The translations under genes were made by a program, and so were the position numbers. This document shows positions 1-46,219 of a stretch of 46,219 nucleotides of DNA, one piece after another (within the stretch, counting starts at the first letter, position 1; every line of letters starts with the position of its first letter). Source of the DNA: Verrucomicrobiota bacterium (GTDB taxonomy: Bacteria; Verrucomicrobiota; Verrucomicrobiia; Limisphaerales; Palsa-1400). The stretch lies in assembly GCA_049510745.1 (NCBI GenBank), contig JBEKYR010000043.1, forward strand, positions 1 to 46,219, in the 5' to 3' direction. The notes beneath the pieces were generated by a model, which had not been told where the DNA came from, did not search any database, and saw only the letters and a list, made by a program, of their open reading frames with translations.

Positions 1-85
1 AGCTGTCAAGCTTTCGCGCGAATCCTGGCTGGATAAGCGCGGCAGATTGGTCTGTCCCTGATAACTGACGACCCCTTCGAGGCGG

Positions 86-1048
86 TCAGAGCTTCAAACC
101 GGCAGGCTGCTTTTCGGCGGCGTTGATTTGTTTCAGGTAATCCTCGTAGGCCACGCGGATGCCGGACTCCAGATCGACTTTCGGTTTCCAGCCGAGGGCG
201 AAGATGCGGGAGCTGTCCAGCAATTTGCGCGGGGTGCCGTCGGGTTTGGATGTGTCCCAAAGGATTTGACCATGGAAGTCGATGATGCGCCGCACCAGTT
301 CGGCCAGCGCCTGGATGTCCAGATCGGAGCCGAAGCCGACGTTGATGATTTGTTCGTCGCTGTAGTGCTCCATCAGGAAAACGCAGGCGGCAGCCAAGTC
401 GTCGGCGAAAAGGAATTCGCGCCGGGGCGCGCCCGTGCCCCAGCAGGTGACGGCGGGGGCGCCGGTGGTCTTGGCTTCGTGAAATTTGCGGATGAGGGCG
501 GGCAGAACGTGGGACTGGCGCAGGTCGTAGTGGTCGTTCAGCCCGTAAAGGTTGGTGGGCATGACGCTGATGAAGTCGCAGCCGTATTGGCGGCGAAAGG
601 CCTGGCAGAGCTTGATGCCGGCGATTTTGGCGACGGCATACCATTGGTTGGTCGGTTCGAGCGGGCCGGTCAGCAGGTATTCCTCCTTGAGGGGCTGCGG
701 CGCCATTTTGGGGTAGATGCAGGAACTGCCCAGGAAGAGCAGTTTTTTGACGCCGGCCAGGTGGGCGTTGTGGAGGAGATTGTTTTGAATCTGGAGATTC
801 TCGTAAAGGAACTGCGCCGGGGAGGTGTCGTTGGCCAGGATGCCGCCGACGCGCGCCGCCGCCACAAAAACATACTCCGGCTTCTCGCGCTCGAAAAAGG
901 TCTGGACGGCCCCGCCGTCGAGCAGGTCCAGCTCGGCATGGGTCCGGCCCAGCAGGCGGGAGAACCCGCGCCGCTGCAACTCGCGCCAAAGGGCGCTGCC
1001 GGCCATGCCGCGATGGCCGGCGACGTAGATTGGGGCGTTGGACTGCAT
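86..1048 (-). CDS. fcl: GDP-L-fucose synthase (NAD-dependent epimerase/reductase)
   Basis: IYVAGHRGMAGSA Rossmann motif, FLGSSCIYPK, YAVAKIAG, MPTNLYG and SHVLPAL motifs; start placed at ATG 1048 (MQSNAPIY). Confidence 0.95.
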   Translation of the reverse strand: MQSNAPIYVAGHRGMAGSALWRELQRRGFSRLLGRTHAELDLLDGGAVQTFFEREKPEYVFVAAARVGGILANDTSPAQFLYENLQIQNNLLHNAHLAGVKKLLFLGSSCIYPKMAPQPLKEEYLLTGPLEPTNQWYAVAKIAGIKLCQAFRRQYGCDFISVMPTNLYGLNDHYDLRQSHVLPALIRKFHEAKTTGAPAVTCWGTGAPRREFLFADDLAAACVFLMEHYSDEQIINVGFGSDLDIQALAELVRRIIDFHGQILWDTSKPDGTPRKLLDSSRIFALGWKPKVDLESGIRVAYEDYLKQINAAEKQPAGLKL

Positions 1049-1120
1049 GACGGCGGCATTTTGAAAGAGGCCGCGCAAAAAACCTAGCCAAAAAATTGGC
1101 GCGCTTTATGATCGGAGCCT

Positions 1121-1870
1121 GTGAGCACCGTATTGGAGATGACAGATTTGCGGGTGGAATATCCGAGCCGCGATCTGGGGCGGGGCGCCAAGCTGGCGGT
1201 CCACGGCCTGACGTTGCGTGTGAGCGCCGGCGAGGTCTTCGGGTTTCTCGGACCCAACGGGGCGGGCAAGACCACGACGATGAATGTGCTGCTGGGGTTC
1301 GTCAATGCCACCAGCGGTTCGGCTTCGATCTTTGGGGTGGACGTGCGCCAGCCCATCGCGCGGCAGAGGATCGGGTATCTGCCGGAGATGACCTATTACT
1401 ATAAATTCCTGAGCACGGAGGAATTGCTGCGGTTTTACGCCCGGATATTCCGCATCCCGCGCCGGGAACGGGAAGAACGGATCGCGGCAGTGCTGAAGCT
1501 GGTGGAGTTGGAGGGCGCCCGCAAACGGCTGATCAAGACCTATTCCAAAGGCATGCAGCAACGGGTCGGCCTGGCCCAGGCGCTGATCAACGATCCCGAC
1601 TTGCTGATATTGGACGAGCCGACCAGCGGGTTGGACCCTTTGGGGCGGATGAAGGTGCGCGAGATCATCCAGCGCCTCAAGGAGCAGGGGAAAACCGTGT
1701 TCTTCTCCTCGCACGAATTGGGCGAGGTTGAAACGGTCTGCGATCGGGTGGCCATTTTGCACGAAGGCCGGTTGCTGGTGGAAGGGCGGGTCAGCGACCT
1801 GGTCAAGCAGTATCAATGCAACCTGGAACATGTTTTTCTGAAGATCGTCGGCTACGAAGTCAAATCGTGA
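1121..1870 (+). CDS. ABC-2 type exporter ATP-binding protein
   Basis: Walker A GPNGAGKTT, signature YSKGMQQ, Walker B LLILDEPTSG, H-loop SSH. Confidence 0.93.
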   Translation: MSTVLEMTDLRVEYPSRDLGRGAKLAVHGLTLRVSAGEVFGFLGPNGAGKTTTMNVLLGFVNATSGSASIFGVDVRQPIARQRIGYLPEMTYYYKFLSTEELLRFYARIFRIPRREREERIAAVLKLVELEGARKRLIKTYSKGMQQRVGLAQALINDPDLLILDEPTSGLDPLGRMKVREIIQRLKEQGKTVFFSSHELGEVETVCDRVAILHEGRLLVEGRVSDLVKQYQCNLEHVFLKIVGYEVKS

Positions 1871-1871
1871 T

Positions 1872-2651
1872 ATGAACAATGTGTTTGCCCTGGCGGGGGT
1901 CGTGATCAAGGAGTTGTATCGGCGGAAGGATTTCTACGTGCTCTTCGTGCTGACGGCGCTGATCACGCTGCTGCTCGGCTCGGTCAAGTTCTTCAATGAC
2001 GACCGCATCGTGCGCTATCTCAAGGATGTGTGTCTGCTGTTGATTTGGATTTCGTCGCTGGTCATCGCCATCACCACGACGGCGCGGCAAATTCCGGCGG
2101 AACGCGAAAGCCGGACGATCTTTCCGCTGCTGGCCAAGCCGGTGCGGCGGGGGGAATTGATCGTGGGAAAGTTTCTGGGCTGCTGGCTGGCGTGCGGGCT
2201 GGCGCTGATCGTTTTTTATTTTTTCTTCGGCATTATCACGGCGTCGCGCGAGCATGCCTGGCCGTGGGTCAGTTATTTTCAGGCGATCTGGCTGCACTGG
2301 ATTTGCCTGGGCGTCGTCGTCGCCCTGGCGTTGCTTGGGTCGATCGTCTTTGCCGCCCCTTCCTCCAACGCCACGATCTGTTTCATTGCTGTGGCCGGCA
2401 TCCTTTTTGCCGGGGGCCATCTCAACGGCGCGGCCATCCAGATGCAGGGGATACGAGGGGCGATTGTCTATGCGATCTATTATCTGATCCCGCACCTGGA
2501 ATGGTACGACGTGCGGGACCTGGTGGTGCATGATTGGGGCCGGATCGATTGGCTGGCCTGGGGCGGGGCCACCATTTACGGCCTGCTCTATGCGGGATTC
2601 CTGCTGGCGGTTGCCTGGCTGGCGTTCCGGCGCCGGTCCTTGACGTTATGA
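1872..2651 (+). CDS. ABC-2 type exporter permease
   Basis: About 6 hydrophobic segments; ERESRTIFPLLAKPVRRGELIVGKFLG permease motif; 1 nt after the ATPase gene. Confidence 0.88.
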   Translation: MNNVFALAGVVIKELYRRKDFYVLFVLTALITLLLGSVKFFNDDRIVRYLKDVCLLLIWISSLVIAITTTARQIPAERESRTIFPLLAKPVRRGELIVGKFLGCWLACGLALIVFYFFFGIITASREHAWPWVSYFQAIWLHWICLGVVVALALLGSIVFAAPSSNATICFIAVAGILFAGGHLNGAAIQMQGIRGAIVYAIYYLIPHLEWYDVRDLVVHDWGRIDWLAWGGATIYGLLYAGFLLAVAWLAFRRRSLTL

Positions 2652-3487
2652 TCCGCTGGGGAGCGATCTTGCTGCTGGTCTGCTGCTTCACGCTGGCGAC
2701 GGTGCTGGAGCCGGAATTTATCCGGCTGCGCGCCAAGGGCGATGCTTCGGACAGCGTGCTGGTGGCGCTGATGGGCGACAGCCGGCGGATGTTTGCCAAT
2801 CATTTTTTTGCCGAGGCCGACGCCTATTTTCACAGCGGTTTCTATCCCACGATTTTCGACACGCCGGCCCCGGAGGAGCCCGGCTATATGACGGAGTCGC
2901 GCGAGGAGCACGAAAAGGAAGGGGAGCATCACGAGGAGACATTTCTGGGAAGGCCCACGGATTGGATCGACCGTTTTGGGCGCCATTTTTATCCGACCGT
3001 CCATACGCACTTGAGCAATGGCCAGGAGCGCGAAATCCTGCCCTGGCTCAAACTCTCGGCCGAGATGGACCCGCGACGGATCGAAACGTATGTGACGGCC
3101 GCCTATTGGCTGCGCACCACCGTGAACAAGCCCAATGAGGCCGAACAGTTTCTGCGCGAAGGATTGCGCGCCAACCCGGACAGCTACGAGATTCTTCTGG
3201 AACTGGGCCGGGTCTATTTTTACAACAAGAAGGACACACGCGTGGCCCGGAACCTGTATGGCATGGCCCTGCAAAAGTGGCGTCACGAGGACGCCGCCGG
3301 CAACAAGCCGGACGCGCACGTTTATGAGGAAATCCTGGGCGAATTGGTCCGGGCCGACCGGGAGGCAGGCGACCTGAAACTAGAATTGGGGGATTTGGAG
3401 GAATTGATCAAAGTCTCGCACAGCAAAGACACGCTCCAGCGCTCCATCGACGAAGTGAAAGCGAAAATGGGGCAGTCAGCCCCGTAG
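2648..3487 (+). CDS. Membrane-anchored TPR-like protein associated with the ABC exporter
   Basis: ATGA overlap with the permease stop; N-terminal hydrophobic helix; TPR-like segment AEQFLREGLRANPDSYEILLELGRVYF. Confidence 0.7.
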   Translation: MIRWGAILLLVCCFTLATVLEPEFIRLRAKGDASDSVLVALMGDSRRMFANHFFAEADAYFHSGFYPTIFDTPAPEEPGYMTESREEHEKEGEHHEETFLGRPTDWIDRFGRHFYPTVHTHLSNGQEREILPWLKLSAEMDPRRIETYVTAAYWLRTTVNKPNEAEQFLREGLRANPDSYEILLELGRVYFYNKKDTRVARNLYGMALQKWRHEDAAGNKPDAHVYEEILGELVRADREAGDLKLELGDLEELIKVSHSKDTLQRSIDEVKAKMGQSAP

Positions 3488-3542
3488 CCTTAAGGCCCGA
3501 TTGCCTGCAAAACGGCAACGACGATGATCGTGATTTTCTCCT

Positions 3543-4271
3543 TCATTGCTGTTTGGACGCAAAGCGGCGGTGCAGCGCAAACAGGAGACCCCCAAGTCCC
3601 GTCAAGGCGAGCGGACTCGGCTCAGGCACTGCGGTAAATGTAATGTCGTCGAGACCGAGCCAGCTTGCGCCTCTTCCGCTGAAATCCGCGGTGAATTCCA
3701 GTTGTCCGCTTTGGCCGGCATACGCGGAAATGTCCGCGCCATACAGGAGATAGTTCGCGCCGCTGCCAATCACAACCGGGGAGAGCGAATTGCCGTTGAA
3801 TGAAACTGAAAAGTCTGTGAGCCCTGTTTGCCACGCCCTGAATTCCAAAGATTGGGAACCCACCGGAACAAAGCCAGATTGAGCGATTGAGGCGCCGACG
3901 GTCATGGTTTCATCCTGATTGTCGCCTGACTGGAGCAGGACACTGTAGTTTCCATCAATAACTCCGGGATTGAAAGGCCCTTCGCCGGACGGCCCTGCGG
4001 CGGGGTAGTTTGGGCCGAAAAGGTCGATAGCCGCTTGACCTTCGGTATAAACATTTTGCAGAACTTGTGTCTGCTGAACGGTGCCGAGATAGGCGGTCCA
4101 GCCAGGCAACGCAAGCCCTACGGGCTGATAATACGTACCAAGTGGACCCAAGATAGGTGTCGAGGGCGTCGCCGACTCAAAATCGAGATTTTGAAACGTG
4201 CCTTGCCCTTGAACTGAGAGAGCAGCGAACACCGATGCGACTGAGAATGTGATTAGTTTTTTCGTGTTCAT
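3543..4271 (-). CDS. PEP-CTERM sorting domain-containing surface protein
   Basis: Signal peptide MNTKKLITFSVASVFAALSVQG (ATG 4271); C-terminus VPEPS + hydrophobic helix + HRR. Confidence 0.9.
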   Translation of the reverse strand: MNTKKLITFSVASVFAALSVQGQGTFQNLDFESATPSTPILGPLGTYYQPVGLALPGWTAYLGTVQQTQVLQNVYTEGQAAIDLFGPNYPAAGPSGEGPFNPGVIDGNYSVLLQSGDNQDETMTVGASIAQSGFVPVGSQSLEFRAWQTGLTDFSVSFNGNSLSPVVIGSGANYLLYGADISAYAGQSGQLEFTADFSGRGASWLGLDDITFTAVPEPSPLALTGLGGLLFALHRRFASKQQ

Positions 4272-4282
4272 ATTTGTGCGGT

Positions 4283-7200
4283 TTATTTCCTGACGAACGG
4301 ATCTCCGATAGCTTGGAATTGAATGCATGGGCCGTGCAGACCGACAAGCGCAGACCACGCAGTGATGGCGAAAGACCTGCCGGCTGCCCAATTTCCGTAA
4401 TAGTTATAAGTATTCTCCCAGGCAGGGCCTGGTTCGTTGACGTGTGTTACCGTTCCAATTGGTGTGTTAGAGTAATTCGTTCCACCGAAGGCATTGGTGG
4501 CAAACCACGTGAGAAAGCCCGACTGGAAACCACCACCATTTCGCTGGCCGTTGAACGAGTCCACAGAGGCCATAATGTACCAATTGCTGCCGAAAAACTC
4601 CACTTCGGTGTTGGTAGCCATGCCAGCGCTGTGTCCACCGTCCACACCAAACGAATAGTAGCCTGCACAGTTTGTTCCAGCGATAATATAGATCGGCCAT
4701 ATACTACCAAAGACCAAAGCAGATGAAGTAACATTGGTCACGCCCTCTTCCGCATATCTTCCTTGGCTCTCAGCTACTCCTCCATTGTCGAAATACCAAT
4801 TGGTGTTCCCGTACCCCCGATTCGACGCGCTGATTAAAAGCGTTCCCGGCGAATAGTTGCTGGCCATGGTCGCGAGCTTGTCAATGTAGGCGGTGCAGTC
4901 GTTGGTCCCGCCGGTGCCGTTCATGTTGATGCTTGTAACGAACGGTGCCCAAGACGGGGGATAGTCGATGGTTTGAAAAATGGTATTTACACTGTTGTTC
5001 ATGTCGTATTGTACGCTGAAATTGTACAGTCCGCTTTGAAGGCGCGACGGCAAATCTTGAAACAGGATAACGTATTGCGGCCGTTTGGTCGGATTGGCCG
5101 AAAGCCAGTTCACGATCGGCGCTGAAAACGTGTTGGTGTAATCGCTCAATTGAATGATCTCGTTCGTGGCGCAACTGATCCCAAGAACGTTGGCATTGGC
5201 TATCATTGGGCGGTGGGCCAGGTAATACGCGCACACGTTTGAGCTGAAGGACGTGTTGGTTGCATTGTAAATCAGCAACAGATCCTTTGAGACATCAATT
5301 GGATACTGCACAAGTGGCGAGAAGATGGCTGCCATCGTGTGGTCGCCGCCGGCGGCGATGAACTTTACGACGATCGGAGGATAGGTGTTGGTCTGGTAGG
5401 TCGGTGATAAGCCGCCGGATAGCGTGATGACAATGTTCGTTTGTTCGGAAGGAAGATTTGTCTGGCCGCTGCTGTTGTCTCCCCATGCCACAACTGTGCC
5501 GTCGTTCTTCAACGCCACGCTGTGCGCGTCGCCAGCGGCCACGGCCATGACGTTGCTCAAGCCAGCAGGCACGTTGGTTTGACCGAAATCGTTGAGGCCC
5601 CAAGCCACCACGGTCCCGTCCGCCTTCAAGGCCAGGTTGTGGGATTCGCCCGCAGCGATGGCCACGACGTTGGACAATCCCGCCGGCACGTTCGTCTCGC
5701 CGTCCGGATTGTAGCCCCAAGCCACGACTGTTCCGTTTGCTTGCAATGCCAGGGTGTGCATCGGACCCGCCGCTATGGCAGTCACGTTGGAAAGGTTCGG
5801 CGGCACGTTGGTCATGGTATAGCCCAAGGAGGGGATGTCCAAGCCCCACGCCCGCACCGTGCCATTGGTCAACAACGCGACGTTGAATTGCCAGCCGCAC
5901 GCAATGGCTTTGACACCCGTGACGTTCGTCGGAACCAAAGTGCCGTAGGCTCCGTTCAGTCCCCAGGCGGTGACCGTTCCGTTCGTCAGCAGCGCGAGGG
6001 CTTGCCCAAGACCTGCCGCCACGGCCACGACATTGGAAGCCGGCGGCGCGGTCGTGACGGACGAATTGGTCACGGAGTAGAAACTGGTTCCATCGGAGTA
6101 TTCGCCCCATTGCACCACAGTCCCGCTGTCGGTGACGGAGACGGATTGGAATTCCCCGGCTGCGATGCCGGTCGCATTGGTCAGTCCCGCTGGCCGGTCG
6201 CATTCGCCGAAGTCGTCATCGCCCCATGCCTCAACCATGCCAGGCAGCGCGAGACGCACATCCCAAGCGGCGTTCGTGCTCCCCGCCGCATTGGTGATGC
6301 CCACGGTGTAGTTGCCATCGTTGGTCGGTGTCAGATAGATAATAAAATAACTGGGCGAAGCGTCACCGAGGTTCGTGCCATTGAGTTGCCAACCATAACT
6401 CAACGGATATTCCGATTGCCCAGCAGCATTCACCGCGACGCTCAGGGTTGTCCCGCGGCTGATCCAAGTCGTGCCGGACGCCGCAGGGGTCGTGGAAGCG
6501 ATCTGGGGAGACACCACCAGCGTAAAGGTTGCCGTTGAACTGGTGATCGATCCAAAATCGGAAGAAATGACGACCTGATAGCTGCCATTATTGGTGGCCT
6601 GCGTGTTGGTCAGGCTCAGTGTCGCATTGGTCGCGCCCGTGATGTTCACGCCATTAAACTGCCACTGATATTGCACTCCGGCAAGGGCTTGGCCTTGAGC
6701 CGAAAATGTCACGCTCCCGCCCGCCGGCGCATACTGGTTGACCGGCTGCGTAAAGATGATCGGGGTAAGTATGCCAGATTCAATGGCCAGATAATGCCCG
6801 TTACCAGCCGAAATCGCCTTCACTCCTACCATCCCCGTGGGGAGGTTGGTGTACGAGCCGTTCCCCCAGGTGACGACCGTTCCATTTGCCTGGAGCGCCG
6901 CCGCCACTTGCCAGCCGTTCGCGATGGCCACTACGTTTGATAAACCAGCAGGGACGTCGGTCAGATTATCACCGGACTCCGCATCGCCCCAACCTTCCAC
7001 GGTCCCGTTTAAGCGCAAGCCCAAGCTGTTCAAACCTCCCGCTGAAATAGCGGCGGCGTTGGTGGTCAAGTCGCTTGGAACATTCGTCTGGTTATAGATG
7101 CCGGGGTCGTTATATCCCCAAGCCGTGATGGTGCCGTTGCTGGATAAGGCAACATCGAAGCTCCACCCGCAAGCGATGGCTGCCACGTTGGTCAGGTTTA

Positions 7201-8809
7201 GGTTCGTCGGAACCTCCGTCCCGTAAGCTCCAATCGCACCCCAGGCAACGCATGTGCCGTTGGACAGTATGCCCAAATCCTGGTAGTCGCCCGCAGCCAC
7301 AGCCACGACGTTGGAAGTCGGCGGCGCACTGGCGTACGTTCGGTTGGTCACGGGGTAGTAAGGATCGTCTCCATCGGAGTACCATCCCCAATTCGTGACC
7401 GATCCATTGGCCAAAAGCGCAACGCCATGATATTCACCGGCAGCAATGGCGACAACATTCGTCAACCTGGACGGCAGGTTGGTTTCGCCGTAAGCATTGT
7501 CTCCCCATGCAACGACAGTCCCGTTGTTCCGCAACGCCAAGCTGAAATAGCCGCCAGCAGCCACGGCAATGGCATTACTCAGGCCGTTTGGCACGTCGAG
7601 TTGACCATAGGTATTGTCGCCAAACGCCACCGTAAATGTTTCGGCGGGCAGTTCCAGCGTATAGAAAGCCTGATCGGCGGGCTGGTTCGTATAGGTGTAG
7701 GAATTACACGTAAGCCCTTGGCCGATCCAAAGCCATTGGTTTGAAGCCAAGCTGTTGTTCAGGCTGGACGTGGCGAATATGTCGTAAAAAACGCCATTCG
7801 TGCCCCCATAAATCTCGAAATTGACTTTGGTGGTTCCGTTGGTTTGAAGCGCGGCGATAACGTTGCTTATGTAGAACGGCCCGCCTGGGGAGCAGGGCGC
7901 AGCGTTATCCGGGTCATAGACGTTTCCGGCGCTGCGGATGCTTTCCTGTTGAGGCCCCTCGCGCCGCCCGCCCCGGCCGGATTGCTCCTCAGGGGAAATT
8001 GGCCCCAAAGCTGCCTCGGAGGCGGTCATGCCGTAGTAATTGGCCACGTCCGAATCTGTCAGAAAGCGGTCGAAAGAATAAAACTCCTCGTAATCAGCCC
8101 CGGCGGTGTTCGTGCCGGCAAGGGTGCTGCCCAAAACCAGTTGGCCCACCGACGGCGGAACCGAGGCCAGCCCCGCCCCTTGCGCGACCAGTGCGCCATC
8201 GAGAAACAACGCGGTGCTTTGCGAGTTGAAGTCCAGAACCAGGCTGTGCGACGTGCCAGCCAGCCAGGAAATTGAGGTTTGCAGAACCTCTTGCACGCCC
8301 GCGCCGGTTTGCGTGAACAGGCTCATCGTGTTGCCGTCCGCGCTGATTTGGAGTGACCACGCGTAGGCCGACTCAACCCCGCTGACGGCGTCCATTTCCA
8401 GCAACGTGGCGGGCGTGCCATTGGTCGCGCCGCTGGTCCAGTATGGCCTCACCCACCAGCGCAACGCCCCGCCCGTGTCCGAGGATACGTTGGTCTGTCC
8501 GTTCGCATTGAGCGCGGGAACGATAAACGGCGTGACGGTCTCCCCGGGTCGTTGCAGCGCGTAACCGGACCAGCTTTCATCCAGAAAACCCAAGCCGGGA
8601 ATAATCACTTCAGCATTGGTCTCGCCCCGGAAGTAATCCTGATCGAAGGACTCATGGCAGAGGGGCCGCGATTCCGGGTACGGCGGCAACGGCGCGCGGG
8701 GCAAGGCGCACAGGCCCTGGGTGAAGAACAAAACGCCCGCCAGAATCAGGGTTCGGGTCAAACGGACAGACAGTCCCCGCCAGGGGCCGCCGCTCAATAT
8801 CGCTTTCAT
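4283..8809 (-). CDS. Large secreted protein: LamG-like N-terminus, two RCC1-repeat blocks, Ig-like domains, C-terminal TIGR03790-like domain
   Basis: Signal peptide; many VAIAAGxxHSLAL..GTVVAWG repeats; YQWQFNG...YQVV Ig motif; C-terminal LLLIYN..YY..R, YVILFQDLPSR, VNEP and IGDP motifs. Confidence 0.8.
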   Translation of the reverse strand: MKAILSGGPWRGLSVRLTRTLILAGVLFFTQGLCALPRAPLPPYPESRPLCHESFDQDYFRGETNAEVIIPGLGFLDESWSGYALQRPGETVTPFIVPALNANGQTNVSSDTGGALRWWVRPYWTSGATNGTPATLLEMDAVSGVESAYAWSLQISADGNTMSLFTQTGAGVQEVLQTSISWLAGTSHSLVLDFNSQSTALFLDGALVAQGAGLASVPPSVGQLVLGSTLAGTNTAGADYEEFYSFDRFLTDSDVANYYGMTASEAALGPISPEEQSGRGGRREGPQQESIRSAGNVYDPDNAAPCSPGGPFYISNVIAALQTNGTTKVNFEIYGGTNGVFYDIFATSSLNNSLASNQWLWIGQGLTCNSYTYTNQPADQAFYTLELPAETFTVAFGDNTYGQLDVPNGLSNAIAVAAGGYFSLALRNNGTVVAWGDNAYGETNLPSRLTNVVAIAAGEYHGVALLANGSVTNWGWYSDGDDPYYPVTNRTYASAPPTSNVVAVAAGDYQDLGILSNGTCVAWGAIGAYGTEVPTNLNLTNVAAIACGWSFDVALSSNGTITAWGYNDPGIYNQTNVPSDLTTNAAAISAGGLNSLGLRLNGTVEGWGDAESGDNLTDVPAGLSNVVAIANGWQVAAALQANGTVVTWGNGSYTNLPTGMVGVKAISAGNGHYLAIESGILTPIIFTQPVNQYAPAGGSVTFSAQGQALAGVQYQWQFNGVNITGATNATLSLTNTQATNNGSYQVVISSDFGSITSSTATFTLVVSPQIASTTPAASGTTWISRGTTLSVAVNAAGQSEYPLSYGWQLNGTNLGDASPSYFIIYLTPTNDGNYTVGITNAAGSTNAAWDVRLALPGMVEAWGDDDFGECDRPAGLTNATGIAAGEFQSVSVTDSGTVVQWGEYSDGTSFYSVTNSSVTTAPPASNVVAVAAGLGQALALLTNGTVTAWGLNGAYGTLVPTNVTGVKAIACGWQFNVALLTNGTVRAWGLDIPSLGYTMTNVPPNLSNVTAIAAGPMHTLALQANGTVVAWGYNPDGETNVPAGLSNVVAIAAGESHNLALKADGTVVAWGLNDFGQTNVPAGLSNVMAVAAGDAHSVALKNDGTVVAWGDNSSGQTNLPSEQTNIVITLSGGLSPTYQTNTYPPIVVKFIAAGGDHTMAAIFSPLVQYPIDVSKDLLLIYNATNTSFSSNVCAYYLAHRPMIANANVLGISCATNEIIQLSDYTNTFSAPIVNWLSANPTKRPQYVILFQDLPSRLQSGLYNFSVQYDMNNSVNTIFQTIDYPPSWAPFVTSINMNGTGGTNDCTAYIDKLATMASNYSPGTLLISASNRGYGNTNWYFDNGGVAESQGRYAEEGVTNVTSSALVFGSIWPIYIIAGTNCAGYYSFGVDGGHSAGMATNTEVEFFGSNWYIMASVDSFNGQRNGGGFQSGFLTWFATNAFGGTNYSNTPIGTVTHVNEPGPAWENTYNYYGNWAAGRSFAITAWSALVGLHGPCIQFQAIGDPFVRK

Positions 8810-8947
8810 GGTTGTTTGGGTGCTCCGCGTTCATGCGCAGAGAGTCGTTTCGTCCAGATGCTGACTCCTCACCCGGTAAACTGCAAGCGTAAAATACCCA
8901 GTTTACTGGGTGGATGACTGCGGCGGTTCCTGTTTTGGTTAAAAACT

Positions 8948-9169
8948 GTGTCATCCCGGCCACACTACCGCCGCCTCGTTGGCGAGAGAATACGCGCCCG
9001 CCGCCTGCAAGAGGGTTTGACTCAGGAAAAACTGGCGGAAAAGGCCGATCTTCATCACAATTTCATTGGCGAAGTTGAGCGGGGCAACATGGATATTTCG
9101 CTGGGATCGCTGATCAAGATTGCCAAGGCGTTAAACGGGAAGGTGGGCGATTTGGTGGGTGACCTTTGA
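8948..9169 (+). CDS. XRE-family helix-turn-helix transcriptional regulator
   Basis: GERIRARRLQEGLTQEKLAEKADLHHNFIGEVERG...LIKIAKAL is a typical HTH_3 sequence. Confidence 0.88.
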   Translation: MSSRPHYRRLVGERIRARRLQEGLTQEKLAEKADLHHNFIGEVERGNMDISLGSLIKIAKALNGKVGDLVGDL

Positions 9170-9182
9170 TTATTACGGTAGG

Positions 9183-9278
9183 TCAGAGAAAAGATGAGAT
9201 TTCCGAGACGGCTTGCATCGAATCCACGCGCCGCTTAGAATCTGATCCGCCGTGAGGCGGGATGAAATGCTGTGGCAT
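9183..9278 (-). pseudogene. Remnant N-terminus of a four-helix-bundle (suffix) family protein
   Basis: AAGGTG RBS followed by MPQHFIPPHGG, recalling the FIPPHGGY start of that family; resemblance stops after 11 codons (about 9246). Confidence 0.4.
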
Positions 9279-9290
9279 GCTGTTCACCTT

Positions 9291-9389
9291 GGAAAAGGGA
9301 TGGAAGGGACGGAAACGACCGAAAGACAGCCAACAAGCAACCGTTGGAATCTCATTTGTGTCTCTTTTGTCCCTTTGGTTTCTTGTTTC
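9291..9389. repeat. Imperfect inverted repeat built from about 9-nt periodic units (aagggac / gtccctt)
   Basis: Left arm aaagggatg-gaagggacg-gaaacgacc; right arm gtctctttt-gtccctttg-gtttcttgt; central ccaac..gttgg. Confidence 0.45.
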
Positions 9390-9402
9390 ATGCCCATAGC
9401 CC

Positions 9403-10332
9403 TCACTTTTCGCCGGCCGCCAGGACCGTTTGAAAATGGGGCGGCTGCTCCTCGCGCGCCACGACGGCCACTTCAACTTTTTTGAAGCCGGCTTCCTCCA
9501 GCCAGTTCTGCAAATCGCTTTCCGTGAAGCCCAGCCAGCGATCGCCGTAAAGCTCGCGCGCCTGCTCGAAATTGTGCTGCAACAAATCCAGAATCAGCAC
9601 CTGGCCGCGGGGCCGCAAAATCCTGTAGGCGCTGACAATGCCGTCGCGCGGCACGGCCGCGTGATGCAGCGCCTGGCTCAAAAGCACCAGATCGACGCTC
9701 TCCGCTTCGATGGGCGGGTTCTCCAACTCCCCCAAGCGAAATTCCAGGTTCTTGATCTTGTTCTTTCGCGCCTTGGCCATGCCGAACTCCACCATTTTCT
9801 CGGAGTTGTCCACGGCAATGACTTTTTTCGCGCGGCGCGCCAGCAGTTCGCTCAACAACCCTTCGCCCGCCCCCAGATCGGCGATGACCAGGGGCGGGAG
9901 CAGGCGCAAGAGCAATTGTCCGAAGGCCTGCCAGGAGCGGCCGGGGCCGTAGCTGCGGTCGAAGCGCCCCGCCACCTGGTTGAAATAGAGTTGGGCCTGC
10001 TGGGTGCGCCGCAGCAGGATGCGTTTGAGATTCATTTGGTCGGCAGCGTGATCGGGCAGTTCCCGGGCGCCGCGCACCGCCAGTTGGATAAATTCACGGG
10101 TCGCCGGATCGGCGTGGGCCACGATTTTGTAAAAGGTCCTCTTGCCTTCGCGGCGCGATTCCAACAGCCCGGATTCCTGCAACAATCCCAAATGGGTGGA
10201 AATGCGCGATTGCCCCATGCGGGTGATCTCCTGCAGTTCGTGGACCGACAGTTCGCCCTGCTCGAGCAGGGCGACGATGCGCAGGCGGGTGGGGTCCGAC
10301 AACGCCCGCAAGGCTTTCAAGGTGGCCGACAT
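9403..10332 (-). CDS. sahR: ArsR-family HTH fused to a SAM-binding methyltransferase-like domain (SahR-like methionine-cycle repressor)
   Basis: LKALSDPTRLRI-type ArsR HTH; IADLGAGEG SAM motif; LSQALHH; divergent from metK-ahcY; ATG 10332. Confidence 0.82.
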   Translation of the reverse strand: MSATLKALRALSDPTRLRIVALLEQGELSVHELQEITRMGQSRISTHLGLLQESGLLESRREGKRTFYKIVAHADPATREFIQLAVRGARELPDHAADQMNLKRILLRRTQQAQLYFNQVAGRFDRSYGPGRSWQAFGQLLLRLLPPLVIADLGAGEGLLSELLARRAKKVIAVDNSEKMVEFGMAKARKNKIKNLEFRLGELENPPIEAESVDLVLLSQALHHAAVPRDGIVSAYRILRPRGQVLILDLLQHNFEQARELYGDRWLGFTESDLQNWLEEAGFKKVEVAVVAREEQPPHFQTVLAAGEK

Positions 10333-10343
10333 ATAAATAAAGG

Positions 10344-10373
10344 TTGACTCATCTGGCGAATGCATTATATCTT
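10344..10373 (+). promoter_or_regulatory. Putative sigma70 promoter for metK-ahcY
   Basis: TTGACT (10344-10349), 18 nt spacer, TATCTT (10368-10373). Confidence 0.45.
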
Positions 10374-10391
10374 CCTATCAAGATACGTCAA
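10364..10391 (-). promoter_or_regulatory. Putative sigma70 promoter for sahR
   Basis: Minus strand TTGACG, 16 nt spacer, TATAAT. Confidence 0.6.
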
Positions 10392-10394
10392 TAT
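10375..10394. promoter_or_regulatory. Candidate SahR operator
   Basis: CTATCAAGATACGTCAATAT is an imperfect 20-bp palindrome with an ATCAAG half-site; it overlaps the sahR -35 and the region of the predicted metK start site. Confidence 0.5.
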
Positions 10395-10414
10395 GTATTA
10401 AGACCAAAGTAAAC

Positions 10415-11593
10415 ATGAAGAAGAATTATATTTTTTCGTCCGAGTCGGTCGGGGAAGGGCATCCCGACAAAGTTTGCGACACCATATCCGACGCGGTGCT
10501 GGACGCCCACCTGGAGCAGGACCCGCGCAGCCGCGTGGCGTGCGAGACTTACGCCAAAAGCAACATGGTGGTGGTGGGCGGGGAAATCACCAGCAAGGCG
10601 AGGGTCAACCTCAACGAGATTGTGCGCCAATCCATTGCCGGCATCGGCTACGTCAACGAGGACGATGTGTTTCACGCCGAGAAAGTGTTCATCACCAACC
10701 TGGTCACGCGGCAAAGCCCGGACATCGCCCAAGGGGTGGATGCGCGCGCCGCCGAAGGCAAGGAGACGGCGGAGCAGGGGGCGGGGGACCAGGGGCTGAT
10801 GTTCGGCTTCGCCTGTGATGAGACGCCGGAGTTAATGCCGGCGCCGATCATGTTTGCCCACCGGCTGGGGCGGGAATTGAATCGCGTGCGCAAAGCCGGC
10901 CGGGTCGCGTGGCTGCGGCCGGATTCCAAGACCCAGGTATCCGTCCAGTACGAGAACGGCAGACCGGTCCGCATCGTCAACGTCGTGGTCTCCACCCAGC
11001 ACGCGGCGGAGGTCAAACATAAGGAGATCAAGGATTTCATCATCAAGGAAATCGTCCGGAAGGTGCTGCCGGCGGCGATGCTGGACAAGCAGACGCAGTT
11101 TCTGATCAATCCCACCGGACGATTTGTCATCGGCGGCCCGCAGGGCGACACGGGCCTGACCGGGCGCAAGATCATCGTCGATAGCTACGGCGGGATGGGC
11201 CGGCACGGCGGGGGGGCGTTCAGCGGCAAGGACCCCTCGAAGGTGGACCGGAGCGCGGCCTACATGGGCCGCTACGTCGCCAAGAACATCGTGGCCGCCG
11301 GTTTGGCCACCCGCGCCGAAATTCAGTTCGCCTACGCCATCGGCCATCCCGATCCGGTGTCGGTGTGCGTCGATACGTTCGGCACGGGCGAAACCAGCGA
11401 TGAAGCGATCGAGGAGGCGGTGAAAGAAGTCTTTAATTTCAAGCCCGCGGCGATCATCAAGCAATTGAATCTGCTGCGGCCCATTTACGGCAAGACCACC
11501 AACTACGGCCATTTCGGCAAGATTGACGACCCCGGCAGCATCACCTGGGAGAAAACGGACAAGGCCGCGGTGCTCAAGAAAGCAGTCAAGTAA
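10415..11593 (+). CDS. metK: S-adenosylmethionine synthetase
   Basis: [33 protein letters not shown] motifs. Confidence 0.98.
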
Positions 11594-11620
11594 ACGATTC
11601 CAAACCCCCTGAAAACTCTT

Positions 11621-13096
11621 ATGCCCATCCAACTTTCCCCTGCCCGCAGAGTCAAGCGCGCGGCGCTTTCCACCGGCAACAGCGGCCCCGGCGCCCAGGA
11701 CTTCAAAGTCAAAGACCTGACGCTGGCCGAGTACGGCCGCAAGGCCATCGACATCGCCGAGCATGAAATGCCCGGCCTCATGGCCATCCGGCGCAAGTAC
11801 GCCGCCGGCAAACCGCTGCGAGGCGTGCGCATCACCGGGTCCTTGCACATGACCGTCGAGACGGCCGTTTTAATCGAGAGTCTGCGCGCCCTCGGCGCCT
11901 CGGTCCGCTGGGCCAGTTGCAACATCTTTTCCACCCAGGACCACGCCGCCGCCGCCATGGCCAAGGCGGGCGTCCCTGTTTTCGCCTGGAAAGGCGAGTC
12001 GTTGGAAGACTATTGGGATTGCACCTTCCGCGCCCTGGCCCACCCCGGCGGTTTGGGGCCGCAGCTCGTGGTGGACGACGGCGGCGACGCCACCTTGCTG
12101 ATCCACAAAGGATATGAATTGGAAAAGGGCAGCGGCTGGGTCAATACAGCCAGCGCCTCGCACGAGGAGGAAGTGATCAAGAATCTGCTCAAGCGCCTGC
12201 ACAAGGAGCGCCCGTCCTTCTGGCGCGGCGTCGTCCGGGATTGGAAAGGCGTGAGCGAAGAGACCACCACCGGCGTGCATCGCCTTTATCAGATGAAGGA
12301 AGCGGGCAAGCTGCTCGTCCCGGCCATCAACGTGAACGACTCGGTCACCAAATCGAAGTTCGACAATCTTTACGGCTGCCGCGAATCGCTGGCCGACGGC
12401 ATCAAGCGCGCCACCGATGTGATGGTCGCCGGGAAGGTGGCGGTGGTGTGCGGATATGGGGACGTGGGCAAAGGCTGCGCCCATTCCTTGCGCGGCTTTG
12501 GCGCGAGGGTGATCGTCACGGAAATCGACCCCATCAACGCGCTGCAGGCGGCGATGGAAGGATTTGAGGTCACGACCATCGAGGAATCGCTGGGACGCGC
12601 CGACATTTATGTCACATGCACGGGCAATTGCGACATCATCACCGTTGAGCACCTGGAAAAAATGAGGGACCAGGCCATTGTCTGCAACATCGGCCACTTC
12701 GACAACGAGATTCAGGTCGATCGGCTCAACCAGCGCGCCGGCGTCAAGAAACTGAACATCAAGCCGCAAGTGGATAAATACACCTTTGCGGACGGGCGCA
12801 GCATCTACCTGCTGGCCGAAGGCCGGCTGGTGAACCTGGGATGCGCCACCGGCCATCCGAGCTTCGTCATGTCCAACTCCTTTTCCAACCAGGTGCTGGC
12901 GCAGATCGACCTGTGGAAGAACAAGGAAACCTACAAACCCGAAGTCTATCGCTTGCCCAAAAAACTGGACGAGGAAGTCGCCCGCCTGCACCTGGAGAAG
13001 ATCGGCGTCAAGCTCACCCGGCTGACAAGCAAACAGGCCGAGTACCTGGGCGTCCCGCCCGACGGCCCTTACAAGCCGGAGCATTACCGGTATTGA
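11621..13096 (+). CDS. ahcY: Adenosylhomocysteinase
   Basis: [50 protein letters not shown]-terminus. Confidence 0.98.
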
Positions 13097-13103
13097 CCCT
13101 CGA

Positions 13104-14171
13104 TCACTCCGCCGCGCTTTTGTCGGCGGCGCCGAGGTGGGCGGCATATTGCGGATAAAGCCGCTGCATACACTCGGGACAAATGGAATGGGAAAACTCC
13201 GCCCCGGAATGCTGGCGCACGAACGTCTCCAGTTGCTGCCAATAGCCCTGGTCGTCCCGGATTTTTTTGCAGGAAGCGCAGATGGGGAGCAATCCGCTCA
13301 AGGTCTTGACCTTGGAGAGCATCTGGTTCAAATGCTCGATCAGATGCGTGCGTTCCTCTTCCATCTTTTTGCGTTCGGTCACGTCGAAGGCGATGGAGGA
13401 GGCGCCGATGATCTGGCCGTCGCCGTTCTTGATCGCGGAAAGGGTCAGGAAGATGTCCACGGGCGAGCCGTCCTTGCGCAGGCGCACGGTTTCCAATTGG
13501 ACAGGCCCCTGGCTGCGCCCCAGTTTGGACATGAGCAGGTCCGTCTGGTGGTGCAGGGCCGGCGGCACGAGCATCGAGGCCGCGCGCCCCAAGGCCTCCG
13601 CCGCCGGGTAACCGTAGAGCCGCTCGGCGCCGGAATTCCAGGTGGTGATCACGCCCTCAAGATTCTGGCCGATGATGGCTTCCTCCGCCGAATCCACAAT
13701 GGCGGCGAGGTAAGCCAGTTTCTCCAACGCGGCGGCGCCTTCCCGCCGGATTTGAACCTCGCGCAATTCCCGTTCGATGGCGGGGATGAGCCGGCTCAAG
13801 CTGCCCTTGACAATAAAGTCACTGGCGCCGGCGTTCATCAAATCGACCGCGCGTTCTTCGCCAATGGCGCCCGACACCACGATCAAGGGCACATCGAGCT
13901 TGTTTTTTTTGAGCAACTCCAAGGCGGGCCGGACGCTGAAACTGGGCAGTTGGTAGTCGCACAGGATCATGTCCCAAACCTCGCTGCGAAGCGCTTCCTC
14001 CATGGCGGCCTGGGACCAGACGCGGCGGTGATGGGTGTCGTAGCCGTTGGCCTGCAAATAGCGCAGCAAGAGTAACGCATCGAATTCCGCGTCCTCCACC
14101 AACAGGACTCGGAGCGTTCGCCTCTGGCTGGGAGCTGCTGGAGCGGTCCCAGTTGGTTGTTCAGATTTCAT
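13104..14171 (-). CDS. Response regulator: REC + PAS + C-terminal CxxC...CxxC domain
   Basis: LLVED, ILCDYQLP and FIVK receiver residues; WNSGAERLYGY...RKDG PAS; tail LPICASCKKIRDD...SHSICPEC; start at ATG 14171 after GGTGG. Confidence 0.85.
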   Translation of the reverse strand: MKSEQPTGTAPAAPSQRRTLRVLLVEDAEFDALLLLRYLQANGYDTHHRRVWSQAAMEEALRSEVWDMILCDYQLPSFSVRPALELLKKNKLDVPLIVVSGAIGEERAVDLMNAGASDFIVKGSLSRLIPAIERELREVQIRREGAAALEKLAYLAAIVDSAEEAIIGQNLEGVITTWNSGAERLYGYPAAEALGRAASMLVPPALHHQTDLLMSKLGRSQGPVQLETVRLRKDGSPVDIFLTLSAIKNGDGQIIGASSIAFDVTERKKMEEERTHLIEHLNQMLSKVKTLSGLLPICASCKKIRDDQGYWQQLETFVRQHSGAEFSHSICPECMQRLYPQYAAHLGAADKSAAE

Positions 14172-14301
14172 TTCACCACCCGCCATAATACGAGCACCGA
14201 CTTGTGATGCCAGCACCGATTGTGCCACCGGGTTGACATCCGGTCAATCCCCATCCACTCTCTCTCCGGCGCGGGCGGAGACAGGGCGCCTGGTTCTCTC
14301 A

Positions 14302-14484
14302 ATGATGCAGGAATCCGGTTCAGTTCAATGTCCCTTTTGTGGACAACGCTTCGATCTGGCGATCGAGACAAGCCAGGCGGAGCAGCAGTTTATTGTGGAT
14401 TGCGAGGTTTGTTGCCGGCCCCTGCGGGTTTCCGTCACCTGCGAGGCCGGGGAAATCCTGGATTTGCGGGCCGAGGCCGATTAA
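14302..14484 (+). CDS. CPXCG-motif cysteine-rich small protein
   Basis: VQCPFCG...EQQFIVDCEVCCRP matches the Cys-rich CPXCG family pattern. Confidence 0.85.
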   Translation: MMQESGSVQCPFCGQRFDLAIETSQAEQQFIVDCEVCCRPLRVSVTCEAGEILDLRAEAD

Positions 14485-14501
14485 CGAAAGAACGTTGTCC
14501 T

Positions 14502-14801
14502 ATGTCAAATATAACTGTGACTGTTTTGTGGATTTATATTGTTTTGCTCCTGGCCGGGGGAGTGATGGGGCTGGTCAAGGCCGGCAGCAAAATTTCCCTC
14601 ATCACGTCGGCAGTTTTTGCCCTGTTGCTGGCCCTCTGCGCCACGGCTGTCATCCGACCCTTTTACTTTGCGGACATCCTTGTCGGCTTGTTGCTGGTGG
14701 TTTTTGGAATCCGCTTCGCCAAGGGCCGCAAGTTCATGCCGTCGGGGATGATGCTCGGCTTGTCGTTGGTGGTCCTGGCGGTGCTGCTTCTGGCCCGGTA
14801 G
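14502..14801 (+). CDS. TMEM14-family small membrane protein
   Basis: YIVLLLAGGVMGLVKAGSKISL...RFAKGRKFMPSG; four hydrophobic helices. Confidence 0.85.
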   Translation: MSNITVTVLWIYIVLLLAGGVMGLVKAGSKISLITSAVFALLLALCATAVIRPFYFADILVGLLLVVFGIRFAKGRKFMPSGMMLGLSLVVLAVLLLAR

Positions 14802-14828
14802 AGGCGCGCCTGTCGATCCTTCCGTCCC

Positions 14829-17411
14829 GTGCAAACCTCGCTTCCGATTTGGCAGAACCACGGGCTAATCCTCGAGGCCTTGCGCCAGGGCAACCGCCTG
14901 GTCCTGGTTGCTCCCACCGGCTCGGGAAAAACCACCCAGGTTCCGCAAATGCTTCTGGACAGCGGTTTTTGTCCCGGAAACATCGTGGTGCTCCAACCCC
15001 GCCGGGTGGCGGCCCGCACCGTTGCGGCTCGCGTCGCCTGGGAGCGCGGCGGCAAGGTCGGCCAGGAGATCGGTTACCAGATTCGGTTTGAAGACCGCAC
15101 CAGTTTGGGCACGCGCCTCTGCTTCGTCACCGAAGGAATTCTGCTGCGCTGGCTGCAAGAGGATCCCCAATTGGCCGGCATCGGCGTCATCCTCTTCGAT
15201 GAGTTTCACGAGCGCAATCTCTTGAGCGACGTCGCCCTGGCCCTGGCCCGGCGCTTGCAGCAATCCAGCCGGCCGGACCTGCGCCTGGTTGTCATGTCCG
15301 CCACGCTGGAGGCTGAACCGGTGGCGAAATACCTGGGCGATTGCCCGATCCTGGTTTCCGAAGGCAGAGCTTTCCCCGTGGACATCCGGCACATCGCGTC
15401 GCACGACGAGCGGCCGGTCTCCGAGCAGGCCGCCGACATCGTGGCGGAAATCGTCCAGGCCCGCGACCCCGGGGACATTTTGATTTTCATGCCGGGCATG
15501 GGAGAGATCAACGCGACCATCGCCGCCTGCCGCGCAATACACGGCTCCGAGCCTCTGGCGCTGCTTGCCCTGCATGGCGAGCTGCCGCCGGAAGAGCAGG
15601 ACCTGGCCTTTGCGGCGAATCGGTTGCGCAAGGTGGTGGTGGCGACCAACGTGGCCGAGACCTCCGTGACGATCGACGGCATCGTCCATGTGATTGACAG
15701 CGGATTGGCGCGGGTCGCCCGCTACGACGCCGAACGGGGCATCGGCACCCTGATGATCGAGCCGATCAGCCGGGCCTCGGCGGAGCAGCGGGCGGGCCGG
15801 GCCGGACGCACCGCCCCCGGCGCCTGCCGCCGGCTTTGGACCGAAAGCGGCCACCTCAACCGGCCTGAGCGCAACACGCCGGAAATCCAGCGCAGTGATC
15901 TGGCCGAAACGGTTCTCCTGCTTCATTCCCTGGGCATCAAGGACGCCGCCCGCTTCGATTGGCTGGACCGGCCCGACCCGCAGGCGGTCGAACGGGCCGA
16001 AGAACTGCTGCGCATCCTGGGCGCGCTCCGGTCCGCGCCGGAAGCCTCCGGCGCCTCCGGCGCGCGCTCCGACATGACTCCCATCGGATGGGAAATGCTG
16101 CGGCTGCCCATGCACCCGCGCTATTCGCGCATGTTGGTGGAAGCGATGAAACACAATTGCGTGCCGGCCGCCGCCCTCTGCGCCGCGCTGGTGAGCGGAC
16201 GCGACCTGCTGGCGCGCCTGGGCCGGGACGACAAGCATATCGCCGAGGCGCGCGAGCTGTTTGAGGGCAGCGCCGAATCCGACTTCCACACCTTGATGCG
16301 GGCCTGGCAGTTCGCGAAAAACAACGGCTTCAACGCCGGCCAGTGCCGCCGCTACGGCGTCCACGCCCAAATAGCGCGTCAAGTGGAACAAACCTTCGAG
16401 CAAATCCTTCAGGCCGCCCGCGCCAGGCCCGCCGCCGAAACCGCCGGCCAGCCGCCCGAGGGGGACGCGCTCTTGCGCTGCGTCACCGCCGGGTTCATCG
16501 ACCAGCTTTGCCGGCGGCGCGACCAGGGGACGCTGGACTGCGACGTGGCCGGAGGCCGCTCGGGGACGCTCGTGCGCGAAAGCGTGGTGCAGAACGCCCC
16601 GTTGTTTGTGGCGGCCAGCATCCGCGAAGTCAGCGGCCGCACCGGCCAAGTGACCCTTCTGGGATTGGCCACCGCCGTGCGGCGTGAGTGGATTGAGGAA
16701 ATGTTTCCGGAATTGGTCAGCACGCGGATCGAGCATCATTTTGACCCGATTCACAAGAGAGTCAGCGCGATCAAATTGACCCGCTGCCAGGATTTGGTGA
16801 TTCACCATGAACACCAGCGCGAGGTGGACCCGGCGGCGGCGGGCCGCTGCCTGGCCGAGGCCTTCGCCAAACACGTCTTCGAGTTGCCGCTCCTGGATCA
16901 TCAACTCAAACAAACCATCGCCCGCATCAACCTGGTGAGCGCGGTCTTGCCGGAGTTGGAATTGCCGCGGGCGGACGCCGCGTTCATCACCGGGTTTCTG
17001 GCCGGCGCCTTTGCCGGCCTGACCCTCGCCAAGGAAGCCCAAGCCACGCCGTTGCGCGACGCTTTTCGGGAATACTTTGGCCCCGACCGCCTGGAATGGC
17101 TCGACGAATTGGCGCCGCCCGCCATCCCCTGGCCCGACGGCCGCAAACTCAAACTGCTCTACCCCGAAGAGACGCGCGACGATGACGGCGAACCCAACTC
17201 ACCGGAAACGCAGGTGAAACTGCACGAGTCATTCGCGTTGAAAGAGCATCCCCACATCTGCGAAGGAAAGCTGCCGGTCAAACTCTGGCTCGCCGCGCCC
17301 GACGGAAAACGGCTTGACTCGACCTTCAACTGGCCGGCGTTCAAGGCGAACACCTATCCCAAACTCAAACCCGCCCTGCAAAAGAAGTTCCCCGGTTTTC
17401 TCTGGCTTTGA
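14829..17411 (+). CDS. hrpB: ATP-dependent RNA helicase HrpB
   Basis: APTGSGKTT, QPRRVAAR, DEFHER, MSATL, ATNVAETSVTI, QRAGRAGR; HrpB-like C-terminus. Confidence 0.88.
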   Translation: MQTSLPIWQNHGLILEALRQGNRLVLVAPTGSGKTTQVPQMLLDSGFCPGNIVVLQPRRVAARTVAARVAWERGGKVGQEIGYQIRFEDRTSLGTRLCFVTEGILLRWLQEDPQLAGIGVILFDEFHERNLLSDVALALARRLQQSSRPDLRLVVMSATLEAEPVAKYLGDCPILVSEGRAFPVDIRHIASHDERPVSEQAADIVAEIVQARDPGDILIFMPGMGEINATIAACRAIHGSEPLALLALHGELPPEEQDLAFAANRLRKVVVATNVAETSVTIDGIVHVIDSGLARVARYDAERGIGTLMIEPISRASAEQRAGRAGRTAPGACRRLWTESGHLNRPERNTPEIQRSDLAETVLLLHSLGIKDAARFDWLDRPDPQAVERAEELLRILGALRSAPEASGASGARSDMTPIGWEMLRLPMHPRYSRMLVEAMKHNCVPAAALCAALVSGRDLLARLGRDDKHIAEARELFEGSAESDFHTLMRAWQFAKNNGFNAGQCRRYGVHAQIARQVEQTFEQILQAARARPAAETAGQPPEGDALLRCVTAGFIDQLCRRRDQGTLDCDVAGGRSGTLVRESVVQNAPLFVAASIREVSGRTGQVTLLGLATAVRREWIEEMFPELVSTRIEHHFDPIHKRVSAIKLTRCQDLVIHHEHQREVDPAAAGRCLAEAFAKHVFELPLLDHQLKQTIARINLVSAVLPELELPRADAAFITGFLAGAFAGLTLAKEAQATPLRDAFREYFGPDRLEWLDELAPPAIPWPDGRKLKLLYPEETRDDDGEPNSPETQVKLHESFALKEHPHICEGKLPVKLWLAAPDGKRLDSTFNWPAFKANTYPKLKPALQKKFPGFLWL

Positions 17412-17683
17412 GGGGGGTTGATTTTGGTTGTTTGCCGGTCGTTTCAATCGCATTCATATCCATGACAATGTTGCTGATTGCCGCCAAAAAACAAACACTA
17501 AATTCGCCATTGCTCTCCCCTTATTGCGACTTGAGGGACTGTTCCCCGTTTGTTCTGGAAGCAGGTAGGATGGCCCGGCTGTGTCGGACTGATGATTTGC
17601 ATGCAGGCGGTGATTGCGCTGATTGCCAGCCGGGTGTGGAGGGGCAAAAACGCTCCATAATGGGAATGCCCGCCGGAAACCAT

Positions 17684-19297
17684 CTATGCGGGATCAAAAA
17701 TAGAGCGGCTTTCAGGCGGGCGGGAATTGGTTTTCGCTGTCTGCGCTGTCTCCGCCAGTTCTTCAGGGTCAGTCTTCAACAGTCTAACCAACTCTTCCAT
17801 GAAGCCGGGGAAGTTGGTGTCTGAATAAGCGATGCCCTGCCAATACTGGACTTCGGCAATTTCCGGGGGAATGGGGATGCCTCCTTTGGGCTTGAAATCG
17901 AACCCGTCGTGGAAGATGGGAATGCGGGGCTTTTGCACAGCAACCGCGTGGCGGAGTTCCTCAAGGACCCAATCGACTTCGCCTTCGCGCTGCGCCAGCG
18001 TGTTGGGAGAGAGGATGATGAGAAAATAGCTGGCGTGTTCGATGTTTCGCCTGAGTCGCTCTGGAAACTTGCCCACACGAGGCTCGTCCACGTCAATAAA
18101 CGCCTTATAGCCGAAGCGCCTGATATCCTTGGCGATCAGCATCGCCAAGGGGCTGTCGCCTGCCCGGCGGTAACTGATAAAAGCAATGTAAGGGTCGGGT
18201 TTGGGTCTCCATAAGACCAGCGCCAATGCTCCAAAGGGTTGTCCGAACGCTGGCCCAAGCCAAGCCCACCACCGGTGGAGATGCCATTGGACGCAGAGCG
18301 AGGCCGCGCACAGCAGCACGGCCCCAGCCACCGCCGTCAGAATCAAAATCCAGATCGGTTTCCGCGACAGGAAGTAAAGAGCGGACGTAATGATGGCTCC
18401 CCAGAAGGACGCCAAAAGCCATTGGCAGGCTTGCGGCAGCCGGCGCAGCCAGTCGTCGTGAAGCAAATTCAACACAGCCGTGGCGTGAATCTCGAGTCCA
18501 GGCATGGGTCCCATGCCGAAACGCGAATACGGGGTGGCAAAGGCGTCCTTGAGTTGCGGCCGGCTATCAGGCGGCAGGCTCTGCCCGATGAAAACGAGTT
18601 TTCCGGCAAAAAACCCCGCCGGGACCTTTGTCGTCAGCGCATCTTGAAAAGGACAATGAAGGATGGCCGAGCCGCCCGGGCGGCCGTAATAGTTGAGCCA
18701 GCGGTCGGCGTTGGAATCTTCGGCGGCGAGTTTTTTTGGCTCCAGATTGGCCGCGGCCACCCAGCCGGCATACTTGACGTTGGCAAAGTCACCGGAGATT
18801 CTCCGGACGGTGTCGTCGCGAATGCCGGCGTGTCCCCAGCCCAGGGCGTTGGTCCGGAAATGGAGAATTGGCGGTGAGACCGCGTCCACCCCCGCCATGC
18901 CGTACTCCGTGCCGCTGTTGACCTCCGCCGCCAGAATGACCGAGCCGTTGTGGGCAATCGCCTGCGCCAGCGTCGCGTCCGCGGTCGCGACGGCGCCGGG
19001 GTCGGAGAAGAGAAAGTCGCAGAAGGCAAGTTTGGCGCCGTCCTGCGCCAGGCGATCCAGAAGGCGCGCCTGGCTAATCCGGCTCAGGGTGCGAGGGTCA
19101 CCCAGTTCATCCAGGGAGACACGATCGGCCAGGACGATGACAGCGTTGGTCACTGGGGCGGTTGGTGTGGCCCAGGTGGAGAGGTCAAAGCTCAAATCCT
19201 CCAGCGGCGTGAAGCTCGTCAAGGCAATGCCCCAGGTGACGCAAATGACCACCAGCCAAATCAGCCTGCTCAGCCAGAATGGAAGTCTGTTCTTCAC
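17684..19297 (-). CDS. CHASE2 sensor - transmembrane helices - TIR domain protein
   Basis: N-terminal TM; CHASE2 motifs (ARLLDRL..DFLF, KLVFIG, DAFATPY, MPGLEIHATAVLNLL); three TMs; TIR FISYRR..FIDVD..ILSP..DWVLEE. Confidence 0.88.
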   Translation of the reverse strand: MKNRLPFWLSRLIWLVVICVTWGIALTSFTPLEDLSFDLSTWATPTAPVTNAVIVLADRVSLDELGDPRTLSRISQARLLDRLAQDGAKLAFCDFLFSDPGAVATADATLAQAIAHNGSVILAAEVNSGTEYGMAGVDAVSPPILHFRTNALGWGHAGIRDDTVRRISGDFANVKYAGWVAAANLEPKKLAAEDSNADRWLNYYGRPGGSAILHCPFQDALTTKVPAGFFAGKLVFIGQSLPPDSRPQLKDAFATPYSRFGMGPMPGLEIHATAVLNLLHDDWLRRLPQACQWLLASFWGAIITSALYFLSRKPIWILILTAVAGAVLLCAASLCVQWHLHRWWAWLGPAFGQPFGALALVLWRPKPDPYIAFISYRRAGDSPLAMLIAKDIRRFGYKAFIDVDEPRVGKFPERLRRNIEHASYFLIILSPNTLAQREGEVDWVLEELRHAVAVQKPRIPIFHDGFDFKPKGGIPIPPEIAEVQYWQGIAYSDTNFPGFMEELVRLLKTDPEELAETAQTAKTNSRPPESRSIFDPA

Positions 19298-19317
19298 GTC
19301 AAGCGAATCGCCCGTCC

Positions 19318-19347
19318 ATACTAATTGTGTGGAGACACCGAAGTCAA
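19318..19347 (-). promoter_or_regulatory. Putative sigma70 promoter of the CHASE2-TIR gene
   Basis: Minus strand TTGACT, 18 nt spacer, TAGTAT, about 20 nt upstream of the GTG start. Confidence 0.35.
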
Positions 19348-19475
19348 TTCAGCGATCCTTCAATAATTCAGTCTGGGCGGCGCGCCGCCGTTCGATGACA
19401 AGCGTGTCAATCGGTTCATGCGCAGTTGGGTGTTGACTCAGGCGCGGCGTTTGCGGATGGTAGCGGCAAACCCAA

Positions 19476-22400
19476 ATGAACATCTCAGTGTCCGCGAACG
19501 CTGCCCGCAGCGCGCGCCGCGGTGTCCGGCTGCGCCTGGTATTGACTGGAACCACGGCGCTCCTCACAGCGATGACCGCCGGGTGGTTTGCCCCGGAGGC
19601 GAGCGCCGGCGAGACGCCGCCCGCGGCGGAGTTGACCAACAAAACAGGGAGTTTTGAATACAGCCAGCCCGGGGGGCGGCACGGGGCCGACGCCGGGCTT
19701 CCGTTTCCCATGTTTGTCGGCGATCAGATATGGACCCGGACCAACAGCACGGCGGTGGTGTTGATGCGCAACGTGGGCGCCTCGATCAAGTTGAGAGAGT
19801 TGAGTTCCCTAAAAATCCTGCCGCCCGAGAATGATTCCAGCCCGATTATCAACCTGCTCAAAGGCGCGCTCTATTTTTTTAGCCGGGAGCGGTCTTCGGC
19901 GCCGTCGTTCCGGACTCCGTTCGCCACCGGGGCGCATATCGGAACGGAGTTCGTGCTGGTGGTCGAGGAAGAGCGAACGCTGCTGCAGGCGCTGGATGGA
20001 GTGGCGAAGCTGAGCAACGAACAAGGCGCGCTTGAACTGCGCCGCGGCGAAGTGGGAGAGGCCCGGAAAGGGAGGCCGCCGGTGAAAATTCGCCTTGAGG
20101 CAACGAACATCGTCCAATGGTGGCTCTACTATCCCGGCGCTCTCGACGTCGATGAAGTCAGTTTTTCGCCGTCGGAAAGAGCGGCCTATGCGCAGTCCAT
20201 CGACGCCTACCGGCTCGGAGATTTGGCGGGCGCGCTCGCCGCCTTGCCCGGTTCCCCCTCTTCCATCGAGCCGATGACGGACTCCGGGCGCGTCTTCCTG
20301 TCGGCGCTCTACTTGGCGGCCGGCGGCGTGGACAAGGCGGAAAGGCTGCTGGACAAAGCGGACGCGGCATCCTCGACGGCAGCGTCTCTGCGCTGGGTGA
20401 TCGCGGCCGCGCAGGGGAATCTGGAGCGACCTCCCGCGGTTGGAAGATCGGCCAGCGAATGGCTTGGATTGTCCTATTATTACGAGGCTCGACATGAATT
20501 GAAAAAGGCGCTGGAGGCAGCCTATTGGTCCCTTGGAACGGAAACCAACTTCGGATTTGGGCTGGAACGGGTGGCGGAACTGGAGTTCAGCTTTGGCCAT
20601 GTCGGGAAAGCGAAAGCGGCCTTGAACGAGAGCCTCAGGGCAGCCCCGCGCAACGCCCAGGCCCACGCCTTGATGGGATTCCTCGACAGCGCGGAAAACA
20701 GTGTAAAGCAAGCCCGGAGCGAATTTGAGCAGGCCATCCGTCTGGACCCCAACCTTGGCAACGCGTGGCTGGGGCGGGGCCTGGTGAAAATCAGGAGCGG
20801 CGAGGCGGCGGCGGGCAGAATGGATTTGCAAATGGCGGCCATTCTGGAGCCAAACAGATCATTGTTTCGCAGTTACCTGGGCAAGGCATTTGGCGACGCG
20901 GGCAAGGACGCCCCAGCGGCCGCGGAATTGCAGCGGGCGGAAGGACTGGACGCGAAAGACCCCACTCCCTGGCTCTACTCTGCGCTCCAGGAACAGCAGC
21001 AAAACCGGGTCAACCCGGCCATTTATGATTTGCAAGCCGCCCAAACCAACAACGACAATCGGATGGTGTTTCGGTCGCAACTGTTGCTGGACGAAGATCG
21101 CGCCGTGACCGGCGCCAATCTGGCCTCCGTTTACCGCGATGCCGGCATGACCGGGGTGAGTGTGCGTGAGGCCGCGCGGGCGGTGACAGACGACTACGCA
21201 AACGATTCAGCTCATTTGTTTCTGGCGGACAGCTTCTACGATTTGCGGGATCCGACCCAATTCAACCTGCGTTACGAAACGGTTTGGTTCAACGAACTGC
21301 TCCTGGCCAATGTGTTGGCTCCGGTGGGAGGCGGCCGCCTTTCCCAGGAGGTTTCGCAGCAGGAATACTCCAAACTTTTCGAGGCGGACGGTCTTCATCT
21401 TGCCAGTTCCACCGACGCGCGGTCGGATGGAATGTTTCATCAACTGGCCTCGCAATATGGCACGTTCGGGAACACTTCCTACGCGCTCGACCTGGATTAT
21501 CACCACAACAACGGCGTTCGCGTGAACAACGCTCTCGATGATATTGAGTGGAATACCACCATGAAGCAGCAAATTACTCCCCGTGACACCGCCATGCTGC
21601 TGGTCCAATACCAGGATTATCATTCCGGAGACAATTTCCAGTACTACTATCAAACCAACGCGCGGTCGTTCTACAAATTCGACGAACAGCAGCAGCCAAT
21701 TTTAGTCGGCGCATGGCATCATGAGTGGGGCCCCGGCATCCATACCGTGCTCTTGGTTGGCAGGCTGGTGGACGATCAGCAATTCAGCGATCGGGCCGCG
21801 CCGCAATTGCTCTTCGCCGAACGCCAGTCGGGAGCCATCTATGGGGCGAACGCGGTGCCTTTCGACGTGAGCTATAATGAAGACTTCGAGATTTACTCCG
21901 CTGAATTGAATCAAATCTGCCAGTGGGACCGTGTTACTTTGCTGGCGGGCGGCCGTTACCAATCCGGCGAGTTCCACACGCAAGATCGGTTTAGCAATCC
22001 GCCGTCCGGCCTTTCCCCTTTGTTCACCCAATCCGGGGCCTACAGCGGCGACACGACTGGTCTTTTCCAGCGCGTTACCGGTTATTCCTATCTGACCGTC
22101 GAGCCGCTGGATCATCTCTGGCTCACCGGCGGCGTGGCGGCTGAAGATGAAAAATTCCCCTATTACTTTCGCAACCCACCCATCACTTCGGGGGAAGACA
22201 CCCGGTCCCAAGTCGGCCCCAAGGCGGCCCTGGTCTGGAGTCCCCTTCCAGAAGCAACCGTGCGCGGTATTTATACCCGCTCCCTGGGGGGCGTCAGTCT
22301 CGATGAAAGTTACCGTCTGGAGCCTACCGAACTGGCTGGGTTTCCCCAAGCCTTCCGCAGCCTTATTTCCGAGTCGATTGTTGGCTCGCAATCGGCCCCT

Positions 22401-23018
22401 ACGTTTGACACCTTGGGTGCGGCGCTTGACCTGAAATTGGGACGCCGCACTTATGCCGGAATCCAGTTCGAGCAACTAGGGTCCGATGTCAACCAGGGCA
22501 TCGGCGATTTGGCGCTGCCCGATGGCAGGGTTCCAGCCATTGTTTCCTCCACTGAGGAACTGTTGCATTACACCGAGAACACCTTCTCCGTGAGCCTGAA
22601 CCAGCTTCTCGGTGACGATCTCGTTCTTGGCGCCGCATATAAGATCACCCAATCCGACCTGCACGATGAGCTGCCCGACATCCCGGTCTCAGCCCTGGCG
22701 ACGGCCAATCAAACGCTGAAGGCCAGCCTCCAGGAGGTCGATAGCTACGTCCTATTCAACCATCCGTCAGGCTTTTTTGCCCGGGTCGAGGCACACTGGT
22801 ATGGCCAGCATAATTCCGGCTGGACGCCGGCCGAACCTGACGTCAGTTTCGTCCAGGAGAACCTCTTTGCCGGCTGCCGCTTCGAGCACCGGCGGGCGGA
22901 GTTGCAGCTCGGCCTCCTGAATCTTTCCGGCGGAGGCTACAATTTGAACCCGCTCACCGTCTATCAGGAATTGCCCCGCAAGCGGGTGTTTGAAGCGAGG
23001 TTGAACTTCATTTTCTGA
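19476..23018 (+). CDS. FecR-like + TPR + outer-membrane beta-barrel protein (NsrA-like architecture)
   Basis: Signal peptide; FecR-like GDQIWT..TPFATGAHIGTEF; TPRs (AIRLDPNLGNAWLGRG, RSYLGKAF, DPTPWLY); amphipathic beta strands ending in RLNFIF (BAM beta-signal). Confidence 0.85.
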   Translation: MNISVSANAARSARRGVRLRLVLTGTTALLTAMTAGWFAPEASAGETPPAAELTNKTGSFEYSQPGGRHGADAGLPFPMFVGDQIWTRTNSTAVVLMRNVGASIKLRELSSLKILPPENDSSPIINLLKGALYFFSRERSSAPSFRTPFATGAHIGTEFVLVVEEERTLLQALDGVAKLSNEQGALELRRGEVGEARKGRPPVKIRLEATNIVQWWLYYPGALDVDEVSFSPSERAAYAQSIDAYRLGDLAGALAALPGSPSSIEPMTDSGRVFLSALYLAAGGVDKAERLLDKADAASSTAASLRWVIAAAQGNLERPPAVGRSASEWLGLSYYYEARHELKKALEAAYWSLGTETNFGFGLERVAELEFSFGHVGKAKAALNESLRAAPRNAQAHALMGFLDSAENSVKQARSEFEQAIRLDPNLGNAWLGRGLVKIRSGEAAAGRMDLQMAAILEPNRSLFRSYLGKAFGDAGKDAPAAAELQRAEGLDAKDPTPWLYSALQEQQQNRVNPAIYDLQAAQTNNDNRMVFRSQLLLDEDRAVTGANLASVYRDAGMTGVSVREAARAVTDDYANDSAHLFLADSFYDLRDPTQFNLRYETVWFNELLLANVLAPVGGGRLSQEVSQQEYSKLFEADGLHLASSTDARSDGMFHQLASQYGTFGNTSYALDLDYHHNNGVRVNNALDDIEWNTTMKQQITPRDTAMLLVQYQDYHSGDNFQYYYQTNARSFYKFDEQQQPILVGAWHHEWGPGIHTVLLVGRLVDDQQFSDRAAPQLLFAERQSGAIYGANAVPFDVSYNEDFEIYSAELNQICQWDRVTLLAGGRYQSGEFHTQDRFSNPPSGLSPLFTQSGAYSGDTTGLFQRVTGYSYLTVEPLDHLWLTGGVAAEDEKFPYYFRNPPITSGEDTRSQVGPKAALVWSPLPEATVRGIYTRSLGGVSLDESYRLEPTELAGFPQAFRSLISESIVGSQSAPTFDTLGAALDLKLGRRTYAGIQFEQLGSDVNQGIGDLALPDGRVPAIVSSTEELLHYTENTFSVSLNQLLGDDLVLGAAYKITQSDLHDELPDIPVSALATANQTLKASLQEVDSYVLFNHPSGFFARVEAHWYGQHNSGWTPAEPDVSFVQENLFAGCRFEHRRAELQLGLLNLSGGGYNLNPLTVYQELPRKRVFEARLNFIF

Positions 23019-23024
23019 CCGCGC

Positions 23025-24176
23025 TCATCGCCCCTGCCTGGCCTGCGCCGCGAAGCCTTCCAGCCGTTGAATTACTGTCCGCAACTCCGGCGCCACATTG
23101 GCAAAGCGCGGGTCGGCCAGCCATTCCTGCGCGACGGCCAGCGACTGGGCATCGCGGCTTATCAACGCGTCGTGGTCGGGCGTTGTGTTCTGGGTCAGCA
23201 GGTTGGGCGAGATCATGTAATTGGCGTTTGGATACACGCCGGCAAACGCATTGACCTCGGCGGCGCTGATGGCGGGGTTGAGCAAGTAGCTTTCCAGGAC
23301 TTGTCGTTGCTGCGGGTCGCGCACATCGGCGCGGGCGAAATAATCCGCTCGCGTCGATTCCCGGCCCTGCATCAGATCCGGCGCGGCCTCGAGCGCCGCC
23401 AGCATGGTTGACGGGTTGTTGATGACCAGCCTGTCCAGGGCCAGGAAAGACGCATGTGCCACGGCGGAATTGTCCTGCTGGCGGACCGAGCTCGAGAGCG
23501 CCGGCAGGAGATCCGTGCCGCCGAGAAAGACGGCCACGTCGAAGGCTTCCAGGTATCCGACGGATGGATTTTGCTGCCAGGGCGCGTACTGGAGCATGGC
23601 GGCCGTTTTCTGTTCCAACAGCGCGCGGCCCGCGGCGCTGGCGTCACCCGAGGCCAGGTTGCGCAAAGCCACGGCCCACTCATCCGGTGAATCCATGCTT
23701 GACAGAATTATTTTGGAAGACTCGGCGGCGGCGGCGGGATCGAGCCGCGCCAATTCGTCCAGCAGGAACGTTCGCAGGGTGGGAGCCTCGTCCAGCATGC
23801 CGTTGGACGCGAGCTTGAACCCCAAATGGGTGGGCGCATCGCTTTTTGAATCGAGGAACTGGCGGATGGCGGCCACGGCTTTGTTGACGGGCATGGCGGC
23901 CAGGGACTGGCGCAAGGCCGCCAATTGCTGTCGTGTGATGGCGGCGTTGGAGGCCGAGCGCAACGCGTCACATGCTGCCGGTAGCGCGGGAACACGGGCC
24001 AAAGGGGGCGGCGTGGTTTGCGGGGAGTTTTGCCCCGGCGAAGAAGGCGCTGACATACGAGGCTTGAGCGAGGCGTCAGTTTGAGGACGCGCAAACCAAG
24101 AGGCCAACGCCAGCGCCACCGCCACGGCAGCCAAACTCAACAAGAGCCATTTTGGATTTGTTTTTGGCGATTTCAT
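23025..24176 (-). CDS. Membrane-anchored or exported helical hypothetical protein
   Basis: 383-aa ORF with N-terminal hydrophobic helix, Pro-rich linker and Ala/Leu helical body; convergent with the barrel gene (6 nt gap). Confidence 0.7.
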   Translation of the reverse strand: MKSPKTNPKWLLLSLAAVAVALALASWFARPQTDASLKPRMSAPSSPGQNSPQTTPPPLARVPALPAACDALRSASNAAITRQQLAALRQSLAAMPVNKAVAAIRQFLDSKSDAPTHLGFKLASNGMLDEAPTLRTFLLDELARLDPAAAAESSKIILSSMDSPDEWAVALRNLASGDASAAGRALLEQKTAAMLQYAPWQQNPSVGYLEAFDVAVFLGGTDLLPALSSSVRQQDNSAVAHASFLALDRLVINNPSTMLAALEAAPDLMQGRESTRADYFARADVRDPQQRQVLESYLLNPAISAAEVNAFAGVYPNANYMISPNLLTQNTTPDHDALISRDAQSLAVAQEWLADPRFANVAPELRTVIQRLEGFAAQARQGR

Positions 24177-24295
24177 CTCCGTGCCGGTTTGCTTTGTTTA
24201 TTAGGAGGAAGAACGCAGCAAGGCGCAAGCATAATTGTCTGAATTTGCTCGTTGACGGGCTTCTCCGGAAGCGGTATGTAATTATGTGCATTTGT

Positions 24296-24994
24296 ATGCG
24301 TTACGAGCGACTCCAGGCGAAGTCAGGAGTTTTCTCAGGAGTGTCCCTGATGATCGCTTTTAGCGTTGGCCGAGTTCTTTGCGCGAGTGTCATGGCTGCA
24401 GATGCAACAACGGACGCCGCCGAAATCCAGGCGGTCAAACAGGCGGCGCAAGAGGCCACCAAGATTTTTTATCCACGGGCCGAGAAGCGCAAGCCGGTCT
24501 ATGGATTTGCCGAGGCGGACAACCTGGCATCGGCCGTCTTGGGAGAGCCGGCCAGACTTTTCTTCATCGACGACAAGGATGTTCAGGCCTATCACGATGG
24601 GCAGGCTTTGGATGGCATTCTCAAGCCGGCCGGGGAGTGGTTTGTCCCTGTGGCCATTGGCGGAACCAATCGAGCCATGCTCGGTGTCAAGGACGCTGGC
24701 GACGGCAAATGGATTGGTGCGACCTTTGGCATGGCGCCCCTGGCCCGCAAATGGCAGAGCATTCAAGCCTGGTGGCCATCCTCCGGAAAGTTTACCCCGC
24801 AGCTCGTGATCTGTCCGCCCGCGGAAGGCTATTACTTCACAGTTCCGCAGATTCAACCCCCGAACCTGACGCCGCTGGCCAGTCTTTCAGCCACGGCGAG
24901 CATTTCCGGGCAGGCGCCCAAGCCGGTGTTGGCGCCCGCCGGGGATAGTCTCCGCCCCGTGCAGAAAATGTTGGAAGCGCGGGGCGGCCCTTAA
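24296..24994 (+). CDS. Exported hypothetical protein, partner of the downstream papain-like peptidase (start uncertain)
   Basis: Signal-like segment ending ASVMA-AD; ends 27 nt before the peptidase gene; TTGACG promoter-like element at 24252. Confidence 0.6.
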   Translation: MRYERLQAKSGVFSGVSLMIAFSVGRVLCASVMAADATTDAAEIQAVKQAAQEATKIFYPRAEKRKPVYGFAEADNLASAVLGEPARLFFIDDKDVQAYHDGQALDGILKPAGEWFVPVAIGGTNRAMLGVKDAGDGKWIGATFGMAPLARKWQSIQAWWPSSGKFTPQLVICPPAEGYYFTVPQIQPPNLTPLASLSATASISGQAPKPVLAPAGDSLRPVQKMLEARGGP

Positions 24995-25021
24995 CACAAC
25001 AAAATCAACCCCAAAAAGCCT

Positions 25022-26956
25022 ATGAGAAAAGCCTGTTTGACCGTCGCCATCGTGGCAAGCTTGTTCGGAACCTCGCGGCCGGCCACCGCCCTCACCTTGG
25101 CAGGTGTCCCGTATTATTCACAAACGCAGACCTACTGGTGTTGGGCCGCGTGCAGTGAAATGGTCCTGGGATATTACGGAACAAACGTGTCGCAGACCGA
25201 CATTGCCCAGTACGGATCGGACGGAGCCGATGTTCCAAACTATTTGACAGGAACCCATGCCGCGAGCGGCACGACCCCGACCCTCAACGGCGTTGATCTG
25301 ATTCTGCGGAATTTTGGGACTGTTGGCTCCACCTTCTACAACAACGCGCTGTCGGCCGCGCAACTGCAGACGGAAATCACTTCGTCAAACCTGGCCATTA
25401 TTGGACTGGGATGGTGTTCCAACCCAAAAGGAAAGTTCGTCTGGAACGGCGGCGGCCACGTCATTGTCGCATATGGTTTCGACGGCACCACGGTGGATAT
25501 CGATGATCCCGCGCCTGAAAATGGCCAGTTTATGGAACTCTATACGACGTTGCTGGGTGGTCCTGCGGGGACGTATCGCCCCACCTCCGACCGGTTTATG
25601 TGGGTCCAAACCCTGGTGACGGCGTCCTCCATTGACGCGGTGATACAAATTGATTCAACCGGCAGCATGGGTGATGAAATTACCGCCGTCATGCCTGAAG
25701 CCATTGCGATCGCCAACAACATCTTTACCAGCTTTCGTGACGCGCGGGTTGCGGTGGTGGACTATAAGGACAACCCGGATTATTCAGGCGATGAAGAGAA
25801 TCCTACTGACTACATTTCCTTTACCGACCAGACGTTCACCACCAATATGGCCGACATTGTCAGGGCCATCAATGCCATCGGCCCTAAAGTAACTCCCGGC
25901 AGCGGCGGCGACCTACCCGAGGCGGTATATTCGGCGCTTTACAACACCTTGGAAGGGGGCGCTTCGCTGGAGGGCGGATTCACCAACGCCGTGCTAAGCA
26001 CCAATGTGGGAGGCTGGCGGGCAGACCCAGTCAAGCGGATGATTATTAACATCGGCGACGCGGGGGGCCACGATCCAGTCGAGCCTTGGGCTGGGGGCCA
26101 TTCGATTGCCGATGTGGTGGCGCTGGCGTCAACTCCCGGATTTCTCATCAGCATTGATACGATCCCCTGCGCGGTGGATTTTGGCTCCAGTTACGACCCC
26201 CAATGCATCGCGGATTTTGCGGCGCTTTCCGCGGGCAGCGGGGGGGCCAGCCTGCCCGCTGGCAACGCGGGCGAATTGCTGAGCAATATCACACAGGTTA
26301 TTCAGCAGAATTCCGCGTCTGACCGTGCGCCGAGCGGCTCGGTGGCGGCAATCGAGCCTGTCTTCAAGTTTAGCTTCGATGGAAGCGGGATGTTTGCCCC
26401 CCCCAGCTACTACGAAATTCAGGTCCTTCATTCCAACGCCCACAAAGGAACCTTTTCCACCTACATCTCCGCTCACGTGCCCACCAACCACTACGTGCCC
26501 AAAAGCCCGATGCCCACCAACACCTACCGCTGGCGCATTGGCTTCGCCCAACCGGCCTCCAAAATCATCTCGGCCGATGGTAAAAAGCTGGGAACCTTTC
26601 CCGCCAGAGTTGTTTATGACAATGCGTACAGTGAGTTTCAGCGTGAACCAGTTCTGCCAGGGGCGGCGGTAGCACTCACGCCCAGCGCCAGCTTTGCAGC
26701 CACGAATGCAACGATGTTCTACAGTTGGACGGCAGGCATCAGCGCCACATCTTACTCCGTGGCGATCTACGCTTTCCACGCCAAAAAGGACGTGTACAAG
26801 CTCTGGAAACGCGTCACCGTCAAGCCTCCGGCGAAAAATCCCACGGAGGCAACGCTCTCCGTCAAGGTCGGCGGCCATAAGAAGGGCGCTGAGTACGAGT
26901 GGACGGTCGAATCCTTGAACTACGATCATCCCAAACCGACTCTGACGACCGAGTAG
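25022..26956 (+). CDS. Secreted C39-like (papain-fold) cysteine peptidase + vWA domain + C-terminal beta-sandwich domains
   Basis: Signal peptide; YYSQTQTYWCWAACSEM (Gln/Cys), GGHVIVAYG (His), IDDP (Asp); vWA IDSTGSM, YKD, GGDLPEA, IGDA. Confidence 0.8.
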   Translation: MRKACLTVAIVASLFGTSRPATALTLAGVPYYSQTQTYWCWAACSEMVLGYYGTNVSQTDIAQYGSDGADVPNYLTGTHAASGTTPTLNGVDLILRNFGTVGSTFYNNALSAAQLQTEITSSNLAIIGLGWCSNPKGKFVWNGGGHVIVAYGFDGTTVDIDDPAPENGQFMELYTTLLGGPAGTYRPTSDRFMWVQTLVTASSIDAVIQIDSTGSMGDEITAVMPEAIAIANNIFTSFRDARVAVVDYKDNPDYSGDEENPTDYISFTDQTFTTNMADIVRAINAIGPKVTPGSGGDLPEAVYSALYNTLEGGASLEGGFTNAVLSTNVGGWRADPVKRMIINIGDAGGHDPVEPWAGGHSIADVVALASTPGFLISIDTIPCAVDFGSSYDPQCIADFAALSAGSGGASLPAGNAGELLSNITQVIQQNSASDRAPSGSVAAIEPVFKFSFDGSGMFAPPSYYEIQVLHSNAHKGTFSTYISAHVPTNHYVPKSPMPTNTYRWRIGFAQPASKIISADGKKLGTFPARVVYDNAYSEFQREPVLPGAAVALTPSASFAATNATMFYSWTAGISATSYSVAIYAFHAKKDVYKLWKRVTVKPPAKNPTEATLSVKVGGHKKGAEYEWTVESLNYDHPKPTLTTE

Positions 26957-26958
26957 CG

Positions 26959-27816
26959 ATGAAAAAACTGTGCGGCATTGCGGTGCTTTTGGCGGTGGCG
27001 ATTGTCTGCTTGCGACAGCGGCAGGCAACCCCTGATCCAGAGGGGCGGTTTGGGACGGCGGTCCCGGCGGCCAATCCAGCGCCATCGTCCGGGCCAATCG
27101 TCCCGGAAACGGAAACCTCCGCTCCGGCTGTGCAACCCTCCGAGCAGATAGTTGATGAGGGCAGCGCCATTGCGCCGGCGGTTTCCAGCGCCGCAGCCGA
27201 TGCGGCTGACGCATCCGCGGCGGTGGCCGGTTCCTCGGTGGCGTCGCGGGAAAGGCATGGCAAATTGAATTCACCGCAAAAACCGTTGACCGCGGAAACC
27301 GCCTATCTGGCGACCCTGCCGCCGGTCGAAACGATCGTGCTGGAGGAGGAGGAAAACGGCCAGGTGATCTTTCAAGCAGACCCCGCGACGATGGGGCCAG
27401 ACGGCTTTCCTCTGCTTTTGCAAGCGGCGATGGAAAAGCCGGACGAAGTCGCGGCCGTCGATTTGGTGGCGATGTTCCAGTCGGAGGAAAGCGCCGAAAC
27501 CAAGCTGGAAATCCTTAGTGCGTCAAGTTTGCTGGAGCCGGATCAAAACACGCAAAAACTCCTGGAACTGGCGCTCGGTCCTGATCAACCGCAGGAACTG
27601 CGCATTGCGGCCGTGGCGTACATGGCTGATCAAGATCCCTCCAAGCTGGCTTCCTATTTCCACGACTCCGACCCGGATGTGAGCCTTGAGGCGCAAAGTG
27701 CCTATGAGAGGCTTAGCCTGCCCGCGCCGACCACAATCATTGGGTACCAGGCGCAGCCCCCGCCACAAAATCTGGCCACTCCCCCTGACTCGATAAATTA
27801 TGTTCGCACGCATTAG
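26959..27816 (+). CDS. Membrane-anchored acidic protein with HEAT-like C-terminus
   Basis: MKKLCGIAVLLAVAIVC N-terminus; ELRIAAV..DSDPDVSLEA HEAT-like motifs; 2 nt after the upstream stop, overlaps the downstream start. Confidence 0.65.
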   Translation: MKKLCGIAVLLAVAIVCLRQRQATPDPEGRFGTAVPAANPAPSSGPIVPETETSAPAVQPSEQIVDEGSAIAPAVSSAAADAADASAAVAGSSVASRERHGKLNSPQKPLTAETAYLATLPPVETIVLEEEENGQVIFQADPATMGPDGFPLLLQAAMEKPDEVAAVDLVAMFQSEESAETKLEILSASSLLEPDQNTQKLLELALGPDQPQELRIAAVAYMADQDPSKLASYFHDSDPDVSLEAQSAYERLSLPAPTTIIGYQAQPPPQNLATPPDSINYVRTH

Positions 27817-30800
27817 TTTCGTGACGATCATTTTAGGCCTCTGCTCCGCCAGCGCGCAAACCGGCTTCTCAGACGGCATTGAAAACGACATGGTCGCCGC
27901 TGTCTCCGGCGAAACCAATTTCACCAGCATTGGCCTCGCCGCGGAGGAAGGCACGGTTTGGTTTGGCGATGTGACTGTGGCGCAGGCGTCTGATTTAAGC
28001 CCGATTTCAAACACCAGTCTGTGGGCCATGGGCTGGAATAATTATGGCCAGTTGGGCGACGGCACCACTGACAACGGCAACTACCACACCAACCTCCCGG
28101 AGATGATTGTATCCAGCAGGGTCACGGCCATTGCCGCCGGAGCCGATTACAGCCTGTTTCTCAAGAGCGACGGAAGTCTGTGGGCTATGGGCAATAACCA
28201 ATATGGCCAGTTGGGCGACGGCACCACTAATCTACATCTCCTTCCCGAGCAGATTGTGCCGAGCGACGTCACGGCGATTGCCGCCGGAGCCTACCACAGC
28301 CTGTTTCTCAAGAGCGACGGCAGTCTGTGGGCCATGGGCTGGAATTATTATGGCCAGTTGGGCGACGGCACTATGAATTTAGAGAGCCTTCGTCCCGAGC
28401 AGATTGAGCCGAGCCACGTCACGGCGATTGCCGCCGGAGCCAGCCACAGCCTCTTTCTCAAGAGCGACGGCAGTCTGTGGGCCATGGGCTGGAATAGTTA
28501 TGGGCAGTTGGGCGACGGAACTTTCAATTCAGAGAGCCTCAGTCCCGAGCAGATTGTGTCGAGCCACGTCACGGCGATTGCCGGCGGAGCCAGCCACAGC
28601 TTGTTTCTCAAGAGCGACGGCAGCCTGTGGGCCATGGGCTGGAATAATTATGGCCAGTTGGGCGACGGCACCACCGATAACGGCACCTTCGACACCAACG
28701 CTCCCGAGCAGATTGAGTCGAGCAACGTCACGGCGATCGCTGCCGGATGGTTCCACAGCCTGTTTGTCATGACAGACGGCAGCCTGTGGGTTATGGGCGA
28801 TAACGAATATGGCCAGTTGGGCGACGGCACTACCAATTCACAACTCCTCCCCGAGCAGATTATGTCGAGCAACGTCACGGTGATTGCCGCCGGAGCCTAC
28901 CACAGCCTGGTTCTCAAGAGCGACGGCAGCCTGTGGGTTATGGGCGATAACGGATATGGTCAGTTGGGCGACGGCAGTTTAACCCAAACCAACCTTCCCG
29001 AGAAGATTATGGGCAGCAATGTTACGGCGATTGCTGCCGGATACTACCACAGCCTGTTTATTGGCGCTTCCGGGACGCCGGCCACCGGGCAGCTCCAAGT
29101 CACGCTCGTTCCGCCCGCCGCCAACGGCCAATGGCGCTTTCCGTGGGAAGTGAATTGGCGTAATAGCGGCTCGGTGGCAACGAATCTTGTCGCGGGCGAG
29201 TATCCCATCGTGTTTAGCACTGTGCCAGGCTACTTGATCCTCCCGCTCTCAGGGCCGGTGACCGTCACCAGTGGCGCGACAACGTTCGTCACCAATCAGT
29301 ATCGTGCCAATACCTCGTCGAGCAACGTGAACACAGTGGGATTGCTCACGGTAAACCTTGGGCCAAGCCCGCCCAGCGGAGCCGGTTGGGGGATCCTGGG
29401 CGGCGCTCCGCCCTCCTTCCCTTCCGGCTACAGTATCAACCTGGCGGCTGGAACCTATCTGATTGATTTCGCGCCGGTCGCCGGATTTGCCACGCCCGCC
29501 AATCTCTCCGTTCTGGTCGTGCCAGGTGTTCCAATGGTGCTGGCGGTAACCTATCAGCAGGATTTAACAAATCCGCCGACCGGCTTTAGTTTGCCCGTGC
29601 CGGTTCCGTCCGGCAACATCGGGGACCTGACCAATCCTTTTGGGTTTAATGGCCAGTTGGTTTCGGATGTGGGCTACGGGAGCGGGGTGGCGGTGCAGAC
29701 GAACGTGGTGCTGACGGCAGCGCACCTGGTGTTCAACGACCAGACTCTGTCTTACGCGAGCCAAGCCACTTGGTTTTTCCAGGAGGAAACAGGTGTTTTT
29801 GCGCCGGACCCGATGCAGGCGCGAGGCTGGTATGTGCTCAGCGGCTATGCGGCGCAACGAATCAGCGATGTGCAGGGTGGCCTCGGACAGTATCAATCGA
29901 CGCCGGCGTCGCGGAACCTGGACGTGGCGGCATTGTACTTTACGTCAGCGGTGGCGGGAGGCGGTTATGCAGAATGTCTGTTTTCAGATGCGACGATCAA
30001 TCCCTGGCTGACGAGCACGAATGAGAAGATGCTGGTGGGTTACCCGGTGGACGGGTCGCAGTTTGACGTCGCCAACATTGTCAATGGCGAGATGTATGAA
30101 ATCCTGCCACAAACGAATGCTCTGAGTCAGGCCACAGATGATCCTTCGGCAAACGAGCAGGTTTACCTGGCCACCTGGTTTTTGAGTTATCCGGGCAACA
30201 ACGGAGGTTCGCTTTATGTGCAATCCAACGGCCTTTATTATCCGGCAGCCGTGTATTTGGAAACATTGTTCAACGGCAGTCAGCCCTATGCGTCGGCCGT
30301 GCGGGCCATTAATAGCGACGTGACGAACCTGATCAATCTGGCGGCAACCGAGGGTGACAGCGGGTCGAACTTTGGCGGTGGCGGCGTGGTTACTCTTAGC
30401 GGCGTGGTGCTTGGCGGCTGGATGCGGGGCTCATCCAGTCAGGTCAGCTCGAACAATCCCGGCTATGTGCAAATACAACTTCAGCCGGCCTCGGCGGTGG
30501 AGGCCGGGGCCGGTTGGCGTTTGCAGGGTGATGCCACCTATAACATCTCGGACGGCGTTGAGTTGGTGTATTCAAGCAATGTGCTGATCGAGTTCGCCCC
30601 GGTCAACGGGTATAGCCTGCCCACGAATCAGACCATAACAGTGGTGCCAGGGCAGGTCTCTAGCAGCATTGCGCTTTACGCGACCAATTCTAGTTTTGTG
30701 CCGGCGCCGGCCGGGGGGCTGACGGTTCTGACCAATGGCGTCGGCAAAATCACCAGCGCCAGTGGGGCCACCAATGGCGCGCTCTTGAAAACGGGCAAGA

Positions 30801-31993
30801 GATACAACATCACTGCGTCAGTGCTGCCCGGAAGCAACTGGTTCTTTGCCAATTGGAGCGGCGGCACCAATATCGGCAGCCTTGCCGTCCTCTCCACCAA
30901 CCGGGCTCTTTCCTTCATCATGTCCAACAATTTGATTCTGGAGGCCAATTTTGTGACCAATCCTTTCATCGCCTTTGCCGGTGTTTATAACGGCCTTTTT
31001 GCCAGCGCGAGTGGCGTGACCGAACAAACGGCGGGGATGCTCAAAGGGCTGGCCATCGGCCAGAAGGGAACTTACAGCGGGACGCTTCTTATCAACGGCG
31101 CAAGCCATGCCTTCAGCGGCGCCTTTGATTTGGCCGGTCAGGCCACCAAGCATGTTTCACGCGCGGCCAGTCAGGGAGGCCCTCTGACGCTGGAAATGAG
31201 ATTGTTGAACCTGAACAATTCGCCGCCGCAGGTCACAGGCACGGTTTCCGGGACCAATAAAGATGTCCCTTGGGTGGCCACTCTGACTGCCGACCGGGCC
31301 ACCAACAGGCTGGCCTCGTCTGAGTACACCATGCTCATCCAGCCCGACACCAATAGTGCGCCGGCCAATTCGCCCGGCGGCGACGGCTATGCCCTGATGA
31401 CCAATTACGCGGGCACGGCCAGGAACCCCGCCGCAGCCACCGCCAAAATCACCGGGGCCTTGGCCGATGGCACCGCCTTTAGTCAATCGGTGCCCGTTTC
31501 CCAAACCGGCTATGTTCCCATCTACGCCAATCTTTACAACAACAAAGGACTGCTTCTGGGCTGGATTAATCTGGACCCCAGCAACGCTCCCGGGGCTGGT
31601 CTGGTCTGGGTTCATCCCGCCCTCCACTCGGGCTTATTCAAAGACGCGTTCACCAGCACCAACCCAATTGCTCTTTCCCGGTGGACCAATCCCCCGGCGA
31701 GCATTGTCCTGGCAAATCTGACAAACCTGTCGATTCTTGATCCTATCAACGACACCGCCATTGAGACGAACGACTTTGCTATAACGATCAGCAACAACTT
31801 CAAGTTAGGCAAAGTGTCCGGTCCCACGCCCTTGAGCGGTTCGCTCGCCCCCAAAACGGGTCTGTTGACAGTTACCATCGGCAGTGGCGCATCCAAGGTG
31901 ACCGGCCACGGCACGATTTTGCTCAATGCCACCAATGGCGGCGGATATTTTCTGACTAAAACCAACGCCCAAGCCATCCAACTGGGACCGTAA
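27800..31993 (+). CDS. Large secreted protein: 7 RCC1 repeats, trypsin-like domain lacking catalytic Ser, C-terminal beta-rich domain
   Basis: Signal peptide; SLWAMGxNxYGQLGDG x7; GSGV..VLTAAHL, LDVAAL, LVGYP, YPGNNGGS. Confidence 0.82.
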   Translation: MFARISFVTIILGLCSASAQTGFSDGIENDMVAAVSGETNFTSIGLAAEEGTVWFGDVTVAQASDLSPISNTSLWAMGWNNYGQLGDGTTDNGNYHTNLPEMIVSSRVTAIAAGADYSLFLKSDGSLWAMGNNQYGQLGDGTTNLHLLPEQIVPSDVTAIAAGAYHSLFLKSDGSLWAMGWNYYGQLGDGTMNLESLRPEQIEPSHVTAIAAGASHSLFLKSDGSLWAMGWNSYGQLGDGTFNSESLSPEQIVSSHVTAIAGGASHSLFLKSDGSLWAMGWNNYGQLGDGTTDNGTFDTNAPEQIESSNVTAIAAGWFHSLFVMTDGSLWVMGDNEYGQLGDGTTNSQLLPEQIMSSNVTVIAAGAYHSLVLKSDGSLWVMGDNGYGQLGDGSLTQTNLPEKIMGSNVTAIAAGYYHSLFIGASGTPATGQLQVTLVPPAANGQWRFPWEVNWRNSGSVATNLVAGEYPIVFSTVPGYLILPLSGPVTVTSGATTFVTNQYRANTSSSNVNTVGLLTVNLGPSPPSGAGWGILGGAPPSFPSGYSINLAAGTYLIDFAPVAGFATPANLSVLVVPGVPMVLAVTYQQDLTNPPTGFSLPVPVPSGNIGDLTNPFGFNGQLVSDVGYGSGVAVQTNVVLTAAHLVFNDQTLSYASQATWFFQEETGVFAPDPMQARGWYVLSGYAAQRISDVQGGLGQYQSTPASRNLDVAALYFTSAVAGGGYAECLFSDATINPWLTSTNEKMLVGYPVDGSQFDVANIVNGEMYEILPQTNALSQATDDPSANEQVYLATWFLSYPGNNGGSLYVQSNGLYYPAAVYLETLFNGSQPYASAVRAINSDVTNLINLAATEGDSGSNFGGGGVVTLSGVVLGGWMRGSSSQVSSNNPGYVQIQLQPASAVEAGAGWRLQGDATYNISDGVELVYSSNVLIEFAPVNGYSLPTNQTITVVPGQVSSSIALYATNSSFVPAPAGGLTVLTNGVGKITSASGATNGALLKTGKRYNITASVLPGSNWFFANWSGGTNIGSLAVLSTNRALSFIMSNNLILEANFVTNPFIAFAGVYNGLFASASGVTEQTAGMLKGLAIGQKGTYSGTLLINGASHAFSGAFDLAGQATKHVSRAASQGGPLTLEMRLLNLNNSPPQVTGTVSGTNKDVPWVATLTADRATNRLASSEYTMLIQPDTNSAPANSPGGDGYALMTNYAGTARNPAAATAKITGALADGTAFSQSVPVSQTGYVPIYANLYNNKGLLLGWINLDPSNAPGAGLVWVHPALHSGLFKDAFTSTNPIALSRWTNPPASIVLANLTNLSILDPINDTAIETNDFAITISNNFKLGKVSGPTPLSGSLAPKTGLLTVTIGSGASKVTGHGTILLNATNGGGYFLTKTNAQAIQLGP
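28016..29060 (+). repeat. Intragenic tandem repeat, about 150-160 bp x7 (RCC1 units)
   Basis: Recurrent ctgtgggccatgggc..tatggccagttgggcgacggca and cacggcgattgccgccggagc..cacagcctgtttctcaagagcgacgg. Confidence 0.9.
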
Positions 31994-32000
31994 GACGGTC

Positions 32001-32207
32001 TTAGGCTTGCTTCCAATTGCGCAAGGTCATCGTCAGGCCGACGATGGCGGCGACGCTGCCGCCGATGAGCATCCAGACGGCCTTGTCAGTCGGCGAGCCG
32101 GTAAAGAACCGGGAAACGTCGGAGCTGAAGGAATTTGTGGCGTTGACGCCAACAATGATGAGGACGACCCCGCCAACCAGCAGGGCCAGGGAGACGATCT
32201 TATTCAT
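32001..32207 (-). CDS. DUF3185-family small membrane protein
   Basis: MNKIVSLALLVGGVVLII..SSDVSRFFTGSPTDKAVWMLIGG. Confidence 0.85.
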   Translation of the reverse strand: MNKIVSLALLVGGVVLIIVGVNATNSFSSDVSRFFTGSPTDKAVWMLIGGSVAAIVGLTMTLRNWKQA

Positions 32208-32268
32208 AAAAAGCTTTCAATGAGTTTTCAATTTATCGGAGGGCTAATCGGCTCTTCATTTCCCCCAA

Positions 32269-32421
32269 TCACAAAACTGGTTTGCGGCCGGAAATGAGGT
32301 TGACGAGTATCATGACGATGGCGATCACCAGCAGGATGTGAATAAACCCGCCGATGGTGTAACTGCTGACCATGCCAAGCAGCCACAAAATGATCAATAC
32401 TATTGCAAGTGTGTATAACAT
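32269..32421 (-). CDS. lmo0937-family (DUF5670) small membrane protein, absent from the ORF track
   Basis: Manual translation MLYTLAIVLIILWLLGMVSSYTIGGFIHILLVIAIVMILVNLISGRKPVL*. Confidence 0.88.
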   Translation of the reverse strand: MLYTLAIVLIILWLLGMVSSYTIGGFIHILLVIAIVMILVNLISGRKPVL

Positions 32422-32496
32422 ATAATTTTTCTTTCAGTTTCTTTTGTTCACTGCGGGCCGGCGCGTTTTTGCGCCAGCCCAAAGTAATAGGCCGGT

Positions 32497-33282
32497 TCAG
32501 TTATTCGATGCAGTCACGACCTCGATGGTCATGTTGTTGATCACGCTGACGACGCCGTTGATGTCGGCGGCCAGCTTGGTGACCAGACTTTTCTCGGCGG
32601 AGTTTTTGGCAATGCCGCTCAAGGTGACGACGCCGTCGGACGTTGAAACCGTGGTGTGCAGGGCGCTGGTGGAGCGGTGAGCCAGCAAGGAGGATTTGAC
32701 CTGGGCGGTGATGGAGGCGTCATCGATTTTCTCGCCGATGGTGGTGTCCGGCGCTGGCGGAGTTTTGGCGACTGTCATGTCGTTCTTAACCTCTTTGACA
32801 TTGTCGATGTCCCGGGCGTACTCGGTGGTGAGTTCCTTTTGGGCCAGACTGCTGGCTTCACCCTGCAAAGTGACGATGCCGTCTTTGACATAGACGGTGG
32901 TTCCGCTGGCGCTGACATTGCGATGGAAAAGAAGCGTGGTTTTCACTTTTGTGCAGATCCAGCCATCGGAATGTTCGGCGGGTTGTTCGCCGGTGACTTG
33001 CAGTTGGTTGTCCACACTTTTGACTCCCGGCAGGCTGGCCACAGTATCCTGGGCCAGGGACTTATGGGACGGTTCGGCGACCGTGCCGGTCAGCGTGACG
33101 ATGCCGTTTTTGGACTGGGTCTTGATGGAATCGTCCTTGAGGTAGGTTTTGAACACGTAGGACTTTGCGGCGGAGGCCTCGATGCGGCTGTCCGTCTCGG
33201 ACGCGCGCGATGAGGTGCTGGTGGCTAAGATGGCGCTCGTGGCTGCGAGGAGCGCGAGCAAGCCGGTAATTTTCATTTTCAT
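32497..33282 (-). CDS. Periplasmic BON-domain protein (OsmY-like, three BON domains)
   Basis: Signal peptide; three G(I/V)VTLxG...V(D/K/I)NxL/M repeats; DDASITAQVK. Confidence 0.9.
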   Translation of the reverse strand: MKMKITGLLALLAATSAILATSTSSRASETDSRIEASAAKSYVFKTYLKDDSIKTQSKNGIVTLTGTVAEPSHKSLAQDTVASLPGVKSVDNQLQVTGEQPAEHSDGWICTKVKTTLLFHRNVSASGTTVYVKDGIVTLQGEASSLAQKELTTEYARDIDNVKEVKNDMTVAKTPPAPDTTIGEKIDDASITAQVKSSLLAHRSTSALHTTVSTSDGVVTLSGIAKNSAEKSLVTKLAADINGVVSVINNMTIEVVTASNN

Positions 33283-33338
33283 TATGTTCTTACTTTCAAT
33301 TGCTGCTATAATATGTTTGTTTTTAACATCCAAGCCAC

Positions 33339-33383
33339 ACTATAAGTCCCGCGCCGATTCCTGGCTATGGGGTGTAACCCTAC
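33339..33383 (-). promoter_or_regulatory. Regulon box 1 plus -10 element, upstream of BON / lmo0937 / DUF3185
   Basis: ATGGGGTGTAACCCTAC at 33367-33383; TATAGT (minus) at 33339-33344; 22-nt gap. Confidence 0.7.
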
Positions 33384-33410
33384 CGCGGACCAGAACTGCC
33401 TCAAGGTCCA

Positions 33411-34394
33411 TCATGGATAGAACGCCCGGTAGAAGCGCATGGCCGCAGCCGAAGCCGTGGTGTCGAGATACGTGTAAGGGCTGACGGTCGGGGTCGGCGT
33501 GGCGAGAGTGGTCCAGTTTATCAGGTTCGTGGAGGTTTGCAGCGTGAGGGTGAAGTTCGGCGTGTTGTTGATGACGAGCGTGACTGTGCCGTTGGCCGCG
33601 CGGGAAATGGGGCCGAAGATTGGCGGCGCCGGCAGCAGGTTTGGAATGGTGATGGTTGTGGATTCCAAAGTGACCGCGGCAGTCTGTGCCAACGCCCTGC
33701 CGTCCAGCGTTGCGCCGGTGGCAAACGTGATCGAGTCATGGGCCATGATGGTTCCTTGGAAGATCGTGGTCGTTCCAAGCGCGGCAGAAGTGCCGACCTG
33801 CCAAAAAATGTTGGAAGCCTGGGCGCCGCCGGCAAGGATGACCTGGATGCCATCGTCCACGGTGAGTGTAGAGGCTATCTGAAAAATCCAGACATCAGTT
33901 GCTCCGCCCGCGAGCATAAGGGCTGATCCCGATATTAAAGCGGCCCCCGTGAATTTGTAAAGACCACCATTGCTGAGGGTCAGCCCGCCTAAATTTCCGC
34001 TGCCGGGATTCAAAAAAGGGCCCGTCGGCACCGGGGTTCGTCCGGCAGCGTCGTTATAGGCGATGGTCAAATCGCCCTGGGCACGAGTCAACATAACGGC
34101 AGTGGCCCCTCCATCACTGGCCGCATAGATTGACCCGGTCACTTCTGGCGACGTTAATCCACTTATGTAAGACCTGGCCGCTGGACTCAATCCGACGTCT
34201 CCCGTAATAGCAGACGCGGGGACGTCGGTAATTTCGCTCGCCGCCAGAATCGCGAAACGGCTGGTGGATAAAAGGTTTACCGGCAACTGCCCCGCCGTGG
34301 CGCCAGGGTGCGGAAAGATCACGGCCATCGCCAGGCCGATGATCAGTCCCCGGACATTGAAAGTGTTGTTCTTATTTACAAATGTGTTTTCCAT
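33411..34394 (-). CDS. DUF3494 ice-binding-like protein with C-terminal ...RFYR domain
   Basis: VNLLSTSRFAILA, ITGDVGLSP, AQGDLTIAYNDAAG, WIFQI, NIFWQVGTSA, GRALAQTAAVTL. Confidence 0.9.
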   Translation of the reverse strand: MENTFVNKNNTFNVRGLIIGLAMAVIFPHPGATAGQLPVNLLSTSRFAILAASEITDVPASAITGDVGLSPAARSYISGLTSPEVTGSIYAASDGGATAVMLTRAQGDLTIAYNDAAGRTPVPTGPFLNPGSGNLGGLTLSNGGLYKFTGAALISGSALMLAGGATDVWIFQIASTLTVDDGIQVILAGGAQASNIFWQVGTSAALGTTTIFQGTIMAHDSITFATGATLDGRALAQTAAVTLESTTITIPNLLPAPPIFGPISRAANGTVTLVINNTPNFTLTLQTSTNLINWTTLATPTPTVSPYTYLDTTASAAAMRFYRAFYP

Positions 34395-34442
34395 TAAAAT
34401 CTCCTTCGTTTTTCATGTTTGTTGGCCTGCAGGCATATCGCC

Positions 34443-34847
34443 TCACGGCGCGATTCTGTCGCTCACCCACTGGCGCGCCTGGTGGAAACCGTCCTTTAAC
34501 TCAATGTAGGCTGTCCGTGAGCCGGCCTTGACGTCGTCCCAGGTGGCCTCAGTGGCGCTCATGACGGCGTCGAGCTGCTGATGCAATTTGGCGGTTTGAT
34601 CGCGCAACGCCTGATGTTTGGGTTGGGCTTCGGCCTTGATGGCGGCGCTGGATTTTTCGATTTTGGCGGCGATCTGGTCCAAATCCCGGTTGATCTCGGC
34701 CATCTGGCCCCGCATTTTTTCGACGAAGGCAGCCTTTTGTGCGAAGGTGTAGTCCTTCATATCCTGAACGGCTGCTTTCGTTTTGGTTTTGACCTCGTCA
34801 AGCTGCTGAGAGGCGGGGGGCGTGATGGCTGGTGTCGTCTGTTTCAT
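34443..34847 (-). CDS. Coiled-coil stress-type hypothetical protein
   Basis: Helical K/Q/A-rich ORF with ATEATWDDVKAG motif; preceded by regulon box 2; start uncertain. Confidence 0.65.
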   Translation of the reverse strand: MKQTTPAITPPASQQLDEVKTKTKAAVQDMKDYTFAQKAAFVEKMRGQMAEINRDLDQIAAKIEKSSAAIKAEAQPKHQALRDQTAKLHQQLDAVMSATEATWDDVKAGSRTAYIELKDGFHQARQWVSDRIAP

Positions 34848-34905
34848 AATTATGTCTTTCGTCGGATTTGAGATCTGCAATTGTTTTGTGTCGCGATTCT
34901 CAGTG

Positions 34906-34950
34906 ACGTTACGCCAGCGGGCGGCTCTCAGCTATGGGGTGTTACCCGAC
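34906..34950 (-). promoter_or_regulatory. Regulon box 2 plus -10 element
   Basis: ATGGGGTGTTACCCGAC at 34934-34950; TAACGT (minus) at 34906-34911; 22-nt gap. Confidence 0.7.
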
Positions 34951-35055
34951 CGTGCTGTGCGGGAGTCGGCGGCGAGGTTCAAGGGAATTGGGCAACCCGC
35001 CATTGAATTGCCGGAGGGGGCGTACGGGCGAGCAGCGGCCACCGGCATCAAACGC

Positions 35056-35083
35056 AAAAAAGGCCGCCTGCGATCAGGCGGCC
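35056..35083 (-). terminator. Rho-independent terminator of the VPDSG ice-binding gene
   Basis: Perfect 9-bp stem GGCCGCCTG-cgat-CAGGCGGCC followed by T6 on the minus strand. Confidence 0.8.
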
Positions 35084-35111
35084 GTTGCATTGCCGGGCAA
35101 AAGAGAAGCTG

Positions 35112-35999
35112 TTAAGCCGGGGAGGGGAACCGCCGTCTCAAGGCGAACAGAGCCGCCAATCCGGAGCCGAGCAGCAGAAGCGTGCTGCCACTATCCGGCG
35201 CCGGCGCGCCTCCATTACCGCCGTTACCGCCATTCCCTTGAACCTCCGCCGCCGGCACCGTAATGGTAGTGTCGATCAAGGTAACCGCAGCAGTCTCTGC
35301 CAGCAGCCGGCCATCCACCGTTGAGCCGCCGGCGTCCGAGATTGATGCCTTGGCCAGAATGTTCCCCTCGAAGTCAGTGTCTGTTCCGAGCGTCGCCGAA
35401 CTGCCGACCTGCCAAAAAACACTGATGCCTGGAGCGGAGTTGTCGTCGTTCTTCATTACCACTGAACTATCCGATCCCGTGGTGAGGGTTGATCCGATTT
35501 GGAAAACGAAGACTGGATCGGCGAGGCCCTCGCCGTCGAGCGTCAGGGTTCCGTCGAGCAGTATATCTGAGTAAGAAAAGGAGTAAACCCCGGGCTTCAA
35601 TGTCAGCCCCGCAAGTTCCTGGCCCGGGATATTCCCGGTCGGTGTAAGCCCGGCGGCTGTGTTATAGGCAGTGGTCAAGTCAGTTTGGGCTTGTTGGGCA
35701 ACCGCATCGGTCACATGCATTGTCCCATTGACTATTCCTGGCGGAAAGCCTGTCACCGAAGTACCTGGGTACAACCCAAGGTTCGCGTTAACAAGCTCCC
35801 CGTTAACGACGGAGTTTCCGGTGCTGGTGACAGTTGAGGCACCCAGCACCGCAAATTTGTTGGCCGTGCCAAGGTCCACCTCAGGCGGAGTTGCCATGGC
35901 GTTATCGTGCAGGAACGTCAGCGCGAGCGCAACGCCGAGGCCCAGGGGAATCCGCTTCGCGCCGTTCCGCATAGCCGTGAGGAAAAGGGTTTCTTTCAT
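35112..35999 (-). CDS. DUF3494 ice-binding-like protein with VPDSG-CTERM sorting signal
   Basis: VDLGTANKFAVLGASTVT, LTLKPGVY, FVFQIGSTLTT, VFWQVGSSATLG, GRLLA; tail APDSGSTLLLLGSGLAALFALRRR. Confidence 0.9.
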   Translation of the reverse strand: MKETLFLTAMRNGAKRIPLGLGVALALTFLHDNAMATPPEVDLGTANKFAVLGASTVTSTGNSVVNGELVNANLGLYPGTSVTGFPPGIVNGTMHVTDAVAQQAQTDLTTAYNTAAGLTPTGNIPGQELAGLTLKPGVYSFSYSDILLDGTLTLDGEGLADPVFVFQIGSTLTTGSDSSVVMKNDDNSAPGISVFWQVGSSATLGTDTDFEGNILAKASISDAGGSTVDGRLLAETAAVTLIDTTITVPAAEVQGNGGNGGNGGAPAPDSGSTLLLLGSGLAALFALRRRFPSPA

Positions 36000-36038
36000 T
36001 GTATGTTTTCCTTTCTTGTCAATTCGCATTGGACTTCC

Positions 36039-36084
36039 AATTTACATTTTAAACCGCGCCTCTGCGATGGGGTGAACACCTAAT
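36039..36084 (-). promoter_or_regulatory. Regulon box 3 plus -10 element
   Basis: ATGGGGTGAACACCTAAT at 36067-36084; TAAATT (minus) at 36039-36044; 22-nt gap. Confidence 0.65.
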
Positions 36085-36412
36085 AGCCCTGGCATGCGCA
36101 ATTGACGCACTCTATTACACACCGATCTATTAGTTCCTCATGTGCAGCTTATTACGTTCCGTATTTTGACATTACTGAATAAATCCATGCAAGTTGTTTA
36201 TATGGAACACAATATGATGTGAATAAGATTTTATCTTTTGGTCGAAAGAAAGCGAAACTGAAAAGAAATCCGACACTTTTTGAGGGCGAATATCTCATCT
36301 CTTTCATCAAATTCCCGCAAGAAATGCGTAAATTGCTGTCGCATAATCACTTACGGGAAACCGCTATCCAGCCTTTTTGATCCGCCTCAAAGTGTAAAGA
36401 AAAACCGGCGTT

Positions 36413-36556
36413 TTACAGTCCGGCGAAACCTCCGGCAGCGCCGTTTGTCAGTGGAAAGACGGCAGGAAAGGCAGGCGAACGGACGGACGACCACGCGGCA
36501 GCTTCGGCTTCCGCGTGGGATTTGTAAATCGCCACGACTGCATTGCTCTTAGTCAT
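36413..36556 (-). pseudogene. Truncated general-stress protein (YflT/DUF1269-like N-terminus)
   Basis: MTKSNAVVAIYKSHAEAEAA resembles the family start; sequence then diverges and stops at 47 aa; retains regulon box 4. Confidence 0.6.
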
Positions 36557-36603
36557 AAATATTCTGTTTTTCTTTTTTGTGATTTTGTTTATTCGCAAGT
36601 GAC

Positions 36604-36647
36604 ACACTAAACGTGGGCTGCCTCTTTGCCATGGCGTGTAACCCCAA
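36604..36647 (-). promoter_or_regulatory. Regulon box 4 plus -10 element
   Basis: ATGGCGTGTAACCCCAA at 36631-36647; TAGTGT (minus) at 36604-36609; 21-nt gap. Confidence 0.6.
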
Positions 36648-36683
36648 GGTGGATGATAAGAGGCGCTTTACCGAAAATTTGCT

Positions 36684-36701
36684 ATGGGGTGTTTACCCCA
36701 T
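36684..36701. promoter_or_regulatory. Regulon box 5 (perfect palindrome) upstream of the kinase-kai operon
   Basis: ATGGGGT-gttt-ACCCCAT. Confidence 0.7.
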
Positions 36702-36800
36702 ATACAAATTAAGGCCATGGCCCGATGTTTACATTGGATTGGCGGCGTGCCGTGGAGAGATCAAGCATCCCGGAGAATCCCGCCTATCCGGCATGAGAGC

Positions 36801-37499
36801 ATGAAACGAAAACTAATTGGGTTGTCACAACGATATGTGACGGCGTTGCGAACACACCTGGAGCAGGGGCCGCGCGCGGGCCTGCAACCGGCGTTGGGAC
36901 TGGGACGCCAGGCTGTCGCCCTCGGTCTGGAGACGCTGGAACTGGCCCGGATGCACGAGCGGGCAGTCACCCTGCTGAAACTCTCCAGCCTCAGAGATGG
37001 GGAGATCAAGCGGGCGGAGATTTTTTTTACCGAGGCCATCACCCCGATCGTGGAGACGCATCGGGCCGCGCGGCAGAGCAAAACGGACTTGAGCCGGCTG
37101 AACGAGACGCTCAACCGGCGCACGCTGGAGCTGGCCGCCGCCAACCGTCAGTTGCAACGGGGCATCATCCGGCGCAAGAGCGTGGAGGCCGCCCTCAAGA
37201 AAAGCGGCGAACACTACACCAAGCTTTTAAAGGAGTCCCTGCAATTGCAGGAAGGGTTGCGGCAACTGACGCACCATATGCTGGCGGCGCAGGAGGATGA
37301 ACGCAAAAAGATCAGCCGTGAACTTCAGAATGAGATCGCCCAGACTCTGTTGGGGATCAATGTCCGGCTGGTTTCCTTGAAACAGGAGGCGCGAAACAAC
37401 ACCAAGGGACTCAAGAAAGAGATCGCCAGCACGCAACGCTTGGTGGTAAAGTCGGCCCAATCGGTGCGGCGGGTCGCCCGTCGATTCAGGAACGAATGA
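36801..37499 (+). CDS. Histidine-kinase paralogue lacking the phospho-His and the ATPase domain (RsbU_N-like + coiled coil + degenerate HisKA_3)
   Basis: Collinear with the N-terminal part of the next gene; ISRELQNEIAQ instead of ISRELHDVIAQ; ends before HATPase. Confidence 0.8.
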   Translation: MKRKLIGLSQRYVTALRTHLEQGPRAGLQPALGLGRQAVALGLETLELARMHERAVTLLKLSSLRDGEIKRAEIFFTEAITPIVETHRAARQSKTDLSRLNETLNRRTLELAAANRQLQRGIIRRKSVEAALKKSGEHYTKLLKESLQLQEGLRQLTHHMLAAQEDERKKISRELQNEIAQTLLGINVRLVSLKQEARNNTKGLKKEIASTQRLVVKSAQSVRRVARRFRNE

Positions 37500-38674
37500 A
37501 ACGCAAGCTCTTCAGTTTGTCGCGACGCTATCAGGCGGCGTTGCGAAGTCACCTGAAGCAGGGCCAGCAGGCCAGCCTGGAGTCGGCGCGGGGACTGGGC
37601 AGCGAGGCCCTGGCTGGCGGGCTGCAGACGCTGGACCTGGCCAGGCTCCACGAGCAAACGCTGGTCACGGAAGTGTTGCCGGGCTGCCCGGCCGGCAAAC
37701 GCGCCGGGCTGATCAAGCAGGCGGGGATTTTTTTTGCCGCGGCGATCACCCCGATCGAGAAGACGCATCGGAGCGCGCGGGAGGCCACCGCCCTCCTGAG
37801 AAAATTCATCGAGACGTTGAGCCAGCGCACGGTGGAGCTGGCCGCCTCGAATGTGGAATTGAGCCTGGAGATCGCCCAGCGCAAGGCGGCGGAAGAAGCG
37901 CTCCAAAAAAGCGAGCATCATTACTCGCAGTTGCTGGAAAAGTCGGAGCGCCTGCAGGAGCAGTTGCGGCAGTTGTCCCGCCAGATACTCTCGGCGCAGG
38001 AGGAGGAGCGAAAGGAAATCAGCCGGGAGCTGCATGATGTGATCGCCCAGACTTTGACGGGCATTAATGTGCGGCTGGCGGCCTTGAAAAAGGAAGCCGC
38101 GATCAACACCAAGGGCCTGGACCGCAACATCGCCCGCACGCAACGCCTGGTGGAAAAATCAGTGGACATCGTGCATCAGTTCGCCCGCGAATTGCGCCCG
38201 GCGGTGCTGGATGATCTGGGGCTGATTCCCGCCCTGCATTCCTACATGAAAAATTTTACCACGCGGACCGGCGTGCGCACTCATTTGACGGCCTTTGCGG
38301 AGGTGGAACAATTGGACACGGCCCGGCGCACGGTGCTGTTTCGCGTCGCCCAGGAAGCGCTGACCAACGTGGCCCGGCATGCGCAAGCCAGCCGGGCGGA
38401 AGTGAGCATCCAAAAACTGCCGGACTGCGTCTGCATGAGAATAAGAGACAACGGCAAATCCTTTGAAGTGGAACGGGTGTTGCACGGGAAGGGAAGCAAA
38501 CGCCTGGGGTTGCTCGGCATGAGGGAACGCTTGGAGATGGTCGGTGGCCATTTCAATGTCGAGTCCGCCCTGGGCAAAGGCACGACCATCCAAGCGCAGA
38601 TGCCACTGGCTGAGGTCCGCGCGGGGGGGGGGGCGGGGAATTCGTTGATAGAGTCTGTCAGGGCGAAACCATGA
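37496..38674 (+). CDS. Soluble NarX/ComP-type sensor histidine kinase (RsbU_N-like input, HisKA_3, HATPase_c)
   Basis: QEEERKEISRELHD, LRPAVLDDLGL, QEALTNVARH, DNG, GLLGMRER. Confidence 0.92.
   Translation: MKRKLFSLSRRYQAALRSHLKQGQQASLESARGLGSEALAGGLQTLDLARLHEQTLVTEVLPGCPAGKRAGLIKQAGIFFAAAITPIEKTHRSAREATALLRKFIETLSQRTVELAASNVELSLEIAQRKAAEEALQKSEHHYSQLLEKSERLQEQLRQLSRQILSAQEEERKEISRELHDVIAQTLTGINVRLAALKKEAAINTKGLDRNIARTQRLVEKSVDIVHQFARELRPAVLDDLGLIPALHSYMKNFTTRTGVRTHLTAFAEVEQLDTARRTVLFRVAQEALTNVARHAQASRAEVSIQKLPDCVCMRIRDNGKSFEVERVLHGKGSKRLGLLGMRERLEMVGGHFNVESALGKGTTIQAQMPLAEVRAGGGAGNSLIESVRAKP
38623..38633 (+). repeat. G11 homopolymer tract in the kinase 3' end
   Basis: gcGGGGGGGGGGGcgggg read directly. 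Confidence 0.85.
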
Positions 38675-38696
38675 ACTTGAAGAAGAATGCCCTTGA

Positions 38697-40454
38697 ATGA
38701 GAATTAACGGTCCCAAGCCCGCCTCCGCAGCGGCTCGTTTGCCCAAGTGTCCCACGGGCATCCAGGGTCTGGACGAAATCACGAGTGGTGGATTGCCGCG
38801 TGGGCGGCCCACGCTGGTGTGCGGCGGCACGGGTTGCGGCAAGACGCTGTTGGCGGTGGAATTCCTGGTTCGCGGCGCGAAGCAGTTCGGCGAGCCGGGC
38901 GTTTTCATGTCCTTCGAGGAGACGTTCGCGGAGTTGAAGAGCAACGTCGCGTCGCTCGGATTTGATTTGGGGGGCTTGGTCCGGCGCAAAAAGATTGTGC
39001 TCGACCACGTATACATCGAACGCAGTGAAATCACGGAAACGGGCGAGTATGACCTGGAAGGGTTGTTCGTCCGGCTCAATCACGCGATTGATTCGATCGG
39101 CGCCCGGCGAGTGGTGCTCGACACGCTGGAAGCGTTGTTTGCCGGCCTGCCGAACGAAGCGATCTTGCGGGCCGAATTGCGCCGGCTCTTCCGCTGGCTC
39201 AAAGACAAAGGCGTGACGGCCGTCATTACGGCCGAGCGCGGGCGCGAACAACTGACGCGCCACGGGCTGGAGGAATACGTGTCCGACTGCGTCATCCTGC
39301 TCGATCATCGGGTCAATGAGCAGATTGCCACGCGGCATCTGCGTGTGGTGAAATATCGCGGGGCGCTGCACGGCACCAACGAATTTCCCTTCCTCATCGG
39401 GGAAGAGGGCCTGAGCGTGTTGCCCATCACGTCGCTGGGGCTGAACCACAAGGTGTCAAGCGTGCGGATTTCCACCGGCATCCCGCGGCTCGATGCGATG
39501 CTGGGCGGGCGGGGTTTTTTTCATGGCAGCAGCATTCTGCTCACGGGCACGCCCGGCACGGGCAAGACCAGCGTGGCCGCCCATTTTGCCCAAGCCGCCG
39601 CCCGGCGCGGGGAGCGCGCGCTGTTCTTCTCGTTCGAGGAATCGCCCAACCAGATCATCCGCAACATGCGTTCCATCGGGTTGCGCCTGGAGCCGTTGGT
39701 CCAGGGCGGCTTGCTGCGGTTTCACGCCGCGCGGCCCACGCTCTGCGGCCTGGAAATGCACCTGGCCACGATGTTCAGGGAGATCGCCGCGTTTCAACCC
39801 GCCGTCGTCATCGTGGACCCGATTACCAGCCTGCTGACCGCGGGCACCGACTCCGAAACCAAGGGGATGGTGACGCGGCTGATCGATTTTCTGAAAGGCG
39901 GCCAAGTTACCTCGTTCTTCACCAGTCTGACGCACGGGGGCCACGCGCTGCAACAGAGTGAAATCGCCATGTCCTCGCTCATGGACTCCTGGCTGTTGTT
40001 GCAGGACTTCGAAGGCAACGGCGAACGCAATCGCGTGCTTTACGTGCTCAAAGCGCGTGGCATGGCGCACTCAAACCAGGTGCGCGAATTCCTGATTTCC
40101 AACCGGGGCATTGACCTAGTGGACGCTTACATCGGTCCCAGCGGCGTCTTGACCGGCGCGTCCCGTGTGGCGCAAACCGCCCGCGAAAGAGCCGAAGCGC
40201 TCGGCAGCCAGCAGGAAGCCGGGCGCCGCAAGCGCGAATTAGAGCGCAAACGCGCGGCGCTCGAACGGCAAATCGGCGGGCTGCGCTCCGAGCACGAAGC
40301 CAGCGCCGAAGAACTTCGGCGCATTGACGAACAGGCCGGAACGCAAATGCGCTTGCTGACCCGGGAGCGAACTGAATTGGGCCGCTTGCGCCAGGCAGAT
40401 GGTGCGGTGGCGGCCAGCGCGCGGGGCAACACCAAACCGAAGAGCAAACGATGA
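38697..40454 (+). CDS. kaiC: KaiC-family double RecA-type ATPase (KaiC2-like) with C-terminal coiled coil
   Basis: Two Walker A motifs ([16 protein letters not shown]); SFEE in both domains; MSSLMD at the phosphosite position; [14 protein letters not shown]. Confidence 0.95.
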
Positions 40455-40780
40455 AAACCAGAACCGTGAAACGAGGAGAGTCCGGCTCTCATCGCCGCCC
40501 AGCCAGACTCTGGCAACTGCGCCTTTATGTGGCCGGCCAGACGCCCAAATCGCTGACGGCATTTTCGAACCTGAAGAAGATTTGCGAAGACCACCTCAAG
40601 GGCCGCTATCGCATCGAGGTGCTTGATTTGTTGGAGCAGCCCCAACTTTCCAAAGGCGATCAGATCCTGGCCATTCCCACGCTCGTGCGCAAGCTGCCTC
40701 AGCCCGTGCGAAAAATCATTGGCGACCTGTCCAACACCGAGCGCGTGCTCGTCGGGTTGGATTTGCGCCCCGCCGATTAA
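40451..40780 (+). CDS. kaiB: KaiB-family protein
   Basis: [35 protein letters not shown]. Confidence 0.95.
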
Positions 40781-40795
40781 CCGAGACGTACGCCC

Positions 40796-41149
40796 GTGAA
40801 AACAAACAAAAGCAGCCGCGCGACCAAGGCCTTTGAAAAGGCGCTGGCCACCCGGCCCACGGGCAAATACGTCCTGCGACTGTACGTGGCGGGGGCCACC
40901 GCCCGATCACGCCAGGCTCTCCTGCGGGTCCGCACACTGTGCGAAACCGAACTCAACGGCGAATACGAACTGGAAGTGATTGACGTCTATCAGCAGCCCA
41001 TCCTGGCGCGGGACGGCCAGATCGTGGCGACCCCGACGCTGGTCCGGGAATTCCCGCGGCCCGTGCGCCGGCTCATTGGCAACCTGTCCAACACCACCGG
41101 CCTGTTTGTCGGGTTGGATTTGGACACGAAGGAGAAAGCGGCATTTTGA
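40796..41149 (+). CDS. kaiB: Second KaiB-family protein
   Basis: YVLRLYVAG..LEVIDVYQQP..IVATPTLVREFPRPVRRLIGNLS. Confidence 0.92.
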   Translation: MKTNKSSRATKAFEKALATRPTGKYVLRLYVAGATARSRQALLRVRTLCETELNGEYELEVIDVYQQPILARDGQIVATPTLVREFPRPVRRLIGNLSNTTGLFVGLDLDTKEKAAF

Positions 41150-42369
41150 AAACTGCCCGCCGCCAACGCACCTCCCGCCCCGCGCCGTCCCGCGAACTTG
41201 CCGAAGTGCGCGCTCGCCTGGCCGACGCCGAGGAAACGCTGCGCGCGATCCGCACCGGCGAAGTGGATGCGGTGGTGGTCGCAGGCAGACAAGGCCCGCA
41301 AGTGTTCACGCTGGAAGGGGCCGAGCACGCCTACCGGGTGCTGATCGAATGCATGAACGAAGGGGCGCTGATCTTGACGGCGGACGGGGTGATCCTTTAC
41401 GCCAACCAGTGCTTCGCCAGAATGGTCAAACGCCCGCTGGAGCGGGTGTTGGGTTCGTCCTTTCACCGCGTTCTCTCCGTGGCGAACCAGGCCGTGCTGC
41501 GACCGCTCCTGAAACGAACGGTCAAATCCGGGTTCAAAATCCAGGCGCTCCTGCACGCCGGCGACGGTTCCCAACTGCCGGCGCACATCTCGAGTTGTCC
41601 GCTGGCAAAGAATGGCGCCAAAAGCGCGACCTTCGGCATCGTGGTGACCGACATGACGGAGGCCCGGCGCAACGAGGAAATGCTGCGGGCCTTGACGCAC
41701 CGGGTGGTGCAAGCGCAGGAAGCCGAGCGCAGGCTCGTGGCCCTCGAATTGCACGACCACATTACCCAGCATCTCTGCGCTGTTCTGGCGCGCTGGGGGG
41801 CACTGGCGAACAAACTGCCGGCGGGGGAGAAAGGATCGCGGGAAGAGGTGATGAAACTCAGCGAGATGCTGGGCAAGACTGTCGAAGAAGTGCAGCGCAT
41901 CGCGCGCAATCTGCGGCCCAGCGTCTTGGACGAGCTGGGCCTGGTTCCCGCCCTGCGCGCCACTTGCACGGAGTTCGCAGGTCGGACGGGCGTGTCCCTC
42001 AAGCTGGCCTGCAAGCGGTTGACCGCCCGGCTGCCAGCCGAAATCGAGTTGGCGCTCTACCGCATCCTCCAGAAAACTTTGGAGAATGTGGAGAAGCACG
42101 CTCGGGCCCGCCACGTGACGGTGCAGTTGACGAAGCAGGGGAACATCGTGCAGTTGACGATCAAGGACGACGGGATCGGCTTCGACCCGGATCAACCTCC
42201 GGCCAGACGAAAGAAAAAGCGCGACTTTGGCCTGCTCCGAATGCGCGAGCGAGCGACCTATGTGGGCGGGGCCCTCACGGTCAAATCCGTTCGCGGCGCG
42301 GGCACGGAAATCGAGGTGCGCATTCCTCTGCCGCCAAGTGCGACGGCGGCTAACCGAACTGACTTATGA
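41146..42369 (+). CDS. PAS-domain HisKA_3 sensor histidine kinase
   Basis: AEETLRAIRTGEVDAVVV N-terminus; MNEGAL..YAN PAS; ELHD H-box; DDGIGFD. Confidence 0.9.
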   Translation: MKTARRQRTSRPAPSRELAEVRARLADAEETLRAIRTGEVDAVVVAGRQGPQVFTLEGAEHAYRVLIECMNEGALILTADGVILYANQCFARMVKRPLERVLGSSFHRVLSVANQAVLRPLLKRTVKSGFKIQALLHAGDGSQLPAHISSCPLAKNGAKSATFGIVVTDMTEARRNEEMLRALTHRVVQAQEAERRLVALELHDHITQHLCAVLARWGALANKLPAGEKGSREEVMKLSEMLGKTVEEVQRIARNLRPSVLDELGLVPALRATCTEFAGRTGVSLKLACKRLTARLPAEIELALYRILQKTLENVEKHARARHVTVQLTKQGNIVQLTIKDDGIGFDPDQPPARRKKKRDFGLLRMRERATYVGGALTVKSVRGAGTEIEVRIPLPPSATAANRTDL

Positions 42370-43043
42370 AACGAATCACTGTGCTGCTGGCGGAAGACCA
42401 TACGATCGTGCGGGAGGGATTTCGCAAGATGCTCGAACTGGAGGACGACCTGGAAGTGGTCGGCGAAGCGCCCGACGGCCGCCAAGCGGTCGCGCTGGCC
42501 AAAGAACTTCGCCCCGACGTGGTGTTGATGGACATCGCGATGCCGCTGCTCAATGGTTTGGAGGCCACCCGCCAGGTGCTCAAAGCCCTGCCCGCCACCC
42601 GAGTGCTCATTCTTTCGGCGCACAGTGATGACGCGTATGTCAAATCCGCGACCGAGTCCGGCGCGGTGGGATTTCTGCTCAAACAAACCTCCGCCCACGA
42701 TGTGTGCCGGGCGATTCGGGAAGTCCAAAAGGGCAACACGTTTTTCGGCTCCGCAGTTTCCAGGCGTCTGAATCGTCTCAATTCGCATTCGCCCGACCGC
42801 GCGGGAGTGGTCAACAAGAAGGGCGCCCAACTGACTTCGCGCGAGATGGAAGTGCTGCAATTGATTGCCGAAGGCAAAGCCAACAAGGAAACCGCGGCGG
42901 AACTGGGCATCGGCCTCAAGACCGTCGAGAAGCATCGCGAGCATCTCATGCAGAAGCTCGACATCCACGACACCGCCGGACTGACCCGCTACGCCATCGG
43001 CGCGGGCATCATCGAGAGCAGCGTGCAGGTGACGATCGTCTGA
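42366..43043 (+). CDS. NarL/LuxR-family DNA-binding response regulator
   Basis: LAEDH, DVVLMDIAMP, FLLK; LTSREMEVLQLIAEG..NKE..KTVEKHREHLMQKL. Confidence 0.95.
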   Translation: MKRITVLLAEDHTIVREGFRKMLELEDDLEVVGEAPDGRQAVALAKELRPDVVLMDIAMPLLNGLEATRQVLKALPATRVLILSAHSDDAYVKSATESGAVGFLLKQTSAHDVCRAIREVQKGNTFFGSAVSRRLNRLNSHSPDRAGVVNKKGAQLTSREMEVLQLIAEGKANKETAAELGIGLKTVEKHREHLMQKLDIHDTAGLTRYAIGAGIIESSVQVTIV

Positions 43044-43153
43044 CGCGGAGAACCCTCCTCCTTCATCCAGGAAGAAACGGCCTTGGGCCGCCCACAGGGC
43101 CGCAGATCGGCCGGGAAAATCCGGGACGGATTCAGCAAGTCTGATTTGAGGGA

Positions 43154-43199
43154 CTGGGGTGAATACCCCATAGCGCACATGGGGTGTTTTGCTTACCTT
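43154..43199 (+). promoter_or_regulatory. Regulon box 6 plus -10 element, with an extra half-site at 43179
   Basis: CTGGGGTGAATACCCCAT at 43154-43171; TACCTT at 43194-43199; 22-nt gap containing ATGGGGTG. Confidence 0.7.
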
Positions 43200-43204
43200 A
43201 TGCC

Positions 43205-44677
43205 ATGAACTCCAAAGACGCTACGATGCCAGAAAATCAGCCATTACTGGCGGAGGATTTAGGCCAAGCCGTGGCTCGCGTTGAAGGCGAGATAAAGAAG
43301 AAAAATCAAGACGCTTACGTGCCCGGACACGACACGCGGATGAAGTGGGCAGAGGCGCGGACGGAGCGGGCGGAGGCGCGGACGGAACAGGCCAAGACGC
43401 GGATTGAGCAGGCGGAGATGCGCACGGAGCAGGCGGAGACGCGGACGGAACAGGCCAAGACACGGACGGAGCAGGCGGAAATGCGGACGGAGCAGGCGGA
43501 GATGCGGTTGGAACAGGCCGAGACGCGAGGTGAGGAGGCGATACGCGCCTCAGAAGTCAGTTATCGGCGGTTGTTCGAAGCGGCGAGGGACGGCATCCTG
43601 ATTCTGGACGCCGAGACGGGCCGCATCAACGATGTGAACCCATTTCTGATTGAACTGCTGGGTTTTTCTCACAGCGAAATGATCGGCAAAACCGTCGGGG
43701 AGGTGAGTCCGTTCAAAGACATTGAGTCGCACAAGCTCATGCTCGAGCGATTACAAAAGGACGGGTATGTCCGCTATGAAGATCTGCCGCTGGAAACCAG
43801 GGACGGCCGCAAGATCGCCGTGGAGTTTGTCAGCAACGTGTATCAAGCCGGTGAAAAGAGAGTGATCCAGTGCAACGTCCGCGACATCACGGAGCGGAAA
43901 CGGGCGGAGGAACAAATCCGGGTTCTCAACGCGGAACTGGAGCAACGGGTCGTCCAACGCACGGCGCAACTGCAAACCGCCAACGAGGACCTGGAAGCGT
44001 TCAGCTATTCCGTCTCCCACGATTTGCGCGCGCCGCTGCGCCACGTGGCGGGCTTCGTGGACCTGCTGCAAAAGGGCGCCGGGCCGTCGCTGGCAAAAAA
44101 GAACGTCCGCTATCTGACGATTATTGCCGAATCGGCGAAACGGATGGGGAGTCTGATTGACGACCTGCTGGCGTTCTCGCGCGTGGGGCGGGCGGAACTG
44201 CAAAAGACGGAGGTCAATCTCGACGAGTTGGTCCGGGAGACATTGGGCGATTTTCAGGCGGAGACGAAGGAGCGAAACATTGCCTGGGAAATTCACCCGC
44301 TGCCAGTGGTGCGGGCCGACCGTGCCCTGCTGCGCCTGGCGCTGGTCAATCTGATCTCCAATGCCGTGAAGTTCACCGGCGCTCGCGCCGAGGCCAAAAT
44401 CGAAATCGGTTGCGCTCCCAGTGGGGAGAGCGAGACAGTGATCTTCATTCGCGACAACGGGGCCGGCTTCGATCCGCGGTATGCCAACAAGCTTTTCAGC
44501 GTCTTTCAACGCCTGCACAGCCAGGAGGAGTTCGAGGGCACGGGCATCGGCCTGGCGAACGTCCAGCGCATCATTCACCGCCACGGCGGCCGGACGTGGG
44601 CGGAAGGCGCGGTGAACGGCGGCGCGACATTTTACTTTTCAATCCCAAAACAAAACGGAGAGATCAATGGACATTGA
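43205..44677 (+). CDS. PAS sensor histidine kinase (phytochrome-kinase-like HisKA) with N-terminal heptad repeats
   Basis: FSYSVSHDLRAPLR, NLISNAVKF, DNGAGFD, FQRLH..GTGIGLA; start uncertain (43205 or 43226). Confidence 0.92.
   Translation: MNSKDATMPENQPLLAEDLGQAVARVEGEIKKKNQDAYVPGHDTRMKWAEARTERAEARTEQAKTRIEQAEMRTEQAETRTEQAKTRTEQAEMRTEQAEMRLEQAETRGEEAIRASEVSYRRLFEAARDGILILDAETGRINDVNPFLIELLGFSHSEMIGKTVGEVSPFKDIESHKLMLERLQKDGYVRYEDLPLETRDGRKIAVEFVSNVYQAGEKRVIQCNVRDITERKRAEEQIRVLNAELEQRVVQRTAQLQTANEDLEAFSYSVSHDLRAPLRHVAGFVDLLQKGAGPSLAKKNVRYLTIIAESAKRMGSLIDDLLAFSRVGRAELQKTEVNLDELVRETLGDFQAETKERNIAWEIHPLPVVRADRALLRLALVNLISNAVKFTGARAEAKIEIGCAPSGESETVIFIRDNGAGFDPRYANKLFSVFQRLHSQEEFEGTGIGLANVQRIIHRHGGRTWAEGAVNGGATFYFSIPKQNGEINGH
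43352..43540 (+). repeat. 21-bp tandem repeat, about 9 copies, encoding ExRTEQA heptads
   Basis: gcggacggagcaggcggaga-type units repeated in frame. Confidence 0.85.
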
Positions 44678-44735
44678 CCTAACCAAGATCAAAAACATCC
44701 TGGCCGAGGACGAGCCACGGGAGATGGAAGGCTAA
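44667..44735 (+). pseudogene. Remnant of a single-domain response regulator
   Basis: GGAG RBS followed by MDIDLTKIKNILAEDEPREMEG*, which is receiver strand beta1 plus ED; lies in the slot between the kinase and the hybrid kinase. Confidence 0.6.
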
Positions 44736-44737
44736 GA

Positions 44738-46219
44738 ATGAAATCCCCACTCCGCATTCTGCACTTGGAGGATGATGCGGACGATGCCGCGCTCGTGCAA
44801 TCCACCCTGGAAGCCGAGGGCATCACGTGTGCGATCACCTGCGCGCAAAACCGCGATGCTTTTGTCGCGGCGCTCGAACATGGCGGTGTTGACTTGATCC
44901 TTTCGGATTACACGCTGCCCGGGTTTGATGGGTTGTCCGCGGCGGAAATCGTGCATGCCAAGTGGCCGGCCATACCTTTGATTTTCGTGTCCGGGACGCT
45001 GGGCGAGGAACGGGCCGTTGATTCGCTCAAGAGCGGCGCGACGGATTATGTGCTGAAGGGACATCTCGGCCGGCTCGCTCCGGCGGTGCGCCGCGCCATG
45101 CAGGAAGTCGAAGAGCGGGCGGGGAATCGGCGGACGGAAGAGGCGTTGCGGGAGTCCGAGCAACGGTTACGGATCGTCTTCAGTGAATCGCCCCTGGGGA
45201 TCGCGCTGGTCGGGGTGGATCGCCGTCCAGTCCTGACCAACGCAGCCCTGCAGAAAATGCTCGGCTACACGGGCGAGGAGTTGAGCCGGATGCCCTTCCA
45301 CGATTTGACGCATCCGGACGATCGCGCCAAGGACCTGGAGCTTTACCAGCAATTGATTCAGGGGGCGCGCAGAGGTTACCAAATAGAAAAGCGCTACATC
45401 CGCAAGGACGGCCAGGTGGTTTGGGCGCGTCTCTCGGTGAGCGCGGCGTGCCAGACGGCGGGCCACGCCGAGTTCGCCGTTGGGATGGTCGAGGATATCA
45501 CGGAGCACCGGCAGTTGGAGGCGCAGTTTATCGAAGCGCAAAAGATGGAAGTGATCGGCCAGCTCGCCGGCGGCGTGGCCCATGACTTTAACAACATCCT
45601 CGCCGTCATCATGGGTTACAGCGATTTGGCGATTCAGAGACCAGGCACTGACGAGGCGATCAGAAGTTATCTGGAGACGATCCGGGCGGCGGCCGAGCGC
45701 GCGGCGGGGCTGACCCGGCAACTGCTCATCTTCAGCCGCAAACAGACGGTGCAACCGGTGGTTCTGGACATCAACGAGGTGGTGAAAGACCTGGACAAAA
45801 TGCTGCGGCGGCTCATCGACGAGAACATCGCACTGACGGTTGTCCCCGGAAAACAAATCGGACGCATCAAGGCCGACTCCGGCTACGTCGGACAAGTGCT
45901 GATGAACCTGGTGGTCAATGCCCGCGACGCCATGCCCAACGGCGGCAGGCTCACCATCGCCACAAACGATGCCACGCTCGATGAGAACTACGCGCGCGCC
46001 CACAAGGGGGCCATTCCCGGCGACTACGTGATGTTCAGTGTCAGTGACACGGGAACCGGCATGAGCGAGGAAATCAAAGCGCGCCTGTTCGAGGCGTTTT
46101 TCACCACCAAGCCCAAGGGCAAAGGCACCGGTCTGGGGCTGGCGACCTGCCAGACCATCGTCCAACAATCCGGCGGTTACATCGGCGTTTGCAGTGAGAT
46201 GGGCAAAGGCACGACCTTC
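44738..46219 (+). CDS. Hybrid sensor kinase REC-PAS-HisKA-HATPase (runs off the window; absent from the ORF track)
   Basis: Manual translation: MKSPLRILHLEDD..ILSDYTLP; THPDD..RKDG PAS; LAGGVAHDFNNIL; NLVVNARDAM; FFTTKPKGKGTGLGL. Confidence 0.93.
   Translation, partial: MKSPLRILHLEDDADDAALVQSTLEAEGITCAITCAQNRDAFVAALEHGGVDLILSDYTLPGFDGLSAAEIVHAKWPAIPLIFVSGTLGEERAVDSLKSGATDYVLKGHLGRLAPAVRRAMQEVEERAGNRRTEEALRESEQRLRIVFSESPLGIALVGVDRRPVLTNAALQKMLGYTGEELSRMPFHDLTHPDDRAKDLELYQQLIQGARRGYQIEKRYIRKDGQVVWARLSVSAACQTAGHAEFAVGMVEDITEHRQLEAQFIEAQKMEVIGQLAGGVAHDFNNILAVIMGYSDLAIQRPGTDEAIRSYLETIRAAAERAAGLTRQLLIFSRKQTVQPVVLDINEVVKDLDKMLRRLIDENIALTVVPGKQIGRIKADSGYVGQVLMNLVVNARDAMPNGGRLTIATNDATLDENYARAHKGAIPGDYVMFSVSDTGTGMSEEIKARLFEAFFTTKPKGKGTGLGLATCQTIVQQSGGYIGVCSEMGKGTTF

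Follow-up and report, generated by a model that had tools for sequence, protein, structure and literature searches.

A CHASE2-TIR receptor paired with an NsrA-like outer-membrane protein: a SARM1-like output on a known receptor module

A peat bacterium of the Verrucomicrobiota carries, head to head, the genes for an inner-membrane CHASE2 receptor ending in a SARM1-like TIR domain and for a predicted outer-membrane protein resembling NsrA of Sinorhizobium meliloti. The two very probably form a functional pair, and this pair is an output swap within a known module. We lean, by a modest degree, towards a two-membrane receptor of the NsrA/CyaK type in which the cyclase has been replaced by a TIR enzyme that would drive NAD+ cleavage. 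The chance that it serves in stress or danger is about even. A literature search found no description of a CHASE2-TIR fusion.

In the window (the whole stretch of 46,219 nucleotides analysed), the CHASE2-TIR gene (537 aa) lies at 17684 to 19297 on the minus strand and the barrel gene (1180 aa) at 19476 to 23018 on the plus strand, with 178 nt between them (19297 to 19476). The preliminary description had this pair right; it missed an orphan gene, a secreted protease and an optional SLATT effector, discussed below. A putative sigma-70-like promoter matching the consensus (TTGACT-18-TAGTAT; 19318 to 19347, minus strand) sits 20 nt ahead of the CHASE2-TIR start, and eight of eight aligned intergenic regions share, without change, its TTGAC and the TA of its second box. 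The fusion is not a product of chance or assembly, because both Pfam domains are shared by 19 other 90%-identity clusters and a single contig spans 17000 to 28068 without differing letters, although its run may be the window's source. On the same grounds, an assembly chimera was rejected as the source of the fusion.

The proposed inner-membrane CHASE2 and TIR architecture is borne out by agreement between Pfam and an AlphaFold model of the 537-aa protein (pLDDT 82). CHASE2 covers residues 18-302 (18392 to 19246, minus strand; Pfam E 7e-30). In the model, a helix at residues 7-28 precedes CHASE2, three further helices lie within 289-363, and the TIR comes last, at about residues 369-508 (17774 to 18193, minus strand; Pfam TIR_2 at 373-466, E 9e-12). 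Four membrane passes would place CHASE2 in the periplasm and the TIR in the cytoplasm; simple hydropathy picked out just two of these four helices. Two structural searches listed no match for the CHASE2 part.

The TIR resembles SARM1 by both sequence and fold and is not of the ThsB type found in Thoeris. Its best PDB matches are the animal proteins TIR-1 (E 1.5e-19) and SARM1 (E 3.5e-15), whereas the best TIR entry that does not look animal reaches E 0.18, and a profile of the family matches SARM1/TIR-1 at E 1e-29 to 1e-34. Fold comparison gave Z 19.1 and 18.5 for TIR-1/SARM1 (range 17-19) versus 12.3 for ThsB. No Pfam match to ThsB_TIR was found in the window's TIR, and the ThcB4 model scored 15.9 bits against a cut-off of 220. 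This TIR belongs to an envelope receptor, unlike the ThsB-type TIR of Thoeris, and its operon holds no cognate effector gene, an HrpB helicase gene coming next; membership of Thoeris was therefore rejected. The domain is no SARM1 orthologue either. It lacks the ARM and SAM domains, is linked through membrane helices to a sensor in the periplasm, and does not keep the EE-loop motif H-D/E-Y-Q given for SARM1 in the relevant section of PMC7075850.

The TIR is probably an active NAD+ enzyme across the family, as judged from its sequence. Box 1 (FISYR) and the Trp-x-x-x-Glu site align with SARM1/TIR-1, and the catalytic Glu447 (in DWVLEE; codon 17957-17959) is intact, as had been proposed, and is kept in 23 of 23 CHASE2-TIR fusions. 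Glu447, Trp443, Phe373, Ser375, Tyr376, Arg377 and Asp402 are invariant in 20 of 20 aligned TIRs. The domain is under purifying selection, with dN/dS of 0.07-0.11 in five close pairs. It falls in a large clade, of 1481 representatives at E 1e-10, that is fused to a wide range of other domains. In a tree of 113 rows and 141 columns, too weakly resolved for counting fusion events and drawn without P0011 because of its insertion, a starred branch unites one TIR fragment with 16 of the fusion TIRs, and the others are scattered.

For the 1180-aa protein, the FecR-TPR-beta-barrel architecture assigned at the outset is matched by both the structure model and the fold matches. Pfam gave FecR at E 2e-4, under the curated cut-off, weak TPR matches and no barrel family. 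A likely signal peptide was seen by eye. In the model of residues 45-1180 (pLDDT 89.9, pTM 0.86), a beta domain and TPR helices are accompanied by 22 long strands, counted by hand from the DSSP list. The FecR domain takes up about residues 50-210 (19623 to 20105, plus strand) and the predicted barrel, which ends in Phe, about residues 639-1179 (21390 to 23015, plus strand). The best Foldseek matches are all barrels of TonB-dependent transporters (E 3e-14); Pfam gave no match to a plug, and no sigma factor gene is adjacent.

Homology to the rhizobial system spans the whole length of the protein, in keeping with the likeness to NsrA/CyaK proposed earlier. Profile A2 of the barrel protein aligns with the 1190-aa S. 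meliloti FecR-TPR-barrel protein UIJ92907.1 along 978 columns at 23% identity (probability 99.7, E 4e-27), and a CHASE2 cyclase gene follows that protein's gene. The record does not bear the name NsrA. We presume the protein to be NsrA because of its size, its neighbour gene and the barrel span of 600-1200 given in the part of PMC7529298 that describes NsrA. Like NsrA with CyaK, CyaD1 and CyaD2, the window's system joins a CHASE2 and membrane-helix input to an adjacent FecR-TPR-barrel partner of about 1200 aa. It departs from them in its output, a TIR where NsrA/CyaK has an adenylate cyclase, so that the cyclase expected of a member is missing, and also in its head-to-head genes and in its additional parts: the orphan, the secreted protease and, optionally, the SLATT effector. 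The BiofilmReg LysM-FecR and CHASE2 histidine kinase operon of Burkholderia likewise joins a FecR gene with a neighbouring CHASE2 receptor that has three additional membrane helices. As outlined in the pertinent portion of PMC5192318, it has a kinase output and neither barrel nor TPR, whereas the window's pair has barrel, TPR and TIR.

The barrel gene adjoins CHASE2-TIR in all 17 informative loci, meaning those whose upstream stretch reaches 1.3 kb or more. These loci comprise about 12 distinct sequences, and the two genes are divergent in 14 and tandem in three. This confirms the co-occurrence that the preliminary description proposed, and a chance neighbourhood is rejected as the origin of the pair. 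The barrel gene also stands beside 30 of 40 CHASE2 genes of cyclase, kinase and His-kinase type. Because this pairing is the family default, CHASE2-TIR adds a new output to a receptor already known; of the claim of a new trans-envelope signalling system, the novelty of the output survives and that of the system does not. In a quick tree from which a coverage filter removed P0110, 27 of 28 rows of TIR-type CHASE2 fall on one branch among cyclase types (SH-aLRT 93). The cyclase version of the receptor in the window's genome is a separate paralogue pair on contig C48. A profile search seeded with P0110 found no additional CHASE2-TIR, a plasmid search found none, and a cyanobacterial candidate proved to be a His kinase. 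The Atlas does contain a CHASE2+TIR cluster in Pseudomonadota.

A TIR that sits in the cyclase/kinase slot could be a scaffold, or a mild source of an ADPR-type messenger that replaces cAMP in ordinary gene regulation without growth arrest. The conserved housekeeping-type putative promoter, which suggests steady expression, would suit such a role, and Glu conservation alone does not show activity: the section of PMC7075850 on this residue gives it as conserved in more than 70% of all TIRs and not always paired with activity. We nevertheless regard this account as improbable. The closest solved relatives of the TIR are NADases, no regulator gene is conserved nearby, and effector-like genes are the only partners that recur downstream.

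The partner of CHASE2 is strongly inferred to be the barrel protein's periplasmic FecR domain. In 27 tandem loci, FecR divergence correlates with that of CHASE2 (partial rho 0.61, p 0.001); the first third of the barrel does so weakly (0.27, p 0.008), and the barrel end nearest the CHASE2 gene does not (-0.17), FecR being the end farthest away. Across 19 loci of the cyclase type alone, it is CHASE2 that FecR divergence follows (0.55, p 0.007), with no such relation to the cyclase (0.13, p 0.19). These mirror-tree correlations, in which kin are not independent, can also arise when two periplasmic domains that do not touch have a common history. Also in favour of the partnership, the barrel of locus L093 is 72-78% identical to the window's, but its FecR is only 28% and its CHASE2 33-38% identical. 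Against it, FecR and CHASE2 alleles do not go together within a set of five close relatives: L036 and L035 share FecR at 91% versus CHASE2 at 57-68%, and L036 and L024 share CHASE2 at 88-93% versus FecR at 71%. A predicted complex between the CHASE2 periplasmic domain and FecR-TPR (residues 45-560), modelled from paired 19-row alignments, scored 0.00 in each of two runs and is evidence neither for nor against contact. The FecR-CHASE2 link proposed earlier finds its sign in the coupling across the two sets of loci.

If the pair works as its rhizobial counterpart does, the barrel loops would bind a protein or peptide from outside the cell, FecR would then lift the hold of CHASE2 on the output, and the membrane-tethered TIRs would assemble and cleave NAD+ to ADPR or cyclic ADPR. 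According to the results available from PMC7529298, NsrA and CyaK are required to sense free ribosomal protein uL2, which is found in lysates, and the account of CyaD1 in PMC5498481 describes it as constitutive when deprived of CHASE2. The sequences suggest that outside cues can trigger NAD+ breakdown through a receptor and a SARM1-like TIR. The bacterial TIR systems in the portions of the literature examined respond to phage infection, and none there is wired to an envelope receptor. If our reading is true, placing a SARM1-like TIR behind a receptor that bridges two membranes would allow an outside cue to start NAD+ breakdown before entry into the cell. The coupling of FecR with CHASE2 points to a likely contact in a widespread receptor class of which NsrA/CyaK is the only tested member, and the CHASE2-TIR family would offer natural, membrane-controlled relatives of SARM1's enzyme domain.

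Two further genes of the window are tied to the pair. Converging on the barrel gene across a 6-nt gap is an orphan gene (23025 to 24176, minus strand) for a 383-aa protein with an N-terminal membrane anchor. It holds the same position in seven other CHASE2-TIR loci and is single copy in the window's genome; in the Atlas it falls in unnamed Verrucomicrobiota clusters with a weak HEAT lead (11-18% of members). The second, also single copy in this genome, encodes a secreted 1397-aa protein with an RCC1 propeller and a trypsin-like module (27800 to 31993, plus strand). Trypsin_2 is matched by 13 of 13 family members (E up to 0.1, best 4e-8). The window's copy keeps His642 and Asp708 but has Asn801 (30200-30202) at the catalytic position where 25 of 27 relatives have Ser. 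Contigs of four of four runs cover this codon without differing letters, and with its triad incomplete the protein was rejected as a full S1 protease. Both proteins, the secreted protease and the anchored orphan, probably work ahead of the receptor by producing or displaying its peptide cue. This is the weakest step of the mechanism, and the protease copy here has lost its Ser.

The same genes could be read the other way round, with the barrel and orphan mainly exporting, folding or displaying secreted propeller-proteases and CHASE2-TIR guarding the machine or its cargo against tampering. The trypsin module occurs in 26 of 301 genomes and the orphan in 25 of 301, both together in 19; some genomes have three to five proteases with one orphan. 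Barrel, orphan and protease often cluster where the sequence covered has no CHASE2 gene (L096, L099, L102, L105 and L110), and on contig C60 a barrel paralogue precedes a 1567-aa secreted protein, again without CHASE2. We hold this arrangement to be rather unlikely, since cyclase/kinase loci pair barrel and CHASE2 with neither protease nor orphan (0 of 40, about 1 kb past the barrel covered), FecR tracks CHASE2, and the rhizobial homologue is a signal receptor in the account of PMC7529298 cited above.

The SLATT effector is an optional partner. Of 14 TIR loci with 2.5 kb or more of downstream sequence, 10 have it no farther than 6 kb downstream, and L133 has it too, against 0 of 19 and 0 of 36 non-TIR loci; with near-copies merged this amounts to four of nine lineages, by a profile seeded from TIR loci. 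Its SLATT_1 call is firm. The SLOG-like label of its N-terminal domain is weak (best SLOG-clan Pfam E 0.07-0.18, no PDB match), the domain carrying what we take to be a SLOG motif. The profile found no SLATT/SLOG-like effector in the window's genome (G000), G038 or G115, and searches of the window's genome with the STALD and SLATT_1 families gave no match, controls being likewise silent. In type VII Thoeris, as set out in the part of 10.64898/2025.12.03.692087 that concerns them, SLATT effectors read TIR-made cADPR. The relatives thus share an adjacent SLATT effector with type VII Thoeris (TIR and SLATT), types I and III having SLOG effectors. Where a SLATT membrane effector lies downstream, the TIR product is therefore probably a signal that it reads; in the window's genome, slower growth through falling NAD+, or a signal to some other protein, is the likelier output.

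A dedicated anti-phage system, in which adsorption or envelope damage at the barrel leads to abortive NAD+ loss or to cADPR for SLATT, would account for the SLATT, patatin, SIR2-TIR and STAND genes found downstream in relatives. It would also fit the patchy spread of CHASE2-TIR (at least 5 of 301 genomes of the order, 2 of 31 of the family, 0 of 2 of the genus) and the mosaic-looking sensor alleles beside a conserved TIR. Against it, the window's copy is flanked by housekeeping and secreted-protein genes and no defence genes, the effector is missing in five of nine lineages, and in rhizobia this class of receptor detects a soluble protein. The pair corresponds to no PADLOC model, and the PADLOC matches are TIR-only. 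Such a system seems to us decidedly unlikely.

Toll and Toll-like receptors share the order of outside sensor, membrane passage and cytoplasmic TIR, and Toll signalling has a secreted serine protease upstream, a possible parallel to the propeller-protease. The window's system has no LRR, crosses two membranes and has a probably enzymatic TIR; the likeness is analogy, not homology. A Toll-like danger circuit is nonetheless conceivable, if unlikely: the propeller-protease would free peptides from damaged neighbours or intruders, the barrel would read them, FecR-CHASE2 would relay, and the TIR would make cyclic ADPR for SLATT or drain NAD+, shutting the cell down before infection.

Finally, the family may be real and the copy in this genome decaying, which would fit the change of the protease Ser to Asn, the failure to find a SLATT effector, and the longer branch of the TIR, which also differs from the rest of the family in its BB loop. 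This is very improbable, as both ORFs are intact and Glu447 and the promoter are kept. The same TIR variant, with its Glu, recurs in the sister sequence P0004 (74% identity).

The CHASE2-TIR pair is real and conserved, a known type of receptor with a variant output that is apparently undescribed. The gene at 17684-19297 (-), with a GTG start, encodes a 537-aa protein matched in Pfam by CHASE2 and TIR_2. Head to head with it, across a gap of 178 nt, the gene at 19476-23018 (+) encodes an 1180-aa protein with FecR and TPR matches, both weak, and nothing else. The preliminary description had both reading frames, their coordinates and their divergent layout right. The AlphaFold model of CHASE2-TIR runs from a single N-terminal helix through the CHASE2 domain and three helices to the TIR; three membrane helices after CHASE2 are also known from other work (PMC5192318). 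Since this makes four membrane passes, the TIR is predicted to lie inside the cell. The barrel protein model (pLDDT 89.9) combines a beta domain of FecR type with a TPR array and 22 strands, and has TonB-dependent barrels as structural matches, so the two architectures proposed earlier hold up. The genome is 94% complete, the four sequencing runs covering the stretch are peat metagenomes, and relatives are labelled Verrucomicrobiae or Limisphaerales, which makes this the probable group of the host. A sigma-70-like promoter ahead of CHASE2-TIR is kept in 8/8 intergenic regions.

The two genes do occur together in other genomes, as had been expected. Removing three duplicates and one window copy from 26 entries typed as CHASE2-TIR left 22 loci. 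Five of them end too early to judge; the other 17, which extend 1.3 kb or more upstream and represent about 12 distinct sequences, all carry the barrel gene, in divergent orientation in 14 and in tandem in 3. A barrel also lies within 5 kb upstream in 30 of 40 control loci with cyclase, kinase or histidine kinase outputs, picked for long contigs from the 150 matches listed, so a barrel next to CHASE2 is the family default. The claim of a new signalling system therefore survives for the TIR output behind CHASE2, but not for the receptor type or its pairing. Searches combining CHASE2 with TIR domain, Toll and FecR, with subscription papers mostly outside their range, returned no description of the fusion. 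The CHASE2 passage found in PMC8195603 concerns another system, and the main text of 10.64898/2025.12.03.692087 has no instance of "CHASE"; its Table S1 (more than 10,000 TIR proteins) could list such fusions.

The receptor's proposed likeness to NsrA and CyaK is supported by homology. A plasmid search gave a weak Sinorhizobium meliloti match, a 1190-aa FecR-TPR-barrel protein that aligns over 978 columns with the profile of the family (E 4e-27) and has a CHASE2 cyclase gene after its own; this protein is probably NsrA. Sensing of free ribosomal protein uL2 in S. meliloti requires NsrA and CyaK (PMC7529298), uL2 supplied by extracts of bacteria and of yeast works as well (PMC7529298; PMC13001267), and CyaD1 without CHASE2 is constitutive (PMC5498481). 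In S. meliloti Ak57 (L195, 8325-10276) the CHASE2 cyclase behind the barrel gene is split across two frames in the record. At L019 (5710-11457), L020 (5677-13991) and L021 the window's genome has two further barrel paralogues, of which one forms a tandem with a CHASE2 cyclase and the other precedes an Ig-rich secreted protein of 1567 aa, without CHASE2; a third CHASE2 cyclase has no barrel within 16 kb.

The fusion is rare and patchy: within the order at least 5 of 301 genomes have it, within the family 2 of 31, and it was found in neither of the genus's two other genomes. A quick tree gathers 27 of the 28 CHASE2 domains of TIR type into a single branch with cyclase types around it, and the simplest reading of this unrooted tree is that TIR substituted for cyclase, perhaps more than once. 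The remaining locus, L133, is set apart on a long branch; its CHASE2-TIR is divergent and possibly of independent origin. There, a single run of genes (503-14388) encodes a 2866-aa protease, barrel, CHASE2-TIR and a SLOG-like protein. In an Atlas cluster, 80 CHASE2+TIR_2 proteins about 600 aa long come most often from Pseudomonadota (24 have a known phylum), so the fusion also exists outside Verrucomicrobiota.

Among 41 matches, 20 clusters carry CHASE2 and TIR_2 together, the window's own included. FISYR, Asp402, Trp443 and Glu447 are invariant in 20/20 aligned TIRs, and the catalytic Glu is present in all 23 members of a larger set of fusions, 22 times by pattern match and once by eye. Selection is evident in TIR dN/dS values of 0.07-0.11 in five close pairs; pairs including the window, which are near saturation, give 0.23-0.37. 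A catalytic Glu by itself is no proof of TIR activity (PMC7075850). Among solved structures, the window TIR is closest in sequence to TIR-1 of C. elegans and SARM1 of humans, which also lead in fold comparison (Z 19.1 and 18.5, vs 12.3 for ThsB). The SARM1 TIR is already known to branch among bacterial TIRs (PMC13142454), and matches at E 1e-10 comprise 1481 representatives in many architectures, so the TIR type is not new; the new element is its position behind CHASE2. One CHASE2-TIR (P0011; L037, 6851-8842) has an insertion of about 120 residues within the TIR, directly past the catalytic helix.

Among TIR loci covered for 2.5 kb or more, 10 of 14 have a SLATT protein no farther than 6 kb downstream; L133 has one too, making 4 of 9 lineages. 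No non-TIR CHASE2 locus does so in control sets of 19 and 36 loci, which may overlap. The SLATT protein carries a weakly supported SLOG-like domain. In type VII Thoeris, TIR-made cADPR is read by SLATT effectors (10.64898/2025.12.03.692087), and this SLATT family adjoins other, CHASE2-less TIR proteins in 3 of 9 further loci (L136, L139, L140). A profile search found no SLATT effector in the window's genome or in two others (G038 and G115). Our preferred reading, to which we give slightly better than even chances, is that an external protein or peptide would bind the barrel, FecR would then act on CHASE2, and the TIRs would assemble and cleave NAD+. The product would be a signal where SLATT is present; in the window's genome the output would be a growth brake or an unread signal. 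Architecture, homology, linkage and selection are established by the data; contact, ligand, catalysis and purpose are the inferred parts of this reading. Of the rival readings, an export machine, comprising the barrel and its companions and fitted with a guard, is unlikely, a dedicated anti-phage system quite unlikely, a mild regulatory output or a scaffold role very unlikely, and local decay of the window's copy hardly credible.

The putative FecR-CHASE2 contact is consistent with co-variation across 27 tandem loci (L133 and L106 excluded). In tandem loci the barrel end adjoins the CHASE2 gene and FecR is farthest, so linkage opposes a FecR signal. CHASE2 and FecR distances are nevertheless correlated once the rest of the protein is removed (partial rho 0.61, p 0.001); the first barrel third tracks CHASE2 weakly (0.27), and no such signal comes from the other two thirds of the barrel or from either TPR half. 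Across 19 loci with cyclases only, the correlation with FecR is 0.55 (p 0.007) for CHASE2 vs 0.13 for the cyclase of the same gene. At L093 the barrel is window-like, while FecR and CHASE2-TIR are both foreign. Against this, FecR and CHASE2 alleles assort separately among five close relatives, and kin are non-independent data. In four loci (L022, L023, L024, L035) synonymous distance is about 1.3-1.9 in CHASE2 vs 0.25-0.43 in TIR (three pairs), which suggests mosaic alleles and sensor exchange via recombination.

Two further genes accompany the pair. An orphan gene (23025-24176, -), for a 383-aa anchored protein, faces the barrel gene in convergent orientation in the window and 7 further TIR loci, and a 1397-aa protein (27800-31993, +) carries a module in which a trypsin-like domain is joined to two beta-rich repeats; each has one copy in the window's genome. 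The orphan occurs in 25 of 301 genomes, the module in 26 and both in 19; 4/4 CHASE2-TIR genomes retrieved with neither of them as query have both. Both also lie beside barrel genes whose CHASE2 neighbours are kinase, cyclase or none, and are therefore not TIR-specific. The module is common to secreted proteins with other propellers N-terminal to it. The catalytic Ser is kept in 25 of 27 relatives and is Asn in the window's copy, a codon with no other letters in contigs from 4/4 runs. Three exported-looking reading frames fill 24152-27816 between orphan and protease (a family-less 280-aa protein, a 644-aa C39-like peptidase and VWA protein, and a 305-aa anchored protein); none recurs in at least three related loci.

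Elsewhere in the window, 4283-8809 (-) encodes a 1508-aa secreted RCC1/Ig protein with a weakly TIGR03790-like C-terminus and no trypsin module, and at 9403-13096 metK and ahcY are divergent from an ArsR-methyltransferase fusion. The stretch 33411-36029 (-) encodes a pair of ice-binding-like proteins, and a VPDSG-CTERM sorting motif is present in one of them. A kaiC-kaiB-kaiB cluster lies at 36684-44677 (+) amid histidine kinases and a LuxR-type regulator, and the first of these kinases (36684-37499) has no ATPase domain.

Follow-up and report, generated by a model that had tools for sequence, protein, structure and literature searches.

A promoter-linked palindromic box conserved in Verrucomicrobiota and a NarL-family regulator as its likely binder

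Features of the locus

The window, that is, the whole stretch of 46,219 nt that was analysed, contains six copies of a palindromic box, all of them intergenic, and an operon of kinase, kai and regulator genes (Table 1). The boxes and one half-site were found at the positions given in a first-pass annotation of this DNA, and the five distances from box to hexamer reported there were reproduced. For box 5, to which no hexamer had been assigned, GATGTT was found at offset 22 on the + strand. Box 3 reached only 14.6 bits in the functional direction, and its promoter duplicates a promoter on contig C56; the ATG at 43205 coincides with the predicted +1 of the box 6 promoter, a leaderless-like arrangement. 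The half-site is missing from three homologous promoters inspected (G006, G007, G020) and is thus probably a chance occurrence.

Table 1. Positions of genes, boxes and associated hexamers in the window.
Feature	Position	Strand	Remarks
Triple-BON, lmo0937-family (DUF5670) and DUF3185 small membrane proteins	32001..33282	-	
Box 1	33367..33383	-	17-bp; TATAGT 33344-33339 after 22 nt; predicted +1 near 33332; precedes BON - lmo0937 - DUF3185
Ice-binding-like protein	33411..34394	-	
sll1863-family stress protein	34443..34847	-	
Box 2	34934..34950	-	17-bp; TAACGT 34911-34906 after 22 nt; predicted +1 near 34899; precedes sll1863-family and ice-binding genes
Ice-binding-like protein with VPDSG-CTERM	35112..35999	-	
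Box 3	36067..36084	-	18-bp; TAAATT 36044-36039 after 22 nt; predicted +1 near 36032
Gene remnant	36413..36556	-	Match over the first 21 codons to a ~185-aa box-led protein of relatives; divergent beyond
Box 4	36631..36647	-	17-bp; weakest, 16.1 bits; TAGTGT 36609-36604 after 21 nt; precedes the truncated gene remnant
Box 5	36684..36701	+	Perfect 18-bp palindrome; GATGTT 36724-36729, conserved weak -10
Short kinase paralogue	36801..37499	+	RsbU_N-like helical domain and HisKA_3; ATPase domain absent; Gln in place of His
Cytoplasmic HisKA_3 kinase	37496..38674	+	N-terminal four-helix domain; likely cognate kinase
kaiC and two kaiB genes	38697..41149	+	kaiC = PRK09302, above cut-off; accessory
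PAS and HisKA_3 kinase	41146..42369	+	
NarL/FixJ-family response regulator	42366..43043	+	Receiver and GerE HTH; recognition helix LKTVEKHREH; likely binder
Box 6	43154..43171	+	18-bp; TACCTT 43194-43199 after 22 nt
Half-site	43179..43186	+	Within the box 6 spacer, between box 6 and its -10
PAS-HisKA kinase	43205..44677	+	Downstream of box 6
Open ORF	44738..46219	+	Reads as receiver-PAS kinase; runs off the contig

Sequence and distribution of the box

Two forms of the box were distinguished, an 18-bp 7-4-7 palindrome (ATGGGGT-N4-ACCCCAT) and a 17-bp 7-3-7 form (GTAGGGT-N3-ACCCCAT). The boxes are real, and the single consensus first proposed for them, ATGGGGTGNNACCC, needs correction: the window boxes are divided between the two lengths, and with up to two mismatches this consensus, weak evidence by itself, matched the window six times, where shuffled sequences averaged 4.49 matches and 24 of 100 reached six; it also picked an intragenic site at 13282 and missed the box at 43154. 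A scoring matrix trained on 18 sites, none from the contig of the window, scored the six boxes at 33.6, 33.1, 27.5, 25.9, 23.0 and 16.1 bits, in descending order. At 17 bits or more it returned 36 strand-hits in the source genome, 34 of them intergenic; the reversed genome returned 0.

The source genome holds 28 box sites (26 intergenic), of which 21 have TAnnnT at 21–24 nt and face, without exception, a co-directional gene, although this within-genome spacing figure is not blind, as the 18 seed sites were oriented with the downstream sequence in view. About 20 sites lie in this genome beyond the six of the window and hundreds in related Verrucomicrobia; the regulon proposed in the first-pass annotation thus extends over the genome and is not local to the window. 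Around 80 homologues of the window regulator, 249 matches were recorded in 1.11 Mb versus 1 in the control, and a site is present in 66 of the 80 loci. The 7-4-7 form makes up 89 of the 209 sites at these loci. Asymmetry is a consistent trait of the 17-bp form, whose distal half reads GTAGGGT in 84 of 120 sites; most of its copies retain an A-C mismatch, and it is the only form at loci of Kiritimatiellae and Lentisphaerae. The proximal half is near-invariant and is followed by an RGC conserved on this side only. Eight site pairs in the source genome share flanks, some copies having arisen by promoter duplication; because of these pairs and of the relatedness of the genomes, p-values are overstated.

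The regulator and its recognition of the box

The window regulator matched the Pfam models Response_reg (95.8 bits) and GerE (64.9 bits), both above cut-off, and has the phospho-acceptor residues E10-D11, D56, S84 and K106; a D-I-A-M-P-type motif is present in 78 of its 80 homologues. Among 27 genomes of the family, 21 have both the box and the regulator (at least 65% identity), four have neither and one each has one of them alone. In genome G024 the regulator was present and no boxes were found, and genome G023 (85% complete, ~630 contigs) gave 15 strand-matches but no protein exceeding 34% identity to the regulator. In a 300-genome sample of the phylum, a homologue at E ≤ 1e-70 was detected in 9 of 13 box-positive versus 21 of 287 box-negative genomes, and boxes lie within ~2 kb of the regulator in genomes G179, G064, G043, G306 and G181. 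Genomes G011–G013 carry paralogues of 57–58% identity with a near-identical helix, and 1–3 box matches versus 0–2 in the control.

The top PDB match of the regulator HTH was EsrB (7vim, 56.4 bits). The EsrB site, given as ATCAGGTgattACCCGAT in PMC6592360, equals the box in 11 of 14 arm bases, and its left arm is the exact reverse complement of ACCTGAT, a variant half-site of genomes G331 and G332. SsrB, according to PMC2837388, recognizes a 7-4-7 site of 18 bp and can do without the spacer. The likeness thus comprises a NarL-family HTH with a KTVExHR helix, an 18-bp 7-4-7 inverted repeat and a flexible spacer. The differences are that the regulator scored 150 bits, below the cut-off of 242, against PRK15369, the SsrB model, that the kinases here are cytoplasmic HisKA_3 proteins, that a fixed 17-bp class exists, and that stress and storage functions make up the targets, no secretion-apparatus gene being found among the box-led genes scanned. 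An SsrB/EsrB regulon was accordingly rejected, even though the palindrome fits. Owing to the co-occurrence and co-location of regulator and box across the phylum and to the EsrB-like 7-4-7 code, the window regulator is the likely binder, as had been predicted in the first-pass annotation.

A hint of co-variation between regulator and box came from two loci with the helix FKTVDKHRQ, which have a common altered palindrome, ATCGGGG-N4-CCCCGAT, at the short-kinase promoter. Against it, of four FKT(V/I)DKHRQ regulators searched only one had the 17-bp variant GGGGGATACCCCC beside it, and near-canonical boxes are retained in genome G003. In genome G331 the box is altered to TCTGGT-N3-ACCTKAT (four copies, all with TAnnnT at 22–23), and the regulator beside it has an essentially unchanged recognition helix.

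Members of a second NarL-type HTH clade (KTVEYHRMKL) are full regulators in some genomes and, in the source genome, a coiled-coil-HTH fusion (C21:68781-69386). It is unlikely that this clade binds the box, or reads the asymmetric 17-bp form as heterodimer partner of the window regulator: it was found in just 8 of 22 box-positive genomes of the family and 0 of 13 of the phylum, Kiritimatiellae and Lentisphaerae loci have only 17-bp boxes, and the 300-genome sample contained no close homologue of the clade outside the class. In its favour, besides the asymmetry itself, EsrB is also the top PDB match of the C21 HTH (C21:68784-69008, 53.7 bits), the C21 gene has a perfect box of its own, and the clade is represented at 9 of the 125 metagenome loci selected by the motif, versus 7 for the window regulator.

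Binding by an unlinked transcription factor, such as one of three Crp/Fnr-family proteins, with the window regulator a mere target, seems very unlikely. The source genome does have 3 Crp-type HTH genes and 23 GerE-type genes above cut-off, and the altered G331 box beside an unchanged helix and the boxes of G023 would be accommodated. No Crp-type gene, however, was found in the 125 motif-selected loci, no other DNA-binding family was evident from the N-termini, inspected by eye, of the 60 commonest gene clusters near the 80 regulators, and the EsrB/SsrB-like code indicates the NarL family.

Promoter geometry

Around the 80 regulator homologues, box end and hexamer are 22–23 nt apart, and the fixed TAnnnT spacing was observed at 124 of 209 sites versus 9 of 209 on the opposite side. 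These loci and the motif-selected metagenome sites are the independent tests of spacing; among the latter, 84 of 128 have offsets of 21–23, 60 of them at 22, and 91 viral chance matches showed no spacing peak. The hexamer is of the group-1 TAnnnT type, and of the -35 element T(-35) and G(-33) alone survive. If the hexamer starts at -12, as assumed, the box is centred at -42 to -43.5 in the window and at -43 to -44.5 for most sites, which departs from the -41.5 centring of canonical CAP class II. The class II geometry claimed earlier therefore holds in its NarL-yeaR type and not in that of CAP.

According to PMC10853779, NarL activates from -43.5 and -44.5, a position termed noncanonical class II at yeaR, and does so at -43.5 without activator contact to sigma region 4. 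E. coli NarX/NarL at yeaR and ogt resembles the present system in its REC-HTH regulator with a HisKA_3 kinase and in a dimer so centred beside a weak -35; the NarL site (7-2-7, TAACCAATAAATGGTA at yeaR) differs from the 7-4-7/7-3-7 box in sequence and arm orientation. The NarL/NarP regulon proper was rejected on this ground, and orthology on the scores of the window regulator (136 vs 250 bits for NarL, 111 vs 343 for NarP); nitrate-respiration genes are absent among the targets annotated here.

The two alternatives raised in the first-pass annotation fit this geometry poorly. The near-invariant proximal half and the one-sided RGC could suggest an upstream promoter element read by an alternative sigma factor, which is highly improbable given that conservation extends to the distal half, in inverted-repeat form, that the -10 is of group-1 type and that 22–23 nt exceeds the usual, shorter sigma spacers. 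A dispersed REP-like repeat or hairpin unrelated to promoters, suggested by the 18-bp form, which could fold (7-bp stem, 4-nt loop), and by the duplicated promoters, is largely refuted and scarcely credible, as the spacing is fixed and one-sided, the predicted start is downstream of the box, the A-C mismatch is retained in most 17-bp copies, flanks diverge and all 21 spaced sites face co-directional genes.

The kinase-regulator operon and proposed mechanism

In 43 loci examined, 25 boxes lie upstream of the short kinase gene; all 25 have A2 and T6 of the hexamer at offset 22, and its first base is G in 18. Box 5 likely drives the kinase-kaiCBB-regulator operon through this conserved weak GAnnnT promoter, and since it precedes that promoter, the positive feedback loop postulated earlier is supported. 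The linked HisKA_3 kinases with His are those at 37496 and 41146, and His-Asp is retained in 55 of 56 long kinase homologues; the KaiC cluster occurs in 12 of the 80 homologous loci. The kinase input domain scored 23–25 bits against Pfam RsbU_N, below the cut-off of 25.5. Its model (pLDDT 91) gave no Foldseek match at E ≤ 0.001, and a best Z of 9.2 with KaiA (1r5q, 88 residues aligned at rmsd 3.2), with which a designed bundle and 3zta (Z 8.7) were level; RsbU (1w53) reached Z 6.8.

The boxes are probably binding sites at which the phosphorylated window regulator would activate housekeeping-type promoters of a general-stress-like regulon of ~26 sites, its own operon included. The cytoplasmic kinase at 37496, modulated by its His-less short paralogue, would phosphorylate Asp56; the regulator dimer, centred at about -43 on 17-bp and -43.5/-44.5 on 18-bp boxes, would then recruit RNA polymerase in the manner of NarL at yeaR. 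With its deliberately weak GAnnnT -10, the kinase-regulator operon would depend on the activator, which would create the feedback. The signal may be an intracellular energy, redox or starvation cue, as judged from the targets alone. It is doubtful whether the wider picture holds, in which the general stress response of Verrucomicrobiota would need no sigma factor of its own and would run through a self-amplifying cytoplasmic kinase pair with KaiA-C/RsbU_N-like sensing and possible KaiC-KaiB input where present, and one regulator with the DNA code of the SsrB/EsrB virulence regulators would serve two classes of promoter, one with 17-bp boxes at offset 22 and effector genes that are mostly leadered, the other with 18-bp boxes at 22–23 and signalling genes that are often leaderless.

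Target genes and comparison with other systems

Among the likely targets of the regulon are genes for BON, lmo0937 and Dps proteins, for glycogen enzymes, for cytochrome bd and for an alternate ATPase. Of the membership proposed at first, the BON, small-membrane and kinase genes were supported, and the ice-binding genes proved to be merely occasional members (10 of 80 loci). The remnant at 36413..36556 gave no family match; it may be YflT/GS17M-like. General stress regulons run by the sigma factors SigB, RpoS and EcfG comprise BON, ElaB/DUF883, Dps, PRC-barrel, lmo0937 and glycogen enzymes. The output genes are thus similar, and the input domain of the kinase may resemble the helical bundles of RsbU_N, the KaiA C-terminus and RsbR; the difference is that promoters of the group-1 type appear to be controlled here through an activator and to carry no special sigma motif.

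Neither the box and its stress regulon nor any mapped stress regulon of Verrucomicrobiota was found in the literature searched. This is likely a new regulon with an ordinary mechanism, whose familiarity limits the surprise. If the box is its docking site, the window regulator would be a stress switch in a phylum abundant in soils, peat and fresh water. The gain is a precise motif, usable for reading stress state from metatranscriptomes, together with candidates for the regulator and the kinase and a list of targets (BON, Dps, glycogen and phosphoketolase enzymes, cytochrome bd, alternate F1F0 ATPase); the 11/14 match to the EsrB site is an extra data point for the NarL-family recognition code.

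DosR/DevR and OsdR (PMC5069765) resemble this system as self-regulated NarL-family systems with boxes clustered at their own locus and control of stress genes; the OsdR site given there, AGGGCCGATCGGCCCT, is unlike the box. A DosR/DevR dormancy regulon was rejected, no GAF domain being found in the window kinases and no USP domain among the 42 island proteins scanned. From RcsB, with its box TN(G/A)GA-N4-TC(T/C)NA, the system differs, according to PMC7913699, in that RcsB has a 14-bp site, weak read-out and auxiliary partners; the two share a purine-rich left arm, an N4 spacer and a lysine opening helix 9.

Box sequence and genome-wide occurrence

The inverted-repeat boxes of the window apparently mark a real, phylum-wide activator regulon working by a known mechanism, and binding by the NarL/FixJ-family response regulator encoded from position 42366 (the 42366 regulator) is predicted from sequence comparison. 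The regulon appears to be undescribed: no account of it or of its motif was found among the papers listed in literature searches (open-access texts), and the passages of PMC3333781 and PMC10783764 consulted held nothing on either. The regulon itself would be new, the NarL-type activation mechanism being already known.

A re-reading of the sequence recovered all six boxes, the one half-site and all five spacers recorded in the first-pass annotation. The pattern written there did not match above chance with two mismatches allowed (6 matches vs a shuffle mean of 4.49) and was for that reason replaced by a matrix of two lengths. The true element is longer, ATGGGGT-N4-ACCCCAT, with a count of 6 exact and 8 with one mismatch in the 5.6 Mb genome; further sites are accounted for by a 17-bp form, GTAGGGT-N3-ACCCCAT, and box 3 has an ACCTAAT arm. 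The matrix, seeded with 18 sites all outside the window's contig (C43), recovered 6/6 window boxes. The genome-wide scan proposed earlier gave 36 strand-hits at ≥17 bits, 34 of them intergenic, vs none in the reversed genome, and at 16 bits the genome contained 28 sites, 26 intergenic (gene calls were from our own hexamer-based caller, with approximate start codons). Eight pairs of genome sites have common flanks, and thus some sites arose by promoter duplication.

Positions of the features discussed
Feature	Window position	Other coordinates	Remarks
Boxes	33367, 34934, 36067 (box 3), 36631, 36684 (box 5), 43154		half-site at 43179
Exported RCC1-repeat protein	27800-31993		1397 aa, convergent with the left island edge
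Box-led remnants of one gene	36413-36556	G000:C30:56216-56299	79% over 86 nt; intact form in relatives, ~185-aa protein
Short kinase gene	36801-37499
KaiC	38697-40454		long C-terminal coiled coil; second-ring site region IAMSSLMD; then two kaiB genes
42366 regulator	42366-43043 (+)		REC-GerE
Promoter and 5' end duplicated at the C21 gene	43155-43494
Coiled coil, N-terminus of PAS kinase	43205-43550		perfect-looking heptad repeat (R-T-E-Q-A-E-x); internal DNA repeats
Contig-end repeat	46098-46219		122 bp, shared with ends of C21 and C58
C21 protein		L001:18784-19386 = G000:C21:68784-69386	receiver-less LuxR protein, coiled-coil-HTH
Alternate F1F0 ATPase operon		L007:5374-12294 = G000:C8:229374-236297	directly after bidirectional box, TACAAT at offset 22; presumably N-ATPase-like
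Regulator locus of G024		L043:17930-20000, L044:1-3900	regulator intact, neighbouring kinases shortened or broken, second regulator split, no boxes

Spacing and promoter geometry

A TAnnnT hexamer lay 21-24 nt beyond the box end (the offset) in 21/28 genome sites, against a background of 2.6% per such window; all 21 faced a co-directional gene. The 21/28 figure is not blind, as the seed sites were oriented by eye. Around 80 regulator homologues (the best 80 of at least 578 confirmed) 249 strand-hits were obtained vs 1 in the control, and a site was present at 66 of the 80 loci. With 209 sites oriented by score alone, TAnnnT was at 21-24 in 124 vs 9 on the opposite side, and the offset was 22 in 78 of these and 23 in 32; metagenome sites selected by motif only had it at 21-23 in 84/128. 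The 17-bp form favoured offset 22 (62/76), and the 18-bp form was divided between 22 (16/48) and 23 (23/48).

Taking the hexamer at -12, the box centre falls at -43 or -43.5/-44.5. In the part of PMC10853779 consulted, NarL activates from -43.5 (yeaR) and -44.5 (ogt) in a noncanonical class II mode via alpha-CTD, and the CAP class II position is -41.5. The class II geometry first proposed therefore stands in its fixed spacing to the -10, with a centre of the NarL yeaR/ogt type and not at the CAP position. The box is followed by a conserved RGC on its promoter side and not on the other; this triplet would amount to a partial -35.

In viral contigs 119 stretches matched a loose pattern; these were regarded as chance matches, since no spacing peak was present in the 91 distinct sites examined. 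A TAnnnT 6 nt before ATG is in excess throughout G000, the genome of the window (37/1075 genes vs ~9 expected per offset), which suggests leaderless mRNAs in its lineage. Such starts were rejected as a trait unique to the regulon because the peak is genome-wide, though they are enriched behind 18-bp boxes (25/48 vs 13/76 behind 17-bp boxes).

Candidate regulator

Domain search identified the 42366 protein as a canonical REC-GerE regulator whose closest named relatives, among the matches listed, all belong to the Verrucomicrobiota, and several to Limisphaerales or subdivision 3. The earlier proposal of this protein as box binder is favoured by co-occurrence and by its HTH. Among 27 family genomes, 21 had both box and orthologue (at least 65%), 4 had neither, G024 the regulator only and G023 the box only; G003 and G026 were counted on one match each. 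The G024 locus is possibly a decaying regulon. Among 300 phylum genomes, with just nine candidates scored in each, a homologue was found in 9/13 box-positive vs 21/287 box-negative genomes (Fisher p 1.6e-7, overstated owing to kinship among genomes). Follow-up detected a contig-truncated 61% homologue in G181, with three boxes within 0.8 kb, and a 48% homologue in G269; no close homologue was found in G171 or G224.

Among solved structures the HTH is closest to EsrB, whose site is given in PMC6592360 as ATCAGGTgattACCCGAT, and the box arms equal that site at 11/14 bases. SsrB, according to the part of PMC2837388 consulted, recognises an 18-bp site of 7-4-7 form and remains functional when the spacer is lost, a precedent for the two spacer lengths of the box.

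A second NarL-type HTH clade, that of the C21 protein, is a candidate binder in place of the 42366 regulator: its HTH is as EsrB-like, and it is near boxes as often (9 vs 7 of 125 loci). Against this, C21-type HTHs were found in only 8/22 box-positive family genomes and in 0/13 box-positive genomes of the phylum sample, and owing to this scarcity the C21 protein is best regarded as a target of the regulon or a helper in it. Genome-wide comparison with box occurrence covered these two HTH clades. In the C21 protein an HTH is fused to the heptad-repeat N-terminus known from the 43205 kinase, the promoter and 5' end of the C21 gene being duplicates of those at 43155-43494. Coiled-coil-HTH fusions akin to it were observed in G006, G014, G020, G025 and several metagenome loci. 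A tree of the genome's LuxR proteins, with one row left out as too short, was set aside because the C21 protein, grouped there with the 42366 regulator, had an extremely long branch of 6.89.

Variant boxes also bear on assignment to the 42366 regulator. ACCTKAT-type boxes (4 matches in G331, 6 in G332) accompany a little-changed recognition helix, which implies tolerance or another binder. Two related loci with FKTVDKHRQ regulators have ATCGGGG-N4-CCCCGAT at the kinase promoter, and at one of the two, three boxes of the form GGGGGATACCCCC lie within 8 kb, a form not found in the other genomes of that clade; in the co-evolution search GGGGGRTACCCCC was present in 2/5 genomes, and a stricter pattern was uninformative. 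Residue-to-box co-evolution in this clade is only hinted at. The helix is also similar in the paralogues of G011-G013, genomes in which all boxes found are weak.

Probable feedback promoter

In the first-pass annotation box 5 was read as probably driving the regulator's own operon. Toward the kinase operon it has no TAnnnT, and GATGTT is at offset 22. Of 43 loci at which the short kinase gene could be traced to its start, 25 have a box within the preceding 300 nt; in 25/25 of these A2 and T6 are kept at offset 22, the first base being G in 18. One box, 256 nt from the gene, probably belongs to another promoter. The weak GAnnnT -10 appears to be selected, as homologous promoters keep the hexamer despite divergence in the 22 nt that separate it from the box. 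Between 36801 and 43043 each gene adjoins or overlaps the next, with gaps of at most 22 nt, and so a single operon would include the 42366 regulator, in agreement with the predicted feedback.

Probable regulon members and island

Targets were surveyed by scanning 42 chosen proteins. Box-led genes or operons include those for phosphoketolase, Zn alcohol dehydrogenase with Dps, a GH94 glucan enzyme, 6-phosphogluconate dehydrogenase, DUF3309, PRC-barrel, MlaA, BON, DUF5670, an AMPK1_CBM protein, B12 radical SAM proteins, a P-type ATPase, an ABC exporter and an alternate F1F0 ATPase, a set which we take to be of general-stress and storage content. Glycogen phosphorylase, phosphoglucomutase, cytochrome bd and ElaB are co-directional in the island, with no box directly in front. 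At the 80 homologue loci the recurrent neighbours are a HisKA_3 pair (63), lmo0937 (22), BON (17) and receiver-only proteins (16), with KaiC near the regulator in 12. The BON and small membrane (lmo0937) genes named as targets in the first-pass annotation thus recur, whereas ice-binding genes were at only 10/80 loci.

The end of C43 is an assembly repeat junction; contig C19 terminates in a paralogous pair of kinases. To judge from gene order in G006 and G007, C21 is more likely than C58 to be the continuation, and this join would give one island of ~48 kb with 12/28 genome sites.

Kinases and possible input

Neither of the two upstream kinases has a transmembrane segment, their maximum hydropathy over 19 residues being 0.91 and 1.18. 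Their N-terminal domain was modelled as four helices (pLDDT 91), best matched by the C-terminal domain of KaiA (Z 9.2, 9.1) and by globins of the stressosome type (Z 8.7, 7.7), scores common for helical bundles. Foldseek gave no match at E≤0.001, and Pfam RsbU_N was just under the cut-off. A fold common to KaiA-C and RsbU_N is described in the part of PMC11372060 consulted, and KaiC homologues acting with kinases in Pseudomonas stress resistance in that of 10.1101/2022.01.26.477890. With structural scores at bundle level and RsbU_N under its cut-off, any identity of the input signal would be a guess. The short kinase is an ATPase-less, His-less twin of the next one (RELQN for RELHD); the His is lost in 26/38 short homologues and kept in 55/56 long ones, and both genes are present at 35/57 loci.
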